Assembly: GCA_016206085.1 (NCBI GenBank) | Contig: JACQSF010000005.1 | Coordinates: 1,337-65,336, forward strand | Length of the DNA stretch: 64,000 nucleotides | Direction: 5' to 3' | Origin: Candidatus Uhrbacteria bacterium | Lineage (GTDB): Bacteria; Patescibacteriota; Patescibacteriia; UBA9934; GWF2-40-263 | Shown here: one piece after another, positions 1 to 64,000 of the stretch | Layout: each line of letters opens with the position of its first letter | How positions within the stretch are numbered: position 1 is the stretch's first letter | Notes under the pieces: model-generated | Databases searched by the model: none | Seen by the model: only the letters and a program-made list of their open reading frames with translations | Told to the model about the DNA's origin: nothing | Made by a program: the position numbers and the translations under genes

Positions 1-237
1 ACGAATGCGAGGCTTCAAGTTGCTGGCTCGCATGAGCCGCTGCATCTTCTTCCGGTTCATCCCGAGAGCCCAGACGACGCGCCGGGCACCGTATGCCGGG
101 TGCTCGGCCATCACAGCAATGATCTTTTGTTTGTCTTCTTCGTCGAGGGGCGGTTTCTTTGGTTTGTAGTATAGGCTCTGCCGGCAGATGCCGAGCTCCC
201 TCGCGAGCGCAGTCTTGGTCGTCTTGAGCGAGGCCAT
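1..237 (-). CDS. IS3-family transposase OrfB, N-terminal fragment (truncated by window edge)
   Basis: Own translation of the minus strand from ATG 237-235 gives MASLKTTKTALARELGICRQSLYYKPKKPPLDEEDKQKIIAVMAEHPAYGARRVVWALGMNRKKMQRLMRASNLKPRIR. This is the HTH region that precedes the DDE core in IS3 transposases. It is absent from the ORF track because no stop codon lies in the window. Confidence 0.7.
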   Translation of the reverse strand, partial: MASLKTTKTALARELGICRQSLYYKPKKPPLDEEDKQKIIAVMAEHPAYGARRVVWALGMNRKKMQRLMRASNLKPRIR

Positions 238-241
238 ACGC

Positions 242-526
242 TCACGGACGCCCCGTATTTTTTTCCGCACGCTTCTTTTCGAGCGCGAACAGTCCGATGA
301 TCTCCTTGAGCTCCTGGTTCTCGCGGCGGAGCTTGGCCACTTCGAGCGAACTCGTTCCGGTGTTGTCCGCCTGGGCCTTGAGCCACAGGTAGATCGCGTT
401 GCTCGTCACGCCGTGCTTCACGGACGCCTCGGAGACTTTCACGCCGTTCTTGATGTCCTCGAGGACGGCCTGTTTCACGGTCGCGTCAATGTGCTTTGCC
501 ATACGCGAGATATTTTCCATCCTCAC
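242..526 (-). CDS. IS3-family transposase OrfA (helix-turn-helix plus leucine-zipper-like tail)
   Basis: MAKHIDATVKQAVLEDIKNGVKVSEASVKHGVTSNAIYLWLK followed by LEVAKLRRENQELKEII, the typical IS3 OrfA layout. The ORF ends just after an A7 run (plus-strand T7 at 258-264). Confidence 0.75.
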   Translation of the reverse strand: MRMENISRMAKHIDATVKQAVLEDIKNGVKVSEASVKHGVTSNAIYLWLKAQADNTGTSSLEVAKLRRENQELKEIIGLFALEKKRAEKNTGRP

Positions 527-577
527 TGGGAAGTCTGTCTAGTGTACGGGGTCCACTCCAGGCAAAGGCGGGCGGGT

Positions 578-970
578 CTATCTCTCCCATTCTTTGATAT
601 GTGGTGAAAAATCAAGCTGATAATCCGGAATGCCTAATGACACACCATATTTTGTTACATCATCATACTGTTCTGATTTAGCACGATCAACTTTGAATAC
701 TTTATTGCGGAAGATTATGTAATGAAAATCACTGTTTTTAAAATCAGCATACCAATCATGTTCGAAGTCCAATGCCTTGCTAATTTCTTCCGCAATATTA
801 TCAGCTTGATTTTCTAAAATTTCAACGGTGTGTAATGTCCATTGTTTAATCCAAGGTGTTTTATGTTCCTCGGTTACTTGTTCAACATCCGTCTTGAGAA
901 TTTTTACTTTTCCCAAAACATCCTTATTCTCAAGACTTTCTTCAATAATTACACCGTTGAAATTTTTCAT
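578..970 (-). CDS. hypothetical protein (130 aa) in an AT-rich cassette
   Basis: Uninterrupted ORF in a markedly AT-rich segment. No motif recognised. It is bracketed by inverted repeats at 561-578 and 1007-1025. Confidence 0.45.
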   Translation of the reverse strand: MKNFNGVIIEESLENKDVLGKVKILKTDVEQVTEEHKTPWIKQWTLHTVEILENQADNIAEEISKALDFEHDWYADFKNSDFHYIIFRNKVFKVDRAKSEQYDDVTKYGVSLGIPDYQLDFSPHIKEWER

Positions 971-1100
971 ATGTTTGATTTCAGTTAATGTTTATTAAAA
1001 TCCACGATCCGAGCCCGCCTTTGCCCTATTTCGCACAACTGGTTTTTGTCTGAACTGTTTTCAGATATAAGCCCAAAATACGCTGTGTATCTGTTTCATA

Positions 1101-2621
1101 TCACTCACTCACCACAACTCCAACAGGCCTCCTCATAGAAACAATCTCTTCCAGTAACACTGTCCCGTGTGACTCTGCCTGCCTCTTGTTTGGAAGAAAC
1201 GGGATCAAGAAGAGTAGATAACCCAGGCCTATAGGGTGGTTGAGGTAGGGCGAAAAGAAGTGCGTGCCGTAGATGAAGACGATGCCGGTTACCAGAGCCA
1301 GACCGATCCAGGCCTGGTCTGTCCAGCGGTACGCCCAGAGACGCTTTATAAGCTCATAGGCGGCGTAGAGAAAGCTCAGCGGTCCTAGGATTCCCATCTT
1401 AATCCAGAGTTCGAACCAACCCCACTCCATGGAGGTCGTAGACCAGGCGCCGTCGGGACTGATCGCGCGGATGCGCGGATCGTCGGTTTCAAACGTGACC
1501 GCTTTGCCGAAACCGTGTCCGACTAAGGGGCTTGCGAGAATCTCGTTGAGAATTGGGGAGAGCAACTTCCACCGACTTGAGATCCCCGCATCCCCTGTCT
1601 CGGTCGTCCGATCCTTGAGCGAATCAAAAAGCGAACCCCCTGCGAGGCTTGGATCGGGAATGGGAAACAAGGCGATGGAGAACAAGAGTGCGACACCTAA
1701 CGCAGCTGTAAGGATAGACCAACTTGTGAATTGAAGAATGGTATGAAGACGTGGCTTCGCCGTTCTGTAGAGCATCACCAAAATGAAGAGAAGTGCTGGC
1801 ATGAGTCCCACCCAGAAACTGCGTGAGAGTGCGAGCAGTACGATAGCGATAATGACCGCACCAAGACCCATGAGCCAGCTTCGTTTTTCTCCGGTGAGGG
1901 TGAGCGCGAGCACAAACCACCCAAAGATCGCCGTGAACATTTGTGACTGAACAAATACGCGATACACACCGTTACCGACGTCTGTCACTTCAGCGATACG
2001 GAGGTCGCGGAGCAATTCATACGCGGGAGTAAGCAATGCGACCCAGAAATGGGTGAAGATATAGAGAATGGTAAACGAGATGGCTGCGGCCCAGATGGCA
2101 CCTGCGGCGAGAATTTGGAGGAGGTCATGACGATGTCTGTGATTCCAGGCCACCGAAAGCACTGGGAGAAGATAGAAAAGATAGAGATAGGCATTGCCGT
2201 CCTTGAAGACGGAGATCGGGTCTCGTGAGAGGACTCCGATGATGAATCCAAGCGCCGCTGCAAGAACCACGAAGAGGAAAATCTGTGCACGACCGTCCTT
2301 GAGTTCTGGACGATAGCGTCGCATGAGGAACCCAATCCCCCACCCCACCATAATTCCACCGAAGATCGCCATGCGCATGGAGACGGCGAATCCACCCACA
2401 TCCGCCAGAAGAAGCGCTCCATGAGGATTTGAAAAAAGTTCGATGAACACGAGATAGAGTGCATAGTCTAGTTTCTTGAAGGCAAGCGCCGCGCTCAGCA
2501 ACGATACAAGTCCCAAGAGAATCGCGGATATCCCTGTGTAGTAACCAACAATACCGATCCCATAGAGGACGGACATGCAGACAAGCGCGTACCAAAATGT
2601 GCAAGAGAAAAATTGGCGCAT
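1101..2621 (-). CDS. O-antigen ligase/polymerase-like (Wzy_C-type) polytopic membrane protein
   Basis: Many TM segments plus a large loop with GHGFGKAV. It sits next to glycosyltransferases and a flippase. The start was moved to ATG 2621, just after the upstream stop; the track ORF extends to 2666. Confidence 0.55.
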   Translation of the reverse strand: MRQFFSCTFWYALVCMSVLYGIGIVGYYTGISAILLGLVSLLSAALAFKKLDYALYLVFIELFSNPHGALLLADVGGFAVSMRMAIFGGIMVGWGIGFLMRRYRPELKDGRAQIFLFVVLAAALGFIIGVLSRDPISVFKDGNAYLYLFYLLPVLSVAWNHRHRHDLLQILAAGAIWAAAISFTILYIFTHFWVALLTPAYELLRDLRIAEVTDVGNGVYRVFVQSQMFTAIFGWFVLALTLTGEKRSWLMGLGAVIIAIVLLALSRSFWVGLMPALLFILVMLYRTAKPRLHTILQFTSWSILTAALGVALLFSIALFPIPDPSLAGGSLFDSLKDRTTETGDAGISSRWKLLSPILNEILASPLVGHGFGKAVTFETDDPRIRAISPDGAWSTTSMEWGWFELWIKMGILGPLSFLYAAYELIKRLWAYRWTDQAWIGLALVTGIVFIYGTHFFSPYLNHPIGLGYLLFLIPFLPNKRQAESHGTVLLEEIVSMRRPVGVVVSE

Positions 2622-2623
2622 AA

Positions 2624-3469
2624 TTATCGAGGTTTCACGAGCGAGGCGATAAAGCCGGTGATCCAAAAGAGTGGTTCAGACACAAGGAAGAGTATGCCTA
2701 CGAATGACCCGTGGTGCTTGAACATATATCGTCGAATCGAGCATCTGAGCATGGCCTGCTTTTTGATTGTAAGGATACGATCGAAGCTGGCACCTTTTTT
2801 GTGTCTGGCCGAGATATCTGCAAAATATCGTACTCGCCAGCCTGCATCCTTTGCACGTCGACAATAATCAACTTCCTCATACCACATAAAGAAACGCTCA
2901 TCCAACAGTTCAATCTCCTCGAGCAGTTCACGACGAATACAAAAGAGCGCGCCCATGACCTGATCGACATCGGCCGATTGCGAGTAGTCAAATCCCCGGA
3001 CGAGCCAGCGCTTGAAGGGTGCGAGATTTGGAAATACGTGATTGAGTTTTAGAAGAAGGAAGTATTGATCCAGAGGTTCTGGGAATGTCCAGACACAATC
3101 CTGTTGGCTGCCATCGAGATTTTTGAGCGTGACTCCGCCGATACCAACATCAGGTGACGTCACCATCTTGCCTTCGAGTTGCTCAAGCGCATTGTCATCA
3201 AAAATGATGTCAGGGTTCACGAGCACGATGAAGTCGCCTGTTGTCTCTTTGATCGCCAGATTGCACCCGCCAGCAAACCCGAGATTAGTCTTGCTCTGGA
3301 TTACGCGAACTTTGGGGAACCGCCGCTCAAGTTCTTCCATCGAATCCCCCGATGCGTTCTCAATGACGAATACCTCAAGTCCAGCCGAGTCGTGATGCGC
3401 GAAGAGTGACTCAACCATTTTGAGGGTATAGTCGATCGTTTTGTAATTGACGGTGATGGTCGAAATCAT
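2624..3469 (-). CDS. glycosyltransferase family 2
   Basis: N-terminal ITVNYKT...FVIENASGDS...NLGFAGGCN...VNPDI is a GT2 (GT-A fold) signature. There is a 4-nt ATGA overlap with the upstream gene. Confidence 0.8.
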   Translation of the reverse strand: MISTITVNYKTIDYTLKMVESLFAHHDSAGLEVFVIENASGDSMEELERRFPKVRVIQSKTNLGFAGGCNLAIKETTGDFIVLVNPDIIFDDNALEQLEGKMVTSPDVGIGGVTLKNLDGSQQDCVWTFPEPLDQYFLLLKLNHVFPNLAPFKRWLVRGFDYSQSADVDQVMGALFCIRRELLEEIELLDERFFMWYEEVDYCRRAKDAGWRVRYFADISARHKKGASFDRILTIKKQAMLRCSIRRYMFKHHGSFVGILFLVSEPLFWITGFIASLVKPR

Positions 3470-4167
3470 AGATGATGTTTTTGCACAATCACATCATGGG
3501 CGGCTTTATGTTTTCGAATCGCTTGAGGCGACCAGCCAATGAGTTGCCAGGGTAATCGATACACGAACTTTGGCAACCAGCGCGAATACGATGGACGATC
3601 AGATTCAACCAGAACATGATACAACGCTTCGTCCACAAACACGCCGACCTTCCCCTGCTCACTCATGGTAAGCCAGAGATCCCAATCCTGGAAGCGTTTG
3701 AGTGATTCATCGAAACCTGGAAAATCATCACGACGAATAAGCGCGGTCGTGTGAATGTAGTTTTGCGAACGAAGCGCCTCGGCGCTGAAAGGTCGACCTT
3801 GGAAGAGTCGACGTCCCCACCAAAAACTTGAATAGGCCCAAGCGGCTTTGTGGTTCTCTTTTAAAGCGTCCTCGAGTCTCTTCAACATCATCGGTTTCGC
3901 AATCACGTCAGCATCCCAAAAAATGACGAGCTCACCGGAGGATTTTTCAAACCCGTGATTACGAGCAACAGGCGCCCCTTGATTTTTTTGAAAGAAATAG
4001 TCGATTCGATCACGGTACGGGGCGAGCACATCAACGGTTGTGTCTGTTGAACCGTCATCAACAACGATCACCTCGTTTGGCCGTCGCGTCTGAGCGAACA
4101 ACGAATCAAGCGCGCGTGGAAGCGTGGTGGCGTGTTGGTAGGTGGGGATGATCACCGAGATCTTCAT
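3466..4167 (-). CDS. glycosyltransferase family 2
   Basis: KISVIIPTYQHATTLPRALDSLFAQTRRPNEVIVVDDGSTDTT is the classic GT2 N-terminus. The start was set to the ATG forming an ATGA overlap with the GT4 stop; the track ORF starts at 4203. Confidence 0.8.
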   Translation of the reverse strand: MKISVIIPTYQHATTLPRALDSLFAQTRRPNEVIVVDDGSTDTTVDVLAPYRDRIDYFFQKNQGAPVARNHGFEKSSGELVIFWDADVIAKPMMLKRLEDALKENHKAAWAYSSFWWGRRLFQGRPFSAEALRSQNYIHTTALIRRDDFPGFDESLKRFQDWDLWLTMSEQGKVGVFVDEALYHVLVESDRPSYSRWLPKFVYRLPWQLIGWSPQAIRKHKAAHDVIVQKHHL

Positions 4168-5264
4168 AGATACGGATCCAGCTTGCTCATCTGATTCTGA
4201 CACGTAAACGTCTTGGCGTGCTCGCGTGCCTGTAGGGACATTGCTGAACGAAGCTCGATATTTTTTGCCAGTGTCATGATGGCACTGGCCAGCAAACGCT
4301 CGTCTTGCGACTCGAGCAATAAACCAGTCTGTTGATCGATCACCGCCTCGTCGACTCCCTCGACTCTCGTTGCGATCGATGGTAATCCGGCTGCGGCAGC
4401 TTCAATATACACAAGTCCAAACCCTTCCTTATCAACAGAATCCTGCGAAACAGGCATAACAAACAGGTCAGACCCTTGATATAAACGCTGACGCTCCTCG
4501 TCTGAAACCATGCCATGAAACACGACATGACTGTTGAGATCCAACGTATCGACCATCGACCGCAGGCTTGACTCCATTGGACCATCGCCGACAATGTGGT
4601 ATACGAACTCGCCGAGTTCACCAGTCCCTCGAAGATGCGCGAGCGCGTTGAGAACATGCGTGTGTCCTTTGCGTTCGACGAGTCGAGAGACGGTGAGGAG
4701 GGAGAAGGGGTGGAAAGGCGGGAAGGTGGGAAGGTGAAGAGGTGGCAAGGGTGGAGTAATGCAGGGGTACACGACGAGAACCTCGGCGATACCAAAGTCG
4801 CGGGCAAGCTCGCGGGCGAGGGCTTGAGAATTGGCGACGACGAGACGCGCCCCTTGTAAAACTTTCGTTGCGAGTCGACGCTTTCGACTTGAAGACGAAG
4901 CGAGACGAATATCCATGCCGTGCACAAAAACAATGTACGGCGTTCCAGTAACCTTTTTTGCAAGCAGAGCTGCTGAACCGATCGGAAGAACATGACTCGT
5001 CAGAATGAGGTCATATCGAGAACGGTATGACCAGAGATAACGGACAGTCTTCAGCCACCTCGGCCAAATAAGTCGGCTCAGCAATGGCGCACGATAGATC
5101 GGGTATCCGGCGCTTGAATCAAACGTACTCCACGCAGGATGCGGATCCGCAAGAACCTCGATTCGATCCTTCAGGTGCTCAGCAACGGCTTGAAGGTAAC
5201 GCGCAACGCCACCTTCATTTGGGGGAAAGTCTGGGGTGATGAGGAGGATCTTTTTCTCATTCAT
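4164..5264 (-). CDS. glycosyltransferase family 4 (GT-B, Glycos_transf_1 type)
   Basis: C-terminal EGFGLVYIEAAAAGLPSIATRVEGVDEAV motif and the GT-B two-domain length. The interdomain linker carries a Pro-rich repeat encoded by 4709-4734. Confidence 0.8.
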   Translation of the reverse strand: MNEKKILLITPDFPPNEGGVARYLQAVAEHLKDRIEVLADPHPAWSTFDSSAGYPIYRAPLLSRLIWPRWLKTVRYLWSYRSRYDLILTSHVLPIGSAALLAKKVTGTPYIVFVHGMDIRLASSSSRKRRLATKVLQGARLVVANSQALARELARDFGIAEVLVVYPCITPPLPPLHLPTFPPFHPFSLLTVSRLVERKGHTHVLNALAHLRGTGELGEFVYHIVGDGPMESSLRSMVDTLDLNSHVVFHGMVSDEERQRLYQGSDLFVMPVSQDSVDKEGFGLVYIEAAAAGLPSIATRVEGVDEAVIDQQTGLLLESQDERLLASAIMTLAKNIELRSAMSLQAREHAKTFTCQNQMSKLDPYL

Positions 5265-6706
5265 ACGCGCTTGAAATATCCTAGATCCGTGAGTTTAAAT
5301 GATCCGGTAACGAGAAGCCCTACAAGATAGACGCCCCCACCGATGAACACAACAGGAATCCATCCCATGAGAGGCTTAAGGACTATGACGACGATGAGCA
5401 TGATGACGCCAACAAGGTAGATTGGCAGAATCGTTCGTACAAGTTGACGAAAGGAGAATGAGGGAATCACGCTGGGGATGTAGAAAAGACCGGCGACAAA
5501 CATGAAGACAAAGCTTGCAAGCGCTGCGTAGGCCGCACCAAGTATCCCAACCTGCGGGATAAGAATGGCATTGAGAACAATATTGATAATCATCGTGACA
5601 CCCATGATGACAGTCTTCGTTGACTGTTTTCCACAGGCATTCAGAAGCGAACCGATTGGGAAGTCAAGAAAAATCGGAATAAGGACAAAGATGAGTGTCT
5701 GCAAAACAATCGTCGCTTGTGTGTACTCCTTTCCTGCTAACAAAATAGCTTCCGGTGCCACGGCATAGAGTCCAAAAACGATCGGAGAAGAAATGAGCGC
5801 CATGTACCACATGCTTCTGAGGAAAATTTGTTTGAGACTCGCAGGATCCTTCCCTGCCACGGCACTCATGCCTGGATACAGGGCGGCGATAAAAGCAAGC
5901 GGAAGAAACTGAAAGGCATAGGTAAATTTATAGGCGATCGCGTAGACTCCCACCGCCGTGGTGTCGAGAATTTTTGAGATAAAAATTGAGTCGACATAGG
6001 AATAAATCTTGACAAAGATAGCGGCCAACGCAAATGGAAAGGCCATCTTCAAAATGAGTCGCGCGTCCTGACTTGACCAATGCGGAATGAGCGTGGACCA
6101 ACCAAGTCGTCGTGCCACACAAAAGGAAGCCACGAGGAGATTGATGAAACTTCCCCCCATAAGAGCCACAACGAGAAGTGGAAGCGATGGAGCGAGCGCA
6201 AGCACAAGGCTTCCAACGAGAGCCGTTGTCAGCATGCCTGAAAAAATACCTGCTGCCTCAAATTGGAGCGCCTGGAAGCCACGAAGCACCCCATAAAAAA
6301 ATACCTGCAGAGCGTCAAGCACAAGCACGACACAAGACATGGCGATGAGAACCTGAACGCTGTGGTCATATCCAAGGAGCCATCCCGTTGCCACAGAGCC
6401 ACTGACCGCAAGTATTATGAGCGGGAGCTTGAGAGCGAGGGCATGGGAGATGAGTTGACGAGCTTGTGTGGGGTCTTTGGCAATCTCGCGAATGGTGACG
6501 GATGTGATCCCGAACTCGGCGACGACAGAATAGATCGTTGTAATCGAAAGTGCGAGGAAATACTGACCAGTCATGTCTGGCATCATCACCCTGGCGAGAA
6601 ACAAAAAGTAGACAAAAGCGATGATCTTCTGTCCAACCGAGGCGATGGTCAAATAGAGGGCGTTTCTTGCAACTCGTTGCGTCACACAATGTGTAGTGTA
6701 ACCCAA
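5261..6706 (-). CDS. polysaccharide/oligosaccharide flippase (Wzx-like, MOP superfamily)
   Basis: A 481-aa protein with about 12-14 TM segments. The N-terminus NALYLTIASVGQKIIAFVYFLFLARVM is typical of polysaccharide biosynthesis (Wzx) proteins. It is the first gene of the GT locus. Confidence 0.7.
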   Translation of the reverse strand: MGYTTHCVTQRVARNALYLTIASVGQKIIAFVYFLFLARVMMPDMTGQYFLALSITTIYSVVAEFGITSVTIREIAKDPTQARQLISHALALKLPLIILAVSGSVATGWLLGYDHSVQVLIAMSCVVLVLDALQVFFYGVLRGFQALQFEAAGIFSGMLTTALVGSLVLALAPSLPLLVVALMGGSFINLLVASFCVARRLGWSTLIPHWSSQDARLILKMAFPFALAAIFVKIYSYVDSIFISKILDTTAVGVYAIAYKFTYAFQFLPLAFIAALYPGMSAVAGKDPASLKQIFLRSMWYMALISSPIVFGLYAVAPEAILLAGKEYTQATIVLQTLIFVLIPIFLDFPIGSLLNACGKQSTKTVIMGVTMIINIVLNAILIPQVGILGAAYAALASFVFMFVAGLFYIPSVIPSFSFRQLVRTILPIYLVGVIMLIVVIVLKPLMGWIPVVFIGGGVYLVGLLVTGSFKLTDLGYFKRV

Positions 6707-6751
6707 ATGATAACGGGGCGAAAGACAGACAGAACGATCCGTGAGACCACG

Positions 6752-6794
6752 ATAAAAAATAATCGACCACCGAACGTTAATCCGGTAGTCGATT
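6752..6794 (-). terminator. Rho-independent terminator after rpsI
   Basis: A 12-13 bp stem (aatcgaccaccg / cggtagtcgatt, one mismatch) is followed on the minus strand by a T-run (plus-strand a-run 6753-6760). Confidence 0.5.
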
Positions 6795-6812
6795 AGTTTA
6801 TGAGAGATCTCA

Positions 6813-7211
6813 TTAACGTTTGGACCACTGTGGTGAACGTCGAGCAGACTTGTGTCCGAACTTCTTTCGCTCCTTTACGCGCGCATCACGACTCAAGTAG
6901 CCTGCCTTCTTAAGCGTACTTCTAAATTCTGGATTGAAATCAAGAAGGGCTCTGGCAATCCCGAGTCGGATTCCATCTGCCTGGCCGTGAATCCCTCCCC
7001 CATGCACATGTATGGTGATATCAAAGATGTTTTCCGTCCCCGTTTCTTTCAATGGTGAGATGACCTTCTGTTGCATGGTTTCCAGCGGAAGATACTCTGT
7101 AAGGTCTCGGTCATTGATCTTAATCGTTCCAGAACCACCAGCATGGAGCCGCACGCGGGCGATCGCCTCTTTGCGACGTCCAATGGATTCGATGTACGTT
7201 CGTTCGCTCAT
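6813..7211 (-). CDS. rpsI: 30S ribosomal protein S9
   Basis: GGGIHGQADGIRLGIARALL and the C-terminal KKFGHKSARRSPQWSKR. Confidence 0.95.
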   Translation of the reverse strand: MSERTYIESIGRRKEAIARVRLHAGGSGTIKINDRDLTEYLPLETMQQKVISPLKETGTENIFDITIHVHGGGIHGQADGIRLGIARALLDFNPEFRSTLKKAGYLSRDARVKERKKFGHKSARRSPQWSKR

Positions 7212-7216
7212 ATCAA

Positions 7217-7567
7217 CTAGTTGGTTACGACCAAGCGCTTTAATCGCTGTGAGCGCTGCTTATTTTTTGGAAGCATCCGTGAGACGGCGCGACGAAGAAC
7301 ATCTGCTGGATCCTTTGCCCAAAGCGTACTAAGCTTCGTTTCTCGAAGCCCCGCGGCATAGGTTGTGTGACGATAATACGATTTTTGATTTAATTTTTTT
7401 CCGGTGAGCACCATCTTTGAAGCATTCGTCACTTGCACATGGTCACCGTCGTCAATATGAGAGGTGAAACTGGTTTTATGTTTGCCAATCAAAATCTGGG
7501 CGACTTCAGTAGCCAGTCGACCAGGCACTTTTCCTGCTGCATCAATTGTGTGGATTTCATGTGACAT
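7217..7567 (-). CDS. rplM: 50S ribosomal protein L13
   Basis: MSHEIHTIDAAGKVPGRLATEVAQILIGKHK. The start was moved to internal ATG 7567 because the track ORF (to 7621) would overlap rplQ. Confidence 0.93.
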   Translation of the reverse strand: MSHEIHTIDAAGKVPGRLATEVAQILIGKHKTSFTSHIDDGDHVQVTNASKMVLTGKKLNQKSYYRHTTYAAGLRETKLSTLWAKDPADVLRRAVSRMLPKNKQRSQRLKRLVVTN

Positions 7568-7571
7568 ACTG

Positions 7572-7922
7572 TTAGACAAGTTCAATTTGCACCATTTCCG
7601 CCCCATCATTTTTTCGGGCACCCATTTTTACAATACGCGTGTAGCCACCAGCACGATGTTGATAGCGAGGACCAAGAACCTCAAAAATCTTCTTGACAGG
7701 ATGTTCCGTGTAAAAAAACCCCATGAGTTTTCGTCGAGCGGCGATGGTAGGTTTTTTTCCCGACGTGATGGCTTTCTCCACCAACGACTTCACCGCTTTT
7801 GCCTTTGCTTGGGTCGTTTTTACCTTCTCATACAAAATCACGCTGGCGGCGAGATTTCGAAGCAAGGCCTCCCGAGGAGCCTTTTCACGACCTAAAATGG
7901 TACCTTTCTTTCGATGACGCAT
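7572..7922 (-). CDS. rplQ: 50S ribosomal protein L17
   Basis: MRHRKKGTILGREKAPREALLRNLAASVILYEKVKTT. Confidence 0.95.
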   Translation of the reverse strand: MRHRKKGTILGREKAPREALLRNLAASVILYEKVKTTQAKAKAVKSLVEKAITSGKKPTIAARRKLMGFFYTEHPVKKIFEVLGPRYQHRAGGYTRIVKMGARKNDGAEMVQIELV

Positions 7923-7928
7923 AGTCGA

Positions 7929-8645
7929 TTAGGACTCAATCTCCTGGAGGGAGCCTTGAGTATTAGTCAAAATCGAGAAATGGTCAATAAGGATTTTCGC
8001 GGACTCCTCGACCGCCTCTTTTGGAGAAATTGTTCCATCAGTCTCAATAGTCATCACGAGTTTGTCGTAGTTCGTGATTTCTCCAACACGTGTATTCTCA
8101 ACTCGATACCCGACATTTCGAACAGGAGAAAAAAGAGCATCGATAGCGATCGTTCCAATCTCTCGAGGAGCCTCTCCGGTACGCTCCTCACTCGTCGTAT
8201 ACCCGCGTCCCCGGAGTACCGTGAGTTCCATCTCAAATGTTGACGCATCGTCTGTCACGGTGGCAAGGACTAACTCAGGATTCATGATTTCAACGTCCGC
8301 ATTTGGAGCGATATCCCCGGCCGTGACAACCCTAGATCCTTTCACACTCAACTCAAGTTTGACCGGTTCATCAGAAAAACACTTCAGTCTAAGTGATTTG
8401 ACATTAAGAATAACCTCGAGGGCATCCTCCTTTACACCCTTCACTGCCTGGAACTCATGATTGACTCCTTTCATTTTTACCGCGGTCACAGCCGCACCAG
8501 GGAGAGACGACAAAAGAACGCGGCGTAGGGCGTTTCCCAGGGTTGTTCCATAGCCATGGAAACACGGTTCAACCGTAAGGATGCCTTCATTGGGGCGTTC
8601 ACTCTCGTCGAACTGGATACGTGATGGAAGAAGGATATTCTCCAT
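7929..8645 (-). CDS. rpoA: DNA-directed RNA polymerase alpha subunit, N-terminal (assembly) domain only
   Basis: GYGTTLGNALRRVLLSSLPGAAVT and the remainder of the alpha NTD. The protein stops at 238 aa, 6 nt before rplQ, with no linker or CTD. Confidence 0.9.
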   Translation of the reverse strand: MENILLPSRIQFDESERPNEGILTVEPCFHGYGTTLGNALRRVLLSSLPGAAVTAVKMKGVNHEFQAVKGVKEDALEVILNVKSLRLKCFSDEPVKLELSVKGSRVVTAGDIAPNADVEIMNPELVLATVTDDASTFEMELTVLRGRGYTTSEERTGEAPREIGTIAIDALFSPVRNVGYRVENTRVGEITNYDKLVMTIETDGTISPKEAVEESAKILIDHFSILTNTQGSLQEIES

Positions 8646-8662
8646 ACTTGTTAAAGATAAAC

Positions 8663-9277
8663 TTAACGTGAGTAAAACTCAACAATCAATGTCGGGTCAA
8701 AATCTTGTTTAAGGTCTTCTCCCTCTGGAACAGCTGTAATCTTTCCGGTATTCATTTTTTCATCACGAAAAATCCACGAAGGGAGCGTGCTGGTCTTCAT
8801 CGCTTCCGGAATGTTTTTTACAAGGCCTGTTTCCCATTTTGAGGGTTTGATGGAAATGACGTCTCCAATGGACACGTTAAATGAGGGGATGTCCACGCGT
8901 TTCTCATTCACCATGATGAAACCATGTCCAACCATCTGACGAGCCTGGCGGCGAGTCTTGACCCAACCAAGGCGATAGACAACATTATCCAAACGCAATT
9001 CCAAATACTGAACGAGGTGTACGGAGGTGTTTCCGCCCGAACGATTTGCCTTGTCAAAATAATTCTCAAATTGACGTTCAAGAATGCCGTAAATCGCTTT
9101 CGCTTTCTGCTTTTCCTTCAGCTGTTCACCGTAGGAGGAAAGACGGGATCGGCCGACGGCTTGCTTTGGACCGTGGACACCTGGCGGGTACGAACGTCGT
9201 CGAACGTACTTCTCTTTGCCAAGCGTAATTCCAAGGCGTCGTGAGCGTTTTACAATGGGGGTTCGGAAGGTAGCCAT
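8663..9277 (-). CDS. rpsD: 30S ribosomal protein S4
   Basis: RLSSYGEQLKEKQKAKAIYGILERQFENYF and an S4 domain (LDNVVYRLGWVKTRRQARQMVGHGFIMVN). Confidence 0.95.
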   Translation of the reverse strand: MATFRTPIVKRSRRLGITLGKEKYVRRRSYPPGVHGPKQAVGRSRLSSYGEQLKEKQKAKAIYGILERQFENYFDKANRSGGNTSVHLVQYLELRLDNVVYRLGWVKTRRQARQMVGHGFIMVNEKRVDIPSFNVSIGDVISIKPSKWETGLVKNIPEAMKTSTLPSWIFRDEKMNTGKITAVPEGEDLKQDFDPTLIVEFYSR

Positions 9278-9280
9278 ATC

Positions 9281-9682
9281 TTAAACGCGTCGTGGTTTTG
9301 GTTGACGGCACCCGTTATGGGGAAGAGGGGTTAAATCCTTAATAGAAAGCACCTGGAAACCGTTTGCATTGAGGGCTCGAATAGCCGAATCTCGACCGGT
9401 TCCAACGCCGCTCACGAAGACATTCACTTCTCTAAGTCCTGTTTCTTTCACGCGGTCAGCAGCCGTTTTTACAACAATACTTGCGGCGTAAGGGGTCGAT
9501 TTTTTTGGACCCTTAAAGCCACAGTTTCCTGCGCTCGACCATCCAAGCGCATTCCCATTGAGATCCGTTAGCGTAACAATCGTGTTGTTGAAGGTTGCTT
9601 GAATATAGGCACAGCCCTGAGAGACCTGCCGAATGACTTTCTTTTTTGAGCGAGGTTTGGCTATCGTCGTCTGTTCTGCCAT
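9281..9682 (-). CDS. rpsK: 30S ribosomal protein S11
   Basis: AYIQATFNNTIVTLTDLNGNALGWSSAG...KGPKKSTPYAA. The start was moved to ATG 9682; the track ORF overlaps rpsM. Confidence 0.93.
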   Translation of the reverse strand: MAEQTTIAKPRSKKKVIRQVSQGCAYIQATFNNTIVTLTDLNGNALGWSSAGNCGFKGPKKSTPYAASIVVKTAADRVKETGLREVNVFVSGVGTGRDSAIRALNANGFQVLSIKDLTPLPHNGCRQPKPRRV

Positions 9683-9689
9683 AGGAGAG

Positions 9690-10076
9690 TTACGTCTTTG
9701 TGAGGGTTCGGCGGCCGCTTCCCATTGTCTTACGAGCGTTTCCACGAACGGTGCGAGAGTTACTCTTCGTGCGTTGTCCACGAACCGGCAGACTCTTCGC
9801 GTGGCGAGTTCCTCGGTACGAACCGATTTCTTTTAACCGCTTGATACTCGAGAGACGATCACGTCGGAGGTCTCCTTCAAGACGGAAGTTCTTCTCAAGC
9901 AGGGTACGGATCGCATTCACTTGATCATCCGTGAGATTCTTTGTTCGGATGTTTTCATCTACCGTTGCCTGGGCGAGGATTTTTTTTGACGTTGACAGAC
10001 CAACACCGTATACATAGGTGAGGGCGATGACGATACGTTTGTCGTTTGGAATGGAGATACCAGCAATACGTGCCAT
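9690..10076 (-). CDS. rpsM: 30S ribosomal protein S13
   Basis: [34 protein letters not shown]. Confidence 0.95.
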
Positions 10077-10081
10077 AGAAG

Positions 10082-10195
10082 TTATCCTTGTCGTTGCTTA
10101 TGACGTGGGTTCTTACAAATCACAACCACCCGACCTTCACGACGGATGACTTTACAATCACGACAAATTTTTTTTGCTGATGCTCGTACTTTCAT
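10082..10195 (-). CDS. rpmJ: 50S ribosomal protein L36
   Basis: Own translation gives [37 protein letters not shown] (37 aa). The gene is too short for the supplied ORF track. Confidence 0.9.
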
Positions 10196-10232
10196 AACGA
10201 CAAACGTCATCGATCCCTTCGATGACGCTGGG

Positions 10233-10454
10233 TCAAAAACGATACACGACCCGACCCTTCGTCAGATCGTAAGGACTGATTTCCACCTTGACTTCATCTC
10301 CTGGAAGAAGACGGATTCTGAATTTCCGCATTTTTCCTGAGAGGTGACCCGTGATGAACTGTCCATTTTCTAATTTAATTTTGAAGTTCGCGGCCGGCAG
10401 AAGCTCCTCAACCGTTCCCCGCATCTCAATGAAATCTTTTGACGCATTTACCAT
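10233..10454 (-). CDS. infA: translation initiation factor IF-1
   Basis: [65 protein letters not shown]. The start was moved to ATG 10454. Confidence 0.9.
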
Positions 10455-10576
10455 AAGAAATAGCGACCGCATTCTAGCACCTGCGTACAAAATCAGCAAG
10501 AAATCAATGAGTTTAGGGCGCCGGTATTGTACTGATGAACGGTATTACTGTCAAGAATCAATAGTGGATAGCTTTT

Positions 10577-12346
10577 TTACTCTAAAATGGCCTTAATTCT
10601 GCGCACTCCTCCAGCAACCGCCTCCTCCTTTACAATTTTGAAGTGACCTAAAAGTCCTGTGTGTTGAACATGTGGACCCCCACAAACCTCCTTACTGTAG
10701 TATTCTCCGGTTGCTTCATTCCCGATGAGGTAGACCTTGATCTTATCTCCCAGTGTGGCGTACTTGTCCTCAAAAAGTCCAATCGCCCCACGAGACTTTG
10801 CTTCTTCCAGAGTGAGCATCAGAAAATGAACTGGGAGATCCTTGCGAATGTTCTCGTTTACCAAATTTTCGACTTCAAGTACCTGTTCTGCCGTCATCTT
10901 CTCAGGATGTGAAAAATCAAATCGAAGACGCTCGGGAGTAATGTTAGACCCCTTTTGTGCGACATGAGAACCCAACACAGATCGCAATGCCTGGTGCAAC
11001 ATATGTGTTGCTGTGTGAAGTTTCACCGTCGCCTCCGAGGTGTCGGCAAGTCCGCCGGCAAACTTCTGCTCCGAACCGGCGCGGGAAAGATCTTGATGTT
11101 TCTTGAACTCGGCTTCAAACGAATCGTGGTCGATCTCCTGTCCGTACTCCCGAGCGATCTCCTCGGTAAGCTCCAATGGGAATCCGAATGTCTGGTACAA
11201 ATCAAATGCATTAACCCCTGTGATGTTTTTGTTTCTTTCCCAAAGTTTTAACACCTCACGTTCCCCTTTTTCGAGCGTCTTGGTAAATCGCTCCTGCTCT
11301 TTTTGAATTTCCTCGAGGATGATCGTCTTTTGTTGACCTAGTGAAGGATAGGCTTCACGAAGGGTCTCTATGGCTGATTCAGCAATTGAAACAAAAAATG
11401 CTGGATCGCCGGCCACCTGTTTATAGGTTCGAATGGCTCGACGTAGAAGTCGACGCAAGATATACCCTTGGTCTTTGTTGGATGGAACCATCCCATCGGC
11501 AATAATCATGATAGCGGCTCGAAGATGATCCACGATAATACGTCCATGACGCGAAACGTGTGCAGCATCAGAATGAAGATGGAGTGTTTGAAAAATCGGT
11601 ACAAATAATTCGGTATCAAATACACTTCGCGTCCCATTGAGCACCACGAGCGTGCGCTCAAGTCCCATGCCTGTGTCTACATTGGGTTTTTCCAGCTTTT
11701 CAAACGTTCCATCTTCACGTTTGTTGTACTGCATGAAGACATCATTCCAAATTTCAACCCAACGATGATCCTCTGGATCAAAATTCTCAGGAGCAGCTTC
11801 ATCGCCCACCCAATAAAACATTTCTGTATCCGGTCCGCATGGACCCGTCTGTCCGGCTGGTCCCCACCAATTATCTTTCTTTCCAAGCTTGGCAATTCGC
11901 TTTTCAGAGATGCCCTGGCTCACCCATAATTGGTAGGCCTCCTCATCAAACGGTGCATCCGAGTCGCCGGCGAAAACAGAAACGGCGAGTTTCTTAACGG
12001 GGATTCCCAATTCTCTCGTAAGAAACTCGTAACTCCACTCGATGGCCTCTTTTTTGAAATAGTCCTGGAGCGACCAGTTTCCCAGCATCTCAAAAAATGT
12101 GAGGTGCGTGTCGTCACCCACCTCTTCAATATCCCCGGTACGAACGCATTTTTGTACGCTCGTAAGTCGACGCCCTTGCGGATGCGGTTCACCCAGCAGA
12201 TACGGAACCAGTGGGTGCATCCCCGCGGTCGTAAACAAAACCGTCGGATCGTTTTCTGGAATGAGAGAGGCCGATGGGATTCTCTTGTGTCCTTGAGATT
12301 CGAAGAATTTCAAATATTTTTCTCGAAGTTCCTGGGCAGTCATCAT
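10577..12346 (-). CDS. alaS: alanine--tRNA ligase (short form, no C-Ala domain)
   Basis: ELREKYLKFFESQGHKRIPSASLIPENDPTVLFTTAGM, plus editing-domain motifs HTATHMLHQALR and CGGPHV. The protein is about 590 aa. ATG 12346 is preferred over the TTG at 12385. Confidence 0.9.
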   Translation of the reverse strand: MMTAQELREKYLKFFESQGHKRIPSASLIPENDPTVLFTTAGMHPLVPYLLGEPHPQGRRLTSVQKCVRTGDIEEVGDDTHLTFFEMLGNWSLQDYFKKEAIEWSYEFLTRELGIPVKKLAVSVFAGDSDAPFDEEAYQLWVSQGISEKRIAKLGKKDNWWGPAGQTGPCGPDTEMFYWVGDEAAPENFDPEDHRWVEIWNDVFMQYNKREDGTFEKLEKPNVDTGMGLERTLVVLNGTRSVFDTELFVPIFQTLHLHSDAAHVSRHGRIIVDHLRAAIMIIADGMVPSNKDQGYILRRLLRRAIRTYKQVAGDPAFFVSIAESAIETLREAYPSLGQQKTIILEEIQKEQERFTKTLEKGEREVLKLWERNKNITGVNAFDLYQTFGFPLELTEEIAREYGQEIDHDSFEAEFKKHQDLSRAGSEQKFAGGLADTSEATVKLHTATHMLHQALRSVLGSHVAQKGSNITPERLRFDFSHPEKMTAEQVLEVENLVNENIRKDLPVHFLMLTLEEAKSRGAIGLFEDKYATLGDKIKVYLIGNEATGEYYSKEVCGGPHVQHTGLLGHFKIVKEEAVAGGVRRIKAILE

Positions 12347-12385
12347 AGTGGTTGCTACTCTAACACCTTGATATTTTTGATTCAA

Positions 12386-13993
12386 TTATCCATCGGACAC
12401 AACCTCTTGTGGGCGCGACTGGCGCAAGGTGCTGCGTTTCAAGCTTTCAAAGAATCGCTTTTGTTCTTCGACGCGCAACAAGGAGGCAATTCCGACATAG
12501 ACGAGCAGTCCGAGGCCACCAGCTAAGATTGCTTGAAACAAGACACCGAAAAAACTCTCCAGAGAGAGGAACGTCAAAACAACCGGTTTGCCCAATTGCA
12601 TCACCAGACCCGCAAGCATGCCCGCAACGCTTAGTTTAAACACAAGCGTAAGAATGCTCGATTCCCTTAGTGTTCCGAGTTTTTGCCGCAGAAAAATCCA
12701 CAGCAAGAGCGCATTCACAAGTGAGGCGATCGAATAGGCAATGGCGAGCGCGATGACTCCGAATTGATCTTTGAGAAGAAACGCACTGAGAATACCCACC
12801 AGAGCTGACACTAAAGCGATGATGAGTGGTGAAAGCGTATCGTGGAGCGCATAAAACGCCCGAGCCAGGACAAAAATCATGGATTGAGGAATAAAGGTGA
12901 GGGCAAAAAAAGCAAGCGTGTCGGCTGTGGCAATGGTTGCGGCCCAATCAAACGCGCCCGCTCCGACAACAACCCGAACAATCTGCGCACGGAAAATCAA
13001 AAAAAGAAGCATCATGGGCACAAGCAAGTACAACAATTGGCGTGTTGTACTGACGATGGTTTCAATCAGACCTTGCGTGTCGTTTCGGCTTGCCATTTCA
13101 GAGAGCGTCGGAAAAACCGCGATCGCAAAAGAAACACCGATAATTCCGACAGGGAAAAATTCAATATTGTAGGCGAACTGGAAAACCGTGAGGGAGCCTA
13201 CGACAAAAGTCGACGCGATGACCGTGAGGAGCAAAAGCATCAACTGGTTGATCGCCAGTCCCACAGTCCGTGGTCCCATCAATCTGAGCATTTCTCGTAT
13301 GTCTTTTGCTCCTGGTTGGAACTTCCACTTATACCGGTATCCGCTCTCCCAGACACCAACCACCTGGACACAAAAATGAAGAAGAGCCCCAAGAACAACT
13401 CCCCATGCAAGCCCAATACTTCCAACGAGATCCACAAGCCACAAGGCTCCAACAATAATTCCGACATTGTAAAAAATGGGCGCGAGCGAAAAGAGGAGAA
13501 ACTTTTTTAAACTTTGAAGCACGGAACCATAAATCATGGAGATGGCTAAAAAAATCTGAGCAAGAAACATGACCCGCATGAAGTCCGCAACTCGAAGTTG
13601 CTTTGCTTCTTCGAATCCTGGAGAAACGAGTATCGCGAGCGGTTCGGCAAACAGAACAAGTCCTAGGGAAACGACAACAATCACTCCTCCAATCAAATGC
13701 AGCGCGTTATTCGTAAATTCCCAGGCCCGCGCCTTCTTGAGAGGTTTCTGGTAATGGGATAAAAAAAGAGGAATGAAACTGGCCGAAAGAGCACCGACAA
13801 CAATTAAACTAAACAACAAGTCCGGAATCTTGAACGCGGCGTAATAGACATCAAGTGTATCCCCTGCTCCGAATGTTCCCGCCAGGATTCGGTCGCGAAC
13901 AAGGCCAACAATACGACTCGCAAACGAAAACACTCCCACAATCGTCGCGGCTCCCATAATGGTTTTTGATTCTCGCTGAAGAAATTTAAGCAT
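12386..13993 (-). CDS. murJ: lipid II flippase MurJ (MviN)
   Basis: IVGVFSFASRIVGLVRDRILAGTFGAGDTLDVYYAAFKIPDLLF and about 14 TM segments. Confidence 0.85.
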   Translation of the reverse strand: MLKFLQRESKTIMGAATIVGVFSFASRIVGLVRDRILAGTFGAGDTLDVYYAAFKIPDLLFSLIVVGALSASFIPLFLSHYQKPLKKARAWEFTNNALHLIGGVIVVVSLGLVLFAEPLAILVSPGFEEAKQLRVADFMRVMFLAQIFLAISMIYGSVLQSLKKFLLFSLAPIFYNVGIIVGALWLVDLVGSIGLAWGVVLGALLHFCVQVVGVWESGYRYKWKFQPGAKDIREMLRLMGPRTVGLAINQLMLLLLTVIASTFVVGSLTVFQFAYNIEFFPVGIIGVSFAIAVFPTLSEMASRNDTQGLIETIVSTTRQLLYLLVPMMLLFLIFRAQIVRVVVGAGAFDWAATIATADTLAFFALTFIPQSMIFVLARAFYALHDTLSPLIIALVSALVGILSAFLLKDQFGVIALAIAYSIASLVNALLLWIFLRQKLGTLRESSILTLVFKLSVAGMLAGLVMQLGKPVVLTFLSLESFFGVLFQAILAGGLGLLVYVGIASLLRVEEQKRFFESLKRSTLRQSRPQEVVSDG

Positions 13994-13995
13994 GG

Positions 13996-15123
13996 CTACT
14001 CCTGTTTCTTTCCAAGACGAACGAATGAAGCAACACCAATGAGCAGCAAGACAAGTAATGAGATCACCGAAGTGAGAATGAGTGGATTCTTCAGGTGAAA
14101 AAAGGGAACGAAAACCGTGGTTGTTTCCGAGATTATTTTCCCACTCTTATCCGTTATTGTTAACGTAACAGGAAACGCTCCCGACGTGTTATACACATGT
14201 TGGATATCAGACTTGGATGACGTCACTCCATCGCCAAAATTCCAAATGCTCACAACCTGTTCCGATCTATTTGTTCGTACCGTAAATGTGAATGCATTCC
14301 AATCGTCTTGCGTATAGGTAAAAACCGCGTTAGGCGATAGGTGAATCTCTTGATCGTCTACGGAAACCTCTGGTGGCTTTTCCTGTGTTGTGGGCACCGA
14401 CTCTTTGATTGTTTTTGCTACTTCCTCAACGATTTTTTGAAAGGCCTCTGAGCTTGGAACGGCCGTCTCCTGTGCGACTGGCTCGGGTTCTTCTTCAACA
14501 ACCGTTTGGTCAGCATCCGTTGGATAGGCGTCATCCTGGTCTGTCACACCATCTCCATCCGTGTCTTGCTGTGTTGAGTTTGTGCTCAGCTCCGCTTCGA
14601 CTTCATCGGATAGTCCATCATTATCATCGTCTGGGTCACATACATCCCCTTGCCCATCTGCGTCCGTATCCAGCTGGGCATTGTTGGATTCGTCTGGACA
14701 GTTGTCATTTGCATTGTCGATCCCGTCACGATCATTGTCTACAACGGGAGTGAACGTCGACGTGAGCGCTGAATCATTACTTGAGTTAATATCAATCGGA
14801 TCCATTCCTCGAAGGAGCGCTAAGATATTGAACGAACCCTCAGGAACAATAAAATCAATATAGACTTCTTCGGGACTCCCATCAGCAAGCAGAGAGATCA
14901 CGAGCGAATCGTCAATAAGGGTTGCTCCTTGATAGAAGCTCACATAGCCCGATACATCCTCGTCCCCAACGTTATACACTTTTGCATAAATACGAACCTG
15001 ATCCCCAGCGACAAGAACGTCGGAAGAAAAACGGATATCTGTCGGACTGATAGACAAATCTGCAGCCGCGTGTGCTGCTAGAGGAAGAAGGAAGAATCCA
15101 AGGACAATAAAAAAAGGCTTCAT
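13996..15123 (-). CDS. secreted, C-terminally membrane-anchored mosaic protein (CARDB-like, thrombospondin type-3 Ca-binding repeats, PKD domain)
   Basis: Signal peptide MKPFFIVLGFFLLPLAAHA. CARDB-like VAGDQVRIYAKVYNVGDEDVSG. TSP3-like DNDRDGIDNANDNCPDESNNAQLDTDADGQGDVCDPDDDNDGLSD. PKD-like WNFGDGVTSS...YNTSGAFPVTLTITD. C-terminal TM helix. Confidence 0.6.
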   Translation of the reverse strand: MKPFFIVLGFFLLPLAAHAAADLSISPTDIRFSSDVLVAGDQVRIYAKVYNVGDEDVSGYVSFYQGATLIDDSLVISLLADGSPEEVYIDFIVPEGSFNILALLRGMDPIDINSSNDSALTSTFTPVVDNDRDGIDNANDNCPDESNNAQLDTDADGQGDVCDPDDDNDGLSDEVEAELSTNSTQQDTDGDGVTDQDDAYPTDADQTVVEEEPEPVAQETAVPSSEAFQKIVEEVAKTIKESVPTTQEKPPEVSVDDQEIHLSPNAVFTYTQDDWNAFTFTVRTNRSEQVVSIWNFGDGVTSSKSDIQHVYNTSGAFPVTLTITDKSGKIISETTTVFVPFFHLKNPLILTSVISLLVLLLIGVASFVRLGKKQE

Positions 15124-15842
15124 AGGCGGTCTCGTTCCTTTGTTGCCGGATGACCAAACGTATAGTGGAACCGATTGTGACGGATGGGGCCCAGAAACGC
15201 CAAGTGAAGTTCTGCCAATAAATACTTGATGGCGATCTTCATCCGTCCATCTCGATCAAGCCGACGAATGGAAACCGGAATTTTTGTCGATTTTAAAAAA
15301 CCAAAATATCCATGTTCTACTGCACGACGGGCATAATCATGGTCTTCACAGAAGGTCACTCGTTCATCAAATCCCCCAATTTTTTCATGAAGCGTACGAC
15401 GTGTCAGCATACAAAATCCTGGAGCGTGCGGATACAGAGACCCCCAAGCGCGAGCATAGGTGTTGTACGCTTGGTGAAGAAAATGATCGAGGTACTGTTC
15501 AGAAAGTGGAAATACGTCACACGTAGCGAGATCGAGTTTACGCTCCAACATCTCCCCGACGGCTTTCTCTAAAAACTCTGGATCGCGGAGCTCAACATCG
15601 GCATCCAAAAAAAGGATGAACGTTGTTTGCACTTCACGAGCTCCCGCGTTTCGACCAAAAGAAATGAGCCCCCCCTCCACAACCCTTGCCCCGAATGATC
15701 GAGCGATCTCTCGTGTACGATCTGTTGATTGTGCATCAGCCACAATAACCTCTGCAGGACGCATGGTCTGTTTAGAAATGGATTCAAGAAGACGAGGAAG
15801 ATACGCTTCCTCATTTTTTGTCGGAATAACAATCGTCAACAT
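15120..15842 (-). CDS. glycosyltransferase family 2
   Basis: MLTIVIPTKNEEAYLPRLLESISKQTMRPAEVIVADAQSTDRT and FLDADV. Confidence 0.75.
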   Translation of the reverse strand: MLTIVIPTKNEEAYLPRLLESISKQTMRPAEVIVADAQSTDRTREIARSFGARVVEGGLISFGRNAGAREVQTTFILFLDADVELRDPEFLEKAVGEMLERKLDLATCDVFPLSEQYLDHFLHQAYNTYARAWGSLYPHAPGFCMLTRRTLHEKIGGFDERVTFCEDHDYARRAVEHGYFGFLKSTKIPVSIRRLDRDGRMKIAIKYLLAELHLAFLGPIRHNRFHYTFGHPATKERDRL

Positions 15843-15851
15843 AGGTCTATT

Positions 15852-16301
15852 TTAGCTTGGTCGACGTGTAAGGGCAAACAACGCAATCCCCGTCGCGACA
15901 GAAACATTGAGAGACTGTTTGCGACCGATCATGGGGATCTCCAGAGTCACGTCGCATTGAGCCAAAAGAGGAGCCTCAATGCCGGAGACTTCATTACCCA
16001 GGATGATCGCATTTTGTCCGATTGGACAAAATTGATCGATGCGTGTTGTCTGTGGACCATTTTCCAGGGCAAGAATTGTGCACCCTCTTAACCTTAGTTG
16101 AGCAACAAGATCGAGAACGTCTTGTGCCCGCTCCCAGGCGACTCGGTGCTCACTCCCCAGTGCCACCTTCGCAATCTCTTTGCGCGGAGGCGTGCCTGTA
16201 ATACCGGTCAAATAGAGCTTCTCCACGCCAAAGACATCACACGCCCGGAAGATCGAACCGACGTTATGGAGCGAGCGAATATTGTGCGCGATAACAATCA
16301 T
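15852..16301 (-). CDS. SpoU/TrmH-family RNA 2'-O-methyltransferase
   Basis: NIRSLHNVGSIFRACDVFG...ILGNEVSGI...IPMIGRKQSLNVSVATGIALF (SPOUT knot motifs). The start was moved to ATG 16301. Confidence 0.8.
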   Translation of the reverse strand: MIVIAHNIRSLHNVGSIFRACDVFGVEKLYLTGITGTPPRKEIAKVALGSEHRVAWERAQDVLDLVAQLRLRGCTILALENGPQTTRIDQFCPIGQNAIILGNEVSGIEAPLLAQCDVTLEIPMIGRKQSLNVSVATGIALFALTRRPS

Positions 16302-16342
16302 AGCTTGTAAAAATAGCCGTAAACACGTACTCTGCCCGCGAT

Positions 16343-17470
16343 ATGTCCAGCCCCTGTCCTCAGAAGGATGTGTGCGGTTCCTGTTCCTGGTCACACATCC
16401 TATATGAGAAACAACTCAAGCAAAAACGCTCCGACATCAACGGCTCATTTGGCTTGAAAAAGCTTCCACCGTGGTGCGAGACCATCCTCCCATCCCCGGT
16501 GACCGAACATTACCGCAACCGGATGGATTTTGTGATCGACTTTGAAGGACGGGTCGGGATGCGGGAGAAGGGCAAATGGTGGAGGGTCGTTGATGGAAAC
16601 ACGTGCTTTCTCGCGGACAAGCAGATTGATGACTTGTTTGTGAAGGTTCGGGAGTGGGTGAAGCAAAGTGGTTTGTCGTACTACGATCGAAAAGCCCACA
16701 CAGGATTTCTGCGCTACGCTGTGATCCGATCGACCACGCTGGGAGAGACGATGGTCAATCTCGTGACCTCTGTTCTACCCGATGAGGAGGCAATCGATTT
16801 TGTCCGATCGGACAAAATCGTATCAGCTCCATTTCACCCAACGACCTTCATCTGGTTCCAAAACTCAACGATCACGGACGTGAGCTTCGGTGACACACTC
16901 AAAATCATCTCCGGACCTGGGTTCGTCGAGGAAGAAATCCTCGGACACCGCTACCGCATCAGCCCCAACGCCTTCTTCCAAACCAACCCCCATGGAGCAG
17001 CACTCCTCCTCCAAACGGTCGAAGAGTTTTGCGGAGATCTGTCGGGAAAAACCTTACTCGACCTCTACTGTGGTTCCGGATTTTTTTCCGTTGCACTCGC
17101 AAACCGAGCCACACGCGCAATCGGAGTAGAGATGGTTCAAGAGGCTATAGACGATGCTCGCGTAAATGCTCAACTCAACAATGTAAACGTCGAGTTCCAC
17201 GACGCAAAAACAGAAGAATTTGACTGGACCAAGCTTGGCGCAGATGTCGTGATCCTCGATCCACCGCGCAGTGGGATGCATGACAAGGCACTCGCGGACA
17301 TCCTGAAAAACCCACCCAAAGAAATCGTCTACGTCTCCTGCAACTTCAAGAATTTCGCGCGCGAAATGGTACAATTGCAAAAAGTCTACCGGGTCGACAC
17401 CATGCGGGCGATCGACATGTTCCCTCACACCCCGCATGTTGAACTTGTTACAAAACTCACCATCCGGTAG
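16343..17470 (+). CDS. RumA/TrmA-family RNA (uracil-5-)-methyltransferase
   Basis: N-terminal CGSCSW cluster motif, FFQTNP, SAM motif DLYCGSGFFSVALA, DPPRSG, VYVSCN and FPHTPHVE. Confidence 0.8.
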   Translation: MSSPCPQKDVCGSCSWSHILYEKQLKQKRSDINGSFGLKKLPPWCETILPSPVTEHYRNRMDFVIDFEGRVGMREKGKWWRVVDGNTCFLADKQIDDLFVKVREWVKQSGLSYYDRKAHTGFLRYAVIRSTTLGETMVNLVTSVLPDEEAIDFVRSDKIVSAPFHPTTFIWFQNSTITDVSFGDTLKIISGPGFVEEEILGHRYRISPNAFFQTNPHGAALLLQTVEEFCGDLSGKTLLDLYCGSGFFSVALANRATRAIGVEMVQEAIDDARVNAQLNNVNVEFHDAKTEEFDWTKLGADVVILDPPRSGMHDKALADILKNPPKEIVYVSCNFKNFAREMVQLQKVYRVDTMRAIDMFPHTPHVELVTKLTIR

Positions 17471-17518
17471 CCGCAGGCTTCAGCCTGCGCTGAACGCGGG
17501 CTAAAGCCCGCGGCTACC
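17466..17518. repeat. branched GC-rich hairpin repeat (ggtagccgc ... gcggctacc with two inner hairpins)
   Basis: The 9-bp outer stem encloses gcaggc-ttca-gcctgc and gcgggc-taaa-gcccgc. The element overlaps the stop of the upstream methyltransferase and ends 9 nt before era. A half copy lies at 44038-44060. Confidence 0.6.
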
Positions 17519-17527
17519 ACATACTCT

Positions 17528-18379
17528 ATGCTAAAGTCCGGATTCGTCGTCATGATTGGACGATCAAACGTTGGTAAATCAACGCTCATGAATTCCATCG
17601 TGGGTTCAAAGATCGCCATCACGACCCCCAAACCCCAAACCACTCGCTTACCCATTCAGGGCATCATTACCCGACCGGAGGGTCAGATCGTTTTTGTCGA
17701 TACTCCAGGAATTTTGCGTGGAGCAAAGGACCCGCTTTCAAAACGTCTTGCCCAGGCCGTCGGTTCGTCCCTACAGGATGTTGATGCCGTGGCTTACATT
17801 GTCGATCCTACGCGAGAGATCGGTCAGGAAGAACGCGAGGTTATGCGGATGATCGAGAGCCTCGACAAACCTAAAGTCCTTGTCATCAACAAAATCGATC
17901 TTCGCGACAAACCCTATCTCGAGTTCTACCGAGACCTTTCAGAAAACTACACGAAGACGGTTGAGGTCTCGGCTTTGCGCGGAACCCATGTCGATACGCT
18001 CGTCGAGACGCTTTTTGAACTTCTTCCTGAGGGTGAATTCTACTATCCCGAGCATCAGCTTACGGACATGCCAAATAAAATCTGGCTTGCAGAGCTCATT
18101 CGCGAGAAACTTTTTTTACGACTTCGGCAGGAGGTCCCCTACTCCACTCACGTTGTGGTGACAGATGTTGAAGAACGTGAGAACGGGATGATGTACATTG
18201 CAGGAACCATTTTTACCACAGACGACCGCTACAAGAGTATGATCATCGGACAGGGCGGTCGGGGCATCCGCGAAATCGGACAGTCCACGCGCAAGGAACT
18301 TGAAGGGGTCATGGGATCGAAAGTGTACCTTGATCTCAATGTCGAAGTGGACCCGCATTGGATGATGCGATTTGAGTAA
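17528..18379 (+). CDS. era: GTPase Era
   Basis: G1 GRSNVGKST, G2 PQTTR, G3 DTPG, G4 NKID and a C-terminal KH domain. Confidence 0.9.
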   Translation: MLKSGFVVMIGRSNVGKSTLMNSIVGSKIAITTPKPQTTRLPIQGIITRPEGQIVFVDTPGILRGAKDPLSKRLAQAVGSSLQDVDAVAYIVDPTREIGQEEREVMRMIESLDKPKVLVINKIDLRDKPYLEFYRDLSENYTKTVEVSALRGTHVDTLVETLFELLPEGEFYYPEHQLTDMPNKIWLAELIREKLFLRLRQEVPYSTHVVVTDVEERENGMMYIAGTIFTTDDRYKSMIIGQGGRGIREIGQSTRKELEGVMGSKVYLDLNVEVDPHWMMRFE

Positions 18380-18408
18380 AAAACGCAGCCTCACGGGGCT
18401 GCTTTTTT
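18380..18408 (+). terminator. Rho-independent terminator after era
   Basis: gcagcc-tcacgg-ggctgc followed by tttttt. It overlaps the 3' end of the convergent lipoprotein gene. Confidence 0.5.
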
Positions 18409-19356
18409 ATTGATCTGTGTGATCTCGTATCCGCCGAAGCCTTCTGAGATTCCATCCTTACTCAACAATTCAAGGTTTCCCTGCGAGAGCGGCGTGAGCT
18501 GAATCTCAAGGATAAGAGGATTGTCCACGTTGGCAAGAATTTTGTAACTCGCAAACGCATTCTTTGCCTCAATCACACGCACGGTTGTGCGTACATCATC
18601 GACGAGCAAGGTAAACTCCCCCCAATCTGGATCTGCCTCAAGCGTAAGAAACGAGTCTGTATCAACAGGCTCTTCTTCTGCTTCTATCGATTCCTGCGCT
18701 GATCCCGTAACGGACGAGAGCAACCCAGAAATACTATCCACGACCGATTTGATTCGACCGGTGGCATCCTCAACTTTCAACAGAGACTCATCAAACAGAC
18801 CCAGACTTACTTTCGTCTTTCGTGTACTGACGAGTTCCTCGTATGCGTCTCGTGAGAGCCAGATCAAAGAAGCTCCCACTTCTGCCGCATCTCCCTCGAG
18901 CCAGGCCTCAGGCAACATGAGGGTATCAGCCGATTTTATAGAGGTACTGGCGATTGTGCCTTCTACTACCCGTTCTTCATACGCAGGCTCAGGGGGTTCA
19001 GGAATCTCTGTCCCAATCGGTGAACTCGCATACTGAGCGTCATAACTTTGCTGTGCTGTTTTTGACGCCTCTGTCTCCACCTGTGTCTTTATGAACCATG
19101 AGAGACTCACTTGTTCCCCTGCGATCCACGAATCAATCGTAACGGTACGTTCTTCCTCTTCTCCACCCAACCATCCAACAATCTTTCCCCCCACACCCAA
19201 AACCGTTGGTCGAGTCACAAGCTTATTTCCAGCCAAAAAAGAAAGGGACGCCGCCGCTTCCTCCGGAGTCAGACTCGAAACGTTCGTGGTAGTACAGCCT
19301 GCGCCTACAAAAAGGAGGCACAGAACTGGAATCACGAATAGGTGTTTGACGGTCAT
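18391..19356 (-). CDS. hypothetical lipoprotein
   Basis: Signal peptide with lipobox LLFVGAGC. The mature part is acidic. No recognised domain. Confidence 0.5.
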   Translation of the reverse strand: MTVKHLFVIPVLCLLFVGAGCTTTNVSSLTPEEAAASLSFLAGNKLVTRPTVLGVGGKIVGWLGGEEEERTVTIDSWIAGEQVSLSWFIKTQVETEASKTAQQSYDAQYASSPIGTEIPEPPEPAYEERVVEGTIASTSIKSADTLMLPEAWLEGDAAEVGASLIWLSRDAYEELVSTRKTKVSLGLFDESLLKVEDATGRIKSVVDSISGLLSSVTGSAQESIEAEEEPVDTDSFLTLEADPDWGEFTLLVDDVRTTVRVIEAKNAFASYKILANVDNPLILEIQLTPLSQGNLELLSKDGISEGFGGYEITQINKKAAP

Positions 19357-19361
19357 AGATC

Positions 19362-19625
19362 TTATTCAAGTTTTTTGCCATCTGCCCAGTCGCGGATACG
19401 AGCCTCATCCGTAGCTCCACAAATAAACTGATCTGTGTCTGTATTGTGGAAAAACGGAACTCCCCCACAGCGACCTCCATCGACTTTTTCTAGTTTTCCG
19501 GCATTTTCCTCGTTGTGCCAGGTTTCGAGCTTGGCTATCTCCTTCCCCTCGGAAATAAGCTTATCAACAATGGGCATCATGTGATGACAGTGTGGACACT
19601 CCTCTCCGTAGTAAAAATTGAGCAT
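19362..19625 (-). CDS. small thioredoxin-fold protein (glutaredoxin-like, CPHC active site)
   Basis: MLNFYYGEECPHCHHMMPIV ... GGVPFF, which fits a thioredoxin fold. Confidence 0.6.
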   Translation of the reverse strand: MLNFYYGEECPHCHHMMPIVDKLISEGKEIAKLETWHNEENAGKLEKVDGGRCGGVPFFHNTDTDQFICGATDEARIRDWADGKKLE

Positions 19626-19702
19626 ATACGAACTCTCGTCATTGCGATCCGGCCTTCAGGCCGCAGAAGCAATCTCCTAAATTCTTATGGTAGAATTCTA
19701 GC

Positions 19703-20299
19703 ATGCTGCCTCGAGTCCTCACAGTAGTCTTGTTCATCGCTATCATGGGCCTCCTGGTCGCCCAGCGCTTTTCGCTTCCGCCGTCTCTCCCCACTCAAAT
19801 CACGGCTGTATACGAGGAAAGTAATTATCACACCGGTGAGACTCTTAAGCGTGGTCAGTCCGTGGTCACACCAGGAAGTGGATACCTGGCAATTTCAATC
19901 GGCGAGAACATTCAGATCTTCATGGCCGCCAACACAGAGCTTACTCTTGAACGGTTGTACGAGAACGAAATGACCGTGCATCTGACCAAAGGGCGAATCC
20001 TTGTTGACGCGCAAGGCGATGTTCCTATCAAAGTGGAAACGAACTTTACTCAGCACCTCGTCCTTGAAGATATCGTCTCGTTTATCAACTACGATTTCCT
20101 AGAAACGGTTCACGTCGTTCCGATCTCCGGTTCAGTCCAAGTAAGCATCGACTCGGGCGAGAATCTTCTCACACCCGTTCCTCTCTCAATTCATGAAACC
20201 GACCCTGTGACATTCGAGAAACTCGAGGTCAACCTCGCCGCCGGCGATGCAGCTAAGTTCTACGAGTGGACGGGCACTCTTCCACAAGTAACAAAATAG
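19703..20299 (+). CDS. hypothetical N-terminally membrane-anchored protein (possibly FecR-like beta-rich domain)
   Basis: One N-terminal TM helix. The remaining sequence is beta-rich. The domain call is weak. Confidence 0.35.
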   Translation: MLPRVLTVVLFIAIMGLLVAQRFSLPPSLPTQITAVYEESNYHTGETLKRGQSVVTPGSGYLAISIGENIQIFMAANTELTLERLYENEMTVHLTKGRILVDAQGDVPIKVETNFTQHLVLEDIVSFINYDFLETVHVVPISGSVQVSIDSGENLLTPVPLSIHETDPVTFEKLEVNLAAGDAAKFYEWTGTLPQVTK

Positions 20300-20344
20300 C
20301 AGCCTAGGAGGCTACTATTTTGTTGTCCACACAAACGTTTGACT

Positions 20345-21397
20345 TTAGTCGATGATGCCGCCTCCGAGAACTTTGTCCCCATCGTAGAAGACGATCGACT
20401 GACCGGGGGTAACGGCGCGTTGGGGATCCTTGAAAGTGACAACGACACGATCGATGCTAACCACCCCCAACCCCTCCTTAAAAAGGAGTGGGGTCGAAAT
20501 CGTGCAGTCCTGTAGCTCTTGGCGATAACGGATGCGAGCTTTGCACACACACGGAACCATCGGCTTCTCGAACCAGTTGAGATGCGAGGCGGTAAGTTCT
20601 GAACGGAAGAGGGCTGGGTGAAAGTTACTTGCGACGACCAGCTCATTCGTTACTGGTCGTTTCTCCACAACATAGTACGGCGTTCCGCCACCGATCCCAA
20701 GTCCTTCGCGCTGACCGAGTGTGTAAAACGCCAAACCCTCATGTGTGCCGATGACCTTTCCGTCGACCGTTACCACGTTGCCTGGATTCTTTGGAAGCCG
20801 TTCCTGCAGGAAGGTTCGCATATCTACTTCGCCGACGAAACAAATTCCCGTTGAGTCCTTCTTGTCCGCGACCTCAAGACCTAGTTCTCGCGCCTTTTCT
20901 CGTACTTGGGGCTTAGTCATTTCTCCAATGGGAAATAAGACTCGAGAGACAACGCCTGGCTTCATCGCCCATAAAAAATAACTTTGATCCTTGTTCTTGT
21001 CAGCTCCGGTATAGAGCTTTCCGTCGATGGACCGAGCGTAATGACCAGTCGCAACAAAGGCACAGCCTAAACGATCGGCCTCCTGAACGAAGCGATCAAA
21101 CTTTATGTACTTGTTGCACAAGACGTCTGGATTTGGGGTGCGTCCTGCCTCGAACTCGCGGAACATGTCGTCCACCACGGCCTCGCGATACTCTTTTTCA
21201 AAATCAAACGTCACAAACGGAATCCCAAGCTTGGCCGATACACGGGTGGCATCTCGCTGATCACGGCGCCAATCGCAGTTGGACCAATTCTTCATGAACG
21301 CACCGATCACCTCATACCCTTGTTCAATCAAAAGCGCCGCGGACACAGATGAGTCCACCCCGCCAGAGATGCCAACTAACACCTTGGGCTTGTTCAC
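20345..21397 (-). CDS. mnmA: tRNA 2-thiouridine(34) synthase MnmA
   Basis: PP-loop VGISGGVDSSVSA, CNKYIKF, ATGHYAR, DQSYFL and C-terminal TPGQSIVFYDGDKVLGGGII. Confidence 0.9.
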   Translation of the reverse strand: MNKPKVLVGISGGVDSSVSAALLIEQGYEVIGAFMKNWSNCDWRRDQRDATRVSAKLGIPFVTFDFEKEYREAVVDDMFREFEAGRTPNPDVLCNKYIKFDRFVQEADRLGCAFVATGHYARSIDGKLYTGADKNKDQSYFLWAMKPGVVSRVLFPIGEMTKPQVREKARELGLEVADKKDSTGICFVGEVDMRTFLQERLPKNPGNVVTVDGKVIGTHEGLAFYTLGQREGLGIGGGTPYYVVEKRPVTNELVVASNFHPALFRSELTASHLNWFEKPMVPCVCKARIRYRQELQDCTISTPLLFKEGLGVVSIDRVVVTFKDPQRAVTPGQSIVFYDGDKVLGGGIID

Positions 21398-21408
21398 AGA
21401 CGCACAAG

Positions 21409-22716
21409 CTACACGAGTTTAGCGAATTTGCCAACATCTTCCCGGTGCACGAAGAAATCTGTGAACTGGAGTTTCTCGTTATACTTTTGAAGAAGATCCG
21501 AGTACTGAAAGATCGGGACGAGGTCGTATCCGCTGATCTTTTTCTTTTTGACGAAAATCTTTTGGGTTTTCTCCGGCGCTTCGCCCAAGAAGGTCAATTC
21601 TTTCTTGATGGAATGTGTGAACCACTTGATCTTCGCCTTATCGCACATAGTTTTGAGCGCCTCGAGTGTGTCTCGATCTTCTGGTTTGACCACGTCGTGA
21701 AGACGCAAAATGCGTTTCGACGTCAGACGACTCATGAGATGCATGGACCAATAGTTCTCTTCACTTCGTGCCGCCGCGAACAATTGTTCGATCACGGCTC
21801 CGTCACGGAGCATTGCATAGGCATGAGGCTCTGTTGGAATCTGTAAATCGATTTCTCCTTGGATGATGGCCTGCTCGAGGTAGTGGGTGAATCCCATTTT
21901 TGTCTTGTGACAGTAGACCTGATCGATCATGTGATAACGCGCCAGTAAGAGATCCTCAAACGCGCGGACGCCATTCTCGGAAATGATGAACACGAGACCC
22001 CCATCATGTTCCTCCACCCCCATACTTGAGATGAGCCAGTCTATGTCATACTGCCCGTACGCCACGCCGCAAAAATAGCTATCGCGCAAAAGATAGTCCA
22101 TGCGGTCGCAATCAACCTCGCCGGAGATGAACCCCTTGAGAACTTTCTGCAAACTCGGGACACGAGACTCAAGCGTTGCTAGCCACGCAGAAGGACTCGC
22201 ATCAGTATGAATGAGCGAACAGATATCCTGCGCCATCTCTAATTCGAGAACTCGTTCGCTCGCAAGCGTTTGAATGAGCAAGACGCTATAGTCTTCGTGC
22301 ACGGCCTGTCGTTCTACAGACTCACCACGCCAGGCAGACCAATCGATTGGAAGATCACGGAGCTTTGGAAACACGATCTCAGAGGCGTGTGAAAATGGGC
22401 CATGACCGATATCGTGCAGGAGTCCAGCTAGTCTGACACGTTGACGAAGGCTCTCAACTTCCTCGCGTGTCAGGCGAAAAAAAACATCCGGGGCACTCTC
22501 AACCACGCGACCAAAAAGTCGACCCGCGACATGCATGGCACCAAGGGCATGGCTAAAACGGTCATGCACCGCTCCTGGGTAGACGTACGCCTGGATAAAC
22601 CCAAGCTGTGAAATAAATCTCAACCGTTGAAAAAACGGGTGGTCAATAATCCCCCGTTCAAATTCATTGAATGCAATACGCTTATGAACCGGATCGCGTA
22701 GTTCGTAATCACTCAT
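21409..22716 (-). CDS. HD-domain phosphohydrolase (dNTP triphosphohydrolase-like)
   Basis: RLRFISQLG...VHDRFSHALGAMHVA...LLHDIGHGPFSH. The start was moved to ATG 22716; the upstream 84 nt of the track ORF are a hairpin repeat. Confidence 0.8.
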   Translation of the reverse strand: MSDYELRDPVHKRIAFNEFERGIIDHPFFQRLRFISQLGFIQAYVYPGAVHDRFSHALGAMHVAGRLFGRVVESAPDVFFRLTREEVESLRQRVRLAGLLHDIGHGPFSHASEIVFPKLRDLPIDWSAWRGESVERQAVHEDYSVLLIQTLASERVLELEMAQDICSLIHTDASPSAWLATLESRVPSLQKVLKGFISGEVDCDRMDYLLRDSYFCGVAYGQYDIDWLISSMGVEEHDGGLVFIISENGVRAFEDLLLARYHMIDQVYCHKTKMGFTHYLEQAIIQGEIDLQIPTEPHAYAMLRDGAVIEQLFAAARSEENYWSMHLMSRLTSKRILRLHDVVKPEDRDTLEALKTMCDKAKIKWFTHSIKKELTFLGEAPEKTQKIFVKKKKISGYDLVPIFQYSDLLQKYNEKLQFTDFFVHREDVGKFAKLV

Positions 22717-22725
22717 AGAGGGTTG

Positions 22726-22798
22726 GGTCAGGCAATACATGAAAAAATTTCTTGCTGGCAAAGCCGGGCCAAGAAATATTTTCATGTACTGTCTGACC
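22726..22798. repeat. 73-nt hairpin element, copy B (conserved apex ttcttgctggcaaagccgggccaag)
   Basis: Basal stem ggtcaggcaatacatga / tcatgtactgtctgacc (17 positions, 2 non-Watson-Crick). The apex is identical to that of the copy at 42052-42127. The element fills the uppP-to-HD intergenic gap. Confidence 0.65.
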
Positions 22799-22802
22799 AC
22801 AA

Positions 22803-23600
22803 CTACAGTAGCAGGAGTATCGCGATACCGACAAGCACACGGAAAATGGCGAGCTCGCTGAAACTATATCTCTTGAGAAACTTCAGAAGGAACTTCACGG
22901 TAATAAACGCGCTAATCATGGCAACGATAAACCCCACAGCGAGCGGTAGCAAGGCGATGGTCTCCTCTCCGTTGACCACGCTGCCAAGTTTCAGGAATCC
23001 GGCGGCCGCAATCGTAGGGATCGAGAGGAGGAACGAGAAACGTGCGGCGGTCTCTCGAGAGAGTCCGGATGCCAGTCCCGCGGTCATGGTGATACCGGAG
23101 CGTGAGGTTCCAGGAATAATGGCAATCATTTGGGCAAATCCAATGAGGAACGCGCGCTTGAGTCCCACGCTTTGAGGACGGTCTTTTATTTCCTTCACGC
23201 GACGATCCACGAAGTAAAGCACGCTTCCCCAGACAATGAACGACCATGCGACTATTTCAACAGAACGAAATTCAATCTCAAAAACTTCCTGAAAAAGGAA
23301 ACCAACAAGAAGGACTGGGATCGTCGCAAGGGCCACCCAGGTCGCAAGTTTGCGCCAAGCCACAGAAGCTTCATCATGGGAAGGAACCAGAAGGGCACCA
23401 ATCATGGACTTCACCTCATGCCAAAGCACCGCTACAATCGCCACCAGCGTGGCGATGTGTAAGAATGCATCAAATGCGAGACTCTGAACATCCCATCCAA
23501 ACACTTCTGGAACAAGAATTAAAAAACCCGAGCTTGAGATCGGCAAAAATTCCGTGATGCCCTGGACCAGACCCAGGACAATCGCCTGTGTAACGGTCAT
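22803..23600 (-). CDS. uppP: undecaprenyl-diphosphate phosphatase
   Basis: VLGLVQGITEFLPISSSGF ... IIPGTSRSGITMTAGL. The start was moved to ATG 23600, 1 nt after the upstream stop. Confidence 0.9.
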   Translation of the reverse strand: MTVTQAIVLGLVQGITEFLPISSSGFLILVPEVFGWDVQSLAFDAFLHIATLVAIVAVLWHEVKSMIGALLVPSHDEASVAWRKLATWVALATIPVLLVGFLFQEVFEIEFRSVEIVAWSFIVWGSVLYFVDRRVKEIKDRPQSVGLKRAFLIGFAQMIAIIPGTSRSGITMTAGLASGLSRETAARFSFLLSIPTIAAAGFLKLGSVVNGEETIALLPLAVGFIVAMISAFITVKFLLKFLKRYSFSELAIFRVLVGIAILLLL

Positions 23601-23601
23601 A

Positions 23602-25635
23602 TTAATCAAATCGAATCGTTTGGCCGGTGTGAAGCGTGCCTGTTTGATTTGTTGATTCGGACGTAACTTCGGGAGCCGAAGCCAGTTTTTTCTTCTTTCG
23701 TTTTCGTTTTCTTTTTTCCAATACGGTATCTCCACCTGAATTGATTGCCCTCGGAATCGTTTTCGTTGCTATTTCTGTTTTACGACGTTCACGAATTTTT
23801 GCTAAACAGTTCTCACAATAGAGCGGCCGTGATGGATCAAGTTTTACGCCTGCTTTAAACGCCGTACCACACTGATTGCAGATGTACTCATAGGTTTCCC
23901 CCCGCATCTCTTTTTTTCGTGGACGAATTTCTGCCTGCGTCGGTGTCTTCTGTCCCTCAAACAGCACCCCAAGATTCAAAGATGGTCCGTCGAGCGCTTC
24001 TTGTGTAGGTTCGGGTTTGGATTCTGGTCTTGATCCTTCCTGTGTGTGCGGCTTGTGAAGTGCCCCAAGGCTTATGGAGGGCTCCTCTGGTAATAACCTT
24101 ATTGGTTTCTCTTCCAGTGGTCTGGAAGGAGTTTCCAGAAACCTCCCTTTTTTTCCTTTCCGTTCCTCGCGAACGATGGCGATACAATCATCGCAATAAA
24201 TCGGACGTGATCGATCCAGTTCAACCGGAAGGACGATACCTGTTGCACATCGTGAACAGGTATATTCAAACCGAGGTTTCTTACTCTCTTTGGCCATCTT
24301 TTTCTTTTCAGCAGCCTCCTGCAGAAGCTCATCAACGTCGGCGTTCTCCATCCCGCTCCATTGTAAAACTTTTTCTTCTATTTCCACACGCGGTTTGGCG
24401 TAACGTTCGCGAGAAATTTTGATGACTTTTTGTTCTGATCCAGTTTTTTGAGAAATGGGCGGCAACGTGATCGCGGAGAATGGTTGACTTGTTACACCAT
24501 CAATCAACAGTTTAAGGTAGATGTTATATTTGGGGAGGTTGATAATGTCTTCAGGCGTAAATCGGGGCATGAATTCCGTTTCCATAAACGCGGCGTCTGG
24601 TGAACCAACACGGAACGTTATAATTGTTCCCACGTTTCCAAACACCGCGTCACGCACCGGCTCGGTTAGCTGCGCGATGTACTGATGAGCCATCGTCAAA
24701 CACAGGCGATACTTCCGAGCCTCAGAAAGGATGGAGGCGAACGACTCAACGGCGAAATTTTGAAACTCGTCAACGTAGAGGTAAAAATCTTTCCTCTCAT
24801 GCTCCAGTGTATCCACGCGTTCCATCGCGGCAAGCTGCATCTTGGTAATCAATAATCCACCCAGAAGCCGCGAGTTATCTTCACCGATACGACCTTTTGA
24901 GAGGTTAATGATGAAGATTTTTTGACTATCCATAATGTCCCGAACATTGATGGAGGACTTTACTTGCGCAACAATGTTTCGAATCACAACGGCTGACAGA
25001 AACTGTCCAATCTTATTTTGAATCGGAGCAACGGCCTCCTGGGCATATTTCTCATTGTAGGAAGCAAACTCAACCAGCCAGAACTGTTTCACGACAGGGT
25101 CCTTCACGTTTCCCACGATCCGTTTGCGAAAATCCGCATCCGATAACATGCGGTTAATGCCAAGCAATGTTTGCCCTGGCGAATCCATCAGAGCCAACAG
25201 GGTGTTATTCAAAATGTATTCCATACGACTGGACCACATATTCTCCCAAATTTTTTGAAACACTCCCATCATGCCTGAAACGACGAGATGTTTATGAGAT
25301 TCACTTACCGCCTCCAGAATATTGAATCCCACAGGGAAATCCATGTCCGCCGGATTAAAATATACGACGTCGTTGAGACGCCAACTGGGAATAAAGTCAA
25401 TGAGCCTTTCGGCTGTATCTCCATGCGGATCGACGTAGCAACAACCATGTCCAGCATAAATATCCGATAACATGAAATTTTCCAATAAGACCGTTTTGCC
25501 CATGCCTGTTTTTCCAATCACATACACATGCCGACGTCGGTCGTCAGTCCTGATTCCAAACTTTGTCATCTGATTACGGAAATTTGTCTTGGCGAAGTAG
25601 GTAACTTCGGTTTCGTGTTCGTGATTGTATGACAT
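23602..25635 (-). CDS. TraD/VirD4-like (type IV coupling-protein-like) P-loop ATPase with two C-terminal CxxC-x17-CxxC zinc ribbons
   Basis: Walker A GKTGMGKT, Walker B FYLYVDEFQNF and a TMAHQYIAQL motif. There is no TM segment. The C-terminal third contains C460/C463/C481/C484 and C586/C589/C607/C610 plus a poly-Lys tract. Confidence 0.7.
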   Translation of the reverse strand: MSYNHEHETEVTYFAKTNFRNQMTKFGIRTDDRRRHVYVIGKTGMGKTVLLENFMLSDIYAGHGCCYVDPHGDTAERLIDFIPSWRLNDVVYFNPADMDFPVGFNILEAVSESHKHLVVSGMMGVFQKIWENMWSSRMEYILNNTLLALMDSPGQTLLGINRMLSDADFRKRIVGNVKDPVVKQFWLVEFASYNEKYAQEAVAPIQNKIGQFLSAVVIRNIVAQVKSSINVRDIMDSQKIFIINLSKGRIGEDNSRLLGGLLITKMQLAAMERVDTLEHERKDFYLYVDEFQNFAVESFASILSEARKYRLCLTMAHQYIAQLTEPVRDAVFGNVGTIITFRVGSPDAAFMETEFMPRFTPEDIINLPKYNIYLKLLIDGVTSQPFSAITLPPISQKTGSEQKVIKISRERYAKPRVEIEEKVLQWSGMENADVDELLQEAAEKKKMAKESKKPRFEYTCSRCATGIVLPVELDRSRPIYCDDCIAIVREERKGKKGRFLETPSRPLEEKPIRLLPEEPSISLGALHKPHTQEGSRPESKPEPTQEALDGPSLNLGVLFEGQKTPTQAEIRPRKKEMRGETYEYICNQCGTAFKAGVKLDPSRPLYCENCLAKIRERRKTEIATKTIPRAINSGGDTVLEKRKRKRKKKKLASAPEVTSESTNQTGTLHTGQTIRFD

Positions 25636-25641
25636 GGGGGT

Positions 25642-27183
25642 CTAAATAGGGAGATTGGATGGAACGTCTTCTGACGGCGTTGCTTGTTCATCGTCAACCT
25701 CTAATTTTTTCGGCATGTGTGGGTGTGGCATGGCCTGAGAAAGTGGTTCATCGCTTACCGTTTCAGTCATCACAGGAAACGCTTGTCTGTCTGGTTCAGG
25801 TTCCATCCCAGGCGGCACGTATCCAGGCAATGTTTCCTCCAAGTACGTAATGGGAAGTCCAGAAGGCGGTTCCGCACGTTTTGATTCGCTCTTTTTGACC
25901 AGTGGAGCTTTGATGGTGATCGAGGGAAAGTGCCAAATCGTAGCCAATTCTTCCACATTCAAGAAAAACGGGTCAGCACCCACTCCCCAACTTCGTCGTT
26001 GATACGCAGACATCAGTCGACGTTGTTTTGTCGTGTAAAACCATCGCATCCAAAAATAGTCATCTTTAGGAACGGAAGGGACGTGAACAGTAAATTTGTT
26101 GAGGTTGAGGTTGGTAAGCTGGTTAAGAACCCCCTTCACGATCCCCGTTCGTTCCACTTTTACGAACGCATTTTTTCGAGCGACATACAGCACCCGAATC
26201 TTGCACCCAAGCCCGATCTTGGACGCTTTTCTGAGGATCGCTTCTGCTTCCTCCTTCTGGGCAATGGTCACCTTAAACGCCTTCCATTGATCCTCAACTT
26301 TTTCCTGCTCCTTTGATCCAAGCAGGCCACTCACATCCATCCCTATTGCCTCCTGAATAAGCCCTGCCGGCCAAGAAACGGTAGAATCAAGCGCCTCGAG
26401 AAAAAAACTTTTCTTTGCTTTCTCCTCAACACCGTACAATTTATTCACAAATTTGACACTCTTTTTCTGCCAATTGCTATCCGATGGTTGTACAAGAATC
26501 TGAATCCAAAAATGTTCTCCGGCACGCATCTTGGCGAGTTGTTCAAGCGTTACGCCAAGCGGATCCTTGATCTCCTGGGAAATTCGATCCTCAAAATCCA
26601 AATGCGTTCGAACAGGGTAAATCTGATCCCTGTCCAGTTTCATTTCGGCGCCCCACATTTCGTAGTCGTCATTGGGGAACTCGAAAGGATACTTCTTGGC
26701 ATAGTCCTCGACCTCTGAAATTTCTGCCTCAGGATAATTCGCGTAGACCCCCGCCTCAATCACGTCGCGAAACCGTGTTTGTGTACGAACCAAAAATTGG
26801 ATGTACCCTTCTGTAGAAATGATCTCAAACGCAAACACCGGATGAAGTTTCCCGTCCATCCACTTCTCCTTCCAGGTGATGGTGGACTTTGTAGCCATCA
26901 AAGAAGCAAAGAAATTTTCGAAGGCCTTGGGTGTCTGTTCGGTCATGCTGGGAACATCGATGGCAAGCACCGTGAACTTCATCTTGACTGAATATTTTCC
27001 CCGTCGATCATTGAGCCACATTTCAGCAAATCCCCAGCCCAGGGTGATGACGATGGGAATCCATCCAAACCAAATAAAAATCTCAAAAAGAATAACGTCA
27101 ATCGGCTGTGCAAAAAACGAGGAGCCACTGGAGGCGACCCCTGTTGCTTGGTGTGCGATGGGAATGACGAACAATGAAAGCAT
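25642..27183 (-). CDS. hypothetical membrane protein (two N-terminal TM helices plus a large cytoplasmic domain), partner of the ATPase
   Basis: Hydrophobic N-terminus (FEIFIWFGWIPIVITLGWGF). A 6-nt gap separates it from the downstream ATPase gene. No recognised domain. Confidence 0.5.
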   Translation of the reverse strand: MLSLFVIPIAHQATGVASSGSSFFAQPIDVILFEIFIWFGWIPIVITLGWGFAEMWLNDRRGKYSVKMKFTVLAIDVPSMTEQTPKAFENFFASLMATKSTITWKEKWMDGKLHPVFAFEIISTEGYIQFLVRTQTRFRDVIEAGVYANYPEAEISEVEDYAKKYPFEFPNDDYEMWGAEMKLDRDQIYPVRTHLDFEDRISQEIKDPLGVTLEQLAKMRAGEHFWIQILVQPSDSNWQKKSVKFVNKLYGVEEKAKKSFFLEALDSTVSWPAGLIQEAIGMDVSGLLGSKEQEKVEDQWKAFKVTIAQKEEAEAILRKASKIGLGCKIRVLYVARKNAFVKVERTGIVKGVLNQLTNLNLNKFTVHVPSVPKDDYFWMRWFYTTKQRRLMSAYQRRSWGVGADPFFLNVEELATIWHFPSITIKAPLVKKSESKRAEPPSGLPITYLEETLPGYVPPGMEPEPDRQAFPVMTETVSDEPLSQAMPHPHMPKKLEVDDEQATPSEDVPSNLPI

Positions 27184-27202
27184 ACAGACAAAACTAGTAT
27201 AT

Positions 27203-27232
27203 CAAAAAACTGGGTCTGCACCCAGTTTTTCT
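27203..27232 (-). terminator. Rho-independent terminator after secF
   Basis: aaaaactgggt-ctgc-acccagttttt, an 11-bp stem with a T-run on the minus strand. Confidence 0.5.
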
Positions 27233-27237
27233 TTCTC

Positions 27238-28131
27238 CTAGGTGTTTTTTTGAGTACGCAAAGTCACAAGCAATGGACTTGCGATAAACACGGATGAGTA
27301 GGTTCCCACCAGGACTCCAATGAGCAGTAACATCGCAAACGGACGTGTGGATTCTCCCCCAAAGAGAAAGACCGCAAGGAGCGCCAGGAAAACAGTCACG
27401 GACGTATTGATGGAACGGGCAAGTGTTTGATCAATCGCGCGATCCACAATTTCCTCAAGATGCGTTGAGATTTTCAGTTTCAAGTTTTCGCGCGTTCGAT
27501 CCAACACCACCACACCGTCATTAATAGAGTATCCCAGAATCGTCAGGGCTCCCGCAACAAAGGCTGTATCCATCTCATACCCTAGAAAATGACCCAAGAT
27601 CGCAAAGACACCAATAGAAATCAGGAGGTCATGGAAGGTTTTGAGGACGGTCAGAATCGCGATCTTTTTTCCAGAGATAAGCGTTTCGTCAGCGCTTTTG
27701 AAGGACCAGGCAAGATACAACGCGATAAGCACAAGGCTTGTGCCAATTCCCCACAGGGCCATTTGGCGCAATTCTTTCCCAATGATGGGACCAATGGAAT
27801 CGAACTTGAGTTCCGTGATCGCTCCAAATGTCTGAGTAAGACTTCCCAGAAGGACTTGGTGTTCTTCCTCCGTGATGGTGCGGGTTCTGATGAGAACACT
27901 CTCTTGTGAGAGCTGAACAACCGCCTCGGTATGTCCGGCTGTGGCCAGAGCCTCATGTACGGCAGATTGCGTCGGAAGTGGATTCATGGAAACTTCCAGG
28001 AGTGAACCTCCGGTGAAATCGATCCCAGGTCGGAGTCCCCAAACAGTCAGAGCAACAATACTCAAAACACCTAGCGCGAGTGAGAACCCATACCAGGCCT
28101 TACGATGTTCAATAATGTGTAGCTTGATCAT
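27238..28131 (-). CDS. secF: protein translocase subunit SecF
   Basis: GIDFTGGSLLEV ... SINDGVVVLDRTRE ... TSVTVFLALLAVFLFGG. Confidence 0.9.
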   Translation of the reverse strand: MIKLHIIEHRKAWYGFSLALGVLSIVALTVWGLRPGIDFTGGSLLEVSMNPLPTQSAVHEALATAGHTEAVVQLSQESVLIRTRTITEEEHQVLLGSLTQTFGAITELKFDSIGPIIGKELRQMALWGIGTSLVLIALYLAWSFKSADETLISGKKIAILTVLKTFHDLLISIGVFAILGHFLGYEMDTAFVAGALTILGYSINDGVVVLDRTRENLKLKISTHLEEIVDRAIDQTLARSINTSVTVFLALLAVFLFGGESTRPFAMLLLIGVLVGTYSSVFIASPLLVTLRTQKNT

Positions 28132-28135
28132 AACG

Positions 28136-30199
28136 TTAGGTGCGTGGAGATTTAGAAAAACTGGAGAGCCAGGGGATCTTCAGGGCGTTGCGTGGAAACG
28201 CCGCGTCCATAAAACTCCGGGTGATCACGACGGCCGTGAACATACTGACCAAGACACCAATTCCAAGCAGGAGCGCAAAGCCGCGCACAAAACTGGTACT
28301 AAACACATAGAGGACAATCGCCACGACAAGGGTCGCCACATTTGAATCGCGAATGGCCGGCCAGGCACGTAGGAATCCTTCACGCGTTGCTCCAGCAAAA
28401 TCACGTCCCGATGCAAGCTCTTCCTTCATACGTTCGATGATGAGCACATTTGCATCCACCGCCATCCCCAAAGAGAGAATGAATCCAGCCACACCCGAGA
28501 GCGTGATGGTTACACCAAAGACTCGATAAATGGCCAGGTTGAGGAGCGCGTACAACATGAGAGCCACCACGGAAAAAAAACCAGCAAGCCGGTAATACGC
28601 GATCATGTAGATTGCCACGAGCGTGAATCCAACCAATGCAGCCTTCACACTCATAGAAAGCGACGTTGCCCCAAGGGTTGGTCCAACCGTCTGCTGCGAG
28701 AGCAGCGCAAGGGCAACCGGAAGAGCCCCTGCGTTCAAACGCTGAGACAACATCTTGGCTTCCGCCACGGTAAAGTTTCCGGTGATCACGGCCTGACCCC
28801 CGTAAATTGCCTGTTGAACGACGGGTGTTGAAATGGCTGAACCATCCAAGAAGATCGCCATGGGTTGACCCACGTGTGTTTGGGTTAACGTTGCAAAGAG
28901 ATCCGCCCCTTCTCCATTAAATGTGATGGCGACATAGGCAGAGCCGGTGGATGGGTCGAATTCAACCGCTGCGCGTGTGAGGTGCTTTCCACTGAGTGAG
29001 GTATTCACCCACTCATCAGTCTGAGGAATAACATCGTAGATACTCGAAAACGGCATGAGCACACGCTGGATCGTATAAGCCGGAATGGTTCGCTCATCGC
29101 GCTTGAGGATAAGATGGTAGCCGTACTCGGTTTCAACCACGGAAGAAATCTGCCCAATCTCAAGCTGCTCGGAGGCAAGACCAAAAGACGCAACATACGC
29201 ATCTGCTGTGGACCATCCCAAATCTCCCGAATTCGAAACGGCAGAGGGATCTGTCGAGTATTGTTTTGCAAGCTCCCCAAAATTTTCTGTGGTTGCTTGA
29301 TCTTTCAAATTGGTGATTTGGATCGAGGCATCCAGGGCGGTGAGCTCGTTCGTGCAACCTGTCTTACCCTCAAAACAGATGAGGATATGTGAAAGCTGCA
29401 TCTGTGCCATGTTGGTTGACTCAAGATACTTGAAGACACTAATTCCCTCTTCGTTCTCAAGAAGGTTCCCATTCACCTGCCCGGGGATAGCACCGCGCTG
29501 TTCAAGAAGAAGAACGTACTCGCCGAAAAAGGAATCTGAGGTCACACGTTGGATGATTCCCTTTGTGGTTTCTTTGTTGCGATCTGTGCTGTACTGAGCG
29601 ACAAGCGAATCAAAATCTTCCTGAGCACGTGCTCGATTGAGCACCTCTTGTGCGGCGGCTCGTTCTTGGGTGTTGAGTTCGTCCAACCTGTCTAACTCCT
29701 CCTTAGTGGGTTCACGATCAAGCTCTTCTCCAGGCACCTTAAACTCAAGGACAGGCGTCTCGCCAATCAGGGCAATCGCTTCGCTAACCTCAAGCACGCC
29801 AGCCAATTCGATCACAACGCGATAAGACCCACCTGTCGACGTTATCTGTACAACAGGTTCAGACACGCCAAAAGCGTTTACCCGTCTCTCAATCACATCA
29901 CGAACCCCCTCAAGCGCCTCCAAGCGATCTTCCTCTGGAATTTGAGTCATGTCCGCCTCATATACAAGGTGGGTTCCTCCTTGGAGGTCAAGTCCCAGAC
30001 GGAAAGATTTTTCTTCAAGCGTTGGAGGCAACCAGCCCGTTTTTGCCTCAACAAATTTTGCTCCCTGGTTCCAAAACCCAGGAAAATCATAGAATAGGGT
30101 GACAACGATGGCGATTAAGCCAAGAATTGCCCAAGCACGGGGCTTCCATGTTTTGGAACCATGAGCCACAGTTTTTTTCTTTATTTTCCACGTTTGCAT
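28136..30199 (-). CDS. secD: protein translocase subunit SecD with inserted tandem parvulin-like domains
   Basis: LGLDLQGGTHLVYE, RVNAFGVSEPVVQ, and the C-terminal 6-TM RND-like region with GMAVDANVLIIERMKEE. A PpiC-like block occupies aa about 286-386. The start was moved to ATG 30199. Confidence 0.9.
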   Translation of the reverse strand: MQTWKIKKKTVAHGSKTWKPRAWAILGLIAIVVTLFYDFPGFWNQGAKFVEAKTGWLPPTLEEKSFRLGLDLQGGTHLVYEADMTQIPEEDRLEALEGVRDVIERRVNAFGVSEPVVQITSTGGSYRVVIELAGVLEVSEAIALIGETPVLEFKVPGEELDREPTKEELDRLDELNTQERAAAQEVLNRARAQEDFDSLVAQYSTDRNKETTKGIIQRVTSDSFFGEYVLLLEQRGAIPGQVNGNLLENEEGISVFKYLESTNMAQMQLSHILICFEGKTGCTNELTALDASIQITNLKDQATTENFGELAKQYSTDPSAVSNSGDLGWSTADAYVASFGLASEQLEIGQISSVVETEYGYHLILKRDERTIPAYTIQRVLMPFSSIYDVIPQTDEWVNTSLSGKHLTRAAVEFDPSTGSAYVAITFNGEGADLFATLTQTHVGQPMAIFLDGSAISTPVVQQAIYGGQAVITGNFTVAEAKMLSQRLNAGALPVALALLSQQTVGPTLGATSLSMSVKAALVGFTLVAIYMIAYYRLAGFFSVVALMLYALLNLAIYRVFGVTITLSGVAGFILSLGMAVDANVLIIERMKEELASGRDFAGATREGFLRAWPAIRDSNVATLVVAIVLYVFSTSFVRGFALLLGIGVLVSMFTAVVITRSFMDAAFPRNALKIPWLSSFSKSPRT

Positions 30200-30224
30200 A
30201 TGAGATAAAAGACGGCAATAGTGT

Positions 30225-30815
30225 ATGCGATCAGATCCCCTGGAGCAAGTGCACAACCCAAGATTGATTGACGCAATGAGTCTATTGATGTATGGTTCCT
30301 CGTCCTTTGGAGGTCAGATGTCAAGTACGAGAGGCGCCATTGCCCTCAAACAGGAAGTCCCGGATCAGACCCTCATCGCCCAGGAGCCAAGCCTGGTTCT
30401 GAGCGTCGTCGAGGTGGACGGAAATCCGTTGGAAGAGAACCCCTTCACGGCTACCATCCCCTTCCAACGACTCCAGGAACGGATCATCATCGGGTGTGAA
30501 AGCCCGACGCAGATCCCTCTGTTCCATCCGGATCTGGATCTGCAAGAAATCCTCAAGACCTATTCGACCGCAGACACTGGTTGGATCGTCTCGCGACAGC
30601 ATGTGCTGTTGGGCTTGCAGGATGGTGTCGTCATTGCCACCAACCTCTCCCACAGCAGTGGCACCTCATGGATCGAGAGATCCACACGCCTGCGTCCACT
30701 GCTCTCGCGCTACCCACACGTTCTTCGGCCCGGCGACATCCTTATTCTGGGGAACCCCAGTGGACGCTGTGTCCGGATTCGGATCGAGTTCTCCTCCACG
30801 TCCCACAACGAGTGA
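30225..30815 (+). CDS. hypothetical protein with an FHA-like C-terminal domain
   Basis: IIIGCES...VSRQHVLLGLQDGVVIATNLSHSSGTSWI...LRPGDILILG resembles the FHA pattern (G-R ... SR-H ... S-x-N-G-T). The true start may be at 30276. The segment is somewhat GC-richer than its neighbours. Confidence 0.35.
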   Translation: MRSDPLEQVHNPRLIDAMSLLMYGSSSFGGQMSSTRGAIALKQEVPDQTLIAQEPSLVLSVVEVDGNPLEENPFTATIPFQRLQERIIIGCESPTQIPLFHPDLDLQEILKTYSTADTGWIVSRQHVLLGLQDGVVIATNLSHSSGTSWIERSTRLRPLLSRYPHVLRPGDILILGNPSGRCVRIRIEFSSTSHNE

Positions 30816-30863
30816 ACCTACGATCTCGACCCCATGGTCGAGATTTTTAATTGGGGCATCTGT

Positions 30864-32411
30864 TCACATGTCAGTTCCTGAGTAACTAAGGTTGAGAGAC
30901 TTATTGCACAGCGGAAAGTCTGGGACGATGTTTCCTGGTCCAAGCTCTCCAAACAGCGCCCAGTTGCAAAACGATGGGTCGCGGGGCATACAGCGTTCTA
31001 TTTTTCCATTTTTGAGGTGCACGACGGTAAGAATCTCTCCGCGCCAGGATTCGACGGCACCAATACCTGATCCGTCCTTATAAGATAGACCTGTGCAGAC
31101 GACGCCACCCCTGTTCAGCTTGAGCGCCGCCAGAAGAACCTCCAGAGAAACAGCAAGCTCATCCACACGACATCGATATCGAGCATACACGTCTCCATCC
31201 ATCGCTGTCACGAGTTTCCAAGGAAGTTCCTGGTACGCGGCATACGGGTGTGAGGCTCGAACATCTCGCATGACACCAGAGGCACGAGCCGGAAGTCCGA
31301 CCGCCCCGTAGGCGATCGCTGTTTCATGCTTGAGCACACCGGTTGTCTCCAATCGCTCTCGTAGTCCATCTGATTGCATTGCCATGGCGACCAAATCCTG
31401 CATTTCTTTGACCGCGGCCGTGGCGGTCTCGCTTACCAGATCGCATTCCCCCTCTGTCCAATCGCGCGTAACACCACCTGGAACGATTGCTCCGCGCCAG
31501 AATCGGTTACCCAGCAATGATTCAGAGAGTCGCACAAGACGCTCTTTTACGCGGAAACCGTTAGCCGCCATAAGGCTGTATCCAGTTCCCATGCCAGCGA
31601 TATTGGCGAGATCGTGGATGTGCATTGTGAGACGTTCAAGTTCACACAGGGCGACGCGCAAAGCCTGCGCACGCTCTGGAACCTTTGTCTCAGAAATTTT
31701 TTCCACAGCCTGACAAAACGCGAGGGCGTGTGATGCGGCCATATCGCCGGAAAGACGTTCGATGAAAGCCAGAGCCTCCTCTGGAGTCTTCCCTTCCAGA
31801 AGTTTCTCAACCCCCTTATGAGTGAAGAACAATTTTCCCTCAAGAGTAATGATACGTTCTCCCGCGACGTTGAAGCGGAAATGTCCCGGTTCGATGATCC
31901 CGGCGTGAATCGGTCCCACAGGGATCTCATACACTCCATCCCCTTCAACATGATGCATCGGGTACGGAACCTGGGCATGATCGAGTTTGGTGTTCCAAGC
32001 AAAATCTTTTCGAAGCGGGTGTGTTTCTTCGGGGATATTTTCGTGGTGAACCAAACGGCGTGGATCTGGATGACCCTCTGGAGTAATTCCAAACATGTCT
32101 TGGAGGTAGCGCTCATACCAGTGAGCCGCCATCACGGACGCAGTAATGGACGGATAAGATGGACTCTCGGATGAGACAGATGTCGAGAGAACCAACCACT
32201 GTGCTTCCTCTTCCAGAGACAGAACCGCATGAACACTAAACGTATTTTTTTGTGCTCGGTCGTCTGTGGCATACACCAACGAAAGTGGTAAACCAGACTC
32301 GATGAGCTTCCCGACAAGAGTGGCAAACTCCACAGACTCAACCTGACAATGCATTTCGTCGTGATGAGTTGTGGAAGAAGGAAATAAAGATTTTATCTGT
32401 TTGTATGTCAT
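30864..32411 (-). CDS. fused NuoC-NuoD / HycE-like large subunit lacking all NiFe-ligand cysteines
   Basis: NuoC-like N-terminus (AAHWYERYLQDMFGITPEGHPDPRRL), then PVGPIHAGIIEPGHFRF...FTHKGVEKL. L1 reads ERLSGDMAASH and L2 reads NLSYSGTDM. The start forms an ATGA overlap. Confidence 0.85.
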   Translation of the reverse strand: MTYKQIKSLFPSSTTHHDEMHCQVESVEFATLVGKLIESGLPLSLVYATDDRAQKNTFSVHAVLSLEEEAQWLVLSTSVSSESPSYPSITASVMAAHWYERYLQDMFGITPEGHPDPRRLVHHENIPEETHPLRKDFAWNTKLDHAQVPYPMHHVEGDGVYEIPVGPIHAGIIEPGHFRFNVAGERIITLEGKLFFTHKGVEKLLEGKTPEEALAFIERLSGDMAASHALAFCQAVEKISETKVPERAQALRVALCELERLTMHIHDLANIAGMGTGYSLMAANGFRVKERLVRLSESLLGNRFWRGAIVPGGVTRDWTEGECDLVSETATAAVKEMQDLVAMAMQSDGLRERLETTGVLKHETAIAYGAVGLPARASGVMRDVRASHPYAAYQELPWKLVTAMDGDVYARYRCRVDELAVSLEVLLAALKLNRGGVVCTGLSYKDGSGIGAVESWRGEILTVVHLKNGKIERCMPRDPSFCNWALFGELGPGNIVPDFPLCNKSLNLSYSGTDM

Positions 32412-33886
32412 AAAGGTGTGAGAGACTTGGCGATCTGAGAGACCATTTCCCAACCTGCTCCAGAAAGCATCCAGATGCCGAACACGAGAGCGGCTCCCAA
32501 CTGAACCGTCATGACCGTGTGGGCAAGGTTCCCTGTTTCAACCGAGGCGTCTTGTTTTTCTTCTGGGACGACGGGGCTGTACAAAAGCTCAAACAAATGT
32601 CGACTCAGTCCCAGTCCTGCCATGGTAATTCCAAGAAGCGCAAGCAGCGCGATCACCGGACTGCGGGTCAATCCTTCTCCGACTAGGATATATTCACTCA
32701 AGAACAGTCCGGATGGAGGAACACCGATCAAAAACAGAGCCGCGATTAAAAAGAGAAACCCTGTGCGTGGCGCTCGACGCATCACATCATGGACAAGATA
32801 AAATTTTGTAGATTCAAACCGTTGCAAGAGCTCTCCTGCCCCGAAGAACAAGGTGGATTTCGCCAGGGCATGCCCAATCATGTGGATGGTGAATCCAACC
32901 ATTCCAACAGGTCCCAGTCCCACCAGCACTCCCATGATTCCCATGTGTTCCACGCTGTGGTAGGCAAGCATACGCTTGTAATTGCGCTGAATGAGCAAAA
33001 TGAATGCAGCCAGCAAAATGGAGAAGAGGCCGAAAAAGAGAAAAAACTGGTTCGTCCAGTCCGGGTTGCCAAGCGTCCCATCGACAATGACCTTGAACCT
33101 CAAGAGCGTGAAGAACGCAACATTGAGCAGGATACCCGAGAGCATAGCGGAAACCGGAGCCGGCGTTTTGCTGTGCGCGTCCGGGAGCCACGTGTGCATG
33201 GGGACAAATCCGATTTTGGTTCCAAAACCAATGAATAAGAACACGAATGCCCACATCACGATCCCAGGGTTCATCGTTCCTGCCACATCCTGAAGCAGAT
33301 TCATTCTAAATGCCTCAGCCTCGTGCAAACCCGCGCCCGCACCTGCATAGCCCAAGACGAGAATCCCAAAAAGTCCCAGGGCAATTCCTGTTGAGCACAG
33401 GACGATATACTTCCACGCCGCCTCCATCGAGGATTTCTTTCCATAAAAGGAGACAAGGAGTGTGGTTGAAAGCGTGGTCGCTTCAAGTCCAACCCAAAGG
33501 AGTCCGACGTTGTTTGCGAAAATCGCCACAAGCATGGAGAGGACAAACAGGGGTACGCTCACCATGTAGAGTCGCATGTGCCGCAAGGACAAGATCTCCT
33601 TACGTTCCTCCACGGCAAGGTAGTGAAAACTCACCCCCATGGCACAGGCGTAGAGCCAGACCACCAAGAGGGCGACAAGTGAAGCAAACGGGGTCACGTC
33701 CCACCAGGACGTTTGCCAGCCTTCTGTGAGACCGACCAATACCGGACCCAACATCCAGGTCATCGTTACAAGCGTGATGATCGATGTTATGAGACCAATC
33801 GCTCGAAGCATCCGACCATGCATGTTCGGGAGAAGACAGACAGCGGAACCGATGAGAAGAATTCCAACGGAAAGAAAAAACGTCAT
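32408..33886 (-). CDS. NuoN/NuoM / HyfF-like antiporter-type membrane subunit
   Basis: LLWVGLEATTLST and GFGTKIGFVPMHTWLPDAHSKTPAPVSAMLSG (Proton_antipo_M hallmark). Confidence 0.8.
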   Translation of the reverse strand: MTFFLSVGILLIGSAVCLLPNMHGRMLRAIGLITSIITLVTMTWMLGPVLVGLTEGWQTSWWDVTPFASLVALLVVWLYACAMGVSFHYLAVEERKEILSLRHMRLYMVSVPLFVLSMLVAIFANNVGLLWVGLEATTLSTTLLVSFYGKKSSMEAAWKYIVLCSTGIALGLFGILVLGYAGAGAGLHEAEAFRMNLLQDVAGTMNPGIVMWAFVFLFIGFGTKIGFVPMHTWLPDAHSKTPAPVSAMLSGILLNVAFFTLLRFKVIVDGTLGNPDWTNQFFLFFGLFSILLAAFILLIQRNYKRMLAYHSVEHMGIMGVLVGLGPVGMVGFTIHMIGHALAKSTLFFGAGELLQRFESTKFYLVHDVMRRAPRTGFLFLIAALFLIGVPPSGLFLSEYILVGEGLTRSPVIALLALLGITMAGLGLSRHLFELLYSPVVPEEKQDASVETGNLAHTVMTVQLGAALVFGIWMLSGAGWEMVSQIAKSLTPL

Positions 33887-33888
33887 AC

Positions 33889-34554
33889 TTAGTCAGTCAA
33901 CTCATTCAAATGAGTGGTATCGTGCGTCCCAAACAAGGCCTGAACGCGGTGGCTCAGCGTGGCCATGAGGATCGCTCCAATCAAGACGGCCGAGTACACG
34001 CCAAACTCAATCGCCACGGGAATTCCTCCTAAGGCACTCAACGAAAATGCCGCGATCCCGTTTTCAAGCACAAGGAAGCCAATAAGCTGGGAAAGCAGGT
34101 CGCGTCGCAAAATCATCATGACGAGTCCGACAAGAATGACTCCAACGGAAATCGGCAAAAGAACCAGGATCTGACCGATTCCCTCCCCCGCGAGAATGAG
34201 CGGTGAACGCAGTGCAAGAAAAATTCCTAAAGTGAAAACGAGTCCACCGACGAACCAGCTTGCCGAAGGGCGCAACGAGGATGAAAGACGTAACGACGCA
34301 CCGGAGTGTTCTGCCATGTTTCGAATCACAAAAGGAACCAGGAGTGCCTTGATGGCCACAACGGCGACGGCAACGGGAATGAGATGCATGGCAGATTTCT
34401 CATAAGCGAGAGCCAGAGCGAGGCCACCCAGCGCCACAGATGAAAATGTATAGGATCGCAAGAGGCTCGGGAGACGCATGAGCGTGAACGACGCCAGTGT
34501 CCCCGCGATAAACAGTCCAAGCATGAGCATTGTGAATAACGTAGGGGTCGTCAT
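33889..34554 (-). CDS. HyfE-like small polytopic membrane subunit (NuoK-related)
   Basis: A 221-aa protein with about 7 TM segments, placed between the HycD-like and HyfF-like genes as in hyf operons. ATGA overlap upstream. Confidence 0.6.
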   Translation of the reverse strand: MTTPTLFTMLMLGLFIAGTLASFTLMRLPSLLRSYTFSSVALGGLALALAYEKSAMHLIPVAVAVVAIKALLVPFVIRNMAEHSGASLRLSSSLRPSASWFVGGLVFTLGIFLALRSPLILAGEGIGQILVLLPISVGVILVGLVMMILRRDLLSQLIGFLVLENGIAAFSLSALGGIPVAIEFGVYSAVLIGAILMATLSHRVQALFGTHDTTHLNELTD

Positions 34555-35474
34555 ACAACAAGGGTAAGTATCAAACCGAACAAGGCGAGAAAAAAGGCAA
34601 TGCTCATATACTCCTGCATGCGGAAAAAGCGCATCTTGGCGATCGAGGACTCCAAGAGGCCGAGGGCGAACGAACCAACCACCACTGTGGCCAAAACACC
34701 ACCCACAGCCAGACCAATCGTCATGGGATCAAATGCTCCCTCGGGTTTTGCCCAAACGAGGTTTCCTAAAATAAGCAGGAACACCGTGAGTTTGATCGAG
34801 GAAGCGTATTCGAGCATCGCAAGGTAAGGACCGGAATATTCCAGAACCATCGCCTCGTGCACCATCGTAAGCTCAAGGTGGGTGGCTGGATTATCAATAG
34901 GATAGCGAGCGTTCTCGGCAAGGGTAATCAAGATGAGTGCCCCAAAACTCAACAGCAGCGCAGGATGAGACCAAGCCGACATCCCCTGTCCAAATATCTC
35001 CTGGACGGAGGTACTTTCTGCGACCGTCGCAAAAGCTGCAAACGTGGTGAGTACGGCGGGTTCAATGAGCGCGGCAAGGGTCATTTCGCGACTAGCTCCC
35101 ATCCCTCCAAACGCCGTGGCGGCATCAAGCCCACCCAACACAAGGAAGACGGAACTCAGCGCCAGAACTCCAGCCAGGACAAAGAGATCGACCTGTGAGA
35201 TTCCGCTATCAGAAAAGACAAGGGGAAGCGTTAACGCCAGGAAGACGGCAACACCTAAGACCATGAACGGTACCAACCGAAACACCCAAGATCGGCTGGC
35301 GGAAATAACATGCTCCTTTTTAAGCGTGGTCAACAGGGCGTAGTAGACAAGCAATGGCGAAGCGCCCTGTCTCCCCTGAAATCGCGCCTTAAACCATACA
35401 ACCAAACCCGACACAAATGGGGCGATGAGCAGGACAAGAACAACCTGTATGATAAGTGTGATAACCATGATCAT
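34551..35474 (-). CDS. NuoH / HycD-like membrane subunit
   Basis: LIAPFVSGLVVWFKARFQGRQGASPLLVYYALLTTLKKE is the NuoH/HycD N-terminal signature. About 8 TM segments. Confidence 0.8.
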   Translation of the reverse strand: MIMVITLIIQVVLVLLIAPFVSGLVVWFKARFQGRQGASPLLVYYALLTTLKKEHVISASRSWVFRLVPFMVLGVAVFLALTLPLVFSDSGISQVDLFVLAGVLALSSVFLVLGGLDAATAFGGMGASREMTLAALIEPAVLTTFAAFATVAESTSVQEIFGQGMSAWSHPALLLSFGALILITLAENARYPIDNPATHLELTMVHEAMVLEYSGPYLAMLEYASSIKLTVFLLILGNLVWAKPEGAFDPMTIGLAVGGVLATVVVGSFALGLLESSIAKMRFFRMQEYMSIAFFLALFGLILTLVV

Positions 35475-37453
35475 AGAGCAATCCAGAGGGTAAGGATGAT
35501 GGTGGCAAAAATGAGGAAAAGGTAGAAACGAATGTTCCCGCTCTGGACTTTTTTCACTTGCTCAGCGACCCCCAGGAGGAACCGACCGACAGGAACGTAT
35601 CCAAAGTCCATCCAGATAGAACGCATATTGAGGGTCGATGTGTGAGAAACAATCCAAGGATTGCTTGCCACCACAGGTTGAGTCGCAATCTGTTTCTTTG
35701 TTCGCAATATCAAACGAAAGAAAAATCGGATCGGCGCCGAAAAGGCCGTGGCTGTGTACTCCATGCTGGCATCAATCGGTTGACCGCAGTCCCACCCATG
35801 ATATTCCCTCTCATGCTTCACACGACTTGTGAGACGACGACCGACCCAGACAAGAACCACACTCCCCAGAAGAAGCCAAAGGATAAGCGATGGTTGAATG
35901 GTGGCGCTTCCAACGGAGAGTTCTCGTGGGGACGCCGTCATGGCTCCACCCCCAATGAGTGTCAGAACCGTCGGTGCATAGAGTCCCAGAGCGAAGATCG
36001 CAAGCGCACAGACCCCAACAGAAAACAGCTCTCCGGATGATGGAAGTTCGTGAACTTCTCTCGCGTGCGCACTCCGAGGTTCGGCCAACATGGAAAGCGC
36101 AAACAATTTCACCATGGCAAAGATCGCCAACCCCCCCACGAGTACCACAAGCGCAAATGTGAAGATCAAGACCGCACTCACCAAAACAGATGTTGAGGAA
36201 ACGTTTTGCAAGAGTCCTTGGAAGAACATCCACTCACCAAAGAAGGAACCAAACGGCGGCAAGGAGGCAGCTGCAAGGGCAAGCACACAGAAGAACACAG
36301 AGAATGCTGGAAGCGGTTTGGCAAGCCCGCCCATCTTTTCAAGATTGCGTGAATGAACGGCCCGCACCACAACCCCTGAGACAAGAAAAAGACCTGTCTT
36401 GAAAATGGCGTGAGAGATCGCAAAGAAAACTGAGGCGACGATCGCTACTTCATACAACCCTACTAGCCCAACCGAGGAGGCAAAAAATGCCACACCGATC
36501 ATGGTAAAGATAAGGCCAATGTTTTCGATACTGCTAAACGCGAGCGTCCGTTTGAAGTCACGATCAACCACCGCATACAAGACTCCAAACAGCGCCGAGA
36601 GAAGACCAAAACCTAAGATGATAAGCGAGGCAGACGTGCCAATAGGGGGAAGGATGAATAAGAGCACTCGAAGAAATCCGTAGATCGACACCTTCAGCAT
36701 GACTCCAGACATGAACGCAGAGATATGGCTTGGGGCGGCCGGGTGCGCCTCGGGAAGCCAGACATGAAATGGAACGAGTCCGGCCTTGGAACCAAAACCA
36801 AAAAAGAAGAGGCCGAAACACGTCCACAATACCCATGAGGGTACGATCCTGGCCATGGACGCGAGTGTTGAGAAATCAGTAAACAACGAACCCTGAGCCA
36901 AAAAGAGAAAGCCCGCTAAAATAGCCGCGGCTCCCAGATGTGTCATGATGAGATAGAGCAAAGCCGCTCGGATGGAGTCCTGTGACCGATCACTCATGAC
37001 CAGGAAAAAGGACGCGATGGACATCACTTCCCAGCCCGTCATAAACGCCAACGGCGTCTGTGACAAAATCACGATCTGCATGCCAAGAACAAAGGCCGCA
37101 ACAAGCGCGTTCAAACTCGGTAAGTGATACGTCTCTTGGTAGGAGCGCAGATAAGAGCCGGCATACACCGCGCACAGGACACTCACCAATGAGACGAGGG
37201 AAAAGAAAATAGCTCCGAACAAGTCTAACTGAAACACGGGAAAGAATTCCGCAAACTCGAGTAGGATCTGCAATCCTGTTTCTGGAGCAAGAAAAATCTT
37301 GAAACTTGCGATCAGACCCAGAACACCTGAAACGGCCAGCGAGACCTGCGAAAGTTTATGAAACAAAAGAGATCGTCCAGAAAGTGCGACCACCCCCGAG
37401 AGCGACGTGAACAGGAGACTCGCGAACAACATATGCTCACTCAACCATAACAT
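35471..37453 (-). CDS. NuoL / HyfB / HycC-like antiporter-type membrane subunit
   Basis: FMTGWEVMSIASFFLV and GFGSKAGLVPFHVWLPEAHPAAPSHISAFMSG. 660 aa. Confidence 0.8.
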   Translation of the reverse strand: MLWLSEHMLFASLLFTSLSGVVALSGRSLLFHKLSQVSLAVSGVLGLIASFKIFLAPETGLQILLEFAEFFPVFQLDLFGAIFFSLVSLVSVLCAVYAGSYLRSYQETYHLPSLNALVAAFVLGMQIVILSQTPLAFMTGWEVMSIASFFLVMSDRSQDSIRAALLYLIMTHLGAAAILAGFLFLAQGSLFTDFSTLASMARIVPSWVLWTCFGLFFFGFGSKAGLVPFHVWLPEAHPAAPSHISAFMSGVMLKVSIYGFLRVLLFILPPIGTSASLIILGFGLLSALFGVLYAVVDRDFKRTLAFSSIENIGLIFTMIGVAFFASSVGLVGLYEVAIVASVFFAISHAIFKTGLFLVSGVVVRAVHSRNLEKMGGLAKPLPAFSVFFCVLALAAASLPPFGSFFGEWMFFQGLLQNVSSTSVLVSAVLIFTFALVVLVGGLAIFAMVKLFALSMLAEPRSAHAREVHELPSSGELFSVGVCALAIFALGLYAPTVLTLIGGGAMTASPRELSVGSATIQPSLILWLLLGSVVLVWVGRRLTSRVKHEREYHGWDCGQPIDASMEYTATAFSAPIRFFFRLILRTKKQIATQPVVASNPWIVSHTSTLNMRSIWMDFGYVPVGRFLLGVAEQVKKVQSGNIRFYLFLIFATIILTLWIAL

Positions 37454-37457
37454 AGAT

Positions 37458-38024
37458 TTACGAATGCTTTTTAAGCGCGCATGAGAGTGCTTTTAACATG
37501 TCCGTCGGCGATGGTGGATCACCGGGAATTTTTATGTGGACCGGGATCACGTTTTCAACCGCGCCAACAACCGCATAGGAATCTTTCCAGATGCCACCGG
37601 TGCAGGCTCCATCCCCTACCGCCACCACGATGCATGGCTGTGGAGCCGCCTCGTAGGTTGTTTTTACTGCCCGCTCAAGATTCCGTGTAACGGGTCCGGT
37701 CACAAACAACATGTCTGCATGGCGAGGGGACGCAACAAAAGACAGTCCGAAACGCTCAATGTCATAGTAGGCGTTGTTCAAGGCTGTCAATTCGATCTCT
37801 TCTGCATTTGTCGATCCCCCATCGACCGCGCGAATACGGAGTGACTTTCCCCCGTACAGGGAACCGATAATCTGTTTAAGCTCAGTTCCAGCGGTCTCTA
37901 GCGACTCATCTGTTGACGTAAAGACAGACCTCTCTTCCGTTACCTTAGAACCAAAAAATAGGATCCGAAAAAGCTTGAGAATATACATAGAGTGAAAAAC
38001 GACAGGATTATAGTCCTGGGACAA
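37458..38024 (-). CDS. NuoB / HycG-like small subunit lacking 3 of 4 Fe-S cysteines
   Basis: ASPRHADMLFVTGPVT and GDGACTGGIW match the family. CCxxE/CxxC is replaced by DGGSTNAEEIE, and PGCPP by PGDPPSP. The true start may be ATG 37988, because a TATAAT box lies inside the first codons of the TTG-started track ORF. Confidence 0.75.
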   Translation of the reverse strand: MSQDYNPVVFHSMYILKLFRILFFGSKVTEERSVFTSTDESLETAGTELKQIIGSLYGGKSLRIRAVDGGSTNAEEIELTALNNAYYDIERFGLSFVASPRHADMLFVTGPVTRNLERAVKTTYEAAPQPCIVVAVGDGACTGGIWKDSYAVVGAVENVIPVHIKIPGDPPSPTDMLKALSCALKKHS

Positions 38025-38035
38025 AAACTTATCAA
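38007..38035 (-). promoter_or_regulatory. candidate sigma70-type promoter of the six-gene operon
   Basis: On the minus strand: TTGATA, 17 nt, TATAAT (plus-strand tatcaa 38030-38035 and attata 38007-38012). Confidence 0.4.
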
Positions 38036-38057
38036 TGGCTCTAAAAGTGGATAATTT

Positions 38058-38093
38058 CTGAAAGATAAAGCCGCCCGTTTCGTTAAGGCGGCT
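38058..38093 (-). terminator. Rho-independent terminator after the 38110-38850 gene
   Basis: Stem agccgcc / ggcggct (38069-38075 and 38087-38093), followed on the minus strand by ttatcttt. Confidence 0.45.
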
Positions 38094-38109
38094 GAGTTGA
38101 GCGCAGGTT

Positions 38110-38850
38110 CTAGGCGAGGGCGTGCATCTGGAAGCCTAGACCGGTGGTCAGTGTTTGCATGGGCTCGACCTCGAAGAGGTGACCCCACTGCTGGCAACCG
38201 GTCGACTCCCAGAAACGGGCGAAGGTGCTCAGGTCGACGTGATAGGTTCGGCGGCGGTGACCGTCGAGGAGTGGAATGAGGATCCCGATTCCGAGCTCAT
38301 CGGCCAATTCCTGGATCCTGGTCGCTGCATCCTTGAAGACGCTGGACTCGGCCCTCTCCAGGAGATCCCCTTCCACCCCGTAGTCCACGTGAATGGTCGG
38401 AATGATGGAATTCGTTGAATCGATCATCGAGACTTCTTCTGCGGCACGGTACTGGTGCCACAGTTGATGGAGGATCGTCATCCCCGTCATGCTGGCCGCG
38501 CCGCAGGGTGCGTGGATACAGAGGTTGACCGAGGTGATTCCCTTGAGATCAACCCCCTCGGCCTGACGGATCTGCTCGAGCAGGTTCCGGCTCATACCAG
38601 GGTAAAGGGTGCAGGTGGGATCGACGTTCATCGCTCCCCCGTGGCAGCAGAACAGGTGTGGACGAAAGATCCGTCCGCTGCGGATGGCCTCCCGCCACTT
38701 GTGGAGGATGAGATCCTTCATCTGGTCGCCGTCCGAACAGGCGACAACGATCTGGCCATTGCGGCCACGGGCGGTGTAGTCCTTGAGAACACCCCCCTCA
38801 CGCAGAACTCTGATCACCTCTCGATCGAACGCTGAAAGCCCAGCTGTCAT
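38110..38850 (-). CDS. hypothetical Cys/His-rich protein in a GC-rich patch (possible beta-carbonic-anhydrase-like metal site; tentative)
   Basis: Motifs VVACSDGDQ, HLFCCHGGAMNV and LCIHAPCGAA appear in the order and approximate spacing of the beta-CA CxDxR / FVxRNxGN / HxxCG pattern. The ATG at 38850 has GGAG 5 nt upstream. GC is visibly higher than in the flanks. Confidence 0.45.
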   Translation of the reverse strand: MTAGLSAFDREVIRVLREGGVLKDYTARGRNGQIVVACSDGDQMKDLILHKWREAIRSGRIFRPHLFCCHGGAMNVDPTCTLYPGMSRNLLEQIRQAEGVDLKGITSVNLCIHAPCGAASMTGMTILHQLWHQYRAAEEVSMIDSTNSIIPTIHVDYGVEGDLLERAESSVFKDAATRIQELADELGIGILIPLLDGHRRRTYHVDLSTFARFWESTGCQQWGHLFEVEPMQTLTTGLGFQMHALA

Positions 38851-38888
38851 GAGCACTCCGAGGGTTGATTTTGATTCGACGAGGCGAA

Positions 38889-38917
38889 AGAATAACAGAC
38901 TTCGATGAATAGATCAA
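38889..38917 (-). promoter_or_regulatory. candidate promoter of the 38110-38850 gene
   Basis: On the minus strand: TTGATC, 17 nt, TATTCT. Confidence 0.35.
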
Positions 38918-38954
38918 GGCATTTTTGTGAAAAATGACAGGATCCCCAAGCAAA

Positions 38955-38988
38955 CAAACAAAAAACAGAGGATAACTCTGTTTTTTGA
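38955..38988 (-). terminator. Rho-independent terminator of the atp operon
   Basis: aacagag-gataa-ctctgtt (38964-38982), flanked by A/T runs, immediately after the atpC stop. Confidence 0.55.
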
Positions 38989-39429
38989 CTAGGAGGTTTT
39001 TCCCACGTCTCGATACTTCTTCCGCTTCATCGCCACACGGTGCCGCGCGAGCTCTCGCTCAAGAATCGCGGCCGCATCGGCAAAGGCGACGTCGTCCACA
39101 TGCCGCTTCTCCTCAAGGAGTTGTCGTGCCCGTTCACGTGCCTCTTCTATTTTTTCGAGCTCGAGTTCCTCTGCGCGCTCAGCGGTGTCTGCTAGAACGA
39201 TCAATTTGTTTCCGGGACGTACCTCAAGAAATCCCGTTGATGCAACCAGATACTGCGTTGCTCCATCCTTACGCAACGTCAGTTCTCCTGCGCGCAGATT
39301 GGCGACGAGTGGAATATGATCTGGCAAAACCGTCACCTCCCCCATATCCGTCATAACCGAAACTGAATCCACCTCGTCCTCATAAACGATGCGTTCTGGC
39401 GTGACAATGGAGAGATGAAGTTTCTTCAT
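38989..39429 (-). CDS. atpC: F-type ATP synthase subunit epsilon
   Basis: LSIVTPERIVYEDEVDSVSVMTDMGEVTVLPDHIPLVANL, in the terminal position of the atp operon. Confidence 0.9.
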   Translation of the reverse strand: MKKLHLSIVTPERIVYEDEVDSVSVMTDMGEVTVLPDHIPLVANLRAGELTLRKDGATQYLVASTGFLEVRPGNKLIVLADTAERAEELELEKIEEARERARQLLEEKRHVDDVAFADAAAILERELARHRVAMKRKKYRDVGKTS

Positions 39430-39565
39430 AACGTGGATGTCCCCCTTTTTAAGGGGGACTACAGGGGGTTACGAGTCTGTCGATCCGTAACCACCCCCAG
39501 CCCCCGTAAAGGGGCGTGACCCCCACGGGGCTTTACGCCCTCCTTAAAAAGGAGGGGGACCGAAA
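39430..39565. repeat. 136-nt atpD-atpC spacer composed of serial GC-rich hairpins
   Basis: Contains gtccccc...gggggac, ggttacg...cgtaacc, cccccgtaaagggg and ccctccttaaaaaggaggg. The subsegment 39491-39566 is related to 20461-20500 inside mnmA. Confidence 0.6.
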
Positions 39566-40969
<1,404 letters not shown>

Positions 40970-40980
40970 TTACTTAGCCT

Positions 40981-41122
40981 CGTCATTGCGAGAAGGGAGC
41001 TTGTCGTCGACCGACGACGTAAAGTCGCGTTGCGACCACGTCGCTTTACGCGAAGCAATCCTCAAAGATTGCTTCCCGCCACGGCTTCGCCTCGCGGCTT
41101 CGGCTGGTCGCTCGCAATGACG
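40981..41122. repeat. 142-nt composite palindromic element in the atpG-atpD spacer
   Basis: A perfect 12-bp outer inverted repeat, cgtcattgcgag / ctcgcaatgacg. The inner hairpins include gtcgtcg-ac-cgacgac and gaagcaatc-ctcaaa-gattgcttc. The cattgcga...gaagcaatc motif recurs at 19638-19676. Confidence 0.6.
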
Positions 41123-41135
41123 GACGGTTGTCATA

Positions 41136-42044
41136 CTATCCTTCGAGTGCCGCTTTTCCACTGGAGATTTCCGCGATCTCTTGCGTGATGCCGGCCTGAC
41201 GAGCTTGGTTAAACGTGAATGTGAGATCGTCGATCATTTCCCCCGCCGCGTCGCTGGCGCTTCTCATAGCCATCATACGAGCAGAGTGTTCTGAGGCGGC
41301 GGATTCCAGCACCGCCTGGTAGACCATCGTCTCGACGAGCCGCGGAAGAATCCGATCAAGGACCTCGCGCGGACTGGGCTCAAACGTGTAGGCACTTGCT
41401 TTTGTGAACTTCATGTCCACGTGCCCAGCTTGTTGTGCTTGACCAACGCTCTTTACTGTTTCGACGGACAATGGGAGGAAGTCGAGAATGACGGGCATCT
41501 GGCTGACTGCACTGACAAAATCCGTATAGGCAAGCACGACCTTGTCAAACGACCCCTTGGTATATTCATCGACGATCATGCGACCAATGGGCAAAACTTC
41601 CTCAAATTTCGTGTTGTTGGTAATCTCCAAAAAACTTGCCAGGACGGGAACTTTCAGACGTTTGAGTGCGTCAGCTCCGCGTTTACCAATACACACAGCG
41701 TTGACTTGCACACTATCCCCCAAGGTTTTGATTGCCTCACGCGTGCGCCGAAGAACATTCGTGTTGAACCCACCGGCAAGGCCTCGATCGGATGTAATGA
41801 GCAAGAGGAGTACGGATGTTGTTTCACGATGGCGGTGCAGGAGCGGATGAAGGCTCGTGTCGGTAAGGTGACCAATCGATTGAATCGTGTTCCACGCAAG
41901 CTTCGCATATGGCCGCGATGCCAATACCGCGCTCACGGCTTTGCGCATTTTGCTGGCCGCAACCAGCTCCATGGCTTTGGTGATCTTGCGGGTATTCTTG
42001 ACGGACTTGATCCGACGTTTAATGGCTCTGGTTTGAACGGCCAT
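41136..42044 (-). CDS. atpG: F-type ATP synthase subunit gamma
   Basis: IKRRIKSVKNTRKITKAMELVAASKMRKA and the C-terminal ITQEIAEISSGKAALE. Confidence 0.92.
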   Translation of the reverse strand: MAVQTRAIKRRIKSVKNTRKITKAMELVAASKMRKAVSAVLASRPYAKLAWNTIQSIGHLTDTSLHPLLHRHRETTSVLLLLITSDRGLAGGFNTNVLRRTREAIKTLGDSVQVNAVCIGKRGADALKRLKVPVLASFLEITNNTKFEEVLPIGRMIVDEYTKGSFDKVVLAYTDFVSAVSQMPVILDFLPLSVETVKSVGQAQQAGHVDMKFTKASAYTFEPSPREVLDRILPRLVETMVYQAVLESAASEHSARMMAMRSASDAAGEMIDDLTFTFNQARQAGITQEIAEISSGKAALEG

Positions 42045-42051
42045 AGACCTG

Positions 42052-42127
42052 GGTCAGGTAGTGCAGAGGAAAAAATTCTTGCTGGCAAAGCCGGGCCAAG
42101 TAATTTTTTTCTCTGCACTACCTGACC
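42052..42127. repeat. 76-nt hairpin element, copy A (conserved apex ttcttgctggcaaagccgggccaag)
   Basis: A perfect 17-bp basal stem, ggtcaggtagtgcagag / ctctgcactacctgacc, plus an A/T-rich middle stem. The element fills the atpA-atpG gap (6 nt from the stop, 7 nt from the start). Confidence 0.65.
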
Positions 42128-42133
42128 TCAACA

Positions 42134-43636
42134 TCAATTAAAAGTCTGATTAAAATCTTCGATAAGCTTCTTGAGGCCAGCTTCGATTTCGTCTGTGATC
42201 GTTTTTTCAGTCTTCAACGCATTCATCACTTCAACTCCTGATGAGAGCAGATACTGCTGGAATGCTTCCTCCCAATCAACGATCTTCTCAACTGGAATCT
42301 GATCGATAAGTCCGTTGATCGCCGCAAACAACACGGCGACCTGCGCTTCAAATGGAAGTGGATGATATTGTGGCTGCTTCAACAGTTCTGTAAGCCGTCG
42401 TCCACGCTCGATCTGCTGTCGTGTACCGGCATCGAGGTCAGTAGCAAACTGGGCGAACGCTTCAAGCTCACGAAACTGGGCAAGCTCCAGTCGCAATTTC
42501 CCCGCCACCTTTTTCATCGCCTTGGTTTGCGCGGCTGATCCCACTCGGGAAACAGAAAGTCCCACGTTGAGCGCTGGGCGAATACCACGGTAGAACAAGT
42601 CCGTTTCAAGATAGATCTGTCCGTCGGTGATGGAAATGACGTTGGTTGGGATATACGCAGACACATCGCCAGCCTGCGTTTCAATAATTGGGAGCGCCGT
42701 CAACGATCCCCCACCGTTCTCTTCGTTGAGTCGCGCGGCGCGTTCGAGCAAACGGGAGTGCAAGTAAAACACGTCCCCTGGATAGGCTTCACGGCCTGGA
42801 GGTCGACGAAGCAACAGAGAAATTTCTCGATACGCCCAGGCTTGTTTTGAGAGATCGTCATAAATGACGAGCGCATCTTCGCCCTTTGCCATAAAGTATT
42901 CTCCGATAGTGCAACCGGTGAACGGAGCGATATACGAAAGCGCCGCCGGATCTGAAGCACCAGCCACGACCACGGTCGTGTACTCCATCGCTCCGGTTTC
43001 TTCTAGCCGCGCAACGATTTTTGCAATCTTGGATTCCTTTTGTCCAATGGCCACGTAAATGCATTTCACGTTCTGACCTTTTTGGTTGATGATCGTGTCA
43101 ACGGCAATGGCGGTCTTCCCGGTTTGTCGGTCACCAATGATAAGTTCACGTTGACCACGCCCAATAGGAATCATCGAGTCGACAGCCTTGATGCCTGTCT
43201 GAAGCGGAACCCCTACAGATTTACGTGTCATCACGCCTGGAGCAATTTTCTCGATTGGATAAAACGTTTTTGCCGCAAGCTTACCTTTTCCGTCCACCGG
43301 GTTTCCCAATGGATCGATCACTCGTCCAAGAACCTCGTCTGAAATAGGCACGGACAAAATACGACCCGTTGTCTTTACCGTATCTCCCTCTTTGATTTTA
43401 GAAGCTTCTCCCAGCACAACGGCTCCCACACCGTCCTCTTCAAGGTTAAGAGCCACACCAAAGACGCCGCCCGGGAACTCAAGCATCTCAGAAGCTTTGG
43501 CTCCTGAAAGCCCGCTCATACGTGCCGTGCCATCTCCCACAGATAAAACAGTTCCAACTTCTTCTTGTTTCGCTTCCGTATGAAAGTTTTGGAGCGCCCC
43601 CCTAAGCGCCTCAATAATATCCGTTTTTGTTGTCAT
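42134..43636 (-). CDS. atpA: F-type ATP synthase subunit alpha
   Basis: [63 protein letters not shown]. Confidence 0.97.
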
Positions 43637-43641
43637 ACGAT

Positions 43642-44028
43642 TTATGCGTTTCTAAGAGTCTGATTCAAGTGGGCGAGATGTCCTTCAATGGAACCGTCCA
43701 TGATTGTTTGGTCAATGCGGAGTTTCGCTCCCCCGATAATTTCTGGACGTACTTTTTCTCTCATCTCCGCACCCGGAGCCAATGCCTCCAGTTTCTTTCG
43801 CAGTGCGACCGTGAGCGGATGAGCCGTTTCGATCTTCACCGTTGCGGCTCCATAGGTTTCTCGCCAGACGGTCTCAATCGCTTCAATCACACCCTTCACG
43901 CGGTGAGTTTCGTTGCGTGATGCGAGCAGGGCGACCAATTGTGCTGCCGCACTCTCAACCTGTTGAATCGTAGCCCCCCTAAGCGCGGTAACAAAGGCAC
44001 GAGTAAGTTGTTTCTCATTTCGTCTCAT
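43642..44028 (-). CDS. atpH: F-type ATP synthase subunit delta (short, 128 aa)
   Basis: C-terminal OSCP-like [25 protein letters not shown] and the position between atpF and atpA. About 50 N-terminal residues are missing relative to typical delta subunits. Confidence 0.75.
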
Positions 44029-44042
44029 ATACAGAACGCAGG

Positions 44043-44615
44043 CTAAAGCCTGCGGCTACCACTCATATCATCGACAACCGCCTCTGCCAGTTTGGTGGCC
44101 TTTTTTTCATCAACTCCATCCTCAAGGATCTTGCGAGCCGCTTCAACCGCAATCGCCGCGATCTCTTCACGAGCGTCGCGGATCATCTGCTCTTTCTGTG
44201 CTTCAAGTTGAACTTTCCCTTGAGCGACGACTCCTTTTACTTCCTCCTTCGCCTTCGCAAGCAGTTCCTTCTTTCGATCCTCGGATGCGCTACGGGCTTC
44301 CTCCAGAATCTTGGTCGCTTCTGACTTTGCCGTAGCGATCACCTCTTTGTGTTCAGTCTCGAGCTCGCGGACTCGTTTTTCTACGTCATCTGCTTGCTTC
44401 ACGCTGCGCTCTATTTTTTCCTGACGCTCTTCCAAGAGTTTTACGATCGGCTTGTAGACCCATTTCCAGAGCACAAATAGCACAACCGCAAAATTAAGAA
44501 ACTGAGCAAGAAAAATCTTGAGGTTAATTCCAAGCGTTCCCAATCCACCACTGGCTTCCGTGGAGGAGACGACTTCCTGTGCCGCTTGTGCGACTTGTTG
44601 AACTTCTGAAGACAT
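44043..44615 (-). CDS. atpF: F-type ATP synthase subunit b
   Basis: One N-terminal TM helix (FLAQFLNFAVVLFVLWKWVY) and then a long charged helix. The last codons and the stop are supplied by the hairpin repeat at 44038-44060. Confidence 0.8.
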   Translation of the reverse strand: MSSEVQQVAQAAQEVVSSTEASGGLGTLGINLKIFLAQFLNFAVVLFVLWKWVYKPIVKLLEERQEKIERSVKQADDVEKRVRELETEHKEVIATAKSEATKILEEARSASEDRKKELLAKAKEEVKGVVAQGKVQLEAQKEQMIRDAREEIAAIAVEAARKILEDGVDEKKATKLAEAVVDDMSGSRRL

Positions 44616-44685
44616 AGTTTAAGTAAACAGGAGACTGTAAACGGTGGACAGAAATACCCGTCTACCGTAAACCGTCTACTGTCTA

Positions 44686-45007
<322 letters not shown>

Positions 45008-45832
45008 TCACGCGTGAGCTGGCTGGTGTTCTCCTTCCTCGTGTCCATGATCTTGTGTCGCCACCGTCAGATACGCAAGAGTCAACATCGCAAACACCGT
45101 AGCTTGAATGGCTCCAACCAAAACTTCCAAAAACAGAAACGGGATCGGCAGAACGTACGCAAAGATTCCAAGCATGACGGTCAAGAGAACTTCTCCGGCA
45201 AAAATATTCCCAAACAATCGTAACGACAAGGAAAGGACTTTGGCAATTTCGGAAATAATTTCGATCAGACCAACAGCGAACTCAATGAACGCCACAAGAA
45301 TAGCCATGGGACCCTTATTGATTGAACGAAAAATCCCTCGAACGTTTACGAATTTGCTTAGATGAGAGACGGGACCCAATGTGATCAAACCAACGATATG
45401 TGAACTTATGACCACAAACAAAGCCATGGCGAGTGTGAGATTGAGATCACTCGCGGCCGGTCTCAACAACGGAATAAGCTCAAGCTGTCCTTCGTGCAAG
45501 CCCCAGACACCGATAGATCCTGTTCCAGGCAACAATCCAAGCCAGTTGGAAAATAGAATAAAGAGAAAGATCGAACCAACAATGGGAAGAAACTGTTTCG
45601 CCCGTTTAAGATCACCCGTGACCTTTTGGACTTCGCCAAGCATGAACTCGACTGTGGCCTCAATGAGGTTGTGAACACCCAAAGGAACAAGACCCCGACG
45701 TCGATTTGCCACAAACGCAACAATAAGGAAAAAAAACACGGCAATCCAGCCGTTGATTATCGCATTGGTAATTGGAAAACTTCCAATGTGGAAGAGGGGT
45801 TCGGCTGCCGCTGGTGGGATGAGCAATTCCAT
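45008..45832 (-). CDS. atpB: F-type ATP synthase subunit a
   Basis: LSLSLRLFGNIFAGEVLL (essential Arg motif) and 5-6 TM segments. Confidence 0.9.
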   Translation of the reverse strand: MELLIPPAAAEPLFHIGSFPITNAIINGWIAVFFFLIVAFVANRRRGLVPLGVHNLIEATVEFMLGEVQKVTGDLKRAKQFLPIVGSIFLFILFSNWLGLLPGTGSIGVWGLHEGQLELIPLLRPAASDLNLTLAMALFVVISSHIVGLITLGPVSHLSKFVNVRGIFRSINKGPMAILVAFIEFAVGLIEIISEIAKVLSLSLRLFGNIFAGEVLLTVMLGIFAYVLPIPFLFLEVLVGAIQATVFAMLTLAYLTVATQDHGHEEGEHQPAHA

Positions 45833-45835
45833 ACG

Positions 45836-46078
45836 TTACTTGTCTTCGTTCATCAGGGACTCGTAGGCGTTTTTGTACATTTTTGCCTTGCGCACAACGC
45901 AGTAAGCAGTCAGGACAAGGGCGACAACCAGCAGAAGAATCAGCAATTGAGGTTCTGTACCATAGCGTTCGTCCAACCACTTGCCTGCGAGTGCTGCCAA
46001 GACGGCGGGTACGGCAATCGTTCCGCTGAAGTCAGCAAAGATGCGTCCCGCAAGCCTGTAATACTTCGCGTCACTCAT
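45836..46078 (-). CDS. AtpZ/AtpI-like small membrane protein
   Basis: Two TM helices, located directly upstream of atpB. The start was moved to ATG 46078. Confidence 0.5.
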   Translation of the reverse strand: MSDAKYYRLAGRIFADFSGTIAVPAVLAALAGKWLDERYGTEPQLLILLLVVALVLTAYCVVRKAKMYKNAYESLMNEDK

Positions 46079-46163
46079 AAATAAAGGCGTGAAGAGTGTA
46101 CCGGATAAATCTCCCAGGGTCAACAGAATCTCGAAAATGTGTCCCCAGAATCAAAGTGTGCAC

Positions 46164-46192
46164 TAAAAAAGACGCGAGTTTTGTCTCGCGCC
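46164..46192 (-). terminator. Rho-independent terminator after the 46195-47490 gene
   Basis: cgcgag-ttttgt-ctcgcg (46173-46190), with a T-run on the minus strand (plus-strand aaaaaa 46165-46170). Confidence 0.5.
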
Positions 46193-46194
46193 AT

Positions 46195-47490
46195 TCAGTC
46201 GTCGTAGGATCCACCCGTTTCAAAGACGGCTCTGAAGTATCCGGGACGACGAAGGTCATCGTCTTGTTGGAGGGCTCGGATCAATCCCTCCAAGTGAATC
46301 CCCTCACGTTCCATTTGAGGATCCTCTGAACGCGCCATCAAGAGAACCTCCACTTTCAGCGCCCAGAGGTTTTCGTCCACTCCCGAACGCATGGATTCCA
46401 CCAGAGCAACGATCCGTGCCCGCATTCCCTGGTAGCGTGTCGAGCGAGTCACCGTCAGTCCCTGTGGAGGGACTACTCGAGCGGTCAAATCAGGACGAGC
46501 GATGAACCCCACGGAAGGCACTGCAGCCTGGGGCACCTCAGAGTCCTTGAGAGCAAGTCGTGCGGTTTCGTCGGCAAGGCGCTTGCGTTCGTCCGCTTCC
46601 TGTTTGCGCTTGAGCTTGCGTTCCTCTGCTTCTTCATCATGGCGACGTTGCTCATCCCCCAGTCGAAGATCAGCAAGACGCTTGCGTTCGTCCGCCTCAC
46701 CCTGGATGGCGAGGCGACGCTTGAACGCTTCCTCCTGCTGGATCTGACGTCGACCACACTCCGCTGCGTCTTGATCAAATCGACGTTGCCTTTCCTCGGC
46801 CTCGTCGGCCAGGCGCTTCTTGCGTTTGGCTGGTGTCTCCTTACCACGAACGGCTGCCTCCTCGCGGAGAATTTCAGCGGTAGCTCGAGTCGTGTCCTGG
46901 ATCTGTGCGAAACCATGGACAGATTGAGGTGGATCGACGACGGCCGGAGCAGAAGCTGCGTCAGGCGTCGACGGGGTCTCATCTCCAACACTAGCCTGAC
47001 CTGCCTCCTTGCGTGTCTTCTTGTTGTCGCGGCGGGGGCGATCATCGTCCGTCCTGGAGACGCTCAGGCTCACGAGTGTGGGAGTCGAAGCCTGAACTTT
47101 TGCACCGCGTAGGGCAGAGAGTTTGAGAGCCGATGTTGAGGCGGATGCCTGAGTCACAAGTGGCGATGGAGAGGACGAAGAAACTCCTGTTACACTCGAA
47201 GGTGACACAGCCACAGAACGAATCGGTGTCACAGTTGATGCTGCTGGGGATGCAGCTCCTGCAAGCTGTTGCCATTTCCCGACGCGGGAATCGCCTGCGT
47301 TCTGGGCGATGAAGGCCGTGGAATCGAGCAGAAACTCCTCTGCCCAATCAATAACATCCTTGGAAAGGCCAGCGGCGTCTGCGGGGTCGATCTGATCGAC
47401 CTCCTTGAGTGCCTGCACAGCCGCATCCAGATCCACTCCCTTTTGGATTACCTTAGAGAACAAAGCAATCCAGGCGGTTTTCTTTTCCAT
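46195..47490 (-). CDS. hypothetical protein (N-terminal domain, Ser/Ala/Pro/Thr-rich linker, highly charged Arg/Glu coiled-coil with internal repeat, C-terminal domain)
   Basis: GGAGGA lies 5 nt upstream of ATG 47490. EADERKRLAD occurs twice, encoded by a repeated 17-mer cgcttgcgttcgtccgc. GC is above the local background. No recognised domain. Confidence 0.5.
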   Translation of the reverse strand: MEKKTAWIALFSKVIQKGVDLDAAVQALKEVDQIDPADAAGLSKDVIDWAEEFLLDSTAFIAQNAGDSRVGKWQQLAGAASPAASTVTPIRSVAVSPSSVTGVSSSSPSPLVTQASASTSALKLSALRGAKVQASTPTLVSLSVSRTDDDRPRRDNKKTRKEAGQASVGDETPSTPDAASAPAVVDPPQSVHGFAQIQDTTRATAEILREEAAVRGKETPAKRKKRLADEAEERQRRFDQDAAECGRRQIQQEEAFKRRLAIQGEADERKRLADLRLGDEQRRHDEEAEERKLKRKQEADERKRLADETARLALKDSEVPQAAVPSVGFIARPDLTARVVPPQGLTVTRSTRYQGMRARIVALVESMRSGVDENLWALKVEVLLMARSEDPQMEREGIHLEGLIRALQQDDDLRRPGYFRAVFETGGSYDD

Positions 47491-47625
47491 GTGTCCTCCA
47501 TGAGTTGCTGTTATCAGACAACAGCCAAACCTATCAGTTTGAACCTGCCCTGTCAATCAAAATCGACATAATTTTGTTCAGTTTCTATAAAAAGTGTTAC
47601 TTATTATCAAATCGGCCAGGTTCCT

Positions 47626-47654
47626 TTGACATGAGCAGCACTTTCAGCTAATCT
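47626..47654 (+). promoter_or_regulatory. candidate sigma70-type promoter of the 47712 gene
   Basis: TTGACA (47626-47631), 17 nt, TAATCT (47649-47654), in an AT-rich divergent spacer. GGAG lies 8 nt before ATG 47712. Confidence 0.45.
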
Positions 47655-47711
47655 CATCCTCTGGCGTTTTGGTAGACGTCCAGTGTCCAGTCAACCCACG
47701 GAGATCGTGAC

Positions 47712-49283
47712 ATGAGCCTTCCCTCCGCTTCAACCGCCCTCGCCCTCCCGGAACGCGTCCCCGCGCTCCTGCGGATCTACAACGATCTGCTCGACCTGGC
47801 CGCGCGCGTGCTGCGCAACAGCCTCAAGCGCGGCCGCGGCAAGCCGCCCAGCCTGGGGCAGTGCCGCAAGATCATCGAAGAGCACGTCGTGTGGGATCCC
47901 AAGTCCCCCGGCGTTCCCTTCGTCGCCCACGCCCCCTTCGCCGTCAGCCGCGAGACCGTCGGCTGGACCATCCGGCAGAAGACGACGCGCGACGGTGTCC
48001 CGGTGTTCGAGGGCGACAAGCCCAAGACCATCCTCGCCGCCGTGAAGGACTTCGTAATCGCCTGTGAGGTCAACATGCCTTCGGGCAAGGGTGGCGCGCG
48101 CGAAGATCGGCAGGTCGTCCCGCTCATCACCTGCGACGGCCGCGGTGGGCTCATGCCCTACGTCACGATCGACGAGCAGGGCGAGATCCTGCCCGGCGCC
48201 CCGCTGCTGTCCATCTTCATCCGCGACTTCGACCCAAGGGATCCCAAGAAGTCCAAGGACCGCGTCCGCGCGATCCCGCTGGGGCTCGCGAGGATCGAGA
48301 ACATCGACCGCTGGAACACGGTGGTCGCGCGCATGGCGTCTCAGGGCGGCAGCTCCTGGCAGCACATCCAGGCCATCCCCAACAGCCTCCTGCGAACGGT
48401 CCAGTACCTGACGCTCCAGCCCGGAGGACTCACGGAAACCCAGGGCCAGATGGCCATGTGGAAGCGTTCCGAGGACTTCAACCCCGACAGGCCCGACTTC
48501 TGGATCGTGGAACGGCTGCTGGGCAAGGCGGCGACGCTGGACCCCAGGAGCCGCAGCATCATCATCCAGGGCGAGGGCCGCGAGGCCGACGTTCCGGAGC
48601 AGATCTTCCTCATCGAGGAGGGCTGGAACTCGGTCGTCCTGCGGGTCTGGGGTCTCCCCGGGCAGCTCGGCGAGATCAACCTGCGCGAACTCGACATCGA
48701 GGAGACGCGGCTGGACGTGCTGGCCCTCTTCCGGGTCAGCTACTACGAGGTCAACCCCCGCAGCGGGGTCGCCATCCTGCGCGCTGCAATGGGCAAACCG
48801 CCCATGGATCAGCTCGTCGCGTGGGGGCTCATCCCACCGGACAGCAGTGTCGATCTGGCGCGTTCGACCCTCAGGGGCATGTCCACCATGATTCGTCAGC
48901 GGGTGGAGGAACAGGTCACCACGGCCTACAACGACCTGGTGCGCCTGCTGGGACCCGGTGGGGCGCAGAACCACGGCCTGTCCCTCGCGGACGCGCTTGG
49001 CTCCACCAGGGAGCACCCCGTCGAGCCCACCCCGGAGCTGCTCCGGCAGGTGCACGACAGCATCGACGAGGATCTCCTCGCGGTAGCCATCGTCAGCAGT
49101 TCCGTAGCCAAGGAGCTCGGGCTGGAGGTCTGGGCCGGCGACTGCTGGGTTCTCGTCGAGACCCGCAAGACGCTCCTGCTCGCCCTGGCCGCCTCGGCCG
49201 GGATCGAGATGGCGCCCCCGCCCACGCCGCCCGAGGCTCCCGCGGCCGCCACCGGCGACCAGCCGCCCGCCACGACCCCCTGA
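47712..49283 (+). CDS. hypothetical protein, 523 aa, extremely GC-rich orphan
   Basis: Third codon positions are almost all G/C in this frame, and the amino-acid composition is balanced. The 519-aa antisense ORF is Arg/Gly/Pro-rich junk. No recognised catalytic or binding motif. Confidence 0.6.
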   Translation: MSLPSASTALALPERVPALLRIYNDLLDLAARVLRNSLKRGRGKPPSLGQCRKIIEEHVVWDPKSPGVPFVAHAPFAVSRETVGWTIRQKTTRDGVPVFEGDKPKTILAAVKDFVIACEVNMPSGKGGAREDRQVVPLITCDGRGGLMPYVTIDEQGEILPGAPLLSIFIRDFDPRDPKKSKDRVRAIPLGLARIENIDRWNTVVARMASQGGSSWQHIQAIPNSLLRTVQYLTLQPGGLTETQGQMAMWKRSEDFNPDRPDFWIVERLLGKAATLDPRSRSIIIQGEGREADVPEQIFLIEEGWNSVVLRVWGLPGQLGEINLRELDIEETRLDVLALFRVSYYEVNPRSGVAILRAAMGKPPMDQLVAWGLIPPDSSVDLARSTLRGMSTMIRQRVEEQVTTAYNDLVRLLGPGGAQNHGLSLADALGSTREHPVEPTPELLRQVHDSIDEDLLAVAIVSSSVAKELGLEVWAGDCWVLVETRKTLLLALAASAGIEMAPPPTPPEAPAAATGDQPPATTP

Positions 49284-49299
49284 GGCCACGCCTCAACGC

Positions 49300-49352
49300 C
49301 CGCTCGAAGCAGAACCACCTCGTGGTACCTACTCTCGAGCGGCTTTTCTTTT
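49300..49352 (+). terminator. candidate terminator after the 47712-49283 gene
   Basis: 8-bp stem ccgctcga / tcgagcgg (49300-49307 and 49335-49342) followed by cttttctttt. The loop is long (27 nt) and contains the small hairpin ccac-ctc-gtgg. Confidence 0.35.
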
Positions 49353-49358
49353 CCGACA

Positions 49359-49488
49359 GAGACCTCTGCAAAAGTCGCGATCTTGCGGCTTACGGGCGCC
49401 CGCCGACCCCACTCTCCCTATGTTGCATAGGGTTCGTGGGGCTCGGCAGCCCGTGCACCGCAATCTCATCGACTTTTGCAGAGGTCTC
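49359..49488. other. 130-nt GC-rich rod-like hairpin (unclassified structured element)
   Basis: A perfect 19-bp closing stem, gagacctctgcaaaagtcg / cgacttttgcagaggtctc. Further nested pairings are ttgcgg/ccgcaa, acgggc/gcccgt, ccgacccca/tggggctcgg and ccctatg/cataggg. Confidence 0.6.
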
Positions 49489-49546
49489 GACAAGATTAGA
49501 CCTGTTGCCAAATAATTTTATGCCTGTTGATTCACCTCTGAAACCA

Positions 49547-49582
49547 ACGATCAATTATGTCCGATCGGACATAATTGATCGT
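49547..49582. repeat. perfect 36-nt palindrome acgatcaattatgtccgatcggacataattgatcgt
   Basis: Read directly from the sequence. It contains three GATC sites. Confidence 0.75.
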
Positions 49583-49654
49583 GCCCACAAATTGGTTAGG
49601 CACAAAATGATAAATCTTTCCTACAAAAAATCGACCATCGCTGGTCGATTCCCT

Positions 49655-49688
49655 ACGATCAATTTTGTCCGGTCGGACAATTTAGATC
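49655..49688. repeat. degenerate second copy of the 36-nt palindrome, overlapping the tatD stop codon
   Basis: In acgatcaattttgtccggtcggacaatttagatc, the left half differs from copy 1 at one position and the right half has diverged. Centre-to-centre distance from copy 1 is about 108 bp. Confidence 0.55.
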
Positions 49689-50539
49689 ACAAGCTGAAAG
49701 ATCGTCTTTGTATTCTCATATGTATGGTTCGCGACCTGGTCGATCGTCACCCCTTTCAACTCTGCCAGCTTTTTGGCGACATACTCGACCCGCCAGGGTT
49801 CATTTCGTTTTCCGCGATCTGGTGCTGGCGTGAGATACGGGGAATCTGTTTCAACAAGCAATCGCTCCAGTGGCAGCGCCCTGGCAACTTCCTGCAAGTT
49901 TTTCGCAAACGTAAGGATGCCACTGAACGAGATGTAAAAACCCAAATCAACAAACGCCTGCGCCTCCTCCAGCGTCCCGGTAAAACAATGAATAACACCT
50001 CGTCGTGCCAGCTTCCCTGCCCCGATCGCCTCGCGGATCATGACCGCCTGCTGAGGATAGGCATCCCGGCAATGAATCACGATAGGCTTGCTGGTCTCTG
50101 TCGCGAGATCAAACTGCGCCCGCACGGTTTCTTCTTGTCGACGAATGACTTCTGCGCGATCAGCGCTCTCGGGGATTCGATAATAATCCAGTCCAAACTC
50201 CCCGATGCCGACACACTTCGGATGCTTTGCAAGTTCGCGGTAATAATCCATATCAAACTTCTCCGTGCGCGTTTTGATCTTTGGTGTTGCCTGCTCTTCT
50301 GGTGGAAGTTCATCGTTGTCCCAAAACTCCTGTTCGACGGTGTGGTTAGGATGAAGCCCCACCGTCGCCCACATCCCCTTGTAACGTTCGGCGACTTTCA
50401 GACCATGCGCAGACGTATCTTTTTGCGTTCCAACGGTAATCATAAAAACCCCATGATCCAGGGTTCTTTTGATCACGTCATCCATGTCCTCTCGGTACGC
50501 ATTAAAATGCACATGACAGTGTGAATCGATGAGGCGCAT
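49682..50539 (-). CDS. tatD: TatD-family metal-dependent hydrolase (DNase)
   Basis: MRLIDSHCHVHFNAY ... GEFGLDYY ... IHCRDA ... VIHCF ... ETDSPYLTP. Confidence 0.85.
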   Translation of the reverse strand: MRLIDSHCHVHFNAYREDMDDVIKRTLDHGVFMITVGTQKDTSAHGLKVAERYKGMWATVGLHPNHTVEQEFWDNDELPPEEQATPKIKTRTEKFDMDYYRELAKHPKCVGIGEFGLDYYRIPESADRAEVIRRQEETVRAQFDLATETSKPIVIHCRDAYPQQAVMIREAIGAGKLARRGVIHCFTGTLEEAQAFVDLGFYISFSGILTFAKNLQEVARALPLERLLVETDSPYLTPAPDRGKRNEPWRVEYVAKKLAELKGVTIDQVANHTYENTKTIFQLVI

Positions 50540-50540
50540 A

Positions 50541-51089
50541 TCACTGTACGGGTTCTGAAATGACTGTCACGGCCGAGTTCGTCGCTGATTCAACGGACTG
50601 ACGAGCTGCTTCAGGAAAAAAGACCTGCAGCACACTCATAATGGTCAACAGAAAATCTGCAACGACAGAAGTTTCCAACGTTGTACGCAGCGCATCATCA
50701 GGAAGAACTAACATCGCGTAAAACAAAACAACACCAACGACGATCACGCCTTCAACACATCCAAACAACCCGCCCAGAAATTTGTCCAAGGACCGCGCAA
50801 ATGGAATCCATGCGAGCACATTGAAAATTCTTCCAACGAACCAAAAAACAATACCTAGGAGTCGCGTGATAATAAAAAAGATCAAAATAAAAACAATAAT
50901 CCTCGAGATCGTTCCGCCGCCAAACAAAAACCCAAACGTCTCAAACGCCGGATCTACAAGTCGAGAAGCAAACAAGGTCCCAACGATCGTTCCCAGCAGC
51001 GAGCCCAGTGTATGAACAAGCCCGAAAAAAAAACCGAAAAAGACGAATGCGCCGACAATGACCATGAGAACGATGTCAATGAAGCCCAC
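50541..51089 (-). CDS. cvpA: CvpA-family membrane protein
   Basis: MGFIDIVLMVIVGAFVFFGFFFGLVHTLGSLLG, four TM helices, and a typical size. Confidence 0.65.
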   Translation of the reverse strand: MGFIDIVLMVIVGAFVFFGFFFGLVHTLGSLLGTIVGTLFASRLVDPAFETFGFLFGGGTISRIIVFILIFFIITRLLGIVFWFVGRIFNVLAWIPFARSLDKFLGGLFGCVEGVIVVGVVLFYAMLVLPDDALRTTLETSVVADFLLTIMSVLQVFFPEAARQSVESATNSAVTVISEPVQ

Positions 51090-51100
51090 AAAAAAAGGTG

Positions 51101-52558
51101 TTAGGTGGAAAGGGGGGAAGGTGGGAAGGAAGCAGTCAAATCGCGTCGAGGGAACAAGGACTCTCCAACGAGAATAACTTTATCATAGCGACGGAGGATT
51201 TCTGAACTTGTCTGTGGAAGAACCGGCGCGAGTGCACGACCAATCCAACGGATCTGCTGTGAGATCATCGACAATACCTGCTTGGCCGCTGCTTCGTCTT
51301 GTTTCACAAGTTTAAACGGTTCTTTTTTGTCGACTTCCTCGTTTGCCTCGTCCACTACAGCAAAAACTTCATCGAGGTAAACCTTGAAGTCGTACTGAGC
51401 AATAGCCTCGTCGAGCGTTTTTTGTCGACCCGACCAGTCAATGTCAACTTCATCGAGCTTCCCCTCAAAATACTTCACACTCATGGCCGCCACGCGACTC
51501 ACCAAATTCCCCAAACGGTTGGCAAGCTCGGCATAGCGTTCCTCCATCCGCTCACGCGAAAAATCGCCGTCGTCATGGGAGGGAATTTCTCGAAGGAGAT
51601 AATAACGCAGCGCGTCCGTCCCGTACTCTTTCACTTCGTCAAACGGATCCACCACGTTTCCAAGACTCTTGCTCATCTTCTGTCCGCCTGAGGTGATAAA
51701 GCCATGAATGAAAATCTGCTTGCTTGGCGCAACACCTGCAGACATCAACATCGCCTGCCACATCGCTGATTGTTGGCGCAGGTTATCTTTTCCCGCAACT
51801 TGCACACCTGGCCAGAACCTGAACGCACCACTCTCATCGGGCCAGCCCAGGGTTGAAATGTAGTTCACGAGCGCATCAAACCAAACATACATGACCTGCA
51901 TTTCATCGCCTGGTACCGGCACGCCCCAGGGCATCTTGGATGCGATGCGCGAGATACTAAAGTCTTTCAGCCCGCCCTCCACGAATGTCTTAATCTCACG
52001 CAGACGATTCTCTGGTACGACAAAGTCGGGATGCTTCTCGTAAAGGTCTAGCAGTGGCTGCTGGTAGTTTGAAAATTTGAAGAAGTAATTCTCTTCATCG
52101 ACGAGCTGAAGTTCGAGATTTGGATGCACAGGACATCGGTTATCGACGAGCTCGGAGTCGGTCTTCTCCAGCTCACAGCCCACGCAGTACTTCACTTGGT
52201 AACGCGCTTTGTAAATATCCCCTCGCGCCTCACAGCGTTTCCAAAATTCTTGCGCGGCCGCCTCATGCTTGGGATCACTCGTCTGAATGAAATTCGTGTA
52301 CGAAAGATTCAGCGTATCCTTGAGTGCATCAAACTTCGCCGCATATTCATCGACGTACGCCTTGGGCTCCTTCCCTTCCTCGAGTGCCTTCTCGTAAATT
52401 TTTTGCCCATGCTCATCTGTACCGGTATTGAAAATAACTTCCTCTCCGCGCAGCCGATGATATCGCGCCAATGCGTCGGCCTGCACAATCTCAAGCGCAA
52501 ACCCAATGTGGGGTTTCGCGTTTACGTACGGAAGGGTCGTGGTGATGTAATACTTCAT
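51101..52558 (-). CDS. metG: methionine--tRNA ligase (short form)
   Basis: YYITTTLPYVNAKPHIGFA (HIGH), zinc knuckle CVGCE...CPVH, and KMSKSLGN. The C-terminal 9 residues and the stop are encoded by the repeat at 51104-51129. Confidence 0.92.
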   Translation of the reverse strand: MKYYITTTLPYVNAKPHIGFALEIVQADALARYHRLRGEEVIFNTGTDEHGQKIYEKALEEGKEPKAYVDEYAAKFDALKDTLNLSYTNFIQTSDPKHEAAAQEFWKRCEARGDIYKARYQVKYCVGCELEKTDSELVDNRCPVHPNLELQLVDEENYFFKFSNYQQPLLDLYEKHPDFVVPENRLREIKTFVEGGLKDFSISRIASKMPWGVPVPGDEMQVMYVWFDALVNYISTLGWPDESGAFRFWPGVQVAGKDNLRQQSAMWQAMLMSAGVAPSKQIFIHGFITSGGQKMSKSLGNVVDPFDEVKEYGTDALRYYLLREIPSHDDGDFSRERMEERYAELANRLGNLVSRVAAMSVKYFEGKLDEVDIDWSGRQKTLDEAIAQYDFKVYLDEVFAVVDEANEEVDKKEPFKLVKQDEAAAKQVLSMISQQIRWIGRALAPVLPQTSSEILRRYDKVILVGESLFPRRDLTASFPPSPLST

Positions 52559-53256
52559 AGGGGAGCTAACACGATCACAAATTCGCCTTTGATACTAGTG
52601 GATGTAAGCGCTGCTGTCACTTCTGCGGCTGTTCCTCGATAAATCGTTTCGTGGAGTTTGGTGAGTTCACGACAGACGACAAGGTGACGAGATGGCGTGC
52701 GCTTGTTGATCTCCTCAAGCGACTTGATGATGCGGTGTGTGCTTTCGTAGATAACGGCCGTCGACTCGATCAATGCAAGCCGGTCAAAATACGTCTGTCG
52801 TCCCTTCTTGTTGGGCGGAAACCCTAGAAAGAGAAACTCATCGGCTGGCACACCCGCGATCGACAATGCGGCAATCACGGCTGAGGGTCCGGGCACAGGC
52901 CTGACGACATTTTCTCGTAGGTACGAAATTTTGTCGGCAGACTTTTCGAAACGGTTGACGACCGCTTCGACGAGCTTTCCACCTGGATCGCTGATGCCTG
53001 GCGTTCCGGCATCGGTCACGAGCGCGAGGTCATGACCTTGCTCAAGCAAGTCGAGAATCTTTTTTGTTTTGTCGTCGCCCGAGTGTTGATGATAGGACAT
53101 CATCGGTGTCCTGATCCCAAAGTGATGCAACAACTTCCCAGTCACACGCGTGTCCTCGCACAAGACGGTTTGAACCAAACCCAGCGTGGTCTTTGCCCGC
53201 TCGCTCAAATCACTCAGGTTCCCAATCGGTGTGGCAACAACAAACAGCGTGGCCAT
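52555..53256 (-). CDS. rsmI: 16S rRNA (cytidine1402-2'-O)-methyltransferase
   Basis: LFVVATPIGNLSDLSERAKTTLGLVQTVLCEDTR ... DAGTPGISDPG. Confidence 0.9.
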   Translation of the reverse strand: MATLFVVATPIGNLSDLSERAKTTLGLVQTVLCEDTRVTGKLLHHFGIRTPMMSYHQHSGDDKTKKILDLLEQGHDLALVTDAGTPGISDPGGKLVEAVVNRFEKSADKISYLRENVVRPVPGPSAVIAALSIAGVPADEFLFLGFPPNKKGRQTYFDRLALIESTAVIYESTHRIIKSLEEINKRTPSRHLVVCRELTKLHETIYRGTAAEVTAALTSTSIKGEFVIVLAPL

Positions 53257-53258
53257 AC

Positions 53259-53996
53259 TTATCCCTTCTTCAAACTATCGATCGCTCGGAGGATTTCGAG
53301 GGGAACGGCGAAGATGATCGTGTTGGATGCATCGGAGGATACGTCATTGATGGTGTTGAGCGTACGCAAGTGAAGCGCACCGCTCGAGCCGGAAAGAATC
53401 CCTGCTGCCTCGGCGAGATTTTTTGCCGCCTCCACTTCTCCCATGGAATTGATAACCACCGCTCGACGCTCACGTTCGGCCTCGGCTTGCTTGGCCATCG
53501 TGCGTTTCATTTCCTCTGGGAGCGTGATGTCCTTCAACTCTACATTGTCGACTTGAATCCCCCACGGGTCTGTCAAAACATCGACGATATCTTTAATCTT
53601 CTTTGAGGCCTCCTCACGCTGGCTCAGCAATTGATCCAGATCCATTTCTCCCACAACATTACGCATCGTGGTCTGCGCAAGCTGGCTCACGGCGTAGTAA
53701 AAGTTCTCGACCTCAATGAACGACTTGGCGGCGTCTTTCACTTTATAATAGATGACGGCGTTAATGCGCGCGGAAATGTTATCGCGAGTAATGGCTTCCT
53801 GATCAGGAACGTCAACCGCCTTCACGCGCACGTCTACTTTTCGCATGATCTGGAATGGCCAGAAAACAAACTTGAGTCCAGGTCCCTTGGTGTGCGTGTA
53901 TCTTCCAAGCAAGAAAATGACACCACGTTGATACTCAAAGATCACACGAATAGTCGTGAGGACGTACAGGATGATGATCGCAACGAGAAACTCCAT
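53259..53996 (-). CDS. SPFH/Band-7 (stomatin/slipin-like) protein
   Basis: N-terminal TM helix, then IFEYQRGVIFLLGRY...GPGLKF..., and a coiled region AEAERERRA. Confidence 0.85.
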   Translation of the reverse strand: MEFLVAIIILYVLTTIRVIFEYQRGVIFLLGRYTHTKGPGLKFVFWPFQIMRKVDVRVKAVDVPDQEAITRDNISARINAVIYYKVKDAAKSFIEVENFYYAVSQLAQTTMRNVVGEMDLDQLLSQREEASKKIKDIVDVLTDPWGIQVDNVELKDITLPEEMKRTMAKQAEAERERRAVVINSMGEVEAAKNLAEAAGILSGSSGALHLRTLNTINDVSSDASNTIIFAVPLEILRAIDSLKKG

Positions 53997-53999
53997 ATC

Positions 54000-54905
54000 T
54001 TATTCGTTAGGTGAATAAATCTGCGTCTCTGGATGCATGGCTGCCCACGCGAACCAGTAGGAAGGAACGAGAACGTCGCTTTCTTCGATGATCGATTGAA
54101 TCGTATCAAATTCCTCGAGGCTGTCCACGGGAAATGCAACGGCCGTTCCCTGACGTTCGACACCAAGGACGAAAGACTTGGGGGGAAGTCGTGCATCATC
54201 ATGATCAAGCGGAAACCAAATCGCGGTGGTCTCGTAGTACCCCTCATAGGGATCCTGCGTGTAGTCTCGATCAAATCCTGTTTCGCGAGAAAGGACCTGT
54301 CCAAAGGAATACTCAGACTTAAACATCGCCCAGGTCGTGACCTGTGAGGGATACCGCGTCAGTTTCGTTTCCGTGAGTTCCCCTTCAATGACCTCCCCAC
54401 GTAATTGACTCCAGAGTGACTCTGTTGTTCGATCGTACAAGAGCGTGTTGCTGTTCCATAGTTTCCCTGAGACACCAAATGTATCTGTTCGATCGTAGAC
54501 AGCCGCCGTGTATGTGAGTGGATCAAACGTCACGAGGAGATCACGACCATTAAGTGTTTCGTTGACGACCTCATGCCAGACGAGAATTTGAAACGGATAG
54601 AATCGTGTGCGACTCCCAACCTCTACGACCATGCCATAGCCGGCGTCATTGAGATACATGTCCGCACTCGCAACAGACTCATATTCAGGTGCATCAATGG
54701 CTGGAATGTCATCTTTATGCGCGGTACCCAGAACGATCTGGTAGATCTCACTGGACTCAATCAAGACAGGCGTACGATAATATCGATACTGGTACCAAAA
54801 GATCGCTCCCACGACGAGAACAAAGATAGAGAGAAACATCCACGTGTTTCGAGACATAGCAACGATTTGGATTGACTGACTCGTGTAATACGTTACCATA
54901 CCCAC
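54000..54905 (-). CDS. DUF3179-domain protein (membrane-anchored)
   Basis: IPAIDAP...YPFQILVWHEVVNE...VTFDPLTYTAAVYDR...SGKLWNSNTLLYDRTTESLWSQ matches the remembered DUF3179 pattern. The start may be ATG 54857. Confidence 0.65.
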   Translation of the reverse strand: MGMVTYYTSQSIQIVAMSRNTWMFLSIFVLVVGAIFWYQYRYYRTPVLIESSEIYQIVLGTAHKDDIPAIDAPEYESVASADMYLNDAGYGMVVEVGSRTRFYPFQILVWHEVVNETLNGRDLLVTFDPLTYTAAVYDRTDTFGVSGKLWNSNTLLYDRTTESLWSQLRGEVIEGELTETKLTRYPSQVTTWAMFKSEYSFGQVLSRETGFDRDYTQDPYEGYYETTAIWFPLDHDDARLPPKSFVLGVERQGTAVAFPVDSLEEFDTIQSIIEESDVLVPSYWFAWAAMHPETQIYSPNE

Positions 54906-54936
54906 GGATCATTTACTTCTCATAACCCCACTCACT

Positions 54937-55494
54937 ATGGACGAATTCATCGAAAACATGCACGCGCCTCAAATGGCACACGTAAGCAAGCCCGCTCCCA
55001 AGTTTGATGTGGAGACGGTAGTAAAAGGCGGAGAGTTCTCTCGTACAACGCTTGAGGACTACAAAGGCACGTGGCTTGTGCTCTTCTTCTATCCGCTCGA
55101 CTTCACCTTTGTGTGTCCAACGGAAATCACTGGTTTCTCAAAACGCTACAACGAATTCAAAGCGCTTGGGGCGGAGGTTCTTGGAGGTTCGACTGACTCC
55201 GTCCATTCGCACAAAACTTGGCTCAAGGAACTGGGTGACCTCAATTTCCCGCTCTTCTCCGACATCACACGTGACATGAGCTGGGACTACGGCGTGCTCC
55301 TGCCCGAGCAAGGCATCGCCCTTCGCGGTACGTTCATCATCGACCCAGAAGGCATCCTGCGCTATGCGCTCTACCACGACCTAGGCGTCGGCCGCTCCGT
55401 CGACGAAACTCTGCGCGTGCTCAAAGCCCTCCAAACGGGCGAACTTTGCCCAGTTGGTTGGACAGAAGGCGACAAAACTCTCGGTAAGGCATAA
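54937..55494 (+). CDS. 2-Cys peroxiredoxin (AhpC/Prx1 type)
   Basis: WLVLFFYPLDFTFVCPTEI and the resolving-Cys region GELCPVGW. Confidence 0.9.
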   Translation: MDEFIENMHAPQMAHVSKPAPKFDVETVVKGGEFSRTTLEDYKGTWLVLFFYPLDFTFVCPTEITGFSKRYNEFKALGAEVLGGSTDSVHSHKTWLKELGDLNFPLFSDITRDMSWDYGVLLPEQGIALRGTFIIDPEGILRYALYHDLGVGRSVDETLRVLKALQTGELCPVGWTEGDKTLGKA

Positions 55495-55495
55495 A

Positions 55496-55527
55496 CAAAA
55501 ATCGGGCATCGGCCCGATTTTTTTATT
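55496..55527. terminator. bidirectional Rho-independent terminator between convergent prx and grx genes
   Basis: aaaaatcgggc-atcg-gcccgattttt, a perfect 11-bp stem flanked by A and T runs. Confidence 0.6.
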
Positions 55528-55756
55528 GAATCTTGAGAAGCTCCGCGAGTTTCTTCTGGTCAAACCCAACGACGATCTCGCCGTCGATGTCGATGACGGG
55601 CACGCCCATTTGTCCAGACTTGTGAATCATCTCCGAGGCCTTTTCCTGATTGGACATGACATCAATGTCAGTGAACTCCATGTTGTGCTCTTTGAGGTAC
55701 GCTTTCGTCTGTTTGCAAAAAGGACAGGTTGGAGTGGAGTAGATAGTCACGGACAT
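55523..55756 (-). CDS. glutaredoxin (NrdH/Grx-like, CPFC)
   Basis: VTIYSTPTCPFCKQTKAYLKEHNMEFTDIDV ... GVPVIDIDGEIVVGFD. Confidence 0.8.
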   Translation of the reverse strand: MSVTIYSTPTCPFCKQTKAYLKEHNMEFTDIDVMSNQEKASEMIHKSGQMGVPVIDIDGEIVVGFDQKKLAELLKIQ

Positions 55757-55758
55757 AA

Positions 55759-56037
55759 CTAGGAGGTTATGAGTTTTACGAGCTCGGGAATATCTTGTTC
55801 CTGAACGCGACCGAGCCAGATATTATCAGGCATGATCACCACCGTGGGACCGGTTGAGCAACGATCCAGGCATCCAGATTTGGACACACGAATCTTCGGA
55901 TCCGCCGCTGCCACCGCAAACTTAATTTTCTGGTGGAGTTCAGCCGAGCCCTTGTCTGCACAACACTCACGGCCGTCGTGACGCTCATTGGTGCAAACCA
56001 GAACAAGCTTTCGAAAGTTGGTATCTATCTGGTACAT
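55759..56037 (-). CDS. thioredoxin-like [2Fe-2S] ferredoxin
   Basis: VCTNERHDGRECCADKG ... SGCLDRCSTGPTVVIMPD (Cys pattern of the 2Fe-2S thioredoxin-like family). Confidence 0.6.
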   Translation of the reverse strand: MYQIDTNFRKLVLVCTNERHDGRECCADKGSAELHQKIKFAVAAADPKIRVSKSGCLDRCSTGPTVVIMPDNIWLGRVQEQDIPELVKLITS

Positions 56038-56040
56038 AGT

Positions 56041-57546
56041 CTAGAGACTCTTTAGATAACTCAACAATGTTCGCACGCCATGTCCCGTTGCTCCTTTTCT
56101 TGTGTAAGGATCAATCTCGCGCTCGGCATAGGCGGGCCCAGCGATATCCAAGTGCGCCCATGGCGTTTTATCGACGAACTCTTCAAGGAATAAACCGGCA
56201 GTCAGTGCTCCTCCCCAACGTGCTCCGATATTCTGCATATCCGCGACTTCACTCTTGAGAAGTTTCCGATAATTTTTCTCCAGCGGCAAGCGCCACATTT
56301 TTTCTCCTACCGACGCTGATGCCTCAAGCAGTTTTGATGAGAGCTCGTCGTTGTTAGACATCAGACCCGTGATCTCCTCGCCCAGCGCCACCATGCACGC
56401 CCCTGTCAGTGTGGCGAGATCAATAATCGCTTGTGGCTTTTGTTTGTTTGCATACGTCAATGTATCCGCCAAAGTAAGCCGACCCTCCGCATCGGTATTC
56501 AAAACTTCTATCGTCTTCTTATTCATGACGGTAAGAACATCACCAGGACGGATCGCTTTGCCGCTGGGCATATTTTCGACTGCCCCAAAAATTCCGTGTA
56601 CTTCGCATGCAGGCGCCATATCTGCGATCACAGAAAACACCCCAAGCACGGCAGCCGCTCCAGCCATATCACACTTCATCGTCATCATGCTGTCAGCAGG
56701 TTTGAGCGAGAGACCACCTGAATCAAACGTGACGGCCTTTCCAACAATGGCGACGCGTTTTTTTGTTGCTTTCTTTGGTTTGTACACCATGTGCACAAGA
56801 TAGGGCGGATGATCTGAACCCTTGGCAACACCCAAGAGACCACCTGCTCCCATACGTGTGAGCGTAAAACGATCATGCACTCGAATACGAAGTGATCCCT
56901 TTCCCTTCACGATCTGCTTTGCCGTCTCAACGAGTTTCTCTGGATACATGTCCTGTGCCGGCGTGTTCACAAGATCACGCGCAAACAGAGTGCCACGAGC
57001 CATGCGTTCACCCAATAGGACTCCCAACGTCGCTTGTCGGACGTCTTGTCCTTGATGAGAAACAATATCGAAACGTTGAACCTCGCTTTTTTCTTTTTTT
57101 GAAGAACGATACTTGTCAAAGTTGTACTGAGCGAGACGAACTCCTTCAACCATCGCCTGGGCACATTCGCTCGCTTTCAATCCACCAGCCTCAGCTCCAT
57201 GAAGAATCGAAACAACCGATTTCACCCCAAGCCCCTTGGCGACATTCAGACTCGCCGCCGCTGCTTGTCGAACCGCCTCCAAATCAAACTCCTCTTTCTT
57301 TCCGAGTCCGACAACCAAAACGCGTTTCGCGGGAATCTTCCCATTCGTGCGCATCAAAAACGTCGCCCCGAGCTTTGCCTTGAATGAATCTTCTTTCATG
57401 AACTTCTCCAGGTCCCCTCGCAGGGCTCCATTGACCGTGCCCGTAGCACCTCTTAATCCTTTCGCACCAAAAAAAATGTTAACCACGAGCATCTCGCAAG
57501 ATTGTTGAGTCAGATCTCCCTTTCGTGCGGAAATTACCATACACAA
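56041..57546 (-). CDS. pepA: leucyl aminopeptidase (M17)
   Basis: VGKAVTFDSGGLSLKP, MKCDMAGAAAV and NTDAEGRLTLAD. Confidence 0.9.
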   Translation of the reverse strand: MCMVISARKGDLTQQSCEMLVVNIFFGAKGLRGATGTVNGALRGDLEKFMKEDSFKAKLGATFLMRTNGKIPAKRVLVVGLGKKEEFDLEAVRQAAAASLNVAKGLGVKSVVSILHGAEAGGLKASECAQAMVEGVRLAQYNFDKYRSSKKEKSEVQRFDIVSHQGQDVRQATLGVLLGERMARGTLFARDLVNTPAQDMYPEKLVETAKQIVKGKGSLRIRVHDRFTLTRMGAGGLLGVAKGSDHPPYLVHMVYKPKKATKKRVAIVGKAVTFDSGGLSLKPADSMMTMKCDMAGAAAVLGVFSVIADMAPACEVHGIFGAVENMPSGKAIRPGDVLTVMNKKTIEVLNTDAEGRLTLADTLTYANKQKPQAIIDLATLTGACMVALGEEITGLMSNNDELSSKLLEASASVGEKMWRLPLEKNYRKLLKSEVADMQNIGARWGGALTAGLFLEEFVDKTPWAHLDIAGPAYAEREIDPYTRKGATGHGVRTLLSYLKSL

Positions 57547-57573
57547 AAAAACTAGACTGTTATGAAGCCTAGT

Positions 57574-57927
57574 CTACCCAAAAGGTTCATTCACGGCAAA
57601 GCCGTACACAAATGGAAGCGTCATGAACAAGAAAAAGATGATAGACACAAGAAAAAACCAAAACACACGGTCACGCCAATGCGAAACGTCACGACCTCGC
57701 CAAAAGGCCGTGGCAATCAACAACGTCGTAAAGTAGGCTCCAAGCACATCCACATACAATCCTGAGATAGGTCCTATGTCTGGATTGAGCGTCACCCATT
57801 GTGCAATCGTATCCGATTTGAAAATGAGAAGATTGTCAATCCATGCTGCGTGAAGAGCCGACGAAGCAGCGAGGATGGCAGCGAGGGCAAAAGACTCGTG
57901 GATCCGTTGTTTGAACAAGCTCATCAT
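57574..57927 (-). CDS. hypothetical membrane protein
   Basis: A 117-aa protein with about 3-4 TM helices. No recognised motif. Confidence 0.4.
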   Translation of the reverse strand: MMSLFKQRIHESFALAAILAASSALHAAWIDNLLIFKSDTIAQWVTLNPDIGPISGLYVDVLGAYFTTLLIATAFWRGRDVSHWRDRVFWFFLVSIIFFLFMTLPFVYGFAVNEPFG

Positions 57928-57928
57928 A

Positions 57929-58405
57929 CTAAATCATCGATTCAATAAGAATTGCCATGAGACCCGCAAAGCTGATCGCGATGGAGAGAAGGACTACCGT
58001 GCGATACATCCTGGCGTGAGGAGAGGCAATTTTCTCACGATACACAAACAAGATAAGAAGAGCTGTTGTTGTGAGAACGAGAGGTAATTGAAAGAGAAGC
58101 CAACGATGCGTTGAAAGAGCCTCAGACAAGGAAGCAAAGTCTCCAAACGTGTAGGAAGGCGTCGCTGCCGCGCTGAATTCGATCGCAACCGTCCCAAGCA
58201 AGAGAAACAAAATAACAAACAAGACACCGATGAGTGGTTGGACAACATGGGTCTTGGATCCAACCAGAAGACTTAACGTAAACGCCGAACCAAACAACAA
58301 AACAGTGAGACCAAAAAGCATCTGTCCAGGATGAATGAGGTCAAGCAAGAGCGTACTATCCATAGCGTCACTATTGTACAAGAATTGACGTGAAGATGGA
58401 ATCAC
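57929..58405 (-). CDS. hypothetical membrane protein
   Basis: A 158-aa protein with about 5 TM helices, 1 nt from the downstream gene. Confidence 0.4.
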   Translation of the reverse strand: MIPSSRQFLYNSDAMDSTLLLDLIHPGQMLFGLTVLLFGSAFTLSLLVGSKTHVVQPLIGVLFVILFLLLGTVAIEFSAAATPSYTFGDFASLSEALSTHRWLLFQLPLVLTTTALLILFVYREKIASPHARMYRTVVLLSIAISFAGLMAILIESMI

Positions 58406-58536
58406 GATATACTCACAGCTGAAAACTTATTTCAATGTATGCCTGGTAAACGCAAACAAATCATGACGGCGTGGAAAGCGGCACGCAAGGTGCAACTCGC
58501 CAACAGCCGCAAAGCCAAGGCCAAACGTCTTAGCAA

Positions 58537-58570
58537 AACAGAACGAACGTCTCAAGACGTTCGTTCTGTT
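58537..58570 (-). terminator. terminator hairpin after the glycosidase-like gene
   Basis: A perfect 15-bp stem, aacagaacgaacgtc-tcaa-gacgttcgttctgtt, with ttttg on the minus strand. Confidence 0.55.
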
Positions 58571-60155
58571 ATGATCCTGTTACTTCAACCGAAATCCGTT
58601 GACCACGCAACAGAATCCCCTCAAGTTTTATGTCCTCGTTTGGAACATGTTTGGTTGTATAATGGCCATCAAGATCTGGATCCAGACCAAGTCCGTATCG
58701 GATAAAGCTGACAATTGGATGAACGGACCAGGCTTGTTGGTCACCACCATCAAGATCAACGGGCGAGACGTGTTCGGGAAGCACGCGACCAGAACCCTGT
58801 TCCTCGTTAAACGTCCACCAGCGCGTCAGTGGGTAGTACCAATCCTTGTTCCCGTACTTCAGTCGTGCCCCTGCATTGATGCCATCAAGAAACGGCCAGT
58901 CCGTTCCGTTTTGATAATCATACGGCGTAAATCCCTCATACAGTGGCCAAGCGTTGAGCACTCCCCAATCACCATGAGCGATATCCTCATTCCTTGCACT
59001 TTCAAGCGTCTTTAACGTTTCAAATAGTCGATCACGTTGTGTGACACTCGCTACGTCATACAGAATCGCCATGGCTGACTCGTTCGTGACACGTTCTTCA
59101 CAGACACGATTTTCACATCGCTCATAGTAGTATCCTCCCTCTTCGTTCCAAAAAAGCCGATTTAACTGAAAGCGAACCAACAAAGACTGACGATGGAATG
59201 CCTTCGCGTGTGCGGGTTCCTTGATCGCTTCGGAAAGTTCAACTAAATCGCGCAAAGCCTTGTAATACAACACTTCATTTGAAAAAACTTCTCCTCCTCG
59301 TGGGATGGAATCAAGCCAATCCTGTAATGAATCGGCTTTTTTCTCAGGTAACATGTTCCCATTTGTATCCTTCATCGAGAGCCACGTCATGGCGTCTTCC
59401 ATCGCGGAAAATATCGTTCGTCCATTGACACGTTCAAGTAAAATGGAGGTGTCTGCGGTCCATGCCACATAGTCGCGCACAAGCATAACAAAATACGGTC
59501 CAGAATCAACGTGATCCACCCACAAAGGAAGTTTCGTTCCCGTGGGCTCAACCGAAATCGCGCTAGGTGTGCTTCCATTGGCTTCGATCCCACGCGCGAG
59601 GAGTAAAATCTGGTCGCGAATGACGTAGGGTTCAATCATGAGAATGAGTCCGCTCGACCAATACGTATCTCGATAGTATACGCGAGCTGGCGAGCGATAC
59701 TTGGGTCCAGCGGTCACATAGCGACCTCCGGCGTCCGTCTCTTGGATGCTCTCAAGAGCCACATCCAGGGAATCCTCGAACATCTGTACAAGGGTCTGAT
59801 CCTGTGAAATGAGCGTCGGTCGCTCAAACGACGTATCAACAGCGACGACAGGAGAATGTTCGTACACCGCCTCGGACGCAACAGCAATCAGCAGTGTGTT
59901 GGTCGCCCGAATGATTGTCGCCCATTCTTGTCCCACCTTTACAGCCGGCTTCCCGTTGCTATTCAAAAAATTCTTTCCCGAAATCAAAAAAAGTGACTGA
60001 CACGTGAGATCAGTTGGACAGACAAGCGAACGTTCAACCCCGGTTACGGTCACATCCAAAAACTCCATCGATTCCGCTCGTGTAACCGACGGAAACAAAA
60101 AGAGGAGGATCATCCCAATACTCCACAGCCATTTCATACACAGGTAGTGTAACAA
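58569..60155 (-). CDS. secreted (alpha/alpha)6-barrel glycoside-hydrolase-like protein (debranching/GH63/MGH1-like; family not resolved)
   Basis: Signal peptide. RDTYWSSGLILM, DWGVLNAWPLYEG and YQNGTDWPFLDGINA resemble six-hairpin glycosidases. Confidence 0.45.
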   Translation of the reverse strand: MLHYLCMKWLWSIGMILLFLFPSVTRAESMEFLDVTVTGVERSLVCPTDLTCQSLFLISGKNFLNSNGKPAVKVGQEWATIIRATNTLLIAVASEAVYEHSPVVAVDTSFERPTLISQDQTLVQMFEDSLDVALESIQETDAGGRYVTAGPKYRSPARVYYRDTYWSSGLILMIEPYVIRDQILLLARGIEANGSTPSAISVEPTGTKLPLWVDHVDSGPYFVMLVRDYVAWTADTSILLERVNGRTIFSAMEDAMTWLSMKDTNGNMLPEKKADSLQDWLDSIPRGGEVFSNEVLYYKALRDLVELSEAIKEPAHAKAFHRQSLLVRFQLNRLFWNEEGGYYYERCENRVCEERVTNESAMAILYDVASVTQRDRLFETLKTLESARNEDIAHGDWGVLNAWPLYEGFTPYDYQNGTDWPFLDGINAGARLKYGNKDWYYPLTRWWTFNEEQGSGRVLPEHVSPVDLDGGDQQAWSVHPIVSFIRYGLGLDPDLDGHYTTKHVPNEDIKLEGILLRGQRISVEVTGS

Positions 60156-60188
60156 ATTCTGATAGACTGCTGTGTATAACCAAACCCT

Positions 60189-61109
60189 ATGAAAAAAATA
60201 CTCATTTTTCTTTCTCTTCTGCTGTTTGCAGGTCTCGGTTGCGCCCCCACGACCGTATCGTTAGCGGACGACTTTAAACCGGTTGAAGGGAAGGCTTCGT
60301 CGCCAACCGGAGAAGACTCCTCCAAAGAGGGACCCTATGAACGCCGGGTGATGACCGCCATCTCCTACGATGGTCTCTCATACACAGAAAACGGAACCTG
60401 GATTGCTGATCAAGCTCATGTCCCAGATGCGGTGATAAAAAACGACACCATCTATCTCTATTACACTGGATGGATCGTCGGTGATCACCTCAACACCAGC
60501 GCGGTGGCGATCTCAGAGGATCAAGGACAAACGTGGACATATAAGTACGTAAATCTAGAAAATGCTGGATCGATCGATCGACTCGTAGACCCTGACATTG
60601 TATTGCTTGAGGATGGCACCTTCCGTCTCTTCTTCACGGCTGGGAACCCGCAAGGAATCCATTACGCCGAAGGCACGGATGGAATCACGTTTGCGTACAT
60701 GGGATCCATCTTCGCCCAAACAGATGACATCGCGATTGACTCGACAACCATAAAAATAGGCGACACGTGGCATATGTATGCTCTGTCGGGAGAAGGAATC
60801 AATCGTCTGTGGCACCTCACGAGTACTGACGGTCTCTCCTTCACCGTCTACGACCTGATCAGTTTCCCCAATGCGGGTGTCCCTTCCATGCCCTCAAACG
60901 GAATCTGGATCGACAATAAATTTTATCTCTTCCTGTACGCCGCGGACGGTTCGATTGGATCCATGTGGACGAAGAACGGCTTTGATTGGTACCCAAGCGA
61001 GCAGACACATCTACAACCAACGGAGAACGAGCTGTACGTGAAAGACCCAACCGTCGTTCAACTCGACAATGGTCAGAATCTCATGTTCTACGTCACGAAT
61101 ATTCCTTAA
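60189..61109 (+). CDS. lipoprotein with BNR/Asp-box beta-propeller (sialidase/GH-like)
   Basis: Lipobox LLFAGLGC. Asp-box SEDQGQTW, a second degenerate box STDGLSF, and repeated DP..V...G.F.LF strands. Confidence 0.5.
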   Translation: MKKILIFLSLLLFAGLGCAPTTVSLADDFKPVEGKASSPTGEDSSKEGPYERRVMTAISYDGLSYTENGTWIADQAHVPDAVIKNDTIYLYYTGWIVGDHLNTSAVAISEDQGQTWTYKYVNLENAGSIDRLVDPDIVLLEDGTFRLFFTAGNPQGIHYAEGTDGITFAYMGSIFAQTDDIAIDSTTIKIGDTWHMYALSGEGINRLWHLTSTDGLSFTVYDLISFPNAGVPSMPSNGIWIDNKFYLFLYAADGSIGSMWTKNGFDWYPSEQTHLQPTENELYVKDPTVVQLDNGQNLMFYVTNIP

Positions 61110-61136
61110 AAAACATCCCCAGACGGGGATGTTTTT
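61109..61136. terminator. bidirectional terminator between convergent genes
   Basis: aaaaacatcccc-agac-ggggatgttttt, a perfect 12-bp stem. Confidence 0.6.
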
Positions 61137-61719
61137 ATTTCAACGTTCCTTCAAGGATATGTTCGGCTGGAGCTGGGTTTGCGTCGTCTAACTCCAGCGT
61201 AAGAACAAAGAAATCGTGATCAGAAAAGTCAGTACTGGTGAGATAGACCATGGTGTATCCCTTCTGTGTTTTCTGTGCACGACCCAGAGAAAAAACCGCA
61301 AGCTCCCCCTCTCGACGAACAAGCCAGGCCTCATAAAAATACTCAGACGAGGGCTCTGGAAGATTTCCCATTTCAGCGATCAGCGTGAATGTCCCCTGCG
61401 CAAACGTTGCCTGGGCAATCCCAAATCCTTCACCGCCCGTGACATCGGCAAGAGCGGCAGACCGCCAGTCTTTCACATTCGTCTCAAGATAGGTGGTGAG
61501 ATCCCCAGGGGAGCGGCCAAACGAATCCCCCTCACGTGTGGCAGAAGCCATCGCCGCTATCTCTCCTTCATCCATTATGAGATCATTCTCTCGCGCTTCC
61601 GCCAAAATAGAGGTTCGGTCAATTGTGGAGACCCTTTGTGCGTCCTGTGCGGAGGGGTTCCCCCAACATCCAGCCCCCGTAAAAAGGATCGCCATAACCA
61701 AAAAAGCAAGCTGTTTCAT
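61135..61719 (-). CDS. hypothetical lipoprotein (C-terminal region resembles the anti-sigma-K RskA extracytoplasmic domain)
   Basis: Lipobox LFTGAGC after MKQLAFLVMAI. YEAWLV...FFVLTLELDDANPAPAEHILEG resembles the RskA C-terminus. The call is weak. Confidence 0.35.
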   Translation of the reverse strand: MKQLAFLVMAILFTGAGCWGNPSAQDAQRVSTIDRTSILAEARENDLIMDEGEIAAMASATREGDSFGRSPGDLTTYLETNVKDWRSAALADVTGGEGFGIAQATFAQGTFTLIAEMGNLPEPSSEYFYEAWLVRREGELAVFSLGRAQKTQKGYTMVYLTSTDFSDHDFFVLTLELDDANPAPAEHILEGTLK

Positions 61720-61743
61720 AGCGCCGGCAGTATAGCAGGACAT

Positions 61744-62520
61744 CTAGAGATAATCCAAGAGGCGTTCATATTGAAAAAGACCAAGCAATCGATACGCCCA
61801 AGAGAGCCAAAGACCAAGTTGATCGGTGAGCAATAGGATCCCTAGGGTAATCAAGAGAATACCCCCAATCGTTGAAACATAGGGGAGCACGACAGAAAGT
61901 CGATGAATGGTCTGTGTGGCATGACCGACCCCCCAGGCGATGAGTAAAAATGGAATTGCCAACCCAAGCGAAAAAACACTCAAGAGAAAAGTCCCTTGCC
62001 ACGCAGTTGCGGTGGAAGAGGCAAGGAACAAAATTGAACCCAGGATGGGGCCCACACACGGTGTCCACCCAAACGCGAACGTCGCACCGAAGATGAATGA
62101 GCTTGAGGGTGTTCCTGGTTTGAGTGAATATAGCAAACGGAAATGATGTTCAGAAGAGAGAGCGGCTCGCAGTACCAAAATTCGATCAAAGACCCCGACC
62201 AAGTACAAGCCAAAAAATAGAATAAAAACCCCACCAATCTTTATCAAGACACGTTGATACATGACAAGGGCTGCCCCCCCGATGCCAAACAAAAGACCAA
62301 GCAGGATAAACACCAGACTGAATCCAAGAACATAAAATACGCCGTTGAGTAGCACTCGACGACGAATAACGGCGGCGAGTCTTGGATCACGCATGTCTTT
62401 CGCGCTTGCGCCGCTGATAAATCCTAAATAGGCCGGGACCAGTGGTAGTGTGCAAGGCGCAAGGAACGTCAGGATCCCGGCGATGAAGGCGGGAATAATG
62501 AGAGCGGATGTATCAATCAT
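61744..62520 (-). CDS. ccdA: CcdA/DsbD-family transmembrane thiol-disulfide electron transporter
   Basis: FLAPCTLPLVPAYLGFISG and the second half-site GWTPCVGPILGSIL. Confidence 0.8.
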   Translation of the reverse strand: MIDTSALIIPAFIAGILTFLAPCTLPLVPAYLGFISGASAKDMRDPRLAAVIRRRVLLNGVFYVLGFSLVFILLGLLFGIGGAALVMYQRVLIKIGGVFILFFGLYLVGVFDRILVLRAALSSEHHFRLLYSLKPGTPSSSFIFGATFAFGWTPCVGPILGSILFLASSTATAWQGTFLLSVFSLGLAIPFLLIAWGVGHATQTIHRLSVVLPYVSTIGGILLITLGILLLTDQLGLWLSWAYRLLGLFQYERLLDYL

Positions 62521-62523
62521 AAA

Positions 62524-63537
62524 CTAATTGGTGATCCAGGGGGAAGGAAACTGCTTGTTCCTCAAACGATGCTCGAAAAACTGTCCAATCGTAATTGCGA
62601 TCAGAAGCATCAACGCATAGATTTTCAAAAAGGAAATAAGCGAAAGCTCTGTTCCCGCAGGAAGGGATCCCAAAATAAAAGCTGAGTACCACGAGACAAT
62701 AGAGATTGGTCCCAAAACAAACGCGAAACGTCGAGCCAGTACAAGCTCCCCTACTTTATGCTTGTGTGGTTGGGCAAAGGTAATCTTCGCAAGCTTAGGA
62801 GCGATAGAGAGATTGAGAAATGCCCCGTTGACGATGATCACACTAACCACAATAATCTTGGCAAGAAATTTAGGACTGTCATTGTAGGATACGGCTTGAG
62901 GGAGATAGAGAGCAAAACCAGTAATCACCATGAGACACAACGCAAACCAAATGAACTGGGAAAGAGTTGAAAAGACGTCAGACTCCTCCTGTGAGATACG
63001 CAGATCCCTGAGGAAACGCAAGAAGAAGATATCGGTGAGTGTTGCGGCACCCAAACCAAGAGCCATAAACAGGATATGCAGGACAAGGATGATGGGTCGA
63101 AACTCCAAAAGAATTGGGAGAACCACCTCACGCCCACCGACAATCGCAATCAGGAAGATACTCAAACAAAGGGCGGCGGAAAACAAACACCAAGTGCAGA
63201 TCTTTTTGAGGACAACTAATTGAATGAACGTGAGGTACAACGAAAACAAGAAAGCGATGGTTGAGGCAAGAAGGAGGGAGGGTTCCAACCAGTCAAACAG
63301 GACTGGTGAGGCAACCACCAGGCCGTGTCCAATCAGTAGGCCGGCATAGTACGTGATTCCGATCAGCTCAACTGGCACACCGAGGAATTTTGAAAATTCG
63401 CTGTGAATGACTTCAGCACAGTTGCCACGAAGCGGACAGATAAATGGTTGCTGGTGTGTCTGTTTTTTGTTGTACAGATACAGAGCCAGGAGAAGCCCAC
63501 CCAGGGCAAAAATGGAAATGAAGAGGGATTCAATCAT
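62524..63537 (-). CDS. VKOR-family protein with a C-terminal extension of about 190 aa and multiple TM helices
   Basis: Loop cysteines CPLRGNC, GVPVELIGITYY, and the active-site CTWC at the start of a TM helix. A further roughly 5 TM helices replace the usual Trx-like fusion. Confidence 0.6.
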   Translation of the reverse strand: MIESLFISIFALGGLLLALYLYNKKQTHQQPFICPLRGNCAEVIHSEFSKFLGVPVELIGITYYAGLLIGHGLVVASPVLFDWLEPSLLLASTIAFLFSLYLTFIQLVVLKKICTWCLFSAALCLSIFLIAIVGGREVVLPILLEFRPIILVLHILFMALGLGAATLTDIFFLRFLRDLRISQEESDVFSTLSQFIWFALCLMVITGFALYLPQAVSYNDSPKFLAKIIVVSVIIVNGAFLNLSIAPKLAKITFAQPHKHKVGELVLARRFAFVLGPISIVSWYSAFILGSLPAGTELSLISFLKIYALMLLIAITIGQFFEHRLRNKQFPSPWITN

Positions 63538-63555
63538 ACGAAAATCGTGAATCGT

Positions 63556-64000
63556 TCAACCGTTTCGGCTTGGGTAAAGATACAGAGTGATACACAGACT
63601 GAGCGCCGCGGCAAAAAAACACCAGACACTCGTAAATGCTTCTTCATAAAAAAACCAAGCGACGGAAGCGGAAAGTAACGTAGCTGCCCCAAACCATTGA
63701 ATGAATCGACTAGATGACATGAACAACGCACCGACCGTGACACTGATATAGAGGATGATTCCAGCGGTCTCAAACGGGGCACTAATCCGATAAGAAATAC
63801 TGTTGTGAATCACTTCCACATCCAACGACTGCGTAAAGAGTACAACCAGGAGATAGAATGATCCGATCGAACCAAAAAGCAGAAGAGAGCGAAGCATGCA
63901 CTTACGTTTGGGGTTTCGTTCATGAATCCACACGGCGAGTGGAATATAAACCGGCCAAAGAATAAACGCAAAGAATAAAAATCCATACGCAAGACTCTCG
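63556..64000 (-). CDS. hypothetical membrane protein, 5'-partial (reading frame stays open to the window edge)
   Basis: The track ORF starts at GTG 63933. The same frame upstream translates without a stop as ESLAYGFLFFAFILWPVYIPLAV, which is hydrophobic. Confidence 0.4.
   Translation of the reverse strand, partial: ESLAYGFLFFAFILWPVYIPLAVWIHERNPKRKCMLRSLLLFGSIGSFYLLVVLFTQSLDVEVIHNSISYRISAPFETAGIILYISVTVGALFMSSSRFIQWFGAATLLSASVAWFFYEEAFTSVWCFFAAALSLCITLYLYPSRNG

What the first reader, a model, noticed from the sequence alone, without database searches (positions are those of the whole stretch)
42052..42127. Two-copy hairpin element with an identical apical sequence and different basal stems, each exactly filling a stop-to-start gap
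Copy A (42052-42127, between atpA and atpG) and copy B (22726-22798, between uppP and the HD hydrolase) share an identical central 25-mer, ttcttgctggcaaagccgggccaag.

Their 17-bp basal stems begin with the same ggtcagg/cctgacc, but the inner 10 positions differ. In A the stem is ggtcaggtagtgcagag/ctctgcactacctgacc and pairs perfectly. In B it is ggtcaggcaatacatga/tcatgtactgtctgacc, with one wobble and one mismatch. Pairing is thus maintained while the sequence changes, which is the signature of selection on structure.

In both cases the element lies 4-6 nt after the upstream stop and 7-9 nt before the downstream ATG of co-directional minus-strand genes. In both cases no Shine-Dalgarno sequence is visible in the short remaining gap.

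Candidate roles are an RNA processing or stability element, a translational coupling or regulatory hairpin, a protein-binding site, or a small palindromic mobile element (REP/MITE-like) that targets gene junctions.
Basis: seen in the sequence. Interest (0 to 1): 0.6.

Follow-up and report, generated by a model that had tools for sequence, protein, structure and literature searches.

The report
REPIN-like hairpin repeat of Uhrbacteria
The two hairpins belong to an undescribed family of small palindromic DNA repeats in Candidatus Uhrbacteria; their ends match the inverted repeats around a RAYT-type transposase gene in related genomes, and their 15-base tip has stayed unchanged while neutral sites were randomised.

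Summary
Copy A (42052-42127) and copy B (22726-22798) share an exact 25-mer and fold into about 30-bp hairpins.

They are not a private pair. Pattern scans, protein-guided look-ups and a covariance model found 42 intact hairpins, counting these two. They occupy about 11 genomic sites in Ca. Uhrbacteria genome and metagenome contigs.

- **Tip.** The 15-nt tip CTGGCAAAGCCGGGC is exact in 41 of 42 intact hairpins, although third codon positions in flanking genes are only 36-76% identical.
- **Arms.** The arms vary freely but stay 96% Watson-Crick paired; 26 of 30 pairs show double-sided changes.
- **No G.U excess.** On the mRNA strand there are 8 G.U against 17 A.C.
- **Orientation.** Both orientations occur at three orthologous junctions.
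- **Occupancy.** Presence is patchy among close relatives.
- **Coding copies.** Copies sit in frame inside a glycosyltransferase gene.

Together these argue against a junction-specific RNA regulator.

The ends (GGGGTCAGGT / ACCTGACCCC) match the perfect 28-29-bp inverted repeats bracketing a conserved Y1/HUH transposase. That protein scores just under NCBIfam's RAYT cut-off. It was found in two related contigs, one of which also carries a hairpin.

Best reading: a REPIN/MITE-like non-autonomous partner of that transposase, inherited vertically, with its tip under nucleotide-level selection for an unknown binding partner. This is a new variant of a known kind and moderately interesting.

The parts
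42052..42127 (+). Copy A of the type-1 hairpin element. The tip reads CTGGCAAAGCCGGGC on the + strand, which is antisense to the flanking atp genes.
   Evidence: I5; 79.3 bits, E 1.6e-14.
22726..22798 (+). Copy B of the type-1 hairpin element, in the same orientation as A and antisense to uppP and the HD gene.
   Evidence: I4; 78 bits, E 3.1e-14.
42082..42096 (+). Invariant 15-nt tip of copy A, CTGGCAAAGCCGGGC. It can form a 5-bp mini-helix with an AAA triloop and a 2-nt GC bulge.
   Evidence: exact in 41 of 42 intact hairpins. Searches give the fold.
22755..22769 (+). Invariant 15-nt tip of copy B.
42052..42060 (+). Left foot of A, GGTCAGGTA, preceded by CTG. It matches the foot CTGGGGTCAGGTC of the inverted repeats that bracket the RAYT-like gene in L015 and L053.
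42119..42127 (+). Right foot of A, TACCTGACC.
22726..22733 (+). Left foot of B, GGTCAGGC.
22791..22798 (+). Right foot of B, GTCTGACC.
42134..43636 (-). atpA (F1 alpha), the gene upstream of copy A.
   Evidence: ATP-synt_ab, E 2.9e-83.
41136..42044 (-). atpG (F1 gamma), the gene downstream of copy A.
   Evidence: PF00231, E 3e-92; 100% identical to a Ca. Uhrbacteria protein.
22803..23735 (-). uppP/bacA, the gene upstream of copy B.
   Evidence: BacA, E 1.1e-73.
21409..22716 (-). HD-domain protein, the gene downstream of copy B (ATG at 22716).
   Evidence: HD, HD_assoc_2. for the start codon.

Best explanation
A and B are two copies of a 61-83-bp palindromic, non-coding DNA element family specific to a clade of Candidatus Uhrbacteria; I call it the type-1 hairpin.

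**Anatomy (shown).**
- Each copy has a moderately conserved foot, (G)GGTCAGGT...ACCTGACC(C).
- The arms are free in sequence but stay Watson-Crick complementary.
- An A/T-rich upper stem ends in TTTCTTG/CAA.
- The asymmetric 15-nt tip is invariant.

**Link to a transposase (shown).** The foot is the same as the outer part of the perfect 28-29-bp inverted repeats that bracket a conserved Y1/HUH transposase of the RAYT type in related Uhrbacteria. That protein has its catalytic motifs intact and carries an extra HTH-like C-terminal half. Other small hairpins with the same foot but different interiors also exist (types 2 and 3).

**Mechanism (inferred).** The hairpins are non-autonomous REPIN/MITE-like substrates of that transposase. 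As single-stranded DNA either strand folds into the hairpin. The enzyme recognises and cuts at the foot and re-inserts the element without a target duplication.

**History (shown).**
- The copies now seen are old and were inherited vertically.
- Copies are lost or decay at individual sites.
- Some copies are flipped between relatives at the same site.

**How pairing is kept (inferred).** The arms stay complementary by compensatory change or by arm-to-arm templated correction at the DNA level.

**The tip (shown and inferred).** The tip stays unchanged in intergenic-sense, intergenic-antisense and protein-coding contexts although neutral sites are near saturation. It is therefore under nucleotide-level purifying selection while the hairpin is intact. 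I infer that it is the docking site of a sequence-specific protein, either the transposase's HTH half or a host factor. That protein would act on the extruded DNA hairpin or on the duplex.

**Effect on mRNA (inferred).** In the atp and uppP mRNAs the element is a passenger that forms a very stable hairpin. That may affect processing or decay, but it is not what maintains the element.
For: **A real, widespread family.**
- 13 genome and 19 metagenome loci carry the tip inside a hairpin. The 8 chance hits have no hairpin, and L027 has a truncated copy.
- Copies found independently of the search pattern also have the tip:
  - L006a, L013a, L042, L050 and L051 carry it exactly;
  - L035b has one substitution.

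**Covariation.**
- 92.9% of cells are paired, against 74.9% in shuffles and 36-51% with slid partners.
- 26 of 30 pairs have double-sided changes, giving 162 compensatory cells; 0 of 500 shuffles reach this.

**DNA-like rather than RNA-like pairing.**
- The stems hold 1061 Watson-Crick pairs, 8 G.U and 17 A.C on the mRNA strand, and 15 other mismatches.
- Tip orientation is 23 sense to 14 antisense.
- Both orientations occur at the uppP-HD, atpA-atpG and J4 junctions.
- Orientation is not tied to GC skew beyond gene strand.

**Context independence.**
- One copy forms 23 in-frame codons of a GT2 gene in L005.
- The motif FLAGKAGP is present in homologs of 75-84% identity and absent from more distant ones.
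- Their DNA keeps the exact tip with different, complementary arms.

**Age and inheritance.**
- Third codon positions are 36-76% identical between carriers.
- The nearest-neighbour arm is at the same junction for 14 of 34 elements and in the same genome for none.

**Decay.** Copies that lost an arm have mutated tips (L017 8633-8690, L019 6017-6075, L027).

**Transposase link.**
- The L015 ORF 6532-7371 matches Y1_Tnp at 38.9 bits (cut-off 23) and NF047646 'REP-associated tyrosine transposase' at 79.1 bits (cut-off 80).
- Its HUH motif and catalytic Tyr are invariant in 12 homologs down to 50% identity.
- It is bracketed by CTGGGGTCAGGTC...-type inverted repeats in L015 (29 nt, 93%) and L053 (28 nt, 100%). 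Their inner parts differ but remain complementary.
- L015 carries a type-1 hairpin 6.4 kb away.
- Hairpins with the same foot and other interiors are in L018, L027 and L052. Solo feet lie next to the elements in L009 and L012.

**No target duplication.** None was found. From general knowledge, this fits Y1 transposition.
Against: - No transposase lies in the 64-kb window. Whether this genome encodes one is unknown.
- The foot shared with the transposase repeats is only 8-11 nt and is degenerate in many type-1 copies.
- The invariant tip is absent from the transposase cassettes, so the link says nothing direct about the tip.
- There is no sign of recent transposition: no two copies within one genome are alike.
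- Few copies were detected, 1 to 5 per MAG and 2 in the 64-kb window. Classical REPIN populations number tens to hundreds.
- The canonical REP signature, a 5' GTAG followed by a short imperfect hairpin at each end, is not present.
- The NCBIfam score falls just under the curated cut-off.
- Most copies were found with a pattern that requires the tip. The unbiased sample for tip conservation is therefore small: six intact hairpins and three decayed copies.
Confidence: 0.6

Rival explanations
1. The element is an RNA-level cis-regulatory hairpin. Each copy would be selected at its own junction as an RNase III or exonuclease-barrier processing site, or as a device that couples or throttles translation of the downstream gene. 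One example would be setting alpha:gamma stoichiometry in the atp operon.
For: - The hairpins sit inside co-directional gene pairs and would be transcribed.
- The RNA folds are extremely stable.
- The stems are long enough for RNase III (general knowledge; Correia elements are cut by RNase III, PMC10969869).
- Covariation is strong.
- Start codons lie 1-12 nt after the stem in many copies.
Against: - The tip is found in both orientations at three orthologous junctions, and the antisense copies are just as conserved.
- G.U pairs are not enriched over A.C on the mRNA strand, 8 against 17.
- The atpA-atpG junction lacks the element in L045, L046, L052, L043, L044, L048 and L049, and holds an unrelated element in L041.
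- The same element with the same tip is kept inside a coding sequence.
- The flanking genes share no function.
- There is no terminator-like T-tract or promoter and no Rfam family.
- Lack of an SD sequence is the norm in this lineage.
Confidence: 0.1
2. The element is a host DNA site unrelated to any transposase. The palindrome would extrude as a cruciform, or fold on single-stranded DNA, to present the 15-25-nt tip to a chromosomal protein concerned with replication, repair, nucleoid structure or DNA processing. The foot shared with the transposase repeats would be coincidental or secondary.
For: - The tip is conserved independently of orientation and context.
- The A/T-rich upper stem would ease extrusion (sequence).
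- The tip mutates once the palindrome is broken.
- The copies detected are few and lie at fixed sites rather than in bursts.
Against: - No candidate protein was identified.
- Site occupancy is patchy among close relatives, which is odd for a needed chromosomal site.
- In-frame insertion into a gene and tandem clusters with decayed copies look like mobile DNA.
- The foot is shared with other hairpin types and with the transposase cassette ends.
Confidence: 0.15
3. The copies are neutral relics. They would be dead insertions whose arms stay complementary only through intrapalindrome template switching or gene conversion, with no selection on any part.
For: - The pairing is purely Watson-Crick, with no wobble bias.
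- Flips occur at orthologous sites, and inversion of Correia elements is reported (PMC10969869).
- Copies decay and are lost frequently.
- No recent transposition is seen.
Against: - Arm-to-arm correction cannot protect an unpaired, asymmetric tip.
- The tip is exact in five of six intact hairpins found independently of the search pattern. Flanking third codon positions are only 36-76% identical.
- All synonymous positions of the tip are unchanged in three coding copies.
- Small genomes with 2-30-nt spacers would be expected to delete 75 nt of junk (inference).
Confidence: 0.08

Closest known systems
REPIN-RAYT systems: REP doublets forming hairpins, mobilised by REP-associated tyrosine transposases (Bertels & Rainey 2011, PMC3116915; Bertels et al. 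2017, PMC5581495)
   Same: - Short palindromic elements form a long hairpin in ssDNA or mRNA.
- Compensatory changes between the two sides are common (PMC3116915).
- The associated Y1/HUH transposase has the element's ends on both sides of its gene.
- Inheritance is vertical and persistence is long (PMC5581495).
- Singlets, inverted doublets and clusters with decayed members all occur.
   Different: - In REPINs the ends (the REP 16-mers) are the most conserved part and the spacer is free. Here the tip is invariant and the ends are only moderately conserved.
- There is no 5' GTAG-plus-hairpin REP unit.
- Few copies were detected per genome, not tens to hundreds.
- The transposase is about 280 aa with an extra HTH-like half, and it is flanked by plain 28-29-bp inverted repeats.
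- The host is a Patescibacteria (CPR) lineage. My literature searches found no report of such repeats there.
Rickettsia palindromic elements (RPE)
   Same: Palindromic repeats occur both between genes and in frame inside protein-coding genes, adding a peptide segment without destroying the ORF (PMC10969869). Here that is the 23-codon insertion in a GT2 gene.
   Different: - RPEs are about 100-150 bp, come in several families and often lie inside genes. Here only one of about 11 sites is coding.
- There is no sequence relationship.
- No transposase is known for RPEs (my knowledge).
Correia (CREE/NEMIS) and ERIC elements
   Same: - They are small inverted-repeat elements co-transcribed with neighbouring genes.
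- They can be found inverted at the same locus.
- Some carry a protein-binding site in the middle, such as the IHF site in Correia.
- They form RNase III or RNase E substrates in mRNA (PMC10969869).
   Different: - Correia elements have conserved 26-bp terminal repeats, a TA target duplication and internal promoters.
- None of these was found here.
- Here the arms vary and the centre is invariant.
IS200/IS605-family ends and their non-autonomous derivatives (PATEs)
   Same: - The transposase superfamily is the same (Y1_Tnp).
- Hairpins are recognised as single-stranded DNA.
- No target duplication is made (general knowledge).
- An extra-helical base in the stem is seen in 10 of 39 copies, always on the 3' side of the tip-forward strand.
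   Different: - IS200/IS605 elements have different left and right subterminal hairpins, not one palindrome spanning the whole element.
- Their orientation is tied to the replication strand, which is not seen here.

Membership tests
REPIN / REP-RAYT system | A cognate RAYT (Y1/HUH transposase) whose gene is flanked by the repeat | tested here: met
   - In L015 and L053/L054 the gene matches Y1_Tnp at 38.9 bits (cut-off 23).
- It matches NF047646 at 79.1 bits (cut-off 80).
- The HUH motif and the catalytic Tyr are invariant.
- The gene is bracketed by 28-29-bp inverted repeats that begin CTGGGGTCAGGTC, the foot of the hairpins.
- Caveat: this was seen in related contigs, one of which carries a type-1 hairpin, and not in the window itself.
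REPIN / REP-RAYT system | The REP unit: a conserved 5' GTAG followed by a short imperfect palindrome, with two inverted REPs making a REPIN | tested here: not met
   No conserved GTAG is present: the position reads GTAC in most copies and GTAG in A only. The feet are not themselves hairpins.
REPIN / REP-RAYT system | Conserved ends and a variable spacer with compensatory changes | tested here: inconclusive
   The arms covary strongly and the feet are moderately conserved. However, the most conserved part is the central tip, which is the reverse of REPINs.
REPIN / REP-RAYT system | Many copies per genome (tens to hundreds), over-represented in extragenic space | tested here: inconclusive
   There are 2 copies in 64 kb and 1-5 detected per incomplete MAG. 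No complete genome was available.
REPIN / REP-RAYT system | Mobilisation by the RAYT | not testable with these tools
   This needs biochemistry or population sequencing.
MITE (miniature inverted-repeat transposable element) | Terminal inverted repeats shared with an autonomous element | tested here: met
   The whole element is an inverted repeat. Its foot is shared with the repeats of the transposase cassette, and that cassette sits in two different gene contexts.
MITE (miniature inverted-repeat transposable element) | Target-site duplication flanking the element | tested here: not met
   No consistent direct repeat flanks the 39 copies.
Rickettsia palindromic elements | In-frame insertion into protein-coding genes | tested here: met
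   L005 5457-5525 lies within the GT2 ORF 4882-5991. The same insertion is in L050 and L051, and distant homologs lack it. This applies to one site only.
Rickettsia palindromic elements | Sequence or size relationship to RPE families | not tested
   No RPE sequences were compared. The sizes differ: 61-83 bp here against about 100-150 bp.
Intrinsic (Rho-independent) terminator | A GC-rich stem followed directly by a T-tract | tested here: not met
   No terminator-like sites were found around either copy. The T-runs lie inside the stem.
Any curated RNA family (Rfam 15) | A match at the gathering score | tested here: not met
   The window has no hits at gathering threshold. At E up to 10 only generic miRNA-precursor hairpin models match, far below their thresholds.
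Integron attC site | Conserved R''/R' boxes (RYYYAAC / GTTRRRY) at the base, flanking promoterless cassettes | tested here: not met
   The bases are GGTCAGG/CCTGACC. The neighbours are core housekeeping genes in conserved operons.

The most novel reading that the evidence does not exclude
The type-1 hairpin may be a domesticated REPIN. Its invariant asymmetric tip, presented on an extruded DNA hairpin, would be the specific docking site for the HTH half of the single-copy Uhrbacteria RAYT-like protein or for another host protein. The pair would perform a host function at a small number of fixed chromosomal sites. That would explain why individual copies are held unchanged across species whose neutral sites are saturated. 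It would be direct sequence evidence for the long-suspected host benefit of REPIN-RAYT systems, and it would come from a minimal-genome CPR lineage.
Probability: 0.25. Interest if true: 0.75.

Novelty: new variant of a known kind. Interest (0 to 1): 0.55.

Why it matters
REPIN-RAYT systems are argued to be vertically inherited and possibly beneficial passengers of bacterial genomes, but what maintains them is unresolved (PMC5581495).

This family offers an unusually clean case.

- It has few copies at orthologous sites in many species.
- The arms are free to vary as long as they pair.
- The 15-nt tip is frozen in every context, including inside a protein-coding gene.

That separates the part kept by pairing from the part kept by sequence. 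It also gives a concrete oligonucleotide and a concrete protein to test against each other.

The case also extends this kind of element to the Patescibacteria, whose very small genomes are usually thought to carry little repetitive DNA.

There is a practical lesson for genome scanning as well. Strong covariation in a hairpin between genes does not by itself indicate a structured regulatory RNA. The G.U against A.C census, the orientation at orthologous sites and the occupancy in relatives are cheap discriminators.

Tried and rejected
- **Known RNA family.** Rfam gave nothing at gathering threshold and only generic miRNA-hairpin noise at E up to 10.
- **Terminator or promoter.** No T-tract terminator and no sigma-70-like promoter lie in or at the elements.
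- **Phage or plasmid origin.** The tip pattern is absent from IMG/VR. blastn against phage and plasmid collections gave only one 23-nt chance hit.
- **Target-site duplications.** None were found.
- **More degenerate copies in the window.** The covariance model with filters off found only generic palindromes beyond A and B.
- **Transposase or recombinase in the window.** About 50 ORFs were scanned with Pfam and all were housekeeping or unknown. tblastn with the RAYT-like protein was negative.
- **Orientation tied to replication.** GC skew simply follows gene strand, and the antisense copies lie on the C-rich strand.
- **Hypermutable arms.** Rejected. Arm identity between orthologs is 0.53-0.88, and third-codon-position identity is 0.34-0.76.
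- **Recent spread within genomes.** Rejected. No element has its nearest neighbour in the same genome.
- **Split Shine-Dalgarno bridged by the hairpin.** I considered this because GAGG abuts the 5' foot of A. I dropped it because the lineage does not use SD sequences.
- **Integron attC, loxP-like recombinase core sites and DNA uptake sequences.** Considered and rejected on anatomy and copy number.
- **Literature.** Searches for such repeats in Uhrbacteria or Patescibacteria found nothing relevant.
- **Solved structure.** No PDB relative of the RAYT-like protein was found by sequence.
Full report
**1. The observation**

The 25-mer TTCTTGCTGGCAAAGCCGGGCCAAG occurs exactly twice, at 42076-42100 and 22749-22773 on the + strand. 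None is expected by chance.

Each copy lies at the centre of a long inverted repeat (I4 and I5).
- As RNA, the spacers fold on either strand at -40 to -54.5 kcal/mol, z about -9.
- As DNA, the elements fold at -22 to -31 kcal/mol.
- The helix is longer than the 17 bp described. It continues through an A/T-rich segment up to CTTG/CAAG, giving about 29-30 pairs.

Pfam confirms the flanking genes as atpA, atpG, uppP (BacA) and an HD-domain protein.

The distances to the stop and start codons are 6 and 7 nt for A, and 4 and 9 nt for B.

AtpG is 100% identical to a protein of a Candidatus Uhrbacteria MAG, which places the window.

**2. A family, not a pair**

- An exact-pattern scan of one genome per species found 13 more copies in five Patescibacteria/Uhrbacteria MAGs.
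- A slightly relaxed pattern found 27 metagenome loci. Nineteen carry the motif inside the same kind of hairpin, one (L027) holds a truncated copy, and eight are chance matches with no hairpin.
- A palindrome scan, protein-guided look-ups and a covariance model added copies that the patterns could not have found: L006a, L013a, L035b, L042, L050 and L051.
- The total is 42 intact hairpins of 61-83 bp.
- The window holds only the two copies (covariance model, filters off).
- Nothing similar exists in viral contigs, phages or plasmids, nor in Rfam.
- I found no paper describing such repeats in this lineage.

**3. Anatomy**

- **Tip.** CTGGCAAAGCCGGGC is exact in 41 of 42 intact hairpins. L035b has one substitution.
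- **Closing pairs.** CTTG/CAAG covaries to CTTA/TAAG in six copies (pair 39-55).
- **5' conservation.** On the 5' side it extends further, through TTTCTTG. The base opposite the C is often mismatched, or an extra base is present there. This irregularity is always on the 3' side of the tip-forward strand, in 10 of 39 copies.
- **Upper stem.** It is A/T-rich.
- **Middle of the arms.** It is free in sequence.
- **Foot.** It tends to (G)GGTCAGGT / ACCTGACC(C).
- **Covariation (37 distinct copies).**
  - 92.9% of cells are paired, against 74.9% in shuffles and 36-51% with slid partners.
  - 26 of 30 pairs show changes on both sides.
  - There are 162 compensatory cells, and none of 500 shuffles reaches this.

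**4. Where the copies sit and how old they are**

The copies occupy about 11 sites. Most are short gaps between co-directional genes. Many sites are orthologous across genomes:
- after a regulator-like gene ending ...FDALWKMM (9 carriers, often as an inverted doublet);
- uppP to the HD gene;
- atpA to atpG;
- pheS to pheT;
- several others.

Between carriers, third codon positions of the flanking genes are only 36-76% identical, so neutral sites are close to saturation. Arms of orthologous copies are 53-88% identical.

The nearest-neighbour arm lies at the same junction for 14 of 34 elements and in the same genome for none. The copies are therefore old and vertically inherited, and there has been no recent burst.

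Occupancy is nevertheless patchy. At the atpA-atpG junction:

| State of the junction | Loci (AtpG identity to the window) |
|---|---|
| Element present, tip antisense | window; L042 (84%) |
| Element present, tip sense | L021 (74%); L022 (88%) |
| Unrelated GC-rich hairpin element | L041 (about 90%) |
| No element, gap at most 46 nt (genes overlap in L048) | L045 (91%); L052 (90%); L046 (about 89%); L043 (77%); L048 (75%); L044 (73%); L049 (73%) |

Decayed copies lie next to intact ones, and their tips carry substitutions (L017 8633-8690, L019 6017-6075, and a truncated copy in L027).

**5. Is it an RNA element?**

Five observations say no.

1. **Orientation.** The tip is sense in 23 copies and antisense in 14. 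Both orientations occur at three orthologous junctions (uppP-HD, atpA-atpG and J4). The antisense copies, which include both copies in this window, are as well conserved as the sense ones.
2. **Pair types.** The stems hold 1061 Watson-Crick pairs but only 8 G.U on the mRNA strand, against 17 A.C and 15 other mismatches. A helix selected in RNA should tolerate G.U and not A.C.
3. **A coding copy.** In L005 the element forms 23 in-frame codons (TAWVPETFLAGKAGPRNVSGTHA) of a family-2 glycosyltransferase.
   - Homologs of 75-84% identity carry the same FLAGKAGP insertion, and more distant ones lack about 20 residues there.
   - The DNA of two of these homologs keeps the exact 15-nt tip, including every synonymous position, with different but complementary arms.
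4. **Shine-Dalgarno.** A missing SD sequence is normal for this lineage: 12 of 113 genes have one, against a 13.9% background.
5. **Signals.** There is no T-tract terminator or promoter.

Tip orientation also does not follow GC skew beyond gene strand. This fits recognition of a duplex or a cruciform, in which both strands' loops are present. It also fits an element that either strand can present.

**6. The transposase link**

The 8-mer of the foot is enriched in the held loci outside the annotated hairpins. Following those hits gave three things.

- **Other hairpin types.** Some hairpins have the same foot, TGGGGTCAGGTC, but different interiors: type 2 in L018 and L027, and type 3 in L052 upstream of atpF.
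- **Solo feet.** These lie beside the type-1 elements in L009 and L012.
- **A transposase cassette.** In L015, a contig that also carries a type-1 hairpin 6.4 kb away, a 1-kb segment is bounded by inverted repeats beginning CTGGGGTCAGGTC. It encodes a 279-aa protein.
  - The protein matches Pfam Y1_Tnp at 38.9 bits (cut-off 23).
  - It matches NCBIfam 'REP-associated tyrosine transposase' at 79.1 bits, just under the cut-off of 80, with E 3e-22.
  - More than 100 homologs of about 280 aa were listed. Every organism name attached to them is Uhrbacteria or Patescibacteria, and several are annotated RayT by JGI.
  - The HUH motif and the catalytic tyrosine are invariant down to 50% identity, and an HTH-like C-terminal half is conserved.

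A second locus (L053/L054, 75% identical protein) lies in a different gene context. There the gene is bracketed by a perfect 28-bp inverted repeat with the same 13-nt foot. The inner part of the repeat differs but is complementary. Both cassettes also fill a stop-to-start gap.

A transposase gene flanked by the ends of a dispersed hairpin repeat is the defining arrangement of REP/REPIN-RAYT systems (PMC3116915, PMC5581495). Compensatory changes across the hairpin are a reported REPIN feature. The absence of target duplications fits Y1 transposition, from general knowledge.

**7. Best explanation and its limits**

The hairpins are most likely non-autonomous REPIN/MITE-like partners of this RAYT-type enzyme. 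They would have inserted long ago, been inherited vertically, occasionally flipped, and been lost or decayed.

- **What is shown:** the family, its anatomy, DNA-style pairing, conservation of the tip independent of context, the shared foot, and the intact transposase in related genomes.
- **What is inferred:** that the enzyme moves the hairpins; that arm complementarity is kept by compensatory change or arm-to-arm templated correction; and that the tip is a protein docking site.

The tip is the part no simple model explains. It is unpaired and asymmetric, so it cannot be corrected from the other arm. It is absent from the transposase cassettes. Yet it is unchanged in old copies. This calls for purifying selection on each intact copy, by a factor still to be identified.

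The weak points are these:
- no transposase lies in the window itself;
- the shared foot is short and degenerate;
- few copies were detected;
- the canonical GTAG-REP unit is absent;
- the sample of copies ascertained without reference to the tip is small.

**8. Verdict**

The RNA-regulatory options and the 'no SD' argument are not supported.

Relative to known systems this is a new variant of the REPIN-RAYT kind in a CPR lineage. It has an inverted conservation pattern, with a frozen centre and free arms, and an in-frame coding copy reminiscent of Rickettsia palindromic elements. Interest is moderate. It would be higher if the tip proves to be a domesticated binding site.

Noticed in passing
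L015 6501-7559; L053 3955-4871 (also L054): A RAYT-type Y1/HUH transposase gene of about 280 aa has a conserved HTH-like C-terminal half. It is bracketed by 28-29-bp inverted repeats starting CTGGGGTCAGGTC. The two cassettes sit in different gene contexts, rpoD downstream in L015 and clpB-like downstream in L053, so the cassette itself seems to have moved.
   Followed up: yes
L005 5457-5525 (GT2 ORF 4882-5991, minus strand); L050 3232-3304; L051 10465-10537: The hairpin element is inserted in frame in a family-2 glycosyltransferase, adding 23 residues that contain FLAGKAGP in a variable loop. It is kept in at least four species with the exact tip and covarying arms. Other homologs have an unrelated insert of similar length at the same place.
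   Followed up: yes
L018 6333-6392; L027 249-309; L052 about 74-135: Other small hairpins share the foot TGGGGTCAGGTC / GACCTGACCCCA but have different interiors. Type 2 has arms CGGGACAYGGGACTT with a compensatory change between the two copies. Type 3 has arms TGGCTATTGGCTATTT and lies upstream of atpF. Solo feet lie next to type-1 elements in L009 (about 2190) and L012 (about 3873).
   Followed up: partly
window 17465-17521 and 44034-44062; L034 2631-2719; L041 9900-9975: A second, GC-rich repeat family looks more like a classical REP. GGTAGCC ... GGCTACC encloses short hairpins such as GCAGGC-TTCA-GCCTGC and GCGGGC-TAAA-GCCCGC. In the window it fills the gap between the tRNA methyltransferase and era genes, and it overlaps the atpF-atpH junction. 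A related element occupies the atpA-atpG spacer of L041.
   Followed up: partly
window 16001-16037, 16787-16823, 49544-49580, 49652-49688: There are four copies of a 21-bp perfect or near-perfect palindrome, TTTTGTCCGATCGGACAAAAT, arranged in two pairs 786 and 108 nt apart. It looks like an operator for a dimeric regulator.
   Followed up: no
window 44930-45008; L033 4213-4277: Upstream of atpB lies a 35-nt-arm palindrome built from heptamer-like repeats (AGTGGTT/TAGTGGT... against ACTCAAT...). It is conserved at the corresponding place in a related contig and may be a control region of the atp operon.
   Followed up: no
window 20472-20500 and 39538-39566; L030 7629-7659: A repeated hairpin, CCCCTCCTT-AAA-AAGGAGGGG, pairs an SD-like sequence with its complement. 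One copy lies just after atpD. The other lies inside the mnmA reading frame as called here.
   Followed up: no
window 4701-4750 and 51104-51129; L046 5268-5296: Short tandem 8-nt repeats of the GGTGGGAAGG type occur in the window. Their complement, CCACCTCCC repeats, fills the 29-nt atpA-atpG spacer of L046.
   Followed up: no
window 23602-25635 (minus strand): A 677-aa protein has type IV coupling-protein-like domains (TrwB_AAD_bind, TraG-D_C) and a C-terminal zinc ribbon. Its ORF abuts, and as called overlaps by about 130 nt, the start of uppP next to copy B. No relaxase or other transfer genes were seen in the window.
   Followed up: no
L041, L042, L044, L045, L049, L050, L051 (113 called gene starts): Shine-Dalgarno cores (GGAG or GAGG at -20..-4) are no more frequent than in random sequence, 10.6% against 13.9%. 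This Uhrbacteria clade therefore appears to initiate translation largely without an SD sequence.
   Followed up: partly
L007, L008, L011, L012 (CAZELN01 contigs): The MAG titled 'uncultured Gammaproteobacteria bacterium binchicken_co368_97' shares orthologous junctions and elements with the Uhrbacteria MAGs. Its taxonomic label is probably wrong.
   Followed up: no

What the first reader, a model, noticed from the sequence alone, without database searches (positions are those of the whole stretch)
49359..49488. 130-nt GC-rich rod-like hairpin immediately downstream of the GC-rich orphan gene
A perfect 19-bp closing stem, gagacctctgcaaaagtcg (49359-49377) / cgacttttgcagaggtctc (49470-49488), encloses four further nested helices. 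These are ttgcgg/ccgcaa, acgggc/gcccgt, ccgacccca/tggggctcgg (one bulge) and ccctatg/cataggg with a 3-nt tip. Roughly 47 of about 65 possible pairs are formed.

The element lies after the terminator-like hairpin of the 523-aa gene, so it is not simply that gene's terminator. It matches no RNA class I can recognise. It could be a stand-alone structured RNA, a single-strand origin or nick-site type hairpin of a mobile replicon, a recombination site, or a MITE-like palindromic insertion (gaca occurs on both sides of the stem).
Basis: seen in the sequence. Interest (0 to 1): 0.6.

Follow-up and report, generated by a model that had tools for sequence, protein, structure and literature searches.

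The report
Small hairpin-shaped jumping-gene remnant (MITE)
The 130-base hairpin is real, but it is a miniature non-coding transposable element (MITE) carrying the end-repeats of a widespread IS5-type insertion sequence, inserted between two genes of a Candidatus Uhrbacteria genome, so it is an ordinary kind of mobile DNA rather than a new RNA gene.

Summary
The hairpin at 49359-49488 exists as described: perfect 19-bp outer stem, 52 pairs, fold z about -11.6 on both strands, flanked by a GACA direct repeat. It is a MITE.

The exact 19-mer arm occurs in well over 100 public loci from at least 7 phyla. After removing one false class, 77 non-redundant short elements (35-328 nt) remain. 53% of them have 4-6 bp flanking direct repeats, against about 2% by permutation.

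The same termini bound 1.12-1.19 kb elements that encode IS5-family DDE transposases (NF033581, 250-270 bits). The arm differs by one base from the published TIR of ISNme1, the IS5-family element of Neisseria.

A relative MAG carries the same 130-nt subfamily between atpI and atpB as CATA-[element]-CATA, where the window and a third genome are empty. The window's own spacer is 398 nt against 56-67 nt, with no element, in two syntenic relatives.

There is no Rfam match. The neighbouring "GC-rich orphan" gene is conserved in synteny in Uhrbacteria and is not an island.

One mildly notable point: interiors are unrelated in sequence yet nearly always rod-like, with compensatory changes. No cognate transposase was seen in the window. 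Verdict: a new member of a known kind, of low to moderate interest.

The parts
49355..49358 (.). Left copy of the 4-bp target-site duplication (GACA)
   Evidence: Read directly. Across the family, 41 of 77 elements have direct repeats of at least 4 bp, against a permutation mean of 1.8. The same subfamily shows 4-bp duplications in L161 (CATA), L034 (CATA), L030 (AAGG) and L021 (TTAT).
49359..49377 (.). Left terminal inverted repeat (TIR), GAGACCTCTGCAAAAGTCG
   Evidence: Perfect inverted repeat with 49470-49488. The identical sequence ends the full-length IS5-family elements L146, L118, L093, L138 and L074. It differs at one position from the ISNme1 TIR GAGACCTTTGCAAAA (PMC4596501 Table 2).
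49378..49387 (.). Left sub-terminal block (CGATCTTGCG), conserved in the Uhrbacteria-type subfamily
   Evidence: Nearly invariant columns 20-29 of alignment A1.
49388..49459 (.). Variable rod-like interior (nested helices and a 3-nt tip); the sequence differs between copies but the pairing is kept
   Evidence: Folds. 8 pairs show changes on both sides and 95.4% of cells are paired, against 90.0% in shuffles and 35-46% in slid controls.
49460..49469 (.). Right sub-terminal block (CGCAATCTCAT region), conserved in the subfamily
   Evidence: Invariant columns 101-112 of alignment A1.
49470..49488 (.). Right terminal inverted repeat, CGACTTTTGCAGAGGTCTC
49489..49492 (.). Right copy of the target-site duplication (GACA)
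49298..49353 (+). Context only, not part of the element: terminator-like hairpin plus T-rich tail of the 523-aa gene. The element inserted just after it, in the spacer between the convergent 523-aa gene and tatD.
   Evidence: Fold. The orthologous spacers in L161 and L162 consist only of such a hairpin.

Best explanation

Mechanism (inferred from the family, not shown for this copy): an IS5-family DDE transposase made elsewhere binds the two 19-bp terminal inverted repeats and moves the element. It makes a staggered cut at the target, and repair of that cut leaves a 4-5 bp direct duplication, GACA here.

The copy landed in the spacer between the convergently transcribed 523-aa gene and tatD of a Candidatus Uhrbacteria genome, a site where it disrupts nothing.

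The rod-like fold has two sources. The outer stem is simply the two TIRs pairing. The inner helices reflect a family-wide tendency of these elements to keep a palindromic interior. Why that interior is maintained is not established; the options are a DNA cruciform or ssDNA form used in mobilisation, or a stable RNA stem-loop tolerated or used by the host.
For: 1. Copies. The exact 19-mer arm occurs in 37 genome loci from at least 7 phyla, where about 4 are expected by chance from database size (my estimate), and in at least 120 metagenome loci. Most are short elements with the arm at both ends in inverted orientation.
2. Flanking duplications. 41 of 77 non-redundant short elements have direct repeats of at least 4 bp (mode 5 bp). 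The permutation mean is 1.8 and the maximum 8.
3. Autonomous partners. 1118-1192 bp elements with the same termini and 5-bp duplications (L146 TGATA, L118 AACTC) each encode one protein of about 320 aa. These match NF033581 IS5-family transposase at 250-270 bits (cutoff 140) and Pfam DUF772 plus DDE_Tnp_1. In L133 a MITE and a full-length element sit in successive copies of the same target repeat with TTCA-type duplications.
4. Known lineage. ISNme1 has the TIR GAGACCTTTGCAAAA, ISPg1 has GAGACCATTGCA, and the BrickBuilt MITE has GAGACCTTTGCA (PMC4596501). An annotated IS5 element on a Solidesulfovibrio plasmid has GAGACCAATGCACAG ends and an ATATC duplication.
5. Filled versus empty sites. In the relative MAG JACRJW01 the same 130-nt subfamily sits as ggtCATA-[element]-CATAggtta between atpB and atpI. 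The window (cat ACG tta) and L162 (cat AC tta) are empty there. Conversely, the window's 523-aa/tatD spacer is 398 nt, but 56 and 67 nt without any element in syntenic L161 and L162.
6. Multi-copy in relatives. There are at least 3 copies in JACRJW01 and at least 6 in JAGVQB01, both syntenic with the window at 65-73% nucleotide identity.
7. No Rfam family matches the hairpin.
Against: - No IS5-family transposase gene is present in the 64-kb window or in the fetched loci of the Uhrbacteria relatives. Whether this copy can still move in its host is unknown.
- The window holds a single copy.
- The exact ancestral empty site for this particular copy cannot be aligned, because the relatives' spacers are too diverged. 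A 4-bp flanking repeat taken alone has a 1/256 chance probability.
- The MITE interior shares nothing with the sampled full-length elements beyond the TIR, so direct descent from a particular IS is not shown. It is a 'type II' MITE.
- Compensatory changes in the interior show that something beyond TIR recognition constrains the sequence.
Confidence: 0.9

Rival explanations
1. The element is primarily a functional RNA structure. It would be either a stand-alone small RNA or a 3'-UTR stem-loop that protects or terminates the transcripts of the convergent 523-aa gene and tatD. Its MITE features would be only its evolutionary origin.
For: - The fold is very stable on both strands.
- Interior helices are kept through changes on both sides in 8 pairs.
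- 24 of 30 unrelated interior clusters fold far better than shuffles once the arms are removed (with the 374-nt class excluded).
- Copies lie in intergenic spacers, often within a few bases of gene ends.
- Other bacterial MITEs are known to form RNA stem-loops (general knowledge, not tested here).
Against: - No Rfam match even at E<=1.
- No T-run follows the stem on either strand, and the scan finds no terminator at the element.
- The 523-aa gene already has its own terminator-like hairpin upstream of the element.
- The syntenic relatives manage without it.
- Orientation relative to neighbouring genes shows no consistent pattern in 11 copies.
- The most conserved part is the transposase-recognition termini, not the loops.
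- No expression data are available.
Confidence: 0.06
2. It is a REPIN-like element, a doublet of REP sequences moved as single-stranded DNA by a RAYT (IS200/IS605-type Y1) transposase. That would explain why a hairpin is conserved.
For: The size and rod-like hairpin shape resemble REPINs. Compensatory changes preserve the hairpin.
Against: - Elements are flanked by 4-6 bp target-site duplications. Y1-transposase elements do not generate these (established knowledge).
- The termini match those of elements encoding DDE IS5-family transposases.
- The same arm occurs across at least 7 phyla, unlike species-specific REPs.
- No RAYT was seen next to any copy. I did not scan for Y1 transposases specifically.
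Confidence: 0.02
3. It is a replication or recombination site belonging to a mobile GC-rich island: a single-strand origin, a nick site or an attC-like site.
For: It sits exactly where GC content drops from about 0.69 to about 0.40-0.50. It follows a gene with no Pfam domain.
Against: - The two Pfam-less genes and their neighbours (the atp operon on one side, tatD-cvpA-metG on the other) keep the same order in two other Uhrbacteria genomes. Their homologs are also GC-elevated there, and no hairpin is present.
- No second arm bounds the stretch.
- The ends are GAGACC/GGTCTC, not the attC core sites GTTRRRY.
- No integrase or Rep gene is adjacent.
Confidence: 0.01

Closest known systems
ISNme1 (IS5 family, Neisseria meningitidis) and its proposed type II MITE 'ATR'
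   Same: The TIR GAGACCTTTGCAAAA / TTTTGCAAAGGTCTC differs from the window's arm at one position, and that very variant occurs in some copies (L003, L025). This is a short non-coding element sharing only the TIRs with an IS5-family parent (PMC4596501).
   Different: The host phylum differs (Patescibacteria versus Proteobacteria). The interior sequence is unrelated and GC-rich rather than AT-rich. I could not compare transposase sequences with ISNme1 directly. The sampled partner transposases are at most 40% identical to annotated plasmid IS5 transposases.
Porphyromonas gingivalis IS5-family elements ISPg1/ISPg4/ISPg9 and their MITEs (BrickBuilt, MITEPgRS/MITE464)
   Same: The termini are GAGACC(A/T)TTGCA. 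The MITEs share the TIRs with the IS but not the interior. Flanking duplications are short and variable, including a 4-bp GAAA with a filled/empty comparison between strains.
   Different: BrickBuilt is larger, contains a minisatellite, and has distinct leader and tail segments. The element here is a compact, almost fully self-complementary rod.
Other bacterial hairpin-forming MITEs (Correia/CREE, ERIC/IRU, RUP, Nezha)
   Same: They are 100-170 bp, have terminal inverted repeats, are intergenic, and the whole length can fold into a long stem-loop (my general knowledge; not tested here).
   Different: They have different terminal sequences, different presumed transposases, and characteristic duplications (for example TA for Correia). 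Each is restricted to a narrow host range, whereas this arm is found in at least 7 phyla.
REPINs (REP doublets mobilised by RAYT)
   Same: A hairpin about 100 nt long kept by compensatory change, intergenic and multi-copy.
   Different: REPINs have no target-site duplication and use a Y1 transposase. Here duplications are frequent and the partners are DDE IS5 transposases.

Membership tests
Bacterial MITE (non-autonomous DDE-transposon derivative) | Short (about 50-500 bp) and without coding capacity | tested here: met
   130 bp. The only ORF listed across it is the implausible 688-aa GTG ORF 48458-50524, which overlaps the 523-aa gene out of frame and runs antisense to tatD.
Bacterial MITE (non-autonomous DDE-transposon derivative) | Terminal inverted repeats | tested here: met
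   19/19 bp perfect TIRs.
Bacterial MITE (non-autonomous DDE-transposon derivative) | Target-site duplication flanking the element | tested here: met
   GACA on both sides. Across the family, 41 of 77 elements have at least 4 bp, against a permutation mean of 1.8.
Bacterial MITE (non-autonomous DDE-transposon derivative) | TIRs shared with an autonomous element that encodes a transposase | tested here: met
   L146, L118, L093, L138, L074 and L133 are 1.12-1.19 kb, have the same termini, and encode an IS5-family transposase.
Bacterial MITE (non-autonomous DDE-transposon derivative) | Multiple dispersed copies in a genome or lineage | tested here: met
   At least 3 copies in MAG JACRJW01 (L003, L021, L161) and at least 6 in JAGVQB01 (L012, L025, L028 x2, L030, L034), both relatives of the window organism. 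Only 1 copy is visible in the 64-kb window.
Bacterial MITE (non-autonomous DDE-transposon derivative) | Presence/absence (filled versus empty) at orthologous sites | tested here: met
   At the atpI-atpB junction, L161 is filled with a CATA duplication while the window and L162 are empty. The window's own spacer is filled while L161 and L162 have 56-67 nt without an element, although that pair is not alignable at base resolution.
Bacterial MITE (non-autonomous DDE-transposon derivative) | Cognate transposase present in the same genome (needed for current mobility) | not testable with these tools
   None in the window or in the relatives' fetched loci.
IS5 family (IS5 group, ISNme1/ISPg1-like termini) | Terminal motif GAGACC..TGCA(AAA) | tested here: met
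   The window arm is GAGACCTCTGCAAAAG. ISNme1 has GAGACCTTTGCAAAA and ISPg1 has GAGACCATTGCA. The Solidesulfovibrio IS5 has GAGACCAATGCACAG.
IS5 family (IS5 group, ISNme1/ISPg1-like termini) | DDE transposase of the IS5 type in the autonomous members | tested here: met
   NF033581 at 250-270 bits against a cutoff of 140, plus PF05598 and PF01609.
IS5 family (IS5 group, ISNme1/ISPg1-like termini) | Short target duplication (4 bp is typical of the IS5 group, from my own knowledge) | tested here: met
   4 bp in the window subfamily (GACA, CATA, AAGG, TTAT). The mode is 5 bp across all subfamilies and in the full-length elements.
Known RNA families (Rfam 15) | Covariance-model match at or near the gathering score | tested here: not met
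   No hit in the window at gathering thresholds. No hit overlapping 49359-49488 at E<=1.
Intrinsic terminator | GC-rich stem followed directly by a T/U run | tested here: not met
   The stem is followed by GACAAGATTAG (+) and TGTCGGAAAAG (-). The scan reports no terminator at the element.
REPIN / RAYT system | No target-site duplication; associated Y1 (RAYT) transposase | tested here: not met
   Duplications are frequent, and the partner proteins are DDE IS5 transposases. A specific Y1 scan was not done.
Integron attC site | R''/R' core sites (RYYYAAC ... GTTRRRY) downstream of a cassette in an array with an integrase | tested here: not met
   The ends are GAGACC / GGTCTC. The neighbouring genes are conserved chromosomal synteny.

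The most novel reading that the evidence does not exclude
The rod-like interior may itself be under selection across a pan-phylum superfamily of 'hairpin MITEs' that share the ISNme1-type IS5 terminal repeat. One possibility is that short elements are mobilised or maintained through a folded form, such as a cruciform, single-stranded DNA or RNA. Another is that the stem-loop is repeatedly co-opted by hosts.

A further twist: streamlined CPR bacteria (Uhrbacteria) carry many copies without an obvious cognate transposase. That would imply mobilisation in trans by a divergent enzyme, or import from partner organisms.
Probability: 0.15. Interest if true: 0.5.

Novelty: new member of a known kind. 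Interest (0 to 1): 0.25.

Why it matters
The finding removes a candidate "novel structured RNA" from the list and gives it a concrete identity. That is useful for annotating CPR/Patescibacteria MAGs, where such 130-nt palindromes break assemblies and can be mistaken for RNA genes or island boundaries.

It also documents two things:
- One IS5-type terminal repeat (GAGACCTCTGCAAAAGTCG) marks non-autonomous elements in at least seven phyla. These include small-genome Uhrbacteria, where one copy even sits inside the ATP synthase operon, one base from the atpB start codon.
- The interiors of these elements stay hairpin-shaped although their sequences are unrelated. This is a tractable question about what constrains MITE structure.

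None of this changes current understanding of transposons.

Tried and rejected
- Rfam at gathering thresholds over the whole window, and at E<=1 around the hairpin, found nothing on the element.
- A viral-contig scan with the arm gave 0 hits.
- blastn of the 130-mer against plasmids gave only chance-level 25-31 nt hits.
- A full-text search for the arm sequence gave only unrelated primer-like matches.
- Candidate long elements were rejected:
  - L013 2463 or 3599 to 6562: the second arm is a chance match with 2-4 mismatches, and the interior holds ordinary housekeeping genes.
  - L018 and L078, 1759 bp: two partial arms around an aminotransferase gene, not an IS.
- The 374-nt "family" (18 non-redundant copies, largely from human-gut metagenomes) is not an element. 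It is an open reading frame of a penicillin-binding-protein-like gene that happens to contain the 19-mer. I removed it from all statistics.
- The GC-rich stretch as a composite transposon or island bounded by the hairpin is rejected. There is no second arm, and the synteny is conserved.
- Looking next to single-arm copies found no transposase. These are short elements whose second arm has degenerated.
- Clean empty sites at L021 and L028 versus the window were not obtained, because those relatives also carry an extra gene there.
- The look-up of encoding contigs for the window's tatD returned only a 2.5-kb contig that stops 66 nt short of the hairpin. The 523-aa protein was not on record there.

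Full report
**Observation.**
- It has a perfect 19-bp outer stem, GAGACCTCTGCAAAAGTCG / CGACTTTTGCAGAGGTCTC. This encloses four nested helices and a 3-nt tip, 52 pairs in all.
- It folds far better than shuffles on both strands as RNA (z = -11.6) and as DNA (z = -11.8).
- GACA flanks it on both sides.
- It lies 75 nt after the stop codon of the 523-aa gene, beyond that gene's own terminator-like hairpin, and 193 nt from the stop of the convergent tatD gene.
- No Rfam family matches it at gathering thresholds or at E<=1.
- The window holds only this one copy.

**Copies elsewhere.**
- An exact-match scan for the 19-mer arm found 37 loci in one-genome-per-species bacterial genomes. The hosts are Patescibacteria, Verrucomicrobiota, Planctomycetota, Acidobacteriota, Desulfobacterota, Alpha- and Gammaproteobacteria. 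I expect about 4 chance hits from database size (my estimate).
Viral contigs gave none.
- In most loci the arm recurs in inverted orientation 35-330 nt away, with 0-4 mismatches.
- One apparent 374-nt class, largely from human-gut metagenomes, is a false positive. It is an open reading frame of a penicillin-binding-protein-like gene that happens to contain the 19-mer. I removed it.
- 77 non-redundant short elements remain.

**Transposon signatures.**
- 41 of the 77 elements (53%) are flanked by direct repeats of 4 bp (12 elements), 5 bp (25) or 6 bp (4). Permuting the flanks gives a mean of 1.8 and never more than 8. The genome-only subset gave 11 of 26 against 0.8.
- Six loci contain 1.12-1.19 kb elements bounded by the same termini. 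For example, L146 at 602-1719 has both arms exact and a TGATA duplication, and L118 at 1260-2416 has an AACTC duplication.
- Each encodes a single protein of about 320 aa. The three scanned against NCBIfam match NF033581 (IS5-family transposase) at 250-270 bits against a cutoff of 140, and the four scanned against Pfam match DUF772 plus DDE_Tnp_1.
- These transposases are only 31-45% identical to one another apart from two closer pairs. The terminal repeat therefore characterises a whole clade.
- In L133 a 118-nt short element and a full-length element sit in successive copies of the same host repeat, with TTCA-type duplications. That fits one enzyme acting on both.

**Link to described elements.**
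- Table 2 of PMC4596501 lists the IS5-family element ISNme1 of Neisseria with TIRs GAGACCTTTGCAAAA / TTTTGCAAAGGTCTC. This is one base different from the window's arm, and identical to the variant seen in copies L003 and L025.
- The same table gives GAGACCATTGCA for ISPg1 and GAGACCTTTGCA for the BrickBuilt MITE. The paper cites ATR as a type II MITE proposed to derive from ISNme1.
- An annotated IS5-family element on a Solidesulfovibrio plasmid has a transposase about 36% identical. Its ends are GAGACCAATGCACAG / GAGACCACTGCACAA and it has an ATATC duplication.

**The host and the neighbourhood.**
- The 523-aa protein is identical to an NCBI entry from a Candidatus Uhrbacteria MAG. It has homologs at 33-65% identity in other Uhrbacteria.
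- Two relatives, L161 (contig JACRJW010000064) and L162 (CAYHSS010000004), have the same gene order as the window: atpE-atpB-atpI, a hypothetical gene, the 523-aa homolog, then tatD-cvpA-metG.
- The homologs are also GC-elevated there, at 0.62-0.63 against 0.55-0.56 for the locus.
- The "GC-rich orphan island" is therefore a conserved lineage-specific gene pair, not recently acquired DNA. The hairpin is not its boundary signal, and no second arm exists anywhere in it.

**Filled versus empty sites.**
- In L161 and L162 the spacer between the 523-aa homolog and tatD is 56 and 67 nt and consists only of a terminator-type hairpin. In the window it is 398 nt and contains that hairpin, the element with its GACA duplication, and a further pair of palindromes.
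- The spacers are too diverged to align base by base. A base-resolution case exists for the same subfamily.
- L161 carries a 130-nt copy between atpB and atpI as ggtCATA-[element]-CATAggtta. The window reads cat-ACG-tta and L162 reads cat-AC-tta at the orthologous junction.
- This shows insertion with a 4-bp duplication in a close relative: the synteny blocks are 65-73% identical at the nucleotide level.
- The relatives carry at least 3 copies (JACRJW01) and at least 6 copies (JAGVQB01).

**Structure beyond the terminal repeats.**
- Outer-stem pairing is an automatic consequence of the TIRs. The interiors, however, are also structured.
- With the 19-nt arms removed, 24 of 30 unrelated interior sequence clusters fold with z < -3. 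The median over the 31 clusters as computed, before the false class was dropped, was -6.2.
- In the window's subfamily (alignment A1, 10 copies from at least 5 genomes or contigs) the termini and sub-termini are nearly invariant. The apex differs in sequence but remains a hairpin.
- 8 pairs change on both sides, and 95.4% of cells are paired. Column shuffles give 90.0% (0 of 500 reach the observed value), and slid registers give 35-46%.
- Variants range from a 35-nt minimal form (L032), through an 83-nt near-perfect palindrome (L008), to 176-nt forms with an extra apical module (L102).
- The interiors share nothing with the sampled full-length elements beyond the TIR. In the terminology of PMC4596501 these are type II MITEs.
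- The tools here cannot decide whether the hairpin is kept by selection, at the DNA or RNA level, or is regenerated by the way such palindromes arise.

**What is shown and what is inferred.**
- Shown:
  - the hairpin itself
  - its membership of a large multi-phylum family with shared termini
  - strong enrichment of flanking duplications
  - autonomous IS5-family elements with the same termini
  - presence/absence at orthologous sites in relatives
  - conserved synteny of the neighbourhood
- Inferred:
  - this particular copy arrived by transposase-mediated insertion that created GACA
  - an IS5-family enzyme did it
- Unknown:
  - whether a cognate transposase exists in this genome; none is in the window or the relatives' fetched loci
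  - whether the element is transcribed or has any effect on the 523-aa gene or tatD

**Verdict.** This is a MITE of the IS5 family (ISNme1/ISPg1-type termini), a new member of a known kind. The options of an RNA gene, a replication origin or a recombination site are not supported. Interest is low to moderate. The points worth keeping are the breadth of the family, its abundance in small-genome Uhrbacteria, and the unexplained maintenance of a rod-like interior.

Noticed in passing
window 49547-49688: A second palindromic feature lies in the same expanded spacer. It consists of a perfect 36-bp palindrome (ACGATCAATTATGTCCGA/TCGGACATAATTGATCGT, 49547-49582) and a diverged second copy at 49652-49688, which overlaps the tatD stop codon. 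Together they fold with z = -7.8. It is absent from the 56-67 nt spacers of the relatives and has no other copy in the window or in the fetched loci, apart from L038, which is the same sequence. The only Rfam hit is sub-threshold (frnS, 30 bits against a gathering score of 60). It could be an operator pair or another small insertion; this is unexplained.
   Followed up: partly
window 46195-49283: The 'GC-rich orphan' pair is the 453-aa gene on the - strand (GC 0.57) and the 523-aa gene on the + strand (GC 0.69). Both lack Pfam domains, but they are conserved in position between atpI and tatD in two other Uhrbacteria genomes. The 523-aa protein has 8 homologs at 33-65% identity, and its homologs are also GC-elevated relative to their genomes. 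Why a conserved lineage-specific gene keeps a GC content 10-19 points above its genome is unexplained.
   Followed up: partly
L161 1189-1318 (contig JACRJW010000064.1): A 130-nt copy of the same subfamily is inserted inside the ATP synthase operon of a relative, between the atpI stop and the atpB start. The duplicated CATA contains the complement of the atpB start codon, so a strong stem-loop ends one base before the ATG. The left flank CATA next to the start codon of a minus-strand gene also occurs at copies L034 and L028, which hints at a target preference.
   Followed up: partly
L142 313-1733: An IS110-family transposase gene (Pfam DEDD_Tnp_IS110 plus Transposase_20) lies between two arms of the element, 1421 bp apart. 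It looks like an IS110-type insertion nested in a hairpin element.
   Followed up: no
L133 1-1560: A short element and a full-length IS5-type element are each inserted in successive copies of another host repeat (...gttgtaatggtttgatattcaaccccttcag...). CTTCA, TTTCA and TGAAG recur among the flanking duplications of the whole family. This suggests preferential insertion into another repeated sequence, whose nature is unknown.
   Followed up: no
L041, L045-L047, L052 and other loci (374-nt spacing class): About 18 non-redundant metagenome hits to the 19-mer, largely from human-gut samples, are not mobile elements. They are a conserved coding sequence (ETSAKVAEMMRRVVNEGTAKNG..., penicillin-binding-protein-like) that contains the arm by chance. 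Anyone counting copies by the 19-mer alone should beware of this class.
   Followed up: yes
L028 2409-2411 and L012 6585-6587: In two relatives' copies the ORF of the adjacent minus-strand gene ends in a stop codon that spans the element boundary, with gaps of -1 and -2 nt. The insertion may therefore have reset the C-terminus of the neighbouring gene. This rests on mechanical ORF calls only.
   Followed up: no
window 49487-49516 (+): A promoter-like consensus match has a -35 hexamer, TCGACA, formed by the last two bases of the element plus the GACA duplication, then 18 nt, then AATAAT (10 of 12 matches). It points antisense into tatD. This is a consensus match only.
   Followed up: no
L038 (Logan contig SRR12113385_2721477) against window 49554-52028: An independent assembly of the same sequence, 100% identical, ends at window position 49554. 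That is inside the 36-bp palindrome and 66 nt from the hairpin. It fits these repeats breaking short-read assemblies.
   Followed up: no
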